Of a stretch of DNA of 64,000 nt, positions 1 through 64,000 are shown piece by piece. A program made the position numbers and the translations under genes. How positions within the stretch are numbered: the stretch's first letter is position 1; the number at the start of each line of letters is the position of its first letter. The notes under the pieces were generated by a model. That model had not been told where the DNA came from. It saw only the letters and a program-made list of their open reading frames with translations, and searched no databases. This DNA is from Haliotis cracherodii (lineage: Eukaryota), in NCBI RefSeq assembly GCF_022045235.1, contig NW_027266270.1, positions 34,348,001 through 34,412,000 of the forward strand, written 5' to 3'.

Positions 1-820
1 CAGCTATTTTTCCATCAAATATATCATGACTGGTATATTTATACAAACGAGTTAATTCTCTCTTATGTCTTGACATCAGAATACCTACATCAAAAGTGCG
101 AGGTATTATTACCAGTCACTCAATCTCAATCAAACTACGTTCACATTTAATTTTGATTTCAAATATATATCAGTTAAAAAATTTGGAATTCCAGTCTCGT
201 TTCCTCGATGCGTTTTATGATCAGACATTTTTATTTGTTTATGGAAATGAAGTATTATCTGAACAATCCGTCAGTCTCAGCGTGCATGCTGTAGTGAGGC
301 CCAGTGGCGCTATTCCCGTGGGAAGTACATACTGGCTAGAAATCGCAAAGTTTCTGTTAGACTCTTCTGTTAAGGAAATAGGAATGATTTATTGTTTCAT
401 TGACACGTATCGCCTATTCATATGAGTAAATACCAAATAAAACCTGTCATATTAATAACTTTACTGCTTTGTACTTACCAACTGTCATCACACGTGTGTG
501 AACTCGACATTACAAAAGCGAACTTATGCGAAAAGTGCGGACACATGTACATGCCCACTGGTTTACCTCTGATTTGGATGCCAGCTAAAATGTGAAGTCT
601 TCAGCTCTTTTCTGGCTGGACACAATTTCAAAACTAGTTATCAGACGAGTAAACCAAGATTCAACAGTGTAATGGTGCATTTGAATAGTGCCTTAGTTTA
701 AGATGAACCTAATTTAATGGCATAAAAATCCTCTGAGTAAGGTGCGTTTGTGCTGGGATGTGGGAGACGCCCGTAAATCGCTGTGGAGAGTTGCGCCCCA
801 AATGCCTAGCAGAATTCTAG

Positions 821-1331
821 GAGGGTCCTGACGGGGGGGGGGTCCCATAAGCAGTAAAATCTAGGGAATTTAGGGTACTTTTTCATTACGCAGTAATTCT
901 CTTCTTTTTCAATAAAATCGTCGCGAAATTATTTTTTTTATGGGGGTCGCATATTTGTTTCACAAAAATGCCAAATGAATTTTTTCAACAAATATTATAA
1001 TATTATCACCAGGTTATTTTACCTTTCGTTTCATCCTGACAATTCATATTTTTAATACCGAGTAAAATCTCAAATCGCTAAACATTCTAGACTGGTCCCC
1101 TGCATCAGTTGCGCAGCCTGCTTTCTGTGGCGAAGCATTTGGGTCTTGAAGACAGACTGTTTTTGACCATTTTAATCATTTTACGATAAGCAGTAAATGA
1201 ATTATTTACGTTAAGCAGTTATTTTTTGGTATTTTCTGTTAAGCATTTACGATAAAAAAAGATGAATTTTACGTTTACGATAGTGTTTGAAAGGTGTTTT
1301 ACGTTCAGCATTAAAACCCATCAGGACCCTC
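821..1331. mobile_element. Non-autonomous TIR DNA transposon (MITE), superfamily uncertain
   Basis: Termini GAGGGTCCTGA(C/T)GGG ... CCCATCAGGACCCTC; TTCTAG duplicated at 815-820 and 1332-1337; no coding capacity. Confidence 0.75.
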
Positions 1332-1403
1332 TTCTAGGACTGAAACAATGTTAAAGTGACGTTAAAACGTACTTACTCACTACTTGTGTTTGTCTTTCAC
1401 ATT

Positions 1404-1780
1404 CGAGATAACTTACTATTTCATGATTGACATTGTCATAAGTGTTGTTGAGACAACGTACTATTTAATGATTGACGTTGTCATAAGTGTTGTTGAGATA
1501 ATGTACTATTTAATGATTGACGTTGTCATAAGTGTTGTTGAGATAACGTACTATTTAATGATTGACGTTGTCATAAGTGTTGTTGAGATAACGTACTATT
1601 TAATGATTGACGTTGTCATAAGTGTGGTTGAGATAACGTTCTATTCATGTATTGACGTTGTCATAAGTGTTGTTGATATAACGTACTATTTAATGATTGA
1701 CGTTGTCATAAGTGTTGTTGAGATAACGTACTATTTATTGATCAACGTTCCCATCGGTGTTATTGAGATGACGTACTATT
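1404..1780. repeat. 45-bp minisatellite, ~8 copies
   Basis: Unit GAGATAACGTACTATTTAATGATTGACGTTGTCATAAGTGTTGTT; explains the 15-aa periodic ORF 1384-1782. Confidence 0.95.
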
Positions 1781-2828
1781 AATTGATTAAAGTTTTCAGT
1801 CTTTGTTTGATAGGCATTCCTTAGAAGTTGACGGATGACAAGGTAGACACAATTTATGGATAAAATCTTCTTTAGTGTTCTGTTATAAGTTTTTAATGTG
1901 ACGTTTACACGATATACAGTTTTTCTATTGGACGAGAAGGCGGTCACAGGCCGCGAAAATGACGTTCATGCGTTTTTCACGAGACTGTATTCTTTAAATG
2001 ACGGAAATACTGACGGACTATTTGCATTCCTGGGGGAACCCCTGGGAATTCCCTAGCACGAATACATACAGAAGCGTCGTTTCAGATCATTTAGACCCTT
2101 TATTCTTGAACTCAGGGTTGTAACATACATGGAGAACAATTAGAGAGTTTTACTGCTTGATCGTTCTTGAGACCCCTCACTACGACCCATCCTAGTGAAC
2201 CAGACGAAGAAACAACTAGCGTAGTTTCCACTCGATACTTGACTGGACTTACAGTGACAGTCTACAGCAATCTATAAAATTACCTGAGAATCTGTTTGCC
2301 ACATCTTTATAATCACCTTTCAATGATCGGCCAGTTGATCAATGATGACTAAAACATGTAGCTGCCACAGGTTCATTTACAACTTCGGAAATGTCTCCCG
2401 TCACGTTTATCGTGTCGGCCATTTTGACGTCTTGTACTTGATGTAAATGTATTATGACGCGTTGTCATTGTGACTGACTAACTAAGGTAGCTCTTAACGT
2501 ACCTTTCTCGTTTAATGACGATCTTATTTGACTATATTTGTTGTAAACAAACTACAAAAGATGTCACTGTAGAACAATGTGAGCATATATTCGATCACGT
2601 TACCCTTCCTGTTGAAGAACTACTTTATTCCGCGGTACAGATGGTTGTTGAATGGCTGTCAGTGTAAACATTAAGTCTCACATACTAAATAATATTGCGT
2701 ATAGATCTACATCCTTCGAGGTAAAAAAAATGTCCCCTGCCGGGATGTTGCTGAAATATTGCTATGATCGGCGTAAAACAATACTCACTCAGTTACTCGA
2801 GGTAAAAAATAGTGATATAAAAAATAAG

Positions 2829-2977
2829 AAGAATTGACTTACACTTTGTGTGGGTTCATTGGAGTATGAACCTTCATAGAGTGAGGGCCAAACTGTATGA
2901 ACGTCGGAGCAAGTTTGGTCCTCACTCTATGAAGGTTCATACTCCAATGAACTCACACAAAGTGAAAGTAAATTCTT
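2829..2977. repeat. Fold-back inverted repeat (~66-bp arms, 17-nt loop), MITE-like
   Basis: 2829-2894 is the near-perfect reverse complement of 2912-2977. Confidence 0.9.
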
Positions 2978-3332
2978 AAATAGCGACATTTCGGTACAGA
3001 TCTCTATAGACATATAACCGTCTTTCTTGAACACGGTATAAGGATCTATACCGAAAAGTCGCTATAATAGTATATTAAAGAAGTTGTTATCCATAAATTG
3101 TGTCTACATTGTTGTCTCCAGTGATGATAAAACATGACGATGTGGTTATTAAAAACATATACTTTGTCAGAAGAATCCGACATTTTACTGGTGACATAGA
3201 AAATGTAAAACCGAAAACGTGAAGATTGTTGCCATGCTACAGTAGACAGTGATGGATGATGACGTGTTTTCATAAGTTGTCTTTTATGTTTCAGAATTTT
3301 AACATTAAGCAGTCGTACAGTACCAAGCAAAG

Positions 3333-3363
3333 ATGAGCTGCAACACTCTGCTGACTATAGCAG
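3333..3363 (+). CDS. Coding exon 1 (ATG, start of signal peptide MSCNTLLTIA)
   Basis: Acceptor TTTCAG ending 3294, ATG 3333, donor CAG|GTAAAA, phase 1 matching the next exon. Confidence 0.72.
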
Positions 3364-6300
3364 GTAAAACCTGGGTTTATAGTGAGTACGTGAGTTGGGT
3401 TTTAACGCCACTTTCAACAATACATGTAACGAAGTTATACCACGGCGTGTTAGCTTAATGTTGGAGAAAAAAACAAAGTGATGCAGGTCTGAGACGTCTA
3501 GAACCCACGACCACGGGTATAGTTCTGACAAACCCAAAATGATAACCGGGGCGAACCGGGATTCGAACCCAGATGGGTCTCTGGCGTTCCTAAGAGACGC
3601 AACTTTGCACAGCGAATTATGGCGCCTCAGGCGACAGGACCACCCGTGTCCCTTGGGTGTACATGTCATTAAACCTCGGTAACTCGAACTCGGTTAACTC
3701 GATATCTCGTTTGAAGTATGTAACTTTATGTTCACGGAGGAAAGTTAATCATCTCTCTTGCACATTGTCTCGAAATACGGATAAGGCGATTATATTTTTT
3801 TTTCAAGAATCTGTTAAAAAAGTTATATGCTGCATTTAGATATTCGATGTTCTTGGGTTGGAACAAAATCATCATTGGATATAACAGTACATTAATATTT
3901 GTGTAAGCTGTCAAAAACGACTTGCGACAACATATTGAAAACATTTCTTATAAATAGATACATCAACAATAATAGCTTCACACAGTGGTTATTTAAATCT
4001 TTAACTCAAAGACAACTGTTGACAACAATACGAAATGTGACATCGTTCGGTGCATTTATGGAGCACAAGTCCCGCCCATTCTATTATCAGCCAATCAGGA
4101 AACAACACTAGGTTAGTGGGCGTGGCCTACCTGTTTTTGATTTATGGAAACATAAAGGCAAAATAATTATTTGTTCAGACAAAAACCACGGATTTACTTG
4201 CAATATATTTATTTATTATTTATTTATTTACCTATGAACAAAAGTTTCTCGCCGCACTATAAGCTTTTTCTTCCCTCGCTGTTCCCAGCAACCTACCCTT
4301 GTCGTAAGAAACGACTTATTGGAGTAGGTGGTCAACGTTTAGTAGCTTAGTCGATTAGGTGGCCTAAGACGGTGTGGATCCTTGCTCACAATCAGTTACT
4401 GTGTTGTCTGGTCCAGACTCGATTATTTACATACAGATGGAATATCGACGAGAGTGGCGTGAAACAACAAATGAAAAAACATATCTGAACATAACCCGAA
4501 GTATGACTGTTGATAGTTTAAATGTAATAAAACATCTAATAATTGGTTTTGAAATGCACGATTTAAAATTAGATTTGTACAATTTGGCGTCATTGATTTT
4601 CGAACAGTTTCGAATAAACGTGCACCCCTGCATCAACTCTCAGAGAACACTCACAGAATTCTATGTATTCTTCCATAATATTGTCCAAGAGTAACCTCTG
4701 GGACAAACACCGACAGCGTGGCACGCGTAATACTACTTGTTGACGACGTATTTTCAGCACAGAAAGGCGTCTGTTGACACGTGATTATGTGCATGTCTTC
4801 ATTATGTGATGTAACTTGTCAACGCAGGTGGTTGTGTACATGTATATGTCGTTATAGGAGATTAACATGTCAATGAAGGTGTATATGTCGTTACATGAGA
4901 TGTAATAATGATAAAGTAGGACATGACACGTGTATTAGTCAAACATTGATGATCTTCCCTCCGGCAGTGTGGACGGTGTTGGTGGTGTTGGCCGTAGGCT
5001 GTGACGAGCAGTGCACGTCGGCGTTCCAGCAGCGCCTAGCGGAGGCGGCACAGGGCGGCAATGCTTCATCCTCCCTACAGAGAAGTTGCGAGTGAGTACA
5101 CGTTGTCTGTTATACGTTTATAACGAACATGCCTATAACGAACTGACGGATATGACGAACTTATTTTTTGTCCCGGCCACTGCTGTATATATTCTGTACA
5201 TATGCTTATATCGAACCACTGTTATAACGAAATAAAATTAGTGGCTTCTTTGAGTTTGTTATAACCGTAGTTCGTATGTCCGGAACATGTTCAAATTTAC
5301 CTTTATTTTGCATGGGTGGACAAGAAACATAAGAAGGTCCCGGGGGAAGAATAGAGATAACCAACAAAAGATTGATTTTGAGAAAATAAATTGAACATTT
5401 ATGGTTGCCTGAGAAAGATTGAAATAAGTTTGGGAAAGAAAGAAAATTCTTACTTGTCAAGTCATGTATGTTTACTTTACAAAAGAGATGCAGCCAACAA
5501 TGTTAATATAAGTAGGTATTTGAGATCTTTACAGACACACACCAGTGGACAAGAGAGTGGGCTATCGCAGTCTTCGTGAAAGGTGGTTGTCACCGTTTTC
5601 CCTGAAACTCGGACTTATTGACAAATCTCATTTGCAGATATAAAACTTTAAATACTGATTCCAACAGTCCGAGTTCATTTCAAATCAAAACATTAAACAG
5701 GGTGCCGAGGAACCTGCACAATTCAGACCTGTAAATACAAAAGGTAGACAAGAAATGTGATTTGCAGTCATTCCTGTAATGTTACAAATGTCAGTATTTT
5801 CACTACTAATTCTTCTGGTAGATGTAACAGTTGAATCTCAAGAAAGAAAACACTTTGAATAAGAATATGTAGATGGAAAAGTATTGCTTTTCCCGGTATG
5901 TTAAAATTAGTTGTGAAAGTTTGTGAGATGACCTTGAATGACATCCAACAGTAGTTTCATGTTTGCAGGGAAAAAACATGATTACCCTGTTTTGACAACT
6001 TTGCATTACAAAATAAAATTAAAAAAATATTCCGTTCAAACTTTTGAAAGATACTTCAGTATCTGGCAACCCACTAAATATAATTATCTCAAATTCTCTG
6101 GATGTGTGGCTTATCACTATCTTTCCCCGAGGCCTTCATTAACATACACTAGTTACCAACCAATCGAGCGATTAAGAAGTGGGTTTGCAGAGTTCGTCAG
6201 ATAGTGTGCGGGAAACCAACCTCGGTCTTCAGTCTGACGAGACGCTTCAGCACTTGTCTTTCCCGCTGCTCTGTGCCAAGGAAAATAATTTTATTTCAAC

Positions 6301-9300
6301 ATATGTCTCAAAATGTACAGAAGGAAAAATGGTTCACAATATAAAACAGTGAACTATTAGTATATTATGTCCAGCTGAATTGAAGAAATGTGTTGAATGA
6401 ATTGAAAGGTTCATAACAAATGCTTCCTTTACTTTCTGGGCCCACTCGCACAAAGCGATCTTAGCGCTACGACTATTGTAAGCCTATGTTAAAGCATGGG
6501 GATTACGATCATCTTAGCGCTAAGATCGCTTTGTGCAAGTAGGCCCTGATCCCTTATTTCTTTCTGTCAGTATATGATTTGTGACCAATAGACTGGAAAT
6601 ACCGATCTTAAAAACAATGTTCGTGACGTCATTTAATGATCAATATTATGATTGGATGGAACAGCCCGGAATCATTTCATTTTGTCCGATTCGACATGAT
6701 GGTTGTGTACTGTTCATGTATTTGGCGACTGCAACTCAGTGAAGAATACGACCCGCGAAGATCCGGGGTAGAATAGGTCTTCAGCAACACACGCTTGTCG
6801 TAAATGCGACTATACTTGACAGCCGTCATATAGCTGGAATATTGCTGAGTGCGGCGTCAAACAACAAACAAACAGTGAACAATACGTTTCTATCAATGAT
6901 ACGGTTCCAGGGCCATCAAACTGCACCTTCAGTGCCTGGGCGAGATCCGGGCCAGCTGTAACGCCAATCAGATTCAGATGGTGAACAGCACCATCACCAC
7001 CATGCAGGCCAACTACGACAGGTCCTGTACCGAGGGTGAGTACCGTAGTCACTCTGTTTGACGATTCTATGAGAGTCTCTGGTTCCACATAGGAGGTAGG
7101 AAACGACTGTTAATTATTATTTTATCCGAAAACATTCTGTTATATTAAAACATTAGTACGGAACAGCTATTTGTTAGTCAGGACGTTTGATAATTTGTCT
7201 GGTCATAAATAACGGCATCTTCCTGAGGCAAGGGAGTTAACTGACTAAAAGTCCAGTTTCCACCCTTGACGAACTAAGCTGAATTTTTGGGCTCGATCGA
7301 AGCGCCACCAGTGGCTATTACAAGCTATGTCCTTCTATGACCACCTTTCATATCACTTGCATTTGCTTCAAATAAATAGGCGTCGCCCAGTGAAGACGAT
7401 CTATTCGATAATCATGATCTATAAATGATAAAACGGTCTTACTTCGCGAAGTGCATCAACTCAAGGGAACACCTGGATTAGAAACATGAAAAGATTTGGA
7501 AAATATCTATTGACGCTAAGTTGTCGGTGCACATGCCGTGCAGTTTTATAACCGGATGTTGATTTCGTTACGCGATTTTGATTTAACCATGTATAGACTC
7601 GTTAGTCCAACCCAAATATAACTCCGAAATTGCAGCCTAGTTCGGCAAGGGTGGAAACTGGACTTTTATAGTCAGTTCACTCCCTTGTTTCGTGAAAATG
7701 AAATAACGGTACCGTTTTAAGTGTCCGGGCTTCTTCTGTAGATAAATGTGTATCTGTTTGTCAGTTGTACATATGTTGTTCCAGGAAGTGCCGGGGCGGA
7801 CGTTGCCAGCTGTGGAGCACGCTACGTGGTCTGCAACGAGAAGTTCAACGCCACCTTCTTCCCCGCGCTCAATGCGTATGATCTTACAGCGGCATGCGGG
7901 TGTGTACTTTCACTGACTTTCAAATGAAAATATATAGTTGTTTGGTTACTTTGGTTTGTCAATCCATTTACCTGTCATCACACCCTTGAAGATCCGAGTT
8001 ACAATAGGTCTTCAGCGACCCATGTTTGTCGTCAGAGGCGACTATTCTTGTCGTAAAAGGTGACTAACGGGATTGGGTGGTCAATTGCGAAGATCAATGC
8101 TCCTGATGTCAGTCATTGGAATATCTGGTCGATACTCGATTATTTACAGACCGCCGTCATTTATTTGGAATAGTGCGGCGTTAAACAACAAACAAACCTA
8201 TTATCTGGCTACTCTTTTCTTTATAATTTTTTTTTAAAACCAATTATGCACACTACCATGAATGAAAAAGTGATACGCAAACTTATAACAATCAACATTA
8301 ATAAGGCCCTAAGATCAAAACTGTCAAATCACTTGCAATTCGAAACGGGAACGGCTGGTATCACGAGTATTCACGAATGATACTCGATACAAGGAAGTGA
8401 AGCTGATGATCCTATTTCACTCTTGCCCCCCTCGCCAGCTCCCTGAACAACTACACGGCATGTGTGGAGTCGCTCCTCACGTCCCCCGACTGCTCTCAGT
8501 ATGCAGGATACGCCGTCAACACCATCAACGGCATCAGGACCCGCTACTCTTCCACTTGTCAGGGAGGTGAGTCACGCCATTAGAGTTATCTCCCTTTCAG
8601 ATTGGTCCAGCGTATTGTAAATGTAGGCAGTAACAATTAGTCTCTGAAAATATGTAATTTTGACTGAAAGAAGCAGCTACATATAACTTGAAAAGAAGCC
8701 CTAGTGACATGGGTCACGAACCTGTTAAAAATCTAGACTTGCTTCATTTAGGCCTATAGCCTCAGGGCTGGACGAAAGGGAAACATCCGGCCTATCCAGC
8801 TAACTTCAATCAATATCTAACCGTGGCACGGAATACATTTATATTTAAGAATATATTCTTACCAGTGCATGGTTTCTTCAATTCCTTTGCTTTTGTGCAT
8901 TTTTAAAACCACCCTGTCTGTGTGAGGGGATTCAGTGGGGTTGCCTGAGATTTCATTGGGGACAAATGTTTTACTTTCCTCAAACCTTCCATTGTAGCCA
9001 GAATGGGTTTTTTTGCGCCAAAGATGGAACAAAAGAATAGTTATTCCGTATTACAGTAACATATTTTGAGATCGTGTTGTCCACACACAAATACATTCTT
9101 CAAAACTGTCAAGGGTCGGAGTACTCTTCCAAGATTTTCTCAGTTTGATACAAGTCACTTCTTACAGCATCTTGATCTTGGGCTCCGGCCATTGGAGCAT
9201 AGTTCCTCTAATTGAATGTGTGATGAAGGCAATTATCTACACACAGACACTGCAACCACTGGAGCCAACATGGCGCGTTGTCTTAATGGAACCATGGAGT

Positions 9301-12300
9301 GCTTCACAACCTTCAACAGGACGTTCTTCCCATCTGTCCGGAAGTCAGACATGAGACTCATGTGCAGGTCAGGTCACATAAATGCTTCCGGTCGTATTGG
9401 CAATCTCGTATCCGCAGTAGACAGTCTTCAAAACATGAAGGTCCATCAGATTCTACATTCAGATATCGCTGAATCCCTGTTAACGCTGTTTTGAACAATA
9501 TTCCAGTTACATCACGGCGTGTCAGCTTAATAAGGGAGGAAAGCCCGGAGTGATGCATGTCTCAGACGTTTACCACTTTGGTTAGACCCACGAGCACGGA
9601 TATAGTGTTGTAAACCTAGAAACACTCGGGGCAAAACGGGATTCGAACCCACGACCATAGGTTTCTGGCGTGCCCAAGGGACGTAACTCTGCACAGCGAA
9701 TTGTGGCGCCTTAGACGACTGGGCCACCCGTGCCCCCTTTGGAAGAACGAGGGATTGTTGCTTTACAATGCAGTCTTTAAATTTATGAGCCGAGTAGAAC
9801 AGCCAATAAACGCAAACGTAGTTTTTTGATGATTTTGTTTGTCACCGACACTCGATACGTCCTTCAAAATTACCACTTCGCGAATTTCGCCTTTTGTTAT
9901 TTTCGCACAACCGTTTCTAACCCCATGTTTCTCCGACCTATCTTGCTATCGTATCAGTTCCTGTTTCATACTCACGAGCAGCCCCTGTTTACAAGGTACT
10001 GTGTTCTGTCTCTGTGTAGTTCTGTGTCCAACTACTCCAAGTGCATCAACGCCCTTGCTGCCGACACTTCCTGTAATCAGTACACGTCCCAGGCTGTCTC
10101 CAGCATACAGGTGCTCGAACAACAACACCAGGTGGCCTGTGGAGCGGGTAGGTAACTCTATAAAGGGGCATAACTCCTGTTATCAAGGCAAGCATGCACT
10201 CATCATATGAGTCTGCCTCTGTTTATCATTGGGAATATGTAATGTTAGAGGGTGGCAACCTTTCAACAAAATTATGTCCCAGCAGATACTATCTTAATTG
10301 CTTGCGAACCCAAAGTTATACTCCGATCTCTCAATAAATGGTGAGAAAGAGCCCAATTGAAAGATAACAAGACACTATTTCTCAACAAATCACATGACAC
10401 GAAAAATCATGTGTGGAGTGTGGATAGAAATATCCACCGACCAAGGATGTTTTAGATATAGAAAAAATGTTTGCACTGTCTATTATAAATACATGTTTAA
10501 TATAATTCCAAACCTAGGTAAAGAGATTCAGCTATAATATGCAAACAAAACACAGTGAAACATTGTTCTCTGATAGTGCCGTGGGATAGCGAAAATATAT
10601 AGTTAGTGTGAGACAAGGCGATTGTCGATGTGAGACAAAAATGGCGTTAAGGATTCAATAAGATTCGTAACATTACGTCCAACGCCAAATGTCGAGTTAC
10701 AAAAGTTCAACTTGACGCGGTTTCACTGTGAATGAGAACCAAAATGTTGCAGTGCACATACAGCCAGGAACCAGTCTCCACGAAAAGGAATGTAATACAT
10801 ATTCCCACACTGTAGGTATGGACCTAGGTATAACTGTACGGAATCCAGCATGAGACGTGACCATCAGTTGCGCTTTGTTGTGAATGACAATTTGACTGAA
10901 AAGTGAAATATTATGTCGTGAACGACATTTTACTTAATCATGATACGCAAAATGATTATTCTCAGTGTAACTTAAGTGTGACGTTGTTACGTTTAGATGG
11001 TGGGGCCAAAGCCACTGAGTGTTTGAGAAGCTTCAGGGACTGTTATCAGCACTTCAATGAAACTTTCAACCCAGCCGTTCAAGCCATGAACATTGAGAAA
11101 CTATGCGAGTAAGTATTTAAACACCACTGATTGGGACCCACCATTTCAGTTTTTTCTTAGAAACATTATATTTTCCGGTCACTGCTTCAAATCATGCATT
11201 TTTTTCTGTGAAAGGAGAAGCTGGACAAGTCAATTTGGATACTTTTAAATATTTTGTTTGGGACAAAACTATCCCGTAGAAAATGCATTTCCAGCAGCCA
11301 TGTGTTGCCAGTTAAGTATAATGCACTTGTAGCAATGATTCACAATTCCAATTATGTCTTTTCAATAGATCCGTTTCAACCATTGCCAGTTATATCAATG
11401 GCGAAAATGTAATTTTGTAGTCCTTACTTATTAATATCATCAACTGTTGTCAAGCAACATAGTATACATTATCTATTTAACAATAATGGCTACTTGGTCT
11501 CTTCACGTGTTCTATGAGTTTCTATCTGGTAGGAGTCTAGCGATGATTGTTACGTGGTCGCTACTGGTGTTGTCTTGTATTGCTTCACACGTGGAGTTTA
11601 AGGAATTTGATGAAAGTGTAAAAACTATTTGATATCTGCGATACAATGGTTTACACAAATGGATCTTTAAATGCACGTGGAAGGGTTGAGGCACATGGCA
11701 TGTTAAGACTGCAAACAACCTTATGTCTATGGATCCTTCCGCCGTACACTAAGCTCATGACCATCACCCTGGTTACGTAAAATAAAGAACCTGTATTCTC
11801 TGCTTGTGGGTTACACTACTGACTTCTCTTCGGTAGGTCCATGGACGAATACAAGGTGTGTTCAGTTGGAATACCTGACGACTGTGACAAGTACCTAGGC
11901 CAGTCCATTGACGGCCTGGACAGGATGCAGGCCCAGTACTCTCAGTACTGCACCCCAGGTAAGCTGGCTATACTCGCAGTACTGCACCCGAGGTAATATG
12001 GCTATACTGCACCCCAGGTAAGCTGGCTATACTCACAGTACTGCACCTCAGGTAAGCTGGCTATACTCACAGTACTGCACCCCAGGTAAGCTGGCTACAC
12101 TCACAGTACTGCACCCCAGGTAAGCTGGCTATACTCACAGTATTGCACCCCAGGTAAGCTTGCTATACTCACAGTACTACACACCGGGTTAGTTGGATAT
12201 ACTGCATAACGGGTAAGCTGGCTATACCAACAGTACTGCACCCCAGGTAAGCTGGATATACTCACAGTACTGCACCCCAGGTAAGCTGTCTATACTCACA

Positions 12301-15300
12301 GTACTGCATCACAGGTAAGCTGGCTATACTCACAGTACTGCACCCAAGGTAAGCTGGCTATACTCGCAGTACTGCACCCCAGGTAAGCTGTCTATACTCG
12401 CAGTACTACACCCCAGGTAAGCTGGCTATACTCACAGTACTACACCCCAGGTAAGCTGGCTATACTCACAGTACTGCACCCAAGGTAAGCAGGCTATACT
12501 CGCAGTACTGCACCCCAGGTAAGCTGTCTATACTCGCAGTACTACACCCCAGGTAAGCTGGCTATACTCACAGTACTACACCCCAGGTAAGCTGGCTATA
12601 CTCACAGTACTGCACCCCAGGTAAGCTGGCTATACTCACAGTACTGAATTATGCTCTGTGCCCAAGTCACGGTACTACATGGACGAACTGACATAGGTTG
12701 ACCCATGGTCTTTGCGAAAAAAGGGTGCACCCCTGCACTCGCCCAAATCCCATTCCACCCCTCCGCGTCCCTCTGGTTCCACCAGTAGACTGCATCCCCA
12801 AACATGTAATCTATGTTTTTGTATTTACCTGTATTTCCAGAGAACAAGATGATATTTGGCTGCACCCCCCTGTCCAAGTGTAACCGAAACCTGATCGGTA
12901 ACCTCACCGTCACCGGGGCGGAGTCAGGCATGCTGTGCATGTAAGTACAGATTGTTCTTTCTGCTCGTTATAGGTTGTATCAGCTCGTCACACGAAGCAC
13001 AGATCAATCGAGATCAGTCTCCCAAAATTGCTATAATATAGTTTTACTCTGAAGGTTTTGTATTGTGACGAGTTTTCGTTCACGGTACTTTGCATGTGAG
13101 GGAATATCTGCTTCTACGTTCATCAATCCTCTTAAGACACCCACACCACCCACACCCCTTCGACACGTCGATCCTGCGCGAATGTCAATTTAATCATGAG
13201 ACTGCTTCAAGATTGGCGCTGTCGCGTTACTGAGTGAGATAGTTCGTGTGTGCTGCTGTTACTATGACACTGTTTGTGTGTGACGCTGTTAGGATGGGAT
13301 GTCGTTAGTATGTGACGCAATTAGTTTGTGCGCTGCGCAAATGTCTATCCTGACTGTATCAATGAAACTGATTCAACATTGGCGCCGTGGCGTTACAACG
13401 TGACCTTGTTAACATGTGAATCTGTTAATCTGTGACTGTGTCGGTATGTGACGCTGTTGGTATACATTACGCTGTTAGCAGGTGTCAGGATGGGTTTAGA
13501 GCGATTATCAGCCATTTTGTAAGATCAACATCAGCGAAAGTGGTTCTGCGACTCGACACTTTTCTGAAACTGCAATGCCGCCCACCTTTAAGCACGTTAC
13601 TATTTCCCTGTCTCTCAGGGTACTCGAGACGTACTTCCCCTGTGTGGACGAGGCGGTCAAGCAGTGCCAACTATCTGGGGACGGGATATCTGCCATCTCC
13701 TTCCGTGATCTCGGCCTCCTCTCGTCCAGATACTGCCGGTCAGGTAAGTTTCCGCGCCGTGTTCCAGCACGTCTCAGGGATACAGCCGTTGTAAATCTAG
13801 GCTATATTGAGGTTAGATAATTGAAGCGCTTATTCCGCCTTGTGCATGTGGGTTTAGCAACTTAATTAAAAGCAGAGATATAAATTTGGCTGCCCGTCCT
13901 CTATATCTACGGACACACAACGAAAACGTGTTATCAACGTTAACACGAAGTACAAGAGAACGATTGTAGCTGTAAATATTTACTCGCATGACAAAGAATG
14001 ATGAATGTCTGAGAGAATTACATTATTTGTAGACCGGGGAAGATCCGGGTTGGAATAGGTCTTCAGCAACCCATACTTGTCGTAAGAGGCGACAAACGGG
14101 ATCGGGTGGTCAGGCTCGCTGACGTGGTTGATATATGTCATCGTATACCCAAACTCGATTATTTACAGACCCCGCGTCATATTGCTGGAATATCGCTGGG
14201 TGCAGCGTAAAACAACAAACAAACAAACAAATATGCTTAATTTCGAATACGCGTTTCCAAAGGTAAACGAGTTTATAGGTATAAGAGTAAGGCCTATAGA
14301 AGCGCTAGCATGGCTTTGTGAAGAAACCATCTATCTGGTCTGATTAAATCGGTGATCAAGAAACACGGCAACTCATTGATGTACAATCCCCGTGCTTTTA
14401 GACACGTGCCAGTTGTGTTTCGGCGATGTTCTATTTTCTATATCAGGTTGAATGGAGGTAGACATGAACGTGCTTGTGTTTCAGTGCTGGCGAACCCCGC
14501 CATCAAGAGCTGCATGAACTTCATGCAGTGTCACGCCGCCCTTGACCTTACCAACATGAGCCCCAGCATGATGGTGGAAGGAACCTATTGGTGCCAGTGA
14601 GTTGGATAGATGGCTAGATAGTCCGACGATGTATATATGGCTAGATACCTAGATACTAGTAGTCTGTTGATACATAGGTGGCTAGATAGATAGATACTGG
14701 AAGTCAGTTGATGTAGATATGGCTAGATAAATTTCGGAAATATGTATAGGTGGCTAGATAGATAGATTCTGGAAGTCTGTTGATGTAGATATGGCTAGAT
14801 ACCTGGATACTAGTAGTCTATTGATGTATAGGCGGCTAGATAGATGGATACTGGAAGTCGATGAATAGGTGACTAGATAGCTAGATAGTAGTAATATGTT
14901 TATGCAAAGGGGACTATAATCTAAAATCTGCTTTAATGATGAATAAGTAGGATACATGGCTAGATACTAGAACTCCGTTGATCTAGGTGGCTAGATACAC
15001 TGTTACGTATTTGTAAAAACCTATTTCATACATGTCATTTTTCTGTATTTTACTTATTGTAGACGGTCATATTGTTTTGAAATGTGCTTTAATGTCATTT
15101 TTATTTCAATCCAATGGATATTGAAAAATAAATTCTAAACAAAGTAAGAGAATACGGCCTGACGTACATGTGGACGATGACGTTTCATTGGTGTGTATTG
15201 TTGTCCAGCTACATGGAGTCGTCGCTCATATGCAGCTCTCAGCTCATCAACGCCGGCCACTGTAACGTCCGGAACAGAAACGACATGATCAACAACATCC

Positions 15301-18300
15301 AACGTCTCCGGCAGATGCAACAGACGACGTGTACAATAAGTAAGTGGATTAACTCATGTAAACATAAAACTGTTTATCATCGTTCCGGTAAAACATTTTA
15401 CAATGATGTTATTAGAGGGCACAATATTGTATATTTGTTTTATCTTTGATAAAATCTTTTCATGTTCGTTCCCTGAAAAATGGAAGAGAGTTACCTTTCC
15501 TTGTCTAAATATAGCCACCAGGTGTGCTGTCAAGTTTGAATTAGTTGTCTCCCCACTGAGAAAAAAACAAACCTAGTGACCTGGCACCAGATTATATTTT
15601 TTGTTGCTTATATTCTGAAGTGCTTGGCATATATATTGCAATATTGCATTGACTGACTGCTTAGCTGAATGATCGATCGAGGAATTAATGAATCAGAGCA
15701 ATGAATCATAATTCTTTTTCCTTTTGTTGAACTGTATTATAGGATTTAATGTTACTGAATTCGGTATCAGTCGTATATGTTAGATGGATGTATGCATTGC
15801 AATGACTTGTAATTCATATAGTATTATATATATATATATTAGAAATTGGTAAAGGTTATTATATCATCTTCATGGTGGGGGCGTTATCTTAAATATCTCG
15901 AATATGATTTAGATATATTCATTACACACCCAACTGGCACTGGTTACCCCTTCATAATTATTCAAATACTTTTGTTTTGCCCTAACCTGTTAAATATTGT
16001 CACCCTCCAGCCACACCCGCACCGACAACGTCAACGACTACCACTATGAAAACAACTGAGCAGCTGAAGGAAGGTAAGCCTGTCCATGACATCAGTATTT
16101 ACTTGAAGCAGTCGCAGTACATATACATCAATACTCAATGGTACTTACTGAGGTTTGGGGGGTTGACAGTAGTACTTAACATGATTTACCCGTCTTCAAT
16201 GTTTAATGTGTTCCCCGGATTCGTGGACATCCGGGTTAGAATAGTTTAACCCATGTTTGCTGTGAAGCCGACCATGCTTGTCATAAGAGGCGTCTTACGA
16301 GATCGGGTGGTCAGGATCGTTGACTTGGTTGATGAATGTCATCGTATCTCACTTGCGTGGATCGATGCTCATGATGTTATTCACTGGATTGTTTGGTCCA
16401 GACTCGATTAGTTACAGACCGCCGCCATATAGCTGGAATATTACTGAGTGCTGCGTTGAACCATAAACAAACAAAGAAATAATGTTCTCCCCTGTTGATT
16501 TGTGGGTAGAATAGGCTTGCGGTGTGAACCGGCTAAATTGGACTTGGCTGTCATTGTACCTTGGATTGTTGCCAGTGCTATAGCCCACCTGTTTGTCCTG
16601 TGTGGAGCCGAATATACTCAGACCACAGTGTAAACGCTGAAATATTGCAGCCTGGGGCCTGACACAACACTATCGGGGTCAGGCTCGTTGACTTGGTTGA
16701 TGCATGTCATCGTATCCCAATTGGTGGATCAATGCTCATGATGTCAATCATTAGATTGTCTGGTCCAGACTCGATTATTTACAAACCGCCGTCATATAGC
16801 TGGAATATTGCTGAGTACGGCGTTAAACAACAACAAACAAACAAACAAACAAACACTGATTTCATTTAAAATGACGGTCAGCAAGAATTTTTATAACGAG
16901 TTATGAACATATAGTTTTAGATAACCAGTTATTGCAACTGCTAATGATTTAATCATAATTATCTTTCGGGATAAGGCGCTTCATTACATAATCATGGTCT
17001 AATGTAGTTTTCATAGTCACCAATCACAATGCAAGATTTGATGTCAGGATAAAGATTTCATAGCAGAATACAACCCATCTTAAACACGTTTTAACATTCA
17101 ATATTTAGATTTAAGCAAGAAAGATGACGACAAGAAACAAGACAAAGTCACCGGGAATTCAGGTGAGATAGCATTTCTGTGCTGGGAATAGACACGGCAA
17201 AGTTCGACTCATGTATGGTCCTGTGTACATGTCATGACAACTTTGGCACCCTCAATAACGACTCGGGTTGTGAGGGCCAACATATTCGCTAGTTTTTACC
17301 CATTTCTGGTGTCTCATGCTGTGATATTGCTCGAATATTGAAAAAGGCGCCGTAAAAATCACTCACTCAGTAGTGTTTCGGGGGCATAGGTGGCTCAGTA
17401 GAATGAGGTGCCACAATTCGCTGTGGGGAGTTTCAATCCATGGATACATGGGTTCGAATCCCGGTTTGTCCCGATTATGTATAGGTTTGTCAGCACCATA
17501 ACCGACGTCGTGGGTTACACTTAAGTGGTAGTTTGAGACCTGCATCACTTCAGGCTTTCCTCACCCGTCAAGCTGACTCGCCGTGATATAACTGGGATAC
17601 TGTTGGAAGCGGTGTTAAACCAAACTCACTCACTCATTCACTCACTCAGTCCTAGTTTTTTATAATGTTAGGGTGACAGTGGCACTAGGTTTCCCCACCG
17701 ACTAACGGGTGACGGGTGCCACCGATGAGGCAGGACACGCTCACCTTTACGCGAACACCTGGTATTATCCGTTAATTATAGTGATTCATACACTCATGCT
17801 ATAGACGGAATCGTACAGTGGGCTGGCTACCTTTAGCAGACATGTCACCCCACGTTCACTACACCGTAGACATTTTGTCGCTTTTATTTCACTGCAATGA
17901 ATGCACTTCAAAACACCTGTAAATCTTTGATACGTCTTCGGGAATATTTTAGATGGTCAAAAGTGCACTCCGAGCGGATCGTACTTTGTAGTACTTCTTT
18001 AAATGTCACATTCATTCTTTTAGTTGCAATAAAACGTTATAGGCGAATATTAGTCATCTTCTCGGGGCAAGTGAATTAACTTTTAAAGTCCAGTTTCCAC
18101 CCTTGCCGAACTAGGCTTGCATTACTGGGCTCGATCGTAGCGCCACCGGTGGCGATTACGAGTTTTGACCCTTCTATGTCTCTCCCATGGACCAATCAGA
18201 TTCAACCCCAAGTATCACTTGCATTTGCTTCAAACAAAATGGCGGCGCTGAGTCAAGACGATCTGATCGATAATCGAGATATTTTGTGATAAAACGGATC

Positions 18301-18793
18301 TTACATCGCGAAGTGCATCTGAATACGTGAGCACCTTGAAGAAAATCGTGAAAAGTTTTGGAAAATATCTGTTGACACCGAGTTGCTTTGCAAATCCAGC
18401 AATCGCCCGAAATCTGCATGACAGTTTACGAACCGGATTTCGATTTCATTGCGCGATTTTTATTGGACTATGCATGGACTCGTTAGTCCAGCCAAAATCT
18501 AACTCCATAATACCAGCCTAGTTCTGCAAGGGTGAAAACTGGACTTTTATGGTCAGTTAACTCTCTTACCTCGGGAGGATGAATATTAGTCGAACACATT
18601 ATTTCAATATCTATACGATAGGTACATGACAACTTTATTTTTATTTTGATCTAATACGGAATAAATGATAAAGCAAGACGTTTATGTAAACTAAAAACAT
18701 ATTTTAATTTCAGGTTCTGCATCTACCTTGACCTTGAGCTTTGTAACCTTGGCCCTGACCTTCCTGGTGACCATATTCCAGCGTCATTCGTGA
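3333..18793 (+). CDS. Spliced gene, 556 aa: secreted/GPI-anchored protein with six tandem 6-Cys helical modules (RGM N-terminal/neuritin-like spacing)
   Basis: join(3333-3363,4968-5091,6911-7035,7785-7899,8439-8566,9247-9367,10020-10147,10997-11108,11837-11958,12841-12940,13619-13743,14485-14596,15209-15339,16011-16073,17109-17162,18714-18793) = 1671 nt, open, all GT-AG, phases compatible. N-term MSCNTLLTIAVWTVLVVLAVG; C-term GNSGSASTLTLSFVTLALTFLVTIFQRHS*. Confidence 0.88.
3391..3652 (-). mobile_element. SINE family A (tRNA-derived head, (ACTC)n tail)
   Basis: Matches the copies at 28009 and 46545; B-box GGTTCGAATCC on the minus strand. Confidence 0.8.
4968..5091 (+). CDS. Coding exon 2 (signal peptide end + module 1a)
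   Basis: GCAG| (V)WTVLVVLAVGCDEQC...LQRSC |GTGAGT. Confidence 0.88.
6439..6545. mobile_element. Short palindromic MITE, PIF/Harbinger-like
   Basis: TIR GGCCCACTCGCACAAAGCGATCTTAGCGCT; CTG flanks both ends; related copy ~19673-19780. Confidence 0.65.
6911..7035 (+). CDS. Coding exon 3 (module 1b)
   Basis: TTCCAG| AIKLHLQCLGEIRASC...YDRSCTE |GTGAGT. Confidence 0.88.
7216..7700. mobile_element. MITE family D, Mutator-like (9-bp TSD)
   Basis: ~65-bp TIRs CATCTTCC..GAGGCAAGGGAGTTAACTGAC..AAAAGTCCAGTTTCCACCCTTG; TSD AAATAACGG at 7207-7215 and 7701-7709. Confidence 0.85.
7785..7899 (+). CDS. Coding exon 4 (module 2a)
   Basis: TTCCAG| SAGADVASCGARYVVCNEKFNATFFP...AAC |GTGTGT. Confidence 0.86.
7982..8196 (+). 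mobile_element. SINE family B ((AAAC)n tail)
   Basis: ACCC.TGAAGATCCG.GTTA.AATAGGTCTTCAGC head and GCGGCGTTAAACAACAAAC tail; other copies ~4293-4470, 6751-6874, 14033-14230, 16222-16472, 16672-16854, 26992-27159. Confidence 0.75.
8439..8566 (+). CDS. Coding exon 5 (module 2b)
   Basis: GCCAG| SLNNYTACVESLLTSPDC...YSSTCQG |GTGAGT. Confidence 0.88.
9247..9367 (+). CDS. Coding exon 6 (module 3a)
   Basis: ACAG| TATTGANMARCLNGTMECFTTFNRTFFP...LMC |GTCAGG. Confidence 0.84.
9481..9737 (-). mobile_element. SINE family A
   Basis: Near full-length match to the family A consensus. Confidence 0.82.
10020..10147 (+). CDS. Coding exon 7 (module 3b)
   Basis: TGTAG| SVSNYSKCINALAADTSC...QVACGA |GTAGGT. 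Confidence 0.86.
10997..11108 (+). CDS. Coding exon 8 (module 4a)
   Basis: TTTAG| GGAKATECLRSFRDCYQHFNETFNP...KLC |GTAAGT. Confidence 0.88.
11837..11958 (+). CDS. Coding exon 9 (module 4b)
   Basis: GGTAG| SMDEYKVCSVGIPDDC...YSQYCTP |GTAAGC. Confidence 0.86.
11943..12646 (+). repeat. 34-bp minisatellite (~20 copies) made of the exon 9 end plus its 5' splice site
   Basis: Unit CAGTACTGCACCCCAG|GTAAGCTGGCTATACTCA. Confidence 0.95.
12841..12940 (+). CDS. Coding exon 10 (module 5a)
   Basis: TTCCAG| NKMIFGCTPLSKCNRNL...GMLC |GTAAGT. Confidence 0.86.
13619..13743 (+). CDS. Coding exon 11 (module 5b)
   Basis: TCTCAG| VLETYFPCVDEAVKQC...SRYCRS |GTAAGT. Confidence 0.87.
14485..14596 (+). CDS. Coding exon 12 (module 6a)
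   Basis: TTTCAG| LANPAIKSCMNFMQC...TYWC |GTGAGT. Confidence 0.87.
14605..14996. repeat. Degenerate GGCTAGATA-rich intronic repeat
   Basis: Recurring GGCTAGATA/GATAGATA motifs. Confidence 0.7.
15209..15339 (+). CDS. Coding exon 13 (module 6b)
   Basis: GTCCAG| YMESSLICSSQLINAGHC...QTTCTI |GTAAGT. Confidence 0.87.
16011..16073 (+). CDS. Coding exon 14 (Thr/Pro-rich stalk)
   Basis: CTCCAG| TPAPTTSTTTTMKTTEQLKE |GTAAGC. Confidence 0.82.
17109..17162 (+). CDS. Coding exon 15 (charged linker up to the putative omega site)
   Basis: TTTAG| LSKKDDDKKQDKVTGNS |GTGAGA; 54 nt, phase 1-1 (skippable in frame). Confidence 0.72.
17380..17648 (+). mobile_element. SINE family A
   Basis: Head GGGGCATAGGTGGCTCAGT, B-box, shared tail, (ACTC)n. 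Confidence 0.8.
18055..18581. mobile_element. MITE family D, Mutator-like
   Basis: Same TIRs and interior as 7216-7700; TSD AATATTAGT at 18046-18054 and 18582-18590. Confidence 0.87.
18714..18793 (+). CDS. Coding exon 16 (GPI-signal-like hydrophobic tail, stop)
   Basis: TTTCAG| SASTLTLSFVTLALTFLVTIFQRHS TGA; AATAAA candidates downstream at ~18988, ~19818, ~20187, ~20447. Confidence 0.82.
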
Positions 18794-19138
18794 AACGATT
18801 AACCCGTTAGTGGATAAAGTCAAATATGATGACGAACAAAACAGACTGCCCTCCAGTAATGCCAGTCTCAGAAAACTATAAGCCAACATCAGTTGAATGG
18901 ATGTTCTCGAAACTTGTGGAGAATAATTTGAAACTTATGTTTCTATCATCAGTCATGGTTCGTTGTCGTTAAGAAATTTAAGAAGTCAATAAAAATCTCT
19001 TAACCCTAAAATCTTTGAACATATAATTTGGTTTGTACATTATTTTCAAAATATTCTGCAATATTTCATAATTGGATATGCATTTGTGTGGTATTTGCTG
19101 GCATAGAGTAATAAGACTGTCATGTATGCACCTAACTG

Positions 19139-19669
19139 GGGTGTATTCACGAAGCTATCTCAGCTGAGCCCAGTCTTAGGGCTCACGGTGAAATTAACAC
19201 TACAACAAGAACTATTGTGGAAGGTATGTCCAAATTCTGACGACTGGCAACTCCACAGTTAATTTTGAAACTGCCTAATGTTGTTTGATCAAGCAAAGGT
19301 TTCAAATCACAAATTTACCTCTTATTCAAACGTTTGATGTGACGGCAGAATCACCACGGAAGATGCTTTTATTGAAAGTTCCTCTTTTCTCAATCATTGT
19401 CGGTTGGCATTTTGAAATGATATGTACAGTTGTAGGTTACAAACTGCAGTTACTTCAATATTGTATGTGGGTATAGTGGGTATATAGTATATACCGCCCA
19501 CATCAAGCTATCACGCCGTGATGTAATTGAAATACTGTTCAAAGTAGCATTAAACTTTACTCACTCACACAAACCCCTTCACAGTTCCGTCAGGTGGCGC
19601 TGGTGTCTCGATGACGGCACCTATCATTGCCAGGGCCGAGAACTCTGCGTAGGCTTCGTGTATAGACTC
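19139..19669. mobile_element. TIR element (Harbinger-like MITE) in the probable 3' UTR
   Basis: GGGTGTATTCACGAAGC ... GCTTCGTGTATAGACTC, CTG on both flanks. Confidence 0.55.
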
Positions 19670-20448
19670 CTGGGTAGCATTTCACAAAGCGATCTTAGCA
19701 CAATGACTGTCAAGACTCCCCTAGTTTTACACAGATCTACGGCAGTCATTCCACTTGGAGTGCTTTGTGAAACCAGCCCGCTGTATGTACTTCGCTTTTA
19801 TGACTTACCTGTTTGTAAATAAAGTGGAATTATATATGTATGTTTTCTGTGTAATTGACACTGTAATGACGTGGAAATAACATTGGGACTGAAACTTACA
19901 ACTTGTTCATCTTACTGCTCCAGTAACGTGTTATTATATTCATATATATATATGTTGTGAATGTAGATTATAACTATATCTGTCAGTGTGGTACTTGTGT
20001 ACAAACATTTTACCTGCCACGACCTACTTACACAGTATAAGCATGATAAAGAAAGCTAGATCAGTGTAGCATTGAAGTATTCGTGTATATAAATCGATGT
20101 CAAATTAATTTTGATTTTTGTTAACATTTGAATGTAATTATACACATTTAGGTTTGCTATAAGAAGAAACGGATTTTGGTGTTAAGAATAAATGTTTTAC
20201 ATAATTGTTAGATGCGTATGCTGTATATTGTTAAAATTTGATCATTTCGATTTACATATGAATGTTTGTTTAAAGTTGTTCTGATTGAAAAGTATATTTG
20301 AATGTTATTTGTTCTCTGTGATCATGTATAGATATAAGATTGTTAATCTCGGGAGATTACTTTTTATGGCCTAGTGTAAATATAGCTCTGAATGTAAGAA
20401 TCAAGAAAATTCAAATAATAGTGCTATCAGAGTCTTTATTGTGAAAAA

Positions 20449-20976
20449 TAAACTTTTCAATTGGAATATGTGTTACCATGGCAACATATATTGTTTTAGT
20501 ATTTCATAACCAACTTTTGCTCTGTAATTGTATGCCATTGCGTACGTCCTCTGAAATATGTTGGAGAAAGTCCGAGAAACGACATTTTTATTGGGGTAGA
20601 ATTTGTTACCATGACATCATATATTGTAGTATTCGATAAACCAACTTTTGTTCTACATGTATATGTGTATGTCATTGCCAACAGTTACCATGACAACAGA
20701 ATGATCGTAGTATTTTATAAACCAAATTTTGTTCTATTTATATGCTATTTCATACCTCCTCTGGAACATGTTCAGGAATAGAGAGTTAAATTGGAATAGA
20801 ATTTGTTTCCATGACAACATGTATTGTCTTAGTTTATAAACGAACTGTTGATTTATAACTGTATGTAATAGCATACGCCCTCTGGAATATGTTGGGTAAA
20901 GGACATTTATAATTGGAATAGAATTTGTTACCATGACAACAGATATTTTCTTAGTATTTTATAAACCAACTTTTTC
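20449..20976. repeat. Degenerate tandem repeat (~5 copies of GTTACCATGACAACA...ATAAACCAACTTTT)
   Basis: Motif recurs at ~20472, 20606, 20684, 20806, 20927. Confidence 0.75.
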
Positions 20977-21171
20977 TCAATAATTGTTTGTCATCCGTAA
21001 TGTTACTATATTAACATCAGACTTGCAACACAATGCCAACGGCCACGTTGGCATCACAATGTCGGTACCATTTAGGCATCAAAATGTCAACCCAATGTTG
21101 ACAACACAACAATGCCCATGTAAAACCATGGCATCAACAAGCATTGTATGCGGTGGCTTAAAGTGAATGAA

Positions 21172-22615
21172 TAGTGGGTTGCTAGCCATCTAGGTGACGA
21201 GAGAGTACACTTCCTAGTGGGCTGTTAGCCATCCTTAGTTGACGAGCGTGTACACTTCCTAGTGGGTTGCTAGCCATCTAGGTGACTAGAGAGTACACTT
21301 CCTAGTGGGTTGCTAGCCATCTAGGTGACGAGAGAGTACACTTCCTAGTGAGCTGTTAGCCATCTAGGTGACGAAAGAGTACACTTCTTAATGGATTGGT
21401 AGCCATCTAGGTGACGAGCGAGTACACTTTCTAGTGGGTTACCAGTCATTCTTTTGTGACGAGAAAGTACACTTCCTAGTGGGTTGCTAGCCATCTTGGT
21501 CACGGGAGAGTACACTTCTAAGTGGGTTGCTAGCCATCTAGGTGACGAGCGAGTACACTTCCTAGTGGGATGCCACTCATCCTTTTGTGACGAGAAAGTA
21601 CACTTCCTAGTGGGTTGCTAGCCAACCTTAGGTGACGAGCGACCACACTTCTTAGTGGGTTGCTAGCCATCTAGGTGAAGGGCGAATACACCTCTCAATG
21701 GACTGCTAGCCACCTGTGTGAAGAGCGAATACATCTCTCAATAGGCTGCTAGCCATCTGTGTGAAGAGCGAATACACCTCTCAATTGGCTGCTAGCCACC
21801 TGTGTGAAGGGCGAATACATCTCTCAATAGGCTGCTAGCCACCTGTGTGAAGAGCAAATACACCTCTCAATGGGCTGCTAGCCACCTGTGTGAAGAGCGA
21901 ATACACCTCTCAATGGGCTGCTAGCCACCTGTGTGAAGGGCGAATACATCTCTCAATAGGCTGCTAGCCACCTGTGTGAAGAGCAAATACACCTCTCAAT
22001 GGGCTGCTAGCCACCTGTGTGAAGAGCGAATACACCTCTCAATAGGCTGCTAGCCACCTGTGTGAAGAGCGAATACACCTCTCAATGGACTGCTAGCCAC
22101 CTGTGTGAAGAGCGAATACACCTCTCAATGGGCTGCTAGCCACCTGTGTAAAGAGAGAATACACCTCTCAATTGGCTGCTAGCCACCTGTGTGAAGAGCG
22201 AATACATCTCTCAATAGGCTGCTAGCCACCTGTGTGAAGGGCAAATACACCTCTCAATGGGCTGCTAGCCACCTGTGTGAAGAGCGAATACACCTCTCAA
22301 TAGGCTGCTAGCCACCTGTGTGAAGAGCGAATACACCTCTCAATGGGCTGCTAGCCACCTGTGAGAAGAGCGAATACACCTCTCAATGGGCTGCTAGCCA
22401 CCTGTGAGAAGAGCGAATACACCTCTCAATGGGCTGCTAGCCACCTGTGTGAAGAGCGAATACACCTCTCAATTGTCTGCTAGCCACCTGTGTGAAGAGC
22501 GAATACACCTCTCGATAGGCTGCTAGCCCTCTGTGTTACGGGCGAATGCAACTCCGAATGAGCTTCTAGCCATCTGTGTGACAGGCGAATACAACTCCGA
22601 ATGGGCTGCCAGCTG
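21172..22615. repeat. 43-bp satellite, ~33 copies, two subtypes
   Basis: TAGTGGGTTGCTAGCCATCTAGGTGACGAGAGAGTACACTTCC then CAATGGGCTGCTAGCCACCTGTGTGAAGAGCGAATACACCTCT; decayed units extend to ~22945. Confidence 0.95.
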
Positions 22616-23298
22616 AAAATGATGACTTCACCAGCTGGCAATGTGCTCCTAGAGAGGCTTAAGTGAATGAAGCGCTAGGAAAATCTACTCAACATCCGGG
22701 TTTTTCGAAGACGGCATTGCCGAACGGCTTCACAGGAAGAGAATATGATATATTGAACTTAACAGCTACCATGCGAGGAGTTAAGCTGTTTAGGAAGGAA
22801 CACACTACCCAGTGAGCTGGTAATGAGTTGCTAGCTATTGTGTGACAAGAGGATACACCTCCCGATAAGCTGCAAGTCATCTATGTGCCAGGGGAATACA
22901 CGTACCATTGAGCTGCTAGCCATTTGTGTGACGGGAGAATACTTACCAAATCAAAACAAATCTTTTCTTCCTATGAAGGCCACTGACCTTTATACAGAGA
23001 AAGTACATATGTACATATTACAGTGGTACATGAATTCATTCATAACTTACATCATAGTATTCGAGTATTTGAAAAACTTATAAATTTGACATAGATATTT
23101 ACATAAGTTTCTAAGTACGCTTACATCATGCAAAGAAAGGAGCGTTCTAAATTTACACGTATTCGGATTATAACAATACATTTCGAGCAGATAGAGGCCT
23201 TGGTGTCTTATGTTCTTGTAGGAGTTGCATGTTGAGGTAAAATGAAATTCATCTTCTATCCCTAGATCACAAAGAGGACATAAACGTAAACATAAATC

Positions 23299-25600
23299 AG
23301 CCCATGCAAGTCTATAATGTTTGGCAAGTCTAGATTTCAGCAGTATCAGAAAATGAAGAGAGTCCCTGGGCTCTTTTTTATTTATTTTTTATTAAGATAA
23401 TTTAACAACTATCTTTTTCTGTACGATATGTTCATTTCAGAGACTAAATGTTAGTCTAATCAATCCCCAAACATCCACCTTCGTTAACTTTCAACCTTAA
23501 CAACCCCGATCTCATTCTTATCAACACAATAGGCTATTTCTATCTGTTAAAAGGGTCAGTTACCACAACCCACCTGGGTTGCATACACGTGACCAGTTAC
23601 CATTAATTTACTTGGGAAAACTGTTCTCATATATTGGATTTAAAAAATCGCAAGTTGCCTATCCCAATATACGTCTTAGGTACCGATACAGACACAGTCA
23701 GTTTGTTATGGTCCAACTCGTTTATTTGTCAAAGATCTTTACCGTCATTCGGCAACTCGCTTTTTTTCATTACACAAGTCGCACCTAACGTCCTCTAAAT
23801 AGACAGCAGTAGCATACAGTCACATTTGGTATCACTGGACCCTTAATATATCTTTCTTAAATAATTACCACAATCTACAAGAATCTTCATAACAAGACGT
23901 GCTATCTCTTCCCTTCTTTGTACATAAATTACCCAGATTCTTGCGGCTCAGAAACAATGCAAGGAGTTGGAGAGCCTCTGCGAGAACGCTTGTAATCCCT
24001 AGCGCTCTAATCACGTGTGACTGGTCCGGGCAAACAATAGGGAATGCTATGCTAACTGTGGTGTATGTGAACTAGACTGGGCTCGGGCTGTGCTTGGTGC
24101 AGGGAGTTTAATGGGACCAGTGTCCTCTGTAATAGCCGTGTGTAATTAACAGGCTCGTTCTAAATGTACGGGAAGTTTGGCCCGCACTGGAACAGGAGCA
24201 GGTGAACAAGTCTTCAAGTTGTTAAACAATTTTTTTTTCAAGGGGCGGTTTGGTGGCCCGGTGGTTTAGGCGTTGGTGCGTCACGATGGAGTGAGTTTGA
24301 TTCCCCACATTGTGCGAAGCCCCATCTTGGTGTCTACCGTCTTGATATGATTGGAATTATACTCAAAGTGGCGTAAAATCACTCACGTGTTAACATTTAG
24401 ATTGACATCTAGTCTCTGAAATGAACATATGGTATAGAATAAAACAGTTGATCGATTATCTTAATAAAAATATCATAAAAAGGAACCCAGAGATTCTCAG
24501 AGACTTTTCAATTATTGATACTGATTACTGTTACTGCAGAAATCTAGACTTGCTGAACATTATAGACTGAAATGGGTTGTATTTGATATATTTGTATCAA
24601 TATTCGAGGTAGACTGCTCGGAAGTTCTGCCGGGAATATAAGAAAATGTTTAATAATGTATTCATTTAGCTGTTTCTCCGCCCTCTCTTTACCAAAACGT
24701 CTCCGACCTGCATCTCTACTGACTTTCTCCACTACCGACATTCACTCACTCACTCACTCGTTATCAAAACAGCAATAACAAAGTGTCCCTCAGTTAACAA
24801 TAAATACATCGCCGCGGTGTTCTACACTTATAAAATGACGCAGCGCAAGGGCAGCCAGTCTATATAGCAATTCATGCGTTATGTTCGTGGGTGGGTACAA
24901 AATATTGGATCTATCTCAGTGCTCGTCAGGCGGTGACGTCACGACTAATGACACGTCAAATATAAACAGTGTAAACATGCTTGTCTACCCGCCTGGACGA
25001 TTACTGAGAACGTCGACATATATACAGAAATGTCAGTACCCTTGATTTGTTAAAACGGACCCTTGTTAAATCGGGCGGTTTCACTGGGAACGGTACAGTC
25101 AGGGTTAACGGTCTGTCTGTCGTACACGTTGCAGTAGTCTGTCATACAGATCCTGATACAAATACATCCAATACAGCCCATGCAAGTCTATGATGTTTGG
25201 CAAGTTTATATAACTGCAGTATCTGAAAATGAAGAGTCTCTGGGTAACATGTTTGGCAAGTCTAGATAACTGCAGTATCTGAAAATGAAGAGAGTCTCTG
25301 GGCTCCTACTCTGTCTTACAGACTCTGATACAAATATATATCAAATACATCCCGCGCAAGTCTATAATGTTTGGCAAGTCTAGATTACTACAGTATCTGA
25401 AAATGAAGAGAGTCACTGGTCTCCCTTTTATTATAATTTAATTAAGATAACTGAACAACTGTTTTTCTCTGTACGATATGTTCATTTCAGAGACTAGGTG
25501 TTAGTCTACTGGGCTCCTTTTTATCATATTTCTATTAAGATAATTTAACAACTCTTTTTTTCTGTAAGATATGTTCATTTCACAGTCTAGATGTTCGTCT
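23299..25600 (+). repeat. Local dispersed/tandem duplication of a ~160-bp unit
   Basis: CAGCCCATGCAAGTCTATAATGTTTGGCAAGTCTAGA...GAAAATGAAGAGAGTC at ~23299 and again at ~25174, ~25250, ~25350. Confidence 0.75.
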
Positions 25601-26258
25601 AACGTTTTTGGCGTGTCACAGTGGCCCAGCGTTAAGCCCGCTAACTGTTTCTTTGTTTGGGGACCAGGTGTCGTTCTCAATCTCAAAGAAGTTTTGTCAT
25701 TTAATAACAGCGTTCGAAACATAAAGAAGTAATGAGCAGGATCACAGAGTACTGACAATTTAATCGATTGCCATTTTCAAAATACGTTACAAGTTACTGA
25801 CAGCCCGCCTCCGAGCACGAGTCTCAATGTGTTCAGAATTCCGAGGGGCGATGGTGAAGCCTAGTTAGAGCGTTCACTCGTCAAGTCGAAGGGAGATGAG
25901 TGCCCTCATCCCCAATTCACACCTGATGACATTCTGACATTTCCTACCACGATGACATGTTGTTTCGGTTGTTAAGTAGAATTACTGATAAATGGCCCAA
26001 GTGGCCCAAAATCTGTGTTTGAAGCCATTTATCGAGTTACAGTTAGTGAGTGAGTGGGGTTTAACGGCGCTTTGAACTGTATTCCAGTTATATCACAGCG
26101 TGTCAGCTTTATGTAGGAGGAAATCTTGAATTGATGCAGGTCTCAGACGTTTACCACTTCGGTGAAACCCACGAGCACGGGTATGGTGCTGACAAACCCA
26201 CTCACCTTAGACGGGCCACCAGTGTCCCCTTTAGTTACAGAGTTTCCAGTGTGTGTAA

Positions 26259-26984
26259 TGCTACTATTCCACACAGACCACGAATCCCACGAATTGATAA
26301 GTTTTAGGATTCGTAGTTGAATCGTAATCAGTTGGTGAAATTCTTAACTGATTCGCATATATTCGTAGTCAGTTCTTACAATTCTTGAGCTATCGGGAAT
26401 GCGTCCAGAAGTTTTGAGCTGTTCAAAGTTTTGGCCACGAACTCCCGATTCAAAAATATCGTAGTTAATTCGTAACAAATTCGTAATGCATTCTTAGGCA
26501 TCGTAACTGAATCGTAATCGATTCGTAGGCATTCGTAGGTATTCTTAACTCATTCGGGATTCGTGAATTTGTGGCTTTACGACGAATCGGCTACGAATCT
26601 GCCACGAATCCCACGAATACAAGCCGAAGCTATCTTGAAGAAAAAAACCCAAAATTGTCAAGAATAGTCACGAATTCATTTTTATTCGTACCTGATTCGT
26701 ACATACATTCGGCGTATTCTTAACTGATTCGTAACTGATTCCTAACTTTCGTGCAGTATTCGTAATAGCTTCTTGTAAATCGTAGTGAATTCTTGACAAT
26801 ATACATGCGAATCAAGCCGAATCCCACGAATATTCGTAACTCTATCGTACCTGTATCGTAACTAGATCGTAGAGCGTCACCAATTGAACCAGAATATTTG
26901 CTAAATTCACCGAATACTCACGAATCCTAAAAGTTACAAATCGTGACGATTCGTGGGATTCATGCTCTGTGTGGAATAGTAGCA
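26259..26984. mobile_element. PIF/Harbinger-type MITE with an ATTCGT/ACGAAT motif array
   Basis: TIR TGCTACTATTCCACACAGA..A.GAATCCCACGAAT; TAA TSD at 26256-26258 and 26985-26987. Confidence 0.85.
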
Positions 26985-28008
26985 TAATGGACCCGGTTGT
27001 CATGCTTGGTGACTTGGTTCGCGGCCTGGCGTTGTAACACAATGGCGTGGACCATTGCTCATGGTCCAGATCACTGGATTGTCTGGTCCAGACATGTTTA
27101 CATGGCGCTGTGGTATGGTCGGAGTATTGCTCTGTGTGGCGTAAGTCAACAAACAAACAGTTACTTTCTAATGAAAAGTTTGTGAGTGTTGATTGCTATC
27201 GATGGACCAGGACACGCTGACCTCTTTTTCCACCTAGTCATCTCTTATTTCCTAGACTTTCCTTACGACATAGGAATTGTTGTACGTGTATTTTATGTGA
27301 ACATGGTGACATGGTGTGACATTTCTCGCATGTCAGTCCACTTAACACAGGTGAAATATTCATTCTTTGCTGTTCTACTCTTGAAAACTCTAATATGACA
27401 AAACCACCCATCGCTATGAAATAGACTTGCACAAGTCTCTAAGGAAATGATTGTTAAATCATAATTCCTAGATTACAAAAAAATAAGGACAAGTTGTCCC
27501 TGTGCAAGACAGTGTTTTTCGGTACTGTCCGCGTACTAGTATCTAGACTTACCTATTTTAAGGGTAGCATGGACATATCTTTCAGTACAGCCTTGGAGCA
27601 AGTCTACTACCCCAACGTCACATTCACGCACTCAAAGCAGAAGTTCCGGAGTGAGCGCACGCTATTGTCATAGGGGATCTGCCGTTCTACTAATTAGCGG
27701 CACAACCACTAAAATATAATATCGACAGGCTCTAATATTGTGGACATCCGCTTTGAGCACTCGGAGATTGTTACGTTAACTATTTTTAGCTCCTCTAACA
27801 ACATCTTAAAGACATCAGCAAACATTTGTATGAAATTTATTGATAATTTAAACTCCCCCTCCGTGTTGTAATACAACCTGACTTCTATGGCATTTGTTGG
27901 TGTATGTATGACACGATGTTGGTATTATGGACATTGTGGCTTGGCGCAAACATGTTCACAGCGTCTGTTTTAACCCTTTAACTGTAACATTTGTGACACT
28001 GGTTAAAA

Positions 28009-28275
28009 GGGGCCACGGGTGGCCGCGATGTGCTGTGCAGAGTTGCGTCCCTTAGGCACGCCAGGAACCTATGATTGTGGGTTCGAATCCTGGTTTGCCA
28101 CGATTATGTTTCTAGGTTTGTCAGCACCATACCGATGCTCGTGGGTTTCACCGAAGTGGTAAACGTCTGAGGCTTGCATCGCTTCGGGCTTTCCTCCAAC
28201 ATTAAGCTGACACACCTTGATATAACTGGAATAATGTTAAAAGCGGCGTGAAACCCAACTCACCCACCCACCCAC
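28009..28275 (+). mobile_element. SINE family A
   Basis: Consensus match; TGGTTAAAA flanks both sides; internally deleted minus copy at ~26045-26229. Confidence 0.82.
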
Positions 28276-28726
28276 CATTGGTTAAAATAGATTGCAGCTA
28301 TACCAGAGAGTACACGGATCTCAGACCTGGATAGTGATGGTGTATGCACGTAGAGCATACACTACTGTGTAGATCTAGTGCCAAAGCTGCGTTGTACATT
28401 AAAGTCATTACATAATCTACAATTCATATTCACATTTTGATGCAAAATCACCCATTGACGGTTTCGAGTTGGAAGTGACTGGTCCTGAGCAGCAAACAGA
28501 AAGCCTTATGTTTCACTTTACAGGCCAGACGACTTCATCCAAGCAAAGTACTCTGCAGGATTGCCGATCTTAAACTCACATAAACTCAATGCAGTGGTCG
28601 TTCAGATAGCCTCTCCTTTAAAAACTGAGTCTGGGCCGACTTGATATGGCACTTCGCTTGGTTGACACTCATTTCTGTACCGTCCAGCAGTACAGAACCA
28701 TCAACAAGATCAACACACATTATTTA

Positions 28727-28734
28727 TAATAATG

Positions 28735-28781
<47 letters not shown>
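28727..28781. repeat. (AAT)n microsatellite
   Basis: Direct reading. Confidence 0.95.
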
Positions 28782-28782
<1 letters not shown>

Positions 28783-29943
28783 TACTTAGGTCCGAGACCA
28801 TGGTCATTTTATATGAAATGTGTGTAATACACAAGATAATTATAGATTATATGTGTAACGCGAGATAAAAAAAACCTTTGATTGACCGCCAGAACGTTAA
28901 AAAACGCCCGGCCATTTTGTTCTGTTAGTTATGGTTTTGATGTGTTCCCAAAAATGTAGCATTTTACGAAGCAGAACTAATCATTAAAATAAATCCGTAT
29001 CTGCGATTCATTATGGACATAGGTTTGTAAATATTTGTCAGGGGGCCCCCATGACGAGAAATACCAGATATAGATTTGTATCTACCCAGGAACAGTGGGC
29101 CCAGGTGAATCTTCTAACACTAACGAGACAATGATGAACAGTTGTCGTAAATCAAACAATTCCGTGTTTTATAATCACCCCACGTCTAGACTCGTCCACC
29201 GCAAGGTATCGATTTTCACAGTTTAAGACCGAATCGAGTTTGATTGACGCGGGCCGCGTGAAATTAATACTTTTGACAACTGGGATCATCTCTCCGACAC
29301 TGGACAGCTGACCACTACACCGCCATAACTGGCATCTAGCGGCGACGTTTCGGGTCAAGGTTCACAGTAACGCACTTCCCGTGCTCTCCTGTCAGAAAAG
29401 GTCGGAAATTCCTCAAGAACACCAGGGGATGTGGCTTCCTATTGGCTGTGGATTGAGTTACACTGGGTGTACCATGACAGACAGAAGAAAGACGGCGAAA
29501 GGGAATAATTCATTGAGTCAGTGATAGACGAGGACACGGAATGCCGGGGTGTTGAGTGTGTGACCTATTGTGACAGAATGGTCATCATTGACCGACAGAC
29601 GACGCTAATCGCATACTTCTGTTATAACTAATACCATCTTGAATTCTGGAGGGAGTGTGGTCTCCAAACAATTTTCTTCCAGATGTTGAAGAAGACAAAT
29701 GTAACTGTATAATCCAATGCTACGATTTATATATATTGTTTGAGGCTGTTCTGTCCAATATGTAACCGATATTAATTCCATACAAGTGGCACTTCTGGTG
29801 TTGTCTTGTGTGTGCTGATTCGACATGCCTTTGTTCTTTAAGACTGTTAAGACTGCAGTCAGCGACCTAGACTAATATATGATATACAAGTATATGATAT
29901 TTGTATCAGGGTCTGTCAGACAGACTATCTGCGACCAAAATAT

Positions 29944-30605
29944 GGCAACTATTGTCGGCGGCCTACAGAAGGCAACTATTGTCAGCGACCTACATAAGAC
30001 AACCGTTTACAGCAGCCTATATAAGGCAACCATTGGCAGCGACCTTCATAAGGCAACTATTGTCAGCGACCTACATAAGACAACCGTTTACAGCGACCTA
30101 TATAAGGCAACCATTGTCAGCGACCTATATAAGAGAACAATTGCCAGCGACCTATATAGGGCAACCATTGGCAGCGACCTTCATAAGGCAACTATTGCCA
30201 GCGACATACATAAGACAACCGTTTACAGCGACCTTCATAAGGCAACTATTGCCAGCGACCTACATAAGGCAACCTTTGGCAGCGACCTTTATAAGGCAAC
30301 CATTGTCAGCGACCTATATAAGACAACCATTGCCAGCGACCTACATAAGGCAACTACTGCCAGCGACCTTCATAAGGCAACCATTGTCAGCGACCTACAT
30401 GAGGCAACTATTGCCAGCGACCTTCATAAGGCAACCATTGTCAGCGACCTACATAAGGCAACTATTGCCAGCGACCTTCATAAGGCAACCATTGCCAGCG
30501 ACCTTCATAAGGCAACCATTGTCAGCGACCTACATGAGGCAACAATTATCAGCGACCTATATAAGGCAACCATTCTCAGCGACCTACATAAGACAACCAT
30601 TCTCG
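29944..30605. repeat. 27-bp minisatellite, ~24 copies
   Basis: Unit AAGGCAACTATTGTCAGCGACCTACAT; explains ORFs 29879-30814 and 29901-30614. Confidence 0.95.
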
Positions 30606-31178
30606 TTCGTCTAGTGTGTACGAACTTAGAATACCGTAATACTCGTAATACCGCGAGTTACTGGGTGCGTCTGTTTCGGGCAGGAATCGAACATCGAACA
30701 CTAGCATATACCACTGCATATATCCCTGGTTATGCAAATCATAATCAACGCCAAAGTCGTGTTCAAGAATATTGCACTGATACAGCCACGTGCATACACA
30801 CTTACCATCTGTAAACGTCTTTTGATATGACACTGCGACTCAAACCCCCGACCTTCCGCTCTCCGGGCAAACGCTCATCTACTAGACCACGGAGGCGGTC
30901 TGAGAATGAATCAGGTGCCAACACGCTTTTGGTATTCTGGATGCCCCAGTGCAATACGCAGGGTTCCATGAAAAGTTTATCGGGTACGCGGATGCCAGTA
31001 TTTCATTTTGGAAAGATATTTTTCCTCTTTTTGATTTGTAAAAAGTGACAAATCCATTGAGTATTTAGCCCCCTGCTTATGAGCACGCATGGTAAAACAT
31101 TCTGTATGACAACCCTAGTCCAGTTTACTCGTATGATCTGTATGCTCTCCTATAACTCAAGTGTTCTTAAATTGGAGT

Positions 31179-31432
31179 GGGGTACGGGTGGCCCAGTCGT
31201 CTAAGACGCCGCAACTTGTGCAGAGTTGCGTCCCTTGGCCACGCCAGAAAACTATGTTCGTGGGTTCGAATCCCGCCACAATTATGTCTATAGGTTTGTC
31301 AGCACCATGTCTATGCTAAGTGCTAAACATTTGAGACCTGCATCACTTTAGGCTTTCCTCCCACGTCAAGTTGACACGTTGTGATATAACTGGAATACTG
31401 TTACCAAAGCAGCGTTAAACCAATTCACTCAC
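31179..31432 (+). mobile_element. SINE family A with a 13-bp TSD
   Basis: TCTTAAATTGGAG flanks both sides. Confidence 0.85.
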
Positions 31433-33190
31433 TCTTAAATTGGAGGATAGTTGGCACCCTTTGTTAGAGTTTGAAGGAATTTCTGCAATATTTTCAATGG
31501 AGATGCGTATTGTTAACAAAATAAATCTTTAAGAAGACCGGGTGATATGTGTTTTTCTATAGATTTATTATTGAAAATAATATTTAAGTGATTGGTTTTC
31601 GCCAGTATTCCAGCCATATAACGACATAAAAACATAAACATGACAGGCTAACACATGATACCCATGTGGGATATCGAAGCATGACGAGCGAACACTTTAC
31701 CCACGCGACCACCCTATGCCCCGTATACATTACAGAATACGACTCCACATATTCCTAGGGTGATTTATAAAAGCTATCCTACCTTTTAACGTGTGGATAT
31801 ATTTCTTCACTCGCCACGTGTCATTGTGAAATCGTTTGGTTAACAGCCGACATATTTTGTTGCCTTCGAACTATCGAAGCCGACCCATGTGTCTATCCCG
31901 AAGCTTTTAATTCATGGCGATCAGCCTCCTATGTCACTACGGGCTCCGACACAAGCGTTTCATTGGGTTTTCGATTGATTTAGCTCTTGTGGCTGATTTG
32001 CCCAAGGAGGGAAATGGATTTATTTTGACAGAGTAACGTACATTCCAGTTCTAACAGTGACATTGATGCTGTAATGTTTTGTCTCTGCACTGACGGGGCA
32101 GCTGATGTGTGAAGTTCTCACGTTAGACCATTCCAGCATGCTTCGTGGATAATCAGGATCTGTGTCCTAAGTACCTCGTTATTGTAACTGCAGAATCTAT
32201 ATTACCTTGCATCTAATGCTGATCTTGATCCGATAAGACAAAACAGAACCAAACTTGGATCTGTCAATATGATGAAATATTTCAATGTGTCTTGAACTTA
32301 ATTCCAACGTAAATTGTGATGAAAATAACCTTTTCTTTTATATGTGGACGTCTCCACAGCAACGGTATTCAACTGTTGAGCATTGATAACAGAATGGGTT
32401 GGTCCATAAATGCAAGTACCCATGGTAACACACTACTTGTCGGTTTGTGAATCGGTAAACCAAACAATATAAATTTAATATTCATGTCTTGTTATACAAT
32501 TTTTCAGTCTCATTACTTCCTGTAGGACATGCGTGGGCCTCTGACGAAATGTCGAGAGTTTGAGGGCAAGTCATAAAATATGTTCTCATAAATGACGTAT
32601 GATGAAAATACACTCTCGCTGATGAATTTCTGTGACAATCCATATGTACATATTTTGTTAGTTTGCTCTGGTTATAACAAGCTACGCGAGGATCACTTAC
32701 CACAAACATTTAATGAATATCCGACCATACAAAAATTAATATAAATTATCATTATGTCTACAACTGACTGTAAATTAATTGAACGTCTAGCTATCTATAT
32801 CTATCAAGCGATGTCACTTCGTAGTACATTATTGTCACAACAATAACAGCTGTGTACATCACGTCCATTGTAATACAAATGTAACCATGGGCCGATGGCC
32901 CACATTTACGAAATAAACCGAATTGAAATTGATATCGCATTGGGCTTTGGACCGAATACGTAACACATTCCACAATTCACGAAGCAAATCTGGTCTAGTG
33001 GATAGAGCGTCACACACACACTTCAATAATCTTAAACGCAAAGTTAAACCCCATTCTTAAGCGCGACGTTAATCCCCATCTCAGCTCACCTCTAAGAAAA
33101 CGAAGCCATCATATAGCTGGGATATAACTGCACGCTCGAGTTGCACAGCAGGATGATTTTATTATTATTGAAAGTGAAGAAGATGTAGAC

Positions 33191-33910
33191 TTGCTGAATC
33201 TAGGGGAAATGTATAGCTCTGATGTATTCTGTATGCCTAGAACTTCTCAGGATGAAAAAATAAATAAGTTTGGTTTATCACTTCTTTACATCTGTAAACT
33301 TTGGGGTATCCATATAGTTAATGGAAGAAAGCTTGGGGACAGTGAGGGGTGTTTTACGTTTATCGGCTTTAATGGAATGAGCTTGATAGACTATTTTATA
33401 GCATCAACTACTATATTTGCTCATATTACCAACATGTTTGTGCATAGTCGTACAGAGAGTGATCACTTACCAATATCATGCCATTTTAGTTATTGTCCAA
33501 ATCAAATCCCTCAGTATCCCAAAGATAACGTACACACAACAAGTATCCCAAGATATATTTGGGAAGAAGGTGGAAAACAACAATTTAACGCCAATTTCTC
33601 TTCGGATAAAGTACAATCAATTATTCAGAAATTCTCTAACTTAGTAAATGAGAACATAGATGAAGCTGCAGATGAATTAACAAATCTATTTTATGTTGCA
33701 GGATCTCATTTTGAGAAAGTAAGGAAAGTACAATCAGATGCATTTCAGGTTCATAATCAACCTCAGTGGTTCGATAATGAATGTAATGTATTAAAGAAGT
33801 TGAAATACAACCGTTTGCACCTTCTTCGAACAACAAAAAGTCCCCTAATTTTGAGGTTGTACCTTGAGTCTAAAAGAAAATTTAGAAAATTATGTCATGA
33901 AAAACAATAA
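33191..33910 (+). pseudogene. LINE ORF2 fragment: C-terminal half of the AP endonuclease plus linker
   Basis: FTFIGFNGMSLIDYFI...ESDHLPI and QWFDNEC motifs; stop/frameshift at ~33910. Confidence 0.88.
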
Positions 33911-33993
33911 ATTCTGCCCTACTAAATAAAAACTGCCAAACTTTCTGGAGTAGTGTTAAACGTTTATTACAGTACCGCAGTCGAAAATCTGGG

Positions 33994-35413
33994 GTGCCAC
34001 CGTCTGTATGGGTTACTTACTTTCATGAACTTTTAAATCCTGAACAAGTTTCTGATAATGAGTTTGATAAATCTGTGGCAGATTTTATCAGACATCATGA
34101 TCCTCTGAATTGTGAGAAATGTAACGATACTGAGGTGCTTTCAGATATCATAACAGATGAGGAAATAAAACAAGTATTGAAAACTTTAAAATTAGGTAAG
34201 GCGCTTGGATCGGATGGAATACCACCCGAGTTTTATAAATATTGCATGAATATCGTCCCATACCTAAATACACTTTTCAATGCCATTTTAAAGACAGGGA
34301 CTTTCCCTTGTGCCGGGAATATTGGCCTTATAATTCCTTTGTATAAATCTGGTGAGTCAACAAATCCTAACAATTACAGAGGAATATCCCTCCTAAATGT
34401 AATGGGAAAAATATTTACTTCTGTTGTTGAACATAGACTTAGATACTGGGCTGAAATCAATGAGATGTTATCGGAATCCCAAGCTGGATTTAGAGAGGAT
34501 CATTCAACAACTGATAATATTTTTGTTTTGCAGGCGTTGTGTCAAAAGTATTTAAGAAAACCAAAACATCGTTTTTATGCCGCCTTTATAGATTTTAGAA
34601 AGGCGTTCGATTTTGTTGATAGAAAGAAACTATTGTTTGTACTTCTCCAAAAAGGCGTTCATGGTAAAATGTATAAAGTTATTGAAAATATGTACAAACA
34701 TGTTTGTGCATGTGTGAAGATAAGTAATAGCAGATCGGATGTTTTTAACACCTCTTGTGGTGTAAGACAGGGCTGTATGTTGAGCCCATTATTGTTTATC
34801 CTCTTTATTAATCAATTAGTGTCTGAAATTGAGGCAAGTGAATGCCGGGGCATTTTTGTAAATGAAGTTATTGAAACAATTAAGCTGCTGCTCTTTGCAG
34901 ATGATGTTGTCCTACTTGCAGACTCCGTGATAGAATTGCAAAGAAAATTAGATATATTAGAATAATTTTGCAATAAATGGGCAATGGAGGTAAATATGGA
35001 AAAATCAAATATTATTGTTTTCAGAAACGGGGGTTATCTAAAAAAAGTGGAAAAATGGTTTTATAAATCTATGGAAATGCAAGTAACTTCACATTATAAA
35101 TACCTGGGCATTATATTTTCTTCCAGGTTAATCTGGTCTAAAGCTTGTGAGACTATTTCATTACAAGCTAGAAAGTCATGTTTTCCGTTATTTCAACTTA
35201 TGAAAACTTATCCAGATATATCTTTGAAGACAATTGTTGCTTTGTTTGATTCAAAAATTGCACCTATTCTATATTATGGCAGTGAAATTTGGGGATATAC
35301 ATACAGAGGATCTATAGAAAGAGTACAAAGTTTATACTTTAAAAGATTTTTGAAACTGGGAAAACAAGCGTCTTCAAGTGCCGTTTTGGGCGAAGTTGGC
35401 CGTTCTAACCTAT
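33994..35413 (+). pseudogene. LINE ORF2 reverse transcriptase domain (one premature TAA at 34963-34965)
   Basis: NYRGISLL, QAGFR, AFIDFRKAFD, GVRQGCMLSPLLF, LLFADD, YKYLG, LYYGSEIWG; ORFs 33994 and 34984 share one frame. Confidence 0.93.
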
Positions 35414-46544: not shown

Positions 46545-46824
46545 GTGAGTGAGTGAGTTGGGTTTAACGCCGCTTTTAACATTATTCCAGTTATATCGCG
46601 GCGTGTCAGCTTAATGTAGGAGGAAAGCCCGAAGTGATGCAGGTCTCGGACGTTTACCACTTCGGTGAAACCCACAAGCACGGGCATGGTGCTGACAAAA
46701 CTAAAAACATAATCGGGGCGACCCGGGATTCGAACCCCGGATCAAAGGTTTTTGGCGTACCCAAGGGACGCAACTCTGCACAGCGAATGTCGGCGCCTTA
46801 GACGACTGGGCCAACCATGCCCCC
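46545..46824 (-). mobile_element. SINE family A, full length
   Basis: Complete head-to-tail copy adjoining a family A tail fragment. Confidence 0.87.
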
Positions 46825-47075
46825 TATGAGCAATGTTTGGGAGGAGACAACAACTATAACGACCTACACGGTCTGCGTAATTAGCAATCATAAGTTATTC
46901 TCCGTTTCTGTGTCAACACTGGCGGCCTTGTTATTCAATTCACACAAAGCGTGGTATTACCGCGACGAGTGAAAATGGTTTTGATGTAACGACAGTTGTA
47001 GCTGTGGTCCTTCATGGAACAAGCCCGAACAAGGCCTTTTTAAAGTACGCGTATGTTACGACAGTCGTTGCAAGA

Positions 47076-47340
47076 GTGAGTGAGTGAGTTGGGTTTAACG
47101 CCGGTTTTAACATTATTCCAGTTATATCACGGCGTGTCAGCTTAATGTGGGAGGAAAGCCCGAAGCGATGCAGGTCTAAGACGTTTTACCACTTCGGTGA
47201 AACCCACGAGCACGGGTATGGTGCTGACAAACCTAGAAACATAATTGGGGCTAACCGGGATTCGAACCCACTATCATAGGTTTCTGGCGTGCCCAAGGGA
47301 CGCCACTCTGCACAGCGAATCGCGGCGCCTTAGACGACTT
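47076..47340 (-). mobile_element. SINE family A, slightly 5'-truncated
   Basis: TSD GTTGCAAGAG; further truncated copy at 49826-50051. Confidence 0.87.
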
Positions 47341-48003
47341 GAGTTGCAAGAGACTCACATGCGAAGACAGCATGCGTTTCAGCATGAACTATATACATTA
47401 CTATAATATGTTTAAGTGAATATAATAATCGACTGGGTAGTTGTCAAACACAGGCGACGAAATTCCATCTGATGAGGTTAATGTCAAACTCTGAACACAT
47501 AAGCGAAAAAACATCTATAGAAGGAAATTGTGTTTACTGGTAATTGCGAAAACGTATCTAGTGTGTTTATCTTGGATAACGAACTTTGACATTTGTGACT
47601 TATGTTATATATGGTAATTAGTCATAAATAGTACATAACAACTGTTTGAAGTCTCGGTTGTTCTGGGTGTGGTCTTATTTGTGCATTGTATTAATTTACT
47701 TGTTTGCTGTTTAACGCCACACTCGGCAGTTTTCCAACTATGTGACGGCGACCGATATATGATCGAGCAAATTAGTGATTAATATTATGAGCAACGCCTC
47801 ATACCTTCGGGGTACGATGATACGTTGTCAACCAAATGTCCGTGCCTGGACACCGATCCATTAAGTCGCCTCGCACAAGCATTTTTTTCTTGGGACCTGT
47901 TATACCGCGAAATCTCCACGCGATGAAGTGAATCTATAGCCAGGTCCCAACCTAAAAGTAACTAAGACCCACATGTGAGCGGTAGTACACACTCAGTAAA
48001 CTA

Positions 48004-48169
48004 CAATAAACTACGGTTATAACGAACCCAAAGGGACCACTAATTTTAGTTCGCAATAACCGTAGTTCGTTATATATATAATTTTTCAACAAATTCCCGT
48101 GACTAAAACATAAGTTCGTTATATCGGTCAGTTCGTTATAAGAGTGTTCGTCATAAACGTAGTTTACTG
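48004..48169. mobile_element. Tc1/mariner (pogo/Tigger-type) MITE
   Basis: TA|CAATAAACTACG...CGTAGTTTACTG|TA with TTATAACG motifs; degenerate copy ~5100-5275. Confidence 0.72.
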
Positions 48170-48350
48170 TACTTCCAAATTCTGCATTCGTACACAACAC
48201 TGTGGGGCTTTTTCACTATTTTTTTTCACTGTCGCGGCAATGTTGGCATAGAAATGGCAATACTTAATTGATAGACACCAGCATTATGGCAATATCAGTG
48301 TACAATAAATGTAAGTTGTAATACTTCGAAATACTTTATTCATACACACC

Positions 48351-48874
48351 ACCGTCATTTAAACGTTGACTGACTATAAACGTCCTGTTCCCACCCTTGC
48401 CGAAAGAGTCTGGAGTTACATTTGGCTGGATTAACGAGTCTATGCATGGTCCAAACAAAATAGCGTAACGAACTAGATAATGTAAACAACATGGATTTCA
48501 ATGTGCAGATTTTGGTCGACTACAGGATTTGCAAAGCACGTGTACAGCCAACTGGGCGTCGACAGATATTTTTCAAATCTTTTCATGTTTGTAATCAAGG
48601 TGCTCAAGTCATTTGATACAATGCGCGGGGTAAGACCCGTTTTATTACAATAGAGGTTTTGATTATCGATCAGATCGTCTTGACCGGGCGCCGCCATTTT
48701 GTTTGAAGCAATATGAGAGATGGAATCCGATTGGTCAATAGGAGCGACATAGAAGGGACATAACTCGTCATAGCCACTGATGGGATACGATCGAGCTTGG
48801 AAATTCCAGCCTATTTCGGCAAGGGTGAAAACTGGAGTTTTATTGTCAGATAACTCCCCTGCCTCGGGAAGATG
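48351..48874 (-). mobile_element. MITE family D, inverted copy, left end decayed
   Basis: Reverse complement of 18055-18581; right TIR ends CCTCGGGAAGATG. Confidence 0.78.
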
Positions 48875-50244
48875 ATACACAAGTGACAATATTTCTTCAT
48901 ACTGCATTGGTAAGATTCCCTTGCGATGTTTCCTCGTGACATACCCAGGATTTTATTGAAACTTTTTGTAATCAATAGCCTGTAAACTGTCACTATGTAG
49001 CATCTTACATCAACCAAAAAGGAACATGTCAACAAGGACGGGGAACATATGCATTATACCGGTATGGTCACATGTCAAAAACGAATACACTACAACAAAC
49101 ACATTGAAGAAACATCCTTGAATATATAATGACAAATTATGTATTTCAAAATGCAATCTCAATAAAATCAGAATGATCTTTTATTCCGTCACAGCAGGTT
49201 GCGTCATTTGAACCCCGCCCACACTAAATGAAGGGTCAAGTCAGATGTCACATTTCTAAAGCGACTCGCCATCTTTTTTCACCATACAAATAATTCTTCG
49301 AAGGTTTTGTCTTGTCTTGTATAGTCAGGACTGATACAGTTGACCCATATATTGCCGAATCGTTTTCTTCAACACGCCATCAGATGTCCGCCATCTTGTC
49401 GGTCGTAAGCTCCAAAGACAGTCCGACCCTGTCCTAATATTTGTCGTAAACTAAGATATCTTGGCGCTGAGATAGCTTCGAGAATAGACTAAGCAATGAT
49501 TTCTCTTCGCTACGACACCTTTACGCCAATCTTAACGCCAATCTTAACGCCAAGACAGCTTCGTAAATAGGCAGCCAAGTGATAGTAGACTGAGTATAAC
49601 ATTGAAGTTTTCGGTCACTCGTTGATTTTGTCAACGTAAATATAAAAACAAAAAAATTAAAAGTCACTCCACTTTTGTATGATTTGTTGACCTTAACGAG
49701 GCGTTTGGTACTGTAAATAGACATTGTTTGTGGTACAAATTAGGTGATATTATCATCCGTGGAAATACACTAACTGCAAAACAGACTTTTTTAGTTAACT
49801 GTTTCCGTTAACTTGCAGTAAGAGAGAGTGAGTGAGTTAGTGAGAGAGTGAGTTGGGTTTAACGCCGCTTTTAACAGTATTCCAGTTATATCACGGCGTG
49901 TCAGCTTAATGTAGGAGGAAAGCCCGATGTGATGCAGGTCTCAGACGTTTACCACTTTGGTGAAACCCACAAGCACGGGCATGGTGCTGACAAAACTAGA
50001 AACATAATCGGGACGAACCGGGATTCGAACCCACAATCATAGGTTTCTGGCAGAGAGTTTGAATGTGATCCTTTATGTTATGCATTATATATATTACTAT
50101 GTATAATATTGTTTGTACAGGATACGAACAGTATTCTTCTTATGTTTAATGTTTATATGTTTTATGTATTTACTGTCTTTTTGTGTGTTGTAAGTCTTAT
50201 ATACACAGCGTGGCACATATATAAACATTTCTCTCTCTCTCTCC

Positions 50245-50278
<34 letters not shown>

Positions 50279-51466
50279 CTTCTTCTTCAGCTATTTACAC
50301 AATGATGTCGTTTGACAACCATACTCTGACTTACTATTCATCATATAAACCTTCTGTTTGATTTATGAGAGTGGTAACTAAACTTTATTTACCTCAGATG
50401 TTTTCTTTCCCTGTAAATGGTTCAAATATTTGCGTAGCACGATCCTCCTATCAAATTTGAACTTTAAAACTAATAAAGCACATCATATTACGAACGTGCT
50501 CTACATTTGTATATCCCGTAACCTTTCGTCCTTTTCAGAGGGGTTATTGTTATCCGTCGATCTGTTAACATTCACCACGGATGTGTTACTCAGGAATATC
50601 GTATTGTAAATCCTCTTCCGGGGTGATTGTTGGCAAAGAATAGCATACAAGTGTAATTTACTCTTTCGATCAGCTGATTTGGTATTAATAGTCGACCTAG
50701 TGGCAAATATAAGAACTTTCTTATCAATGCATATAAATATATAATTATTATATATATATAGCATCGGTAAATGTTATATGTTAATTGATTTGAAACCTCA
50801 CCGGAACAGTAACGCCGTGCCTGACTTATTATTTTCAAAGTGTTATGATTTGTTTTTTTAGATTCGATGTACCAAACTTTCCAAAAGTTTGTTTACTTAA
50901 ATTGAATTTTTTTTATCCCACAGAGTCAATTTATTGATTATATTTGTTACCCAAATTTCGAAGTAGGTCCATGTAGCACTTGTTTGTTTTTTAACTCAGC
51001 AATATTCTAGTGATATCATTGCGACCTGCAAATAATCGAACCTAGACCAGGCAACCCAGTGACTGATGTTTTGAGCATCGTCCTACGCCTTATGTGAACG
51101 ATCATGCGACACGCTATCACCAAAGTCACCGAATCTAGTCGCTCCATGCGATAAACATAGTTAAATAGAAATATATTCAAATCTGGCATTTCCATGGGGT
51201 GTCAGCCTATAAAGGGAGGTAACCATTTGACATTGCTTCCAAACGAAAAAAATGCGTGCATTTATTGATATGACACAAACAGACAATTGTTCATTAGTTC
51301 ATATTTTTAAAACACACGTTAAAACCATTTTTCCACAAGCGATCCTTCTGTTTGGGAAGCCTTAAAGAACTTTATTAAGAAAAGAAACCTCACCACCGTG
51401 GTCTAGTGGATAGAGTGTCTGCCCGGAGAGAAGGTCGATGGTTCGAATCCAGGCGCGTCATACCAT

Positions 51467-51736
51467 GTTTGTTTGTTTGTTTGTTGTTTAACGCCACACT
51501 CAGCAATATTTTATCTGTATGACGGCGGTCTGTAAATATTCGAGTCTGGACCAGACAATCCAGTGATTAACATCATGAGCATCGATCCGCGCAATATTGA
51601 TACGATGACGGGCATCAACCAAGTCAGCGAGCCTGACCACCCGATCCCGTTAGTCGCCTCTTACGACAATCATGGTCGCCTTTTACGGCAAGCATTGGTT
51701 GCTTAAAATCCAATCTTCCCCGGATCTTCACGGGTC
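51467..51736 (-). mobile_element. SINE family B, full length
   Basis: TSD CGTCATA(C/T)CAT; other minus copies at 52964-53179 and 63345-63561. Confidence 0.85.
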
Positions 51737-51764
51737 CGTCATATCATAAGACGTTATAAGATGG

Positions 51765-51875
51765 GGGGCGGTCGGGTAGCCTAGTGGTTAAAGCGTTCGC
51801 TCGTCACGCCGAAGACCCGGGTTCGATTCCTGACATGGAATATTGCTGGAATATTGCTAGAAGCTCTCACTCACT
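51765..51875 (+). mobile_element. SINE family C (short tRNA-derived)
   Basis: A box TAGCCTAGTGG, B box GGTTCGATTCC; 15-bp TSD GACGTTATAAGATGG. Confidence 0.85.
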
Positions 51876-52042
51876 GACGTTATAAGATGGAGCTATATTT
51901 ATGATAAAGGGGCCTGGAACGCTGAGCCAGGGGGCAGGTGTGGAGGGTCACCATAAACCAGGAATAATTTGATGACCTTACAAAATAAAAGTTCTCATAA
52001 CTTAATTCTGTAACATGTGTACACACGCAGCAGCAGAAATAT

Positions 52043-52200
52043 NNNNNNNNNNNNNNNNNNNNNNNNNNNNNNNNNNNNNNNNNNNNNNNNNNNNNNNNNN
52101 NNNNNNNNNNNNNNNNNNNNNNNNNNNNNNNNNNNNNNNNNNNNNNNNNNNNNNNNNNNNNNNNNNNNNNNNNNNNNNNNNNNNNNNNNNNNNNNNNNNN
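52043..52200. other. Assembly gap (158 N)
   Basis: Run of n. Confidence 1.
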
Positions 52201-52771
52201 AATATGAAAAAATGTTTGATTCATACTGTCGTGATCCTGTGGTCTCTTGTAGTATTTATTCTTCCACGGATCTCTCTTCAATGTTGCATTGATCCATTAT
52301 GCTGTGCTGAGAGTGCACTAACACTGAGGAGCGATAGGATGAGTGATGAGTTATGACAAGGCAGACAATTTTGTAACATCAAAGCCTTATTAACTGAAAA
52401 AAACTTTCGTTTGTTTCAACCCCCCTCGCCTAATATTTCACCCCTCATGTATGGTTTTAGCACACACCAGGGTGGCTAACTCTTCCATAACTATGGGTTA
52501 ACCGCATTTATACTAAGGTAAAAATAAACATGATCAATGTTCTTAGTCATCTTATTGTCATATGAGCATCTATTACACTAGTAGTTTGTCGTGTACCCAT
52601 CTATTAAAAGATCGATCACTCGCTGAAGCTATATACACGGATGTGGTCCATTTCGTCACAATCTTCATCAGCTGTGCTGTACAGTTACCAGTGGTTGATA
52701 TGTTATATTATCACGGGTATTTCTGGCTTGGTTGCAGCATTGGTAATCGTGGAAAAAACACGGACGTGTGG

Positions 52772-52933
52772 AGTGAGTGAGTGAGTGAGTGAGTGACTAG
52801 CAATATTCCAGCAATATCACGGCGGGGGACACCAGAAATGGGCTTCACACATTGTACTCATGTAGGGAATCGAACCCGGGTCTTCGGCGTGATGGGCGAA
52901 CGCTTTAACCGCTTGGCTACCCGACTACCCCCC
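52772..52933 (-). mobile_element. SINE family C
   Basis: Full-length reverse copy with (ACTC)n tail. Confidence 0.82.
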
Positions 52934-53773
52934 GGACGTGTGGACAAATATTGTCAGTACTATTGGTTTGTTGTTTTAAGCCGCACTCAGCAATATCCCA
53001 GCCATATGACGGCGTTCTGTAAATTATCGAATCTGGACCAGACAATCCAGTGATTGATATCATGAGCAACGATCTACGTAATTTAATACGATTACATGCA
53101 TCAACCAAGTCAACGAGCCTGACCACCTGATCCGGTTGGACGTCTCTTGCAACAATTCTAACCGTGACTTTTCACGGGTATCTTGTCATATAAACTGCTG
53201 GACAAAGGAACGTACACCCATGTTTGTTTGATGGTGGCTAAATATGAAAACAACAAGGCCATTCCAGTGCGATGTATTGGATACTGGTATCATTGGTGAT
53301 TAACATGCGTCATATCAATGAGGATGTCACAATAAGTCATTCCTGTGGCGTTTTGATAACGTTTGTAATATTGTCAAACTCAATTTTCAAGTGCATATTT
53401 TCTTTGTATCACACAGTCAGTTGTAACGTTGATCCGTGAGTGTGCATTACAACCTTGCTTTGATCTGACAATAAAGTTTTAGCACTGATGCAATAACGAC
53501 TGTTATTATATAATAAGTTTTGTAATCATTACGTAATTGCCAATAGAATTCCAGAAGAAGGTTTATTTTCTTTCCAAATACGTTAATAATTCTCGCATTT
53601 TGTTTGAGCTTTGTGGGATGTTTATAGAGCATAAAGTATGATTAACGATGATTGATGTTAAGGTAACCTGCCTCGCCTTCTAAATAAATGGAAAAGACTT
53701 ACAAGCTTGATGGTAATTGAGATACGAAGCACAATTTCTTTGAGACATTGGTTTATTGCTTTCAGACTGAATT

Positions 53774-53936
53774 AGGGGCGGCGGGGTCGCCAAGTGGTTC
53801 ACTAGTGTTCGCTCGTCACGCCGAAGACCGGGTTCGATTCCCAACATGGGTACAATGTGTGAAGCCCAGTTCTGGTGTCCCCCGCCGTGATATTGCTGAA
53901 CTAGTGCCAAAAGCGACGTAAAACTATACTCACTCA
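53774..53936 (+). mobile_element. SINE family C
   Basis: Full-length copy, TGAATTA on both flanks; degenerate copy 24241-24386. Confidence 0.82.
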
Positions 53937-55641
53937 AATTGAATTAAAAACGAATATGCAGTATCGTGGTATTAAGATATTGGCCCCCATGGCTACCTCT
54001 CACTCACTCAATCACCCAACTACCACCAACTCACCCATCCACTCACTTAAAACTCACCCATGCCCCAACAACCCCCACCCCACCACCACCACCCCACTCC
54101 CATCACTCACAACCAAGGTTCTGTGCCGACTGAATGTTTTTCTAACCATGCAAACGCTCACCTCACTTGTTGTTGATTCGCGTAAACAACACGAAAAGCA
54201 CGTGTATACTTTTTAAATCACTGGATCCAATTACTGATGGAAATAGCTGACTGACATGCGGTATGCACTTTTTAAACAACTGGCATCGGATTTCTTCGCT
54301 TTGGTTCAGAATAGATTTTATACAAAAAAAAACCCTGCTCAGATCCCCGTGAGTAGTATCCCAAAAAAGGGGTCTGTAGCACAGTATCGCATGATTCAGA
54401 TTCATTATTTCCGAGTAATCTGTGCAATTCTCTTGCATTTTATTAATCTATCCTGACTGCAGCATATATATTTCCCAGATGAGCCAAGATTGTGACCCAA
54501 ACGAGGTGTCTTTGTCCAGGAATACTATATTTAGCGTCATTACGTTTGAGGCAAAATACATCCTATGACAAACTAAAACAAGTAACGTAGTTTGTAATAT
54601 TCTTGGAAGTAATTTAGCCAGGGATTAAATGATTACCTTGTAAATGTATTTACGTTAGTTCTTAAAATATATATTCATATGAAATAATATGCCACCCAAC
54701 TCAAGGGATAATCATACATGTATATGGTATTCTATTTAAATACTTTTAATGTAACACTTTGCATATTAAGAGAATCCGTCATAGAAAATACAAAATATAT
54801 CCACATCAAAACGTACTTTCTGAAGGAAACGAAACTTTATTCTGATAATGTAGCATTCTGAAATGAAAACTGGTTCAGCTTACCTATTATGTCAATACAA
54901 ATAAACAACCTTTAAACTTTTTCTCTTGTCTGTCTCACGGCCCCTAAACTATATTATTTTCCCTTCCCAGCCCTAACTGTAATGGTGTACATAGCCCTAA
55001 ATGAAGCAAGTCTAGATTTTCTACCGGTTCTGAATCTCCCATCTCACCGGGGCACCTTTTCAATTAAATGGAGTTGTTTGTTTCTGTCAAAATTATACAT
55101 TTTCAGATAGTAAGCGTTAGTTCATATTCTCCACGAGTTTCGGTAAATAATATTTCAATAAAGGAGACAAATGATTATCATTCATTACACTTATTCCTCA
55201 AATACTGTTGAGACGACCCCGCAATTCATATTTCTGTTCTCTGATGTCCTTATCAATGTTATTAACGACGCGATTATCTAAGCTGATTTCCTTCTGTCAT
55301 CGTTAATTCACTTCGCATGTCATGCGCACATCTCTCGCGAGTACTTTCACGTGCAAGTTATCAAGTGTAGTACATGTCTAGCGATATGGTAAGTGGATGG
55401 GGTGTTCCGTGTCACTGGCATGTAAACACAGAGAAAGGCCTGTGTCTAGCTGTCGCTCATTTATGTAAATGTGGTAGTTGTTTGTGTTAGGCACATGTTT
55501 AGGGGAGATGTGGCTGCTGCCGTCATAAGTGTTTATTTGTGTGCAGTGATTGGTTTGGATACAAGTGACTGGATGCAGAGTTATTTCTAACTGGACGTAG
55601 TGCTGGTGAAGCACCCGAAGTAGGAGTAAAAGTAGAGTGGA

Positions 55642-55644
55642 AGT

Positions 55645-55699
<55 letters not shown>

Positions 55700-55885
55700 C
55701 TGACATGGCTGAAGCATGTCATCGTATCTAATTTGTGCTCATGTTGTCAATCACTGGATTATTTACAGAACGCCGACATATAGCTAGAACATTGCGGCGT
55801 TGTACAACAACGTAATGGCAATGGTAGTTGTAGCAGTGGTGGTAGTAGTAGGAGTAGTAGTAGTCGTCATGGTAGTGTAGTTGTG

Positions 55886-55933
<48 letters not shown>

Positions 55934-55971
55934 ATAGTAGCAGTGGTAGTAGAAGTAGCAGTAGTAGTAGT
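55642..55971. repeat. (GCA)n/(GTA)n microsatellites around a SINE B fragment
   Basis: Direct reading. Confidence 0.85.
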
Positions 55972-58063
55972 ACCCGTGAACATCCGAGTTAGAAAAGGTC
56001 TTCCCGTGCTTGTCATAAGATGTGACTAACGGGACAGGGTGGTCAGGCTTACTGACATGGCTGAAGCATGTATAGCTGGATGCACCAATGCATATTCACC
56101 TTTTCTCAAAATATTGCTTATTTAGAAAACAACATTCTTCTGAAATAGAGAAATTTAAGGAAAATTAATCACAGTGTGTAACATTACATGCTACTTTAGA
56201 ACAATCTTGAAGGCATCAATTCATCTGATATGTCTAAAACTCAAACAGTATATTCTGTGTAAACAGTAAACTCAACAGAAGCAGCAATTTAATGACAGCG
56301 TACTACAGCTCTTTTTATCAATGTCACACAGAAATTCACTCTTGTTCTAATGAAACACGTTTTGATATTTGTATTACCGGTATGTATTAATCATGAAATA
56401 CTTTGTGTAGCCTGACCATGCTGAAAACATACTTTCGCTAGAGTGAAATAAATAAGATTTTTGTTAAAATCAGGTGAAATATCACGTTTTGTCACACCTA
56501 CAGTCAGTCTGCCTCATTGACACTATGGTTTTCTGAATAAGGTCATGAAGATCACAAAGAAAATATAAGACTTGAATTTATTTCATCAAATGAAATGTTT
56601 ATCCCTTCTTGTGGTTTACTAAAGTTGATATCTTGACTTCACAATATTAACTTTGTCAGATCACAAGATGAGATAAATTCATGCTATCATCGTTATTTGA
56701 CAAGGAAAACAAATTTCTTCTATGTATTAATTGTTTTATATTTCTCGTTTTGATTGAATTATAAAAATTATCTAGCTCTAAAGATTGTTAACAATAGCAA
56801 AATATTACATCATAACAATATAATTATTGCAAAATGTCACAGTAAGCACAACTATATTCTTACGTATAAATTGATTTGATTAATAATCAATAATACATGG
56901 CAATTGCTTGCACAAAAGAAATAATTTTGTTATAAAAGTTTCAAAACATGTTTGTGGACATAAAACCAGATGGGTTTCACAATTAAACAAAGGGAATAAA
57001 TGAGTAATGATTTCAATACGCATGGGAATTAAAAATAATTCTGTTTACACTTTAAGTTTATTGTAATGTTAATATCAATTTATGCATTTGGAATATTTGA
57101 ATACAAATTGTTAAAGAGTTATCTGTTTCTGTAAATTATATAAAGATCACATGTAGATTGAACATTTACTGGCCATTAATTAGTTGGGTTTTTTTTCGTT
57201 TCATGACATGATTAATTTGGTACAGTAAGTAAATATAATTTTGGTAGAAATATTGTTTACAAAATTGCAGATCAAACTGTACTGTACTTCAAATATTTAC
57301 ATACCCTTTATGTAATAATTCAGTTGAAATATTACTCCTCATGCTATCTAATCTATCAACATTGACAATCAAAATAACAATTGTTCACAATCACAACAGC
57401 ACAAGTAGATCTAGAGGTCTAATATTTTATTGGAATGCATTTGAGTCCATTACAAATCAAATACGCAACTGATGCAAAATTCTGATTTGTTACAATTGTA
57501 AATTTTCAGTAGGTTACAATTTGATACATCATATCAACATATCAATTTAGTTAGTTTCTGACAGATATCTAGATATGGTCAAAAGGTCAATATTTCGACT
57601 TCAAATACAACCCGCAAAGTTATTTAAACTCACAACAAATAGTTTGGCTTAATGGTGTGTAAACAATGAATTATTCTTTACAAGATCTCAGTAGCATTTG
57701 TATTAAGTCTGTTTAGCTACCATAAACTGCACTGGGGGTTACCAGGTGGTCATGGATATTTTAAATTGAAATCACAACAGACTCAAATTTATATCGGTAA
57801 GGATAAGAATAATGTTCAATACTTACGATAAATGTACTGGGATGGTTAAATTGTCAAAGTTTGTCCCGATTGCGTGCCTTGTTGACATCTCCATGTGTTT
57901 CATGGGCTATCCAGCCTTCACCTTCTGCTCTCCAAGCCTCGCTTTCAAACCGGAAGTAGCGAAGTGTGAAACAGGTCAATACAATAAAGTATTGGCAATG
58001 GTAGTTGTAGCAGTGGTGGTAGTAGTAGTAGTTGTTATAGTAGTAGTGGTGGTGGTTGTGATA

Positions 58064-59666
58064 GACTATTGTTACTTCTGTCACGACTATTGTTACTTCT
58101 GTCACGACTCCTGCCTCTTGAACCACTACTATTGCCTCTTGAACCACTACTATTGCCTCTTGAACCACTACTATTGCCTCTTGAACCACAACTATTGCCT
58201 CTTGAACCACTACTATTGCCTCTTGAACAACTACTATTGCCTCTTGAACCACAACTATTGCCTCTTGAACCACTACTATTGCCTCTTGAACAACTACTAT
58301 TGCCTCTTGAACAACTACTATTGCCTCTTGAACCACAACTATTGCCTCTTGAACCACTACTATTGCCTCTTGAACAACTACTATTGCCTCTTGAACAACT
58401 ACTATTGCCTCTTGAACAACTACTATTGCCTCTTGAACAACTACTATTGCCTCTTGAACCACTACTATTGCCTCTTGAACCACTTCTATTGCCACTTGAA
58501 CTACTCCTATAGCTACTGTCACTTGAACCACAACTATTGCCACTTGAACCACAACTATTGCCACTTGAACCACTACTATTGCTACCTGAACCACAACTCG
58601 TGTCACTTGAACCACTACTATTCCGCTTGAACCACTACTATAATCACTTGATCCACTACTATTTTCACTTGAACCACCGCTGTTTTCACTTGATCCACTA
58701 CTGTTGGCACTTGAACCACTACTGTTTTCTCTTAAACCACAACTATTATCACTTGAACCACTACTATTGCCTCTTGAACCACTACTATTGCCTTTTGAAC
58801 CACTACTATTGCCCCTTGAACCACAACTGTTGTCACTTGATCCACAACTGTTTTCACTTGAACCACTACTGTTGTCACTTGAGCCACAACTATTGTCACT
58901 TGAACCACTTCTATTATCACTTGAGCCACAGCTATTATCACTTGAACCACTACTATTGTCACTTGAACCACTACTATTATCACTTGAGCCACAACTATTA
59001 TCACTTGAACCACTACTATTATCACTTGAGCCACTACTGTTGTCACTTGAGCCACAACTATTGTCACTTGAATCACTACTATTATCACTTGAGCCACAAC
59101 TATTATCACTTGAACCACTACTATTATCACTTGAGCCACAACTATTGCCCCTTGAACCACTACTATTGCCCCTTGAACCACAACTATTATCACTTGAACC
59201 ACTACTGTTGTCACTTGAACCACTACTATTGTCACTTGAACCACTGCTATTATCACTTGAACCACTACTATTGTCACTTGAACTACTCCTATAGCTACTG
59301 TCACTTGAACCACAACAATTGTCACTTGAACCACTACTGTTGGAACTTGAACCACTACTTTTGTCACTTGAACCCCTACTATAGCCACTTGAACCACTAC
59401 TATTGCCCGTTGAACCTCTACTATTGCCTCTTGAACCACTACTATTGCCCCTTGAACCACTACTATTATCACTTGAGCCACAACTATTGTCACTTGAACC
59501 ACTACTATTATCACTTGAGCCACAACTATTGTCACTTGAACCACACCTATTGCCACTTGAACCACAACTATTGCCTCTTGAACCACTATTGCCCCTTGAA
59601 CCACTACTATTGTCACTTGAACCACAACTTTTGTCACTTGAACCACTACTGTTTTCACTTGAACCA
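58064..59666. repeat. 21-bp minisatellite, ~75 copies
   Basis: Units CTTGAACCACTACTATTGCCT / CTTGAACCACTACTATTGTCA; explains the overlapping ORFs 57812-59711. Confidence 0.95.
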
Positions 59667-62600
59667 ATACACTTGACCTCACTTTATTGCTGTCTGAAAC
59701 ACAATTGTTAATCGCTACTATTCTTACTCGAGTCGTTACCGATGCTTTTAACTGCTACTTGTGACTCTACTACTTCTACTTGTACACTGGTGGCACTTCA
59801 ACCAGGACTACATTGCTACTTCCACCACGACCAACCCCGTCACTGTTTCCACATCTACAATGTACAACAGCGACACTGTTGTAGGGCGTTTGTTTGAACG
59901 TTTTTCAAATCGATAGACAAGACGCAATACAAAAAAAGAGTCATCGTCGAGAGAGGCACATTATCACCATTCACCGATACCGTCATGTCGGCCATGATTC
60001 GTATCATTGCTCGCTGTATCAATTTCATTGCCGAGCTCTTGAAATAGAAATCATCGTCATCATTCGTTTACCACTTTAGATAAAACATTGCTTCTGAGTG
60101 TAATAAACTTTCATTAAAACTATGTTAGTCGTAACCCCCGGGCCGGTAGCCCGACCCCTGGGGAAGAACGAGTGTGCTTGAAGGACCCCCGCGCACTTAT
60201 CCGCTACTATGCCGGCGCGATCCGTTCCAAGCCGCGCTCCGATAGCCAAATACAGCCATAGAGTCTCCACAGGGTTACCCCATGCTATTTTTAGATTCAT
60301 GTCGTTTCCACATCGGTCTTACTCTTAGACATGGCGGAGTAGCGAAAAGCAGGGAACCGCTACGGTAGGTCAAAATTAACATTTCTTGCGGAAATAACTG
60401 CGCAATATTGCGTTTGAAGCTTATGCTTTGCTGGTGTGGTTGTTGTGAAAGTATGACGTGGTTTTCCAAGCTTTCCGTATGTTTCTTGTCAGTGTTTGAT
60501 TGTCTGCGGGGGTTGGGGGAACCGGCTTCTTATCACCCACTGTCGACAGCCTCTTTCCCTCCCTACAAAATACTTGCACAGCCTCTGTCCCCCTTGGATG
60601 CCTCGCGGGCACCATGTTTTCTGAAAAGTAAAAAACCATGCAGGTTTTGGTGGGGTTGTGTGAAGTTACAACCTCTAACCTCAACTTTCAGTTTTTACCG
60701 TCAGTTTCAACAAGTTGAAATACTTGGAAAGATTCTGCTGCGAGAAACCGCTTTTTTTCAAACCACCGGTTATACGCTACTGTGGAATGTGTTTTAACTG
60801 CCGCTCTGAGCTGAAGTCAGGTTCCGATTTTCCTTGGGTCATTTTTTCAGAAGTAGAAAGCTATGACTTTCGAAATAGTGAGTTACTTTTGGAAGTGGTA
60901 TAGACTGGGAGTACGATTCACTGGGGATGGTCGGGGTACGCAGATTGGGAAAATATCAGGCACGCCCTTGAGGAATTTCTTGGGGAAATGTCGGGAGATT
61001 TTCTCTTATGAGATCCTCCACCACATTTGCCCTTTCAGATCAAATCATTTCTATTGCCGGGTGTCGTAGTTTAGTTTGGCGTTCTTCATTGTAACGCCCA
61101 GGTCTATAGAAACAAACACGGAACCGAATACGGATTCCGGCTCTACTTTTTCTGACTTTCTTTTTAACCTTTGTTCAGTTTTGAATTTTAATCCCAAACG
61201 TTGCCTATTTCAAAATAATCCCACTGCCATCAAAACGTGTTACTTAACTCCTTCCAAATCAGCCAGTGTTAGTTTGATTCACGTCAAAGTTATTAGGTTA
61301 AATGATTGAAACAGAATTGTGGTAACCAAAGATGTTATTTTCTTACCCAGCCCTTCTTATCCCCGAGATAAGGCGCCCCCAACCCCTGAGACCCTCCCCC
61401 GGGGTTTTCTCTCGGGCGGAGACGTAAACCGATAGGACTTCACAAAGTATATGTTTCCTTATCTGCTTTAACGTCTATGGTGTCTGTAAAAGAACATTGT
61501 TCCAAATCTGTGCTAAAAGAGCGAGTTGCTCCAAATTTTGAAATAACTTCACTGAAAAAACTATCGGACTTCTTTTGAACTACATTAAAGAGACGAGAGG
61601 GTGGTTCCATTTATCATGTCCAGCAATAATTCATGCTTCCAAAACGCAATGTATGAATGTTTTTTAGCCAAACCATATGATCGTGAGGCGACCGGTTGTA
61701 AAACTGAAACCTAAGATGGTTGGAGCTTAGAGTACGGTATTCCGTGTCGCTCATGTGACCTTCTGGGATATTAGGAAGCTATTTGCAGCGTTATGCCCGC
61801 CATCTTATTGCAGCTGTTGAATGAGAGTGTAGGGCTCCTGCAATGTATCTAAATGATGCCGTGGTTATATAATAGGCAATACTCCCGAAACCTCTGTCGT
61901 TTTGACAACGGGTCATGCTAGATGTTGCTTTGAATGGGGTTTCTGACTTTCATCGCGTCGTGTAGCGTTAGTGGATGCGGTCAATATTTACCATTGTACA
62001 GGCTGCATATGAAATAAAGCATTATTTTTAAAATGAGCATTTACGTCCATTAAATACTATTACACTCGCTACTGTTTTGAATACGTATCCTGTTATTCCT
62101 TCATGAAGCCGTCCCCATCACGTTAAGTAAACTTATAAATAAACATCTGCGATATGACTTCGTAAAACGTTTCACAATTGATTCCCAACAATCATGAATT
62201 GTGGTTTCGCCGTCCGTGTGTCGATTGCACAGTCTCACGACAGATGCCCGTTTAGGATCATTGACCACGATGTGTATAACGCGTTAATTCGTCTCTCGCC
62301 CATCCAATGTGTGGTATAGAAGCAATTTGTTGCTTGTCTATTTTAGTATGAGGATTATCGTCCACGGCTCTGTTCTCGGGGGACAGGCTTTATGCTGATC
62401 TTGAGTAAGAGGCATAAGCTATGACGAACAGTTTATTGTCGGCGCTCAATCCGCCCTTGGTCCATTTTCGATGGCTGTTCTGTCATCAGGAAACTGAACG
62501 CGCAAAGTGAGAGTTCTGATCGTGATTTACACTTGTACATGGCGTGTTCATGTCACCATCACTATGGTGAAGGTGTGTTTTTGATTATGTTCATACATAG

Positions 62601-63344
62601 ACTGATCAAGGAGGGTGGGTAGGGTGGAGTTTGGGGAATGTTGGGGGTGCACACAATAATACTCGAAGTGGATCCTCTTGCTCCGCCATTGTTTCTTTCA
62701 CCCTCGAAATATTCTTTAAGTTATCCAAGACAGCTATACAGCTAGTGCAACCTTACGCAACAGCAAAGAACAAAATATCAATATCATTTATATGTGTTTC
62801 GTTCGCCCACTCAAACTATGATATTGATGTTGTTGATTGCATGTCAATTTCATTTTCCACGACCACTCCTAACTACATTAGGTGTTGGATATCAATAGTT
62901 TGTTGACTGGTATTACCGTGTGGTCATGTCTATGATGGCTCTAGGAGTCTTGTCTCTGGGGTGTCGTCACGCCTTTTGGGGGGAGCGAGGGGGCTCTGTG
63001 GTCGGCACCAGTAGCAATACGGCGCGTCTTCACATCCCCCGAGTCACCTGTTTTTTGCGCCGATAGTCTAAACTCATCACATAGATAGGGATGATGTGTT
63101 ATAGGCGCCAGTGGGGAATGGTCTAAATTATAGTGCCATGAATCGTGAATTTTTTGGGTTGTAAAGTCTGTATAAATATAGTAGTAGTCCCACACTGTGA
63201 ATAGAATGTGTGCGTTTTATGAAATCAATCTAGATACTGAAAAAAGAAAGTCTAGCCAGCTCTATTCCACAGCATCAAAAACATATATAGAGGAGATAAT
63301 TGTATTGTGTATAAAAAAATAATGTATTATAGGTTAGTCTAGTT

Positions 63345-63561
63345 GGTTTGTTGTTTAACGCCGCACTCAGCAATATTCCAGCTATATGACGGCGGTCTGT
63401 AAATAATCGAGTCTGGACCAGACAATCGAGTGATTAATAATATGAGCATCGATCCATTCAATTGGGATCGATGACATGCATCAACCAAGTCAGCGAGCCT
63501 GACCACCCGATCCCGTTAGTCGCCTTTTACGACAAGCATAGTCACCTTTTACGGCAAGCAG
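63345..63561 (-). mobile_element. SINE family B followed by (GTA)n
   Basis: Near-consensus copy; GGTTAGTCTAGT flanks both sides. Confidence 0.85.
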
Positions 63562-63568
63562 GTTAGTC

Positions 63569-63616
<48 letters not shown>

Positions 63617-64000
63617 GCGGTGATATTTGCTTCTGGTACCAAAAATGATTTCATCCTTCGGCTTGAAAATAGAAAAGAAATCGCTGCGTTCAGCAAACAC
63701 TACCTAGTTTATCCAACCTGCCTTTTAAATAGTGTAACTATGTACTTAAAGGATATATATTAAAACATATACCTCATCATAGCGCAGCCCTGTTGTATAA
63801 TACCTCACAAGTTACACTGATATTCTTTCCCGGTCTTAAACTGTTTAAACAACATCCACACTGTGCTTAACTCGGTGTCATGCCAAAAGATTGTCGGGAT
63901 GGTTCTTTAACGAGGGTTGAATGTGAATATCCGGGTGGTAACGATGGATATGTAGTTCTAATTATATTCAAAAGCTGGTAACTTTACAAGCAAGTATAAC

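Follow-up and report, generated by a model that had tools for sequence, protein, structure and literature searches.

Gene structure

The window, a 64,000-nucleotide stretch of the Haliotis cracherodii genome numbered from its first letter, contained a gene of 16 exons on the forward strand, with its ATG start at 3333 and its stop codon ending at 18793. Joining the exons across GT–AG introns (spliced translation of 3333–18793) gave a single open frame of 556 aa. The predicted protein was identical to H. cracherodii XP_071099682.1 at 556/556 residues and to H. rufescens LOC124112266 at 545/556; both ends were exactly those that a first-pass annotation had read from the DNA. RefSeq already models the gene as an 'uncharacterized protein', with no domain or function given (LOC124112266, XP_071099682.1). 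An acceptor AG ending at 3295 implied a non-coding exon upstream of the first coding exon. The features were as follows:

3333..3363, + strand: first coding exon, with the ATG and the initial half of the signal peptide; matches the RefSeq model
4968..5091, + strand: exon 2; end of the signal peptide, module 1 Cys1–3
6911..7035, + strand: exon 3; module 1 Cys4–6 (module 1, aa 22–91, is the best RGM-N match)
7785..7899, + strand: exon 4; module 2 Cys1–3, F-N-x-T sequon N115
8439..8566, + strand: exon 5; module 2 Cys4–6
9247..9367, + strand: exon 6; module 3 Cys1–3, sequons N188 and N198
10020..10147, + strand: exon 7; module 3 Cys4–6
10997..11108, + strand: exon 8; module 4 Cys1–3, sequon N278
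11837..11958, + strand: exon 9; module 4 Cys4–6
12841..12940, + strand: exon 10; module 5 Cys1–3; contig-supported
13619..13743, + strand: exon 11; module 5 Cys4–6, conserved Y-F-P-C-V and F-x-x-L-G-x-L; contig-supported
14485..14596, + strand: exon 12; module 6 Cys1–3, invariant Trp446 before Cys3; contig-supported
15209..15339, + strand: exon 13; module 6 Cys4–6; contig-supported
16011..16073, + strand: exon 14; Thr/Pro-rich stalk; contig-supported
17109..17162, + strand: exon 15; charged spacer to the omega region; based on contig spacing and RefSeq identity
18714..18793, + strand: coding part of exon 16; small-residue omega candidates (aa 528–532), hydrophobic tail, stop
18794..20600, + strand: 3′ UTR of 1.6 kb or more, which a contig follows beyond 20600

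Splicing was checked on contigs from 4 of 23 runs over 12700–20600, that is, the 3′ half from exon 10 onwards; no run was recorded as RNA. In all four runs contigs passed from exon 10 to exon 14 with every intron skipped at GT..AG, and in three of the four exon 13 and position 18709 were separated in one contig by 112 nt, the length of exons 14 and 15 minus a 5-nt overlap. Spliced contigs therefore bear out the proposed chain in its 3′ half, at the joints of exons 10–14 and in the spacing to exon 16. No tandem paralogue was found in the 64-kb window, and Rfam gave no matches. Six family identifiers were searched in open-access text without supplements, and none occurred in any paper.

Six cysteine modules and a GPI-type tail

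The ectodomain was wholly covered by six modules of six cysteines. Each module is a two-exon unit of phase 1-1, since introns lay at Cys3+1 (phase 2) and at Cys6+3 (phase 1) in six of six, a periodicity that makes the repeat pattern more than chance. The cysteine spacings were 3-24-8-7-22 in module 1, 6-20-8-9-21 in modules 2 and 3 each, 6-20-8-7-21 in module 4, 5-18-8-7-22 in module 5 and 5-20-8-9-22 in module 6. These values fall exactly within the ranges of the first-pass annotation, including the x8 interval in every module, and the F-N-x-T-F-x-P sequon that it described was found in modules 2–4. The whole protein carried 10 sequons.

The modules shared 15–31% identity. Modules 2, 3 and 4 resembled one another beyond their cysteines (z 8.3–8.9; 0/500 Cys-fixed shuffles as high), while module 5 had no such likeness to any other module (z 0.5–1.7) and modules 1 and 6 were intermediate. 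Pfam searches with 12 single module exons returned nothing meaningful (best E 0.011). The AlphaFold model (mean pLDDT 70) was all-helical, without beta strands, each module comprising about three helices, as the three-helix proposal had anticipated; its pTM of 0.37 means that the arrangement of the modules is not fixed by the model. A helical fold is thus predicted for the modules, and their cysteines would pair within each module.

Hydrophobic stretches (KD19 > 1.5) were confined to the two protein ends. The elements claimed previously for the C-terminal end (Thr stalk, N-S-G-S, hydrophobic tail) were all present. N-S-G-S was not conserved, being N-S-D-S in H. rufescens, and S-A-S at 532 was an omega candidate common to both abalones. 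Under a set of rules rather than a trained predictor, the abalone protein had a GPI-type signal. Of 12 proteins examined for it, 9 had a hydrophobic tail together with a small-residue triad; the full signal was missing from Patella (no tail) and from Elysia and Bulinus (no triad). From these sequence features, the protein is probably GPI-anchored.

Distribution and age of the array

Twelve relatives were found, all gastropod and ten of them at E < 1e-30. One phmmer search gave no bivalve, cephalopod or annelid match, which does not establish a gastropod-only range. Word-index searches gave just the two abalone proteins each time and are uninformative on range, because phmmer showed that more relatives exist. 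Between H. asinina and the abalone protein, the modules were 83–94% identical and the signal peptide, stalk and tail 54–67%.

In the module tree, six changes of module label were needed against a mean of 33.3 under shuffling (0/200 shuffles as low). The modules thus cluster by position across gastropods, and the array is therefore old. We propose that the two-exon phase 1-1 unit was duplicated to build it before the divergence of the main gastropod lineages. A sequon after Cys2 occurred in 9/10 copies of module 2, 7/11 of module 3 and 7/7 of module 4. Modules 4–6 also recurred as a cassette, which aligned to a Patella paralogue (hhalign probability 97.9) and to a Babylonia Ig protein (97.6).

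Likeness to the RGM N-terminal domain

Several signals, each weak, pointed to the N-terminal domain of the repulsive guidance molecules (RGM-N). Pfam RGM_N was matched by 9 of 13 proteins, one of them above the gathering cut-off of 24.2 bits (Gigantopelta orthologue, 25.5 bits; the H. rufescens orthologue was below it at 19 bits). When a profile was searched against 177,635 PDB sequences, all five matches at E ≤ 10 were RGM chains (E 0.013–0.23); with another profile, five of seven were, and TRIAP1 also appeared (E 0.28–0.39). In the alignment to the PDB chains, Cys2–6 were in register and Cys1 was one residue off. The RGMB chain has the spacing C-x4-C-x22-C-x8-C-x7-C-x21-C, in line with the spacing that the first-pass annotation had given. 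Positions other than cysteine aligned as well: the F after Cys2, the Y before Cys4 and I..L/M in helix 3.

RGMB (6z3m_C) was the first-ranked structural match of the AlphaFold model (Z 9.4, rmsd 2.8, 69/74 residues aligned). MIT, NOT and designed bundles scored equally, however, and a Z of about 9 lies below the approximately 13 that the tool asks of helical bundles. For the Gigantopelta model RGMB ranked eighth at Z 9.0, and its 20% identity exceeded that of any other of the 50 rows. The structural match rested mostly on modules 1–3, and modules 4–6 were barely covered. With Foldseek, neither model had a match at E ≤ 0.001. A phmmer search of PDB sequences with the full protein returned integrin and tryptase noise (best E 0.68), and in the Atlas whole-protein structure search no row rose above the naming bar.

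The likeness could be convergent, if any three-helix bundle with x8/x7 cysteine spacing scored in this way. The tie with unrelated bundles, PDB sequence E-values all above 0.01 (0.013–0.5 overall) and a structural identity of only 12–20% fit such an explanation. Yet other Cys-rich helical families of the PDB were missing, with RGM chains making up every match of one profile; one orthologue exceeded the curated cut-off, non-cysteine positions aligned too, and both proteins are secreted with a GPI-type tail. GFR-alpha, saposin, albumin and Frizzled-CRD did not appear in the Pfam, PDB sequence or structure lists, an absence rather than an exclusion. We consider convergence improbable and homology of the modules to RGM-N likely, on signals that are weak but concordant. 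The Pfam, PDB sequence and structure matches agree on RGM-N, the domain named in the earlier annotation, as the closest solved relative.

The abalone protein is not an RGM. It shares with RGMA, RGMB and RGMC (hemojuvelin; PF06535) a six-Cys three-helix module of near-identical spacing, a signal peptide and a GPI-type tail. In contrast to the single copy in RGMs, it has six; it lacks the C-terminal vWF-D-like beta-sandwich domain that binds neogenin and, as stated before, any GDPH; its modules lack the RGD/RGN-L..H loop that binds BMP; and it has a glycan sequon on helix 1.

Candidate partners and functions

The reading we favour, though with some reserve, is an N-glycosylated, GPI-anchored binding or adhesion protein of gastropods, built from specialised RGM-N-type modules, whose partner is probably not a BMP. 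The first-pass annotation had instead suggested, as a possibility, a BMP/TGF-beta co-receptor or ligand trap. On this view the modules would occupy the site at which BMP-family dimers contact the type I receptor, as RGM-N does, and the presence of several modules would provide avidity. According to the available text of PMC7354924, RGM binds BMP/GDF through Gly101, Leu103 and His106 just after Cys5, mutation of Gly101 weakens binding, that of Leu103 or His106 abolishes it, and RGM-N alone is enough to bind GDF5. Neither R-G-[DN] nor G-[DN]-L occurred in any of 57 modules, which runs counter to the suggestion; Gly was at +2 in two, His at +7 in one and His anywhere from +5 to +8 in four. Module 1 is the module most similar to RGM, and of the six post-Cys5 loops its own varied most among orthologues (mean majority 0.34).

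RGM-N is nonetheless the closest solved relative, and the RGM motif may not be the only route to such a ligand: the available parts of two sources describe unrelated proteins in which a single hydrophobic finger residue, carried by a helix, reaches the same BMP site (PMC11167000) and a GDF15-binding protein designed from the RGMA scaffold at approximately 17% identity (PMC13234300). Abalone module 1 has Ile at the position of RGMB Leu103, and Patella module 1 begins Cys5-R-G-L. With the BMP-binding loop of RGM absent here, a BMP co-receptor or trap appears very doubtful, and the partner is probably something other than a BMP bound in the RGM manner, as judged from the modules' residues. 'Multivalent' binding of one ligand is doubtful too, because the modules are so dissimilar and each keeps its own identity across gastropods; of the 'uncharacterised multivalent surface protein' of the first-pass annotation, the surface, GPI-type architecture stands.

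Relatives of the protein have also been labelled as DUF19, a family for which a likeness had been proposed for checking. The protein might then be a barrier, immune or mucus-surface glycoprotein resembling the nematode DUF19 (T20D4.11-like, PF01579) and insect DUF1397 (27-kDa haemolymph, PF07165) proteins, secreted Cys-rich invertebrate proteins, and act without signalling as a protease-resistant, glycan-coated scaffold or a pathogen decoy. UniRef names 4 of 11 listed relatives 'DUF19 domain-containing'; Atlas features gave DUF1397 (0.79) and DUF19 (0.77), below 0.9 and hence leads only; and the 10 sequons and Thr stalk would suit such a coat. Direct Pfam scans, however, matched neither family in any of 13 proteins (most matches with E above 0.1 are removed by HMMER's filters), so the DUF19 likeness survives in labels and leads but not in Pfam. 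Fast-evolving immune families usually lack a fixed layout and high identity. The fixed six-module layout, the module identity between abalone species and the lack of a tandem paralogue in the window thus make this role quite unlikely. A literature search on DUF19 with GPI, cysteine and domain found nothing.

A special case of the favoured binding protein would be a wiring or growth cue of the nervous system, either within the netrin/UNC5/neogenin orbit or like neuritin, that addresses a receptor on neurons. The Babylonia protein has five Unc5_NetrinR_N stretches and additional Ig domains, capped by modules 4–6 with a GPI-type tail, and the available text of PMC10084454 describes RGM as working alongside neogenin and netrin. 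This fusion is known from a single predicted protein in a single species, neither the abalone gene nor the 64-kb window has Ig domains, and the domain with which RGM binds neogenin is missing.

Neuritin (CPG15; PF15056, NRN1) is a small GPI-anchored helical Cys protein. The top Atlas structure row for module 2 was a neuritin cluster, with a TM of 0.67 by query and 0.38 by target, under the naming bar; the clusters shown were chordate, and neuritin has one module. NRN1 was matched by 1 of 13 proteins, a Patella paralogue at E 0.49, and by neither abalone protein at E ≤ 10. The neuritin likeness noted earlier thus keeps a structural lead and one weak match, with the abalone protein itself unmatched; the Pfam comparison suggested at the outset yielded RGM_N but neither DUF19 nor more than this NRN1 match. 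Titles and abstract openings retrieved for RGM with neuritin included none on their homology. A neural cue is possible but unlikely.

Proposed mode of action and implications

For the GPI-anchored binding or adhesion protein that we favour, the ectodomain would be a string of six disulfide-stapled RGM-N-type three-helix bundles. Without an enzyme domain, membrane span or cytoplasmic tail, the protein would act by binding, be it as ligand, co-receptor or partner in adhesion, and its signal would be passed on by a different membrane protein, as happens with RGM and neuritin. Labour may be divided among the modules. Modules 2–4, alike and glycosylated on helix 1, would probably form an extending rod with module 1 at the tip, and the membrane-proximal pair of modules 5 and 6 would be the likeliest conserved functional core, because it has conserved motifs of its own and recurs in other proteins.

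Molluscs have many uncharacterised Cys-rich GPI proteins. A bolder view, which we regard as a long shot, is that gastropods expanded the fold into a family of GPI-anchored co-receptors (the six-module protein, the three-module paralogue and the fusion to five UNC5-like Ig tandems) that recognise TGF-beta-family or netrin-pathway partners by a surface distinct from the RGD loop; BMP and axon-guidance signalling would then have been rewired specifically in this lineage.

A review states, in its available text, that the RGM-N domain has not been reported outside RGMs (PMC10084454). Against this statement, the fold would here form tandem repeats, bounded by exons and retained across gastropods, in a protein that is not an RGM. 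There is also a hint of a single superfamily that takes in RGM_N, neuritin, DUF19 and DUF1397; if so, several families of unknown function would gain a structural foothold. As natural variants without the BMP motif, the gastropod modules would offer a way to ask what makes the RGM-N scaffold bind BMP.

Gene structure and splicing

In this window of abalone-type genomic DNA, the gene for the six-module protein consisted of 16 exons joined into a single open frame, every intron being of the GT-AG type.

3333–18793, + strand: 16-exon gene encoding the six-module protein

The translated exon chain comprised 556 residues with 37 cysteines and matched the H. cracherodii RefSeq model XP_071099682.1 at 556/556 positions, although this model may derive from the same assembly and would then be non-independent support. 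H. rufescens LOC124112266 was identical to the window translation at 545 of 556 positions, and the H. asinina orthologue had 469 positions in common with LOC124112266. Splicing was assessed with contigs from four of 23 runs, covering window positions 12700–20600 (the 3' half). In all four runs, contigs jumped the four introns of exons 10–14 at GT..AG, confirming this part of the exon chain proposed by the first-pass annotation. Since the contigs skip introns, the runs contained spliced molecules, with the RNA type only guessed. In three of the four, a single contig carried 112 nt from exon 13 to position 18709, equal to exons 14 and 15 minus the overlap; the two joints concerned were deduced from this spacing and were not among the alignment rows displayed. 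Support for exons 1–9 came from database models and the intron pattern. In run X1, the letter at position 14555 (region 14434–14555) changed Asn434 to Lys, with loss of the module 6 sequon, probably a species difference.

Module architecture and conservation

The cysteine spacings of the modules fell exactly within the ranges first described, with eight residues at the invariant position in 6/6 modules. Each module carried a phase 2 intron at Cys3+1 and a phase 1 intron at Cys6+3. The modules are thus phase 1-1 units of two exons each, a pattern usually left by exon duplication. Modules 2–4 were clearly related (z 8.3–8.9 against Cys-fixed shuffles); by the same shuffles, no likeness of module 5 to the other modules was discernible beyond the cysteines.

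With a threshold of E ≤ 0.001, an exhaustive phmmer search recovered 12 proteins, ten of which had E below 1e-30; all were from gastropods by source name: Haliotis, Patella (2), Gigantopelta, Babylonia (2), Pomacea, Batillaria, Elysia, Plakobranchus, Bulinus and Physella. Between them, these genera represent the main gastropod clades. Eleven proteins yielded 57 of 66 possible modules, nine being too short or absent. In a tree built from 51 of these (75 columns, H. asinina left out), in which many forks are open and one Plakobranchus row is mislabelled owing to a partial gene model, modules clustered by position: labels changed 6 times, compared with 33.3 on average in 200 shuffles, none of them as low. 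It follows that the arrangement of six modules is old and its modules non-interchangeable. A sequon followed Cys2 in 9/10 copies of module 2, 7/11 of module 3 and 7/7 of module 4. Modules 5–6 had their own conserved motifs, including invariant Phe375 and Trp446. Between the abalone protein and H. asinina, module identity was 83–94%, and that of signal, stalk and tail 54–67%.

Hydrophobic stretches were confined to the N- and C-terminal ends; as just four residues follow the C-terminal stretch, the protein has no cytoplasmic domain. Small-residue triads lay 24–28 residues before the C-terminus. By rule-based criteria, nine of the 12 proteins examined (two fragments and one near-duplicate left out) carried a GPI-type signal; the exceptions were a Patella protein without a tail, and Elysia and Bulinus without a triad.

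Fold and relationship to RGM

The AlphaFold2 model of the six-module protein, built on an 11-sequence alignment, was all-helical, each module forming approximately three helices, with a mean pLDDT of 70; at a pTM of 0.37, the mutual placing of modules is tentative. A three-module Gigantopelta model agreed with it, but both used a common alignment and are non-independent. Pfam RGM_N was the recurrent match (9/13 proteins, E 1.6e-5 to 0.4), with the best at 25.5 bits exceeding the 24.2 cut-off; H. rufescens and H. asinina sequences served as queries for the full-length abalone scan. Against 177,635 PDB sequences, RGM chains made up 5/7 matches of one family profile and 5/5 of the other (E 0.013–0.51), with Cys2–6 in register and Cys1 off by one residue. 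In a structural search of 48,161 chains, RGMB ranked first for module 1 (Z 9.4, rmsd 2.8, 69/74 aligned). For the Gigantopelta model it ranked eighth with the highest identity, 20% (Z 9.0, top 9.9), and RGMC ranked 25th. These RGMB Z values fell below the tool's bar for helical bundles and were matched by those of MIT, NOT and designed bundles; structural matching barely covered modules 4–6. Foldseek returned nothing significant for either model.

Taken together, the sequence and structure signals indicate that the modules are probably homologous to RGM-N, and the RGM-N-like fold first assigned is borne out. Convergence of fold, which the level Z values of other bundles would fit, is an unlikely explanation of the likeness. 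Neuritin (Atlas TM 0.67; NRN1 E 0.49 on the Patella paralogue P0012), DUF19 (UniRef label on 4/11 listed relatives; Atlas 0.77) and DUF1397 (Atlas 0.79) are leads only.

BMP-binding loop

According to PMC7354924, RGMB contacts GDF5/BMP2 through the loop after Cys5 (Gly101, Leu103, His106); mutation of Gly101 weakened binding, and mutation of Leu103 or His106 abolished it. The motifs R-G-[DN] and G-[DN]-L occurred in 0/57 gastropod modules, leaving the BMP/TGF-beta ligand proposed earlier unsupported. Among the same loops, two had Gly at +2, six had Leu at +4, one had His at +7 and four had His within +5 to +8. In favour of BMP binding, abalone module 1 has, in one register, Ile at the Leu103 position, and the Patella module 1 loop starts Cys5-R-G-L. 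Moreover, a single hydrophobic finger gives unrelated proteins access to this BMP site (PMC11167000), and an RGMA-scaffold design bound GDF15 at ~17% identity (PMC13234300). However, the loop of module 1, the most RGM-like, was the least conserved of the six. With the fold as the one positive argument for BMP binding, a BMP co-receptor is improbable. The RGM C-terminal domain, GDPH and BMP loop were all tested for and absent, so the protein is not an RGM.

Other features of the window

33128–35415 and 40903–41679: LINE-type reverse transcriptase remnants, the first with RVT_1 at 33901–34962 (Pfam E 3e-29)
36565–37455 and 40095–40986: direct repeats, 892 bp, 99.8% alike
37625–40006, minus strand: uninterrupted 794-codon frame, Pfam Baculo_F (E 3e-18)
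11937–12646: 34-bp minisatellite, about 21 copies
1405–1788, 14605–14891, 21172–22613, about 29900–30800 and about 58060–59680: further minisatellites

The Baculo_F frame, between the direct repeats, encodes hydrophobic stretches and a furin-like site. All other frames between the repeats were at most 111 codons long, hence no gag or pol; 36565–40986, with approximate ends, has the appearance of an env-only element of LTR type that was inserted recently. LINE remnants flanked it on both sides, the 40903–41679 piece being assigned by eye with no Pfam match. The 34-bp minisatellite begins within exon 9 and copies its last bases and splice donor, creating many candidate decoy donor sites. The two minisatellites at about 29900–30800 and 58060–59680 were the source of long low-complexity pseudo-ORFs.

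Proposed function

The protein would be secreted, glycosylated and GPI-anchored, with the Thr stalk keeping the module chain away from the membrane. Modules 2–4 may form a glycan-coated extension and modules 5–6 a conserved core, the chain of rigid bundles being offered to an extracellular partner; any signal would pass via another membrane protein. A barrier or immune glycoprotein, for which the sequons could also be read, is unlikely.

The cassette of modules 4–6 recurred with a GPI-type tail in two other proteins. P0012 (Patella caerulea KAK6170222.1, 294 aa) contained just these parts, with the weak NRN1 match. In P0013 (Babylonia areolata LOC143301237, XP_076471483.1, 1558 aa), a signal peptide was followed by five Unc5_NetrinR_N stretches, together with other Ig domains, then the cassette and the tail; its gene may share a chromosome with the Babylonia six-module orthologue, as the contigs of the two are equal in length. 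This Ig fusion, absent from the window and seen in one predicted protein of one species, is the sole contextual clue; it suggests cell-recognition or guidance biology. A neural cue, a special case of the binding-protein reading, is rather unlikely.

The gene was already in RefSeq as uncharacterised, and relatives carried a DUF19 label; in the open-access literature searched, we found no paper on the gastropod family or on an RGM–neuritin–DUF19 link. Being small, P0012 would suit structural and binding studies. The six-module protein is genuine and conserved, and represents a novel tandem form of a domain type already known; it may act in a broadly RGM-like manner, as a GPI-anchored co-receptor.
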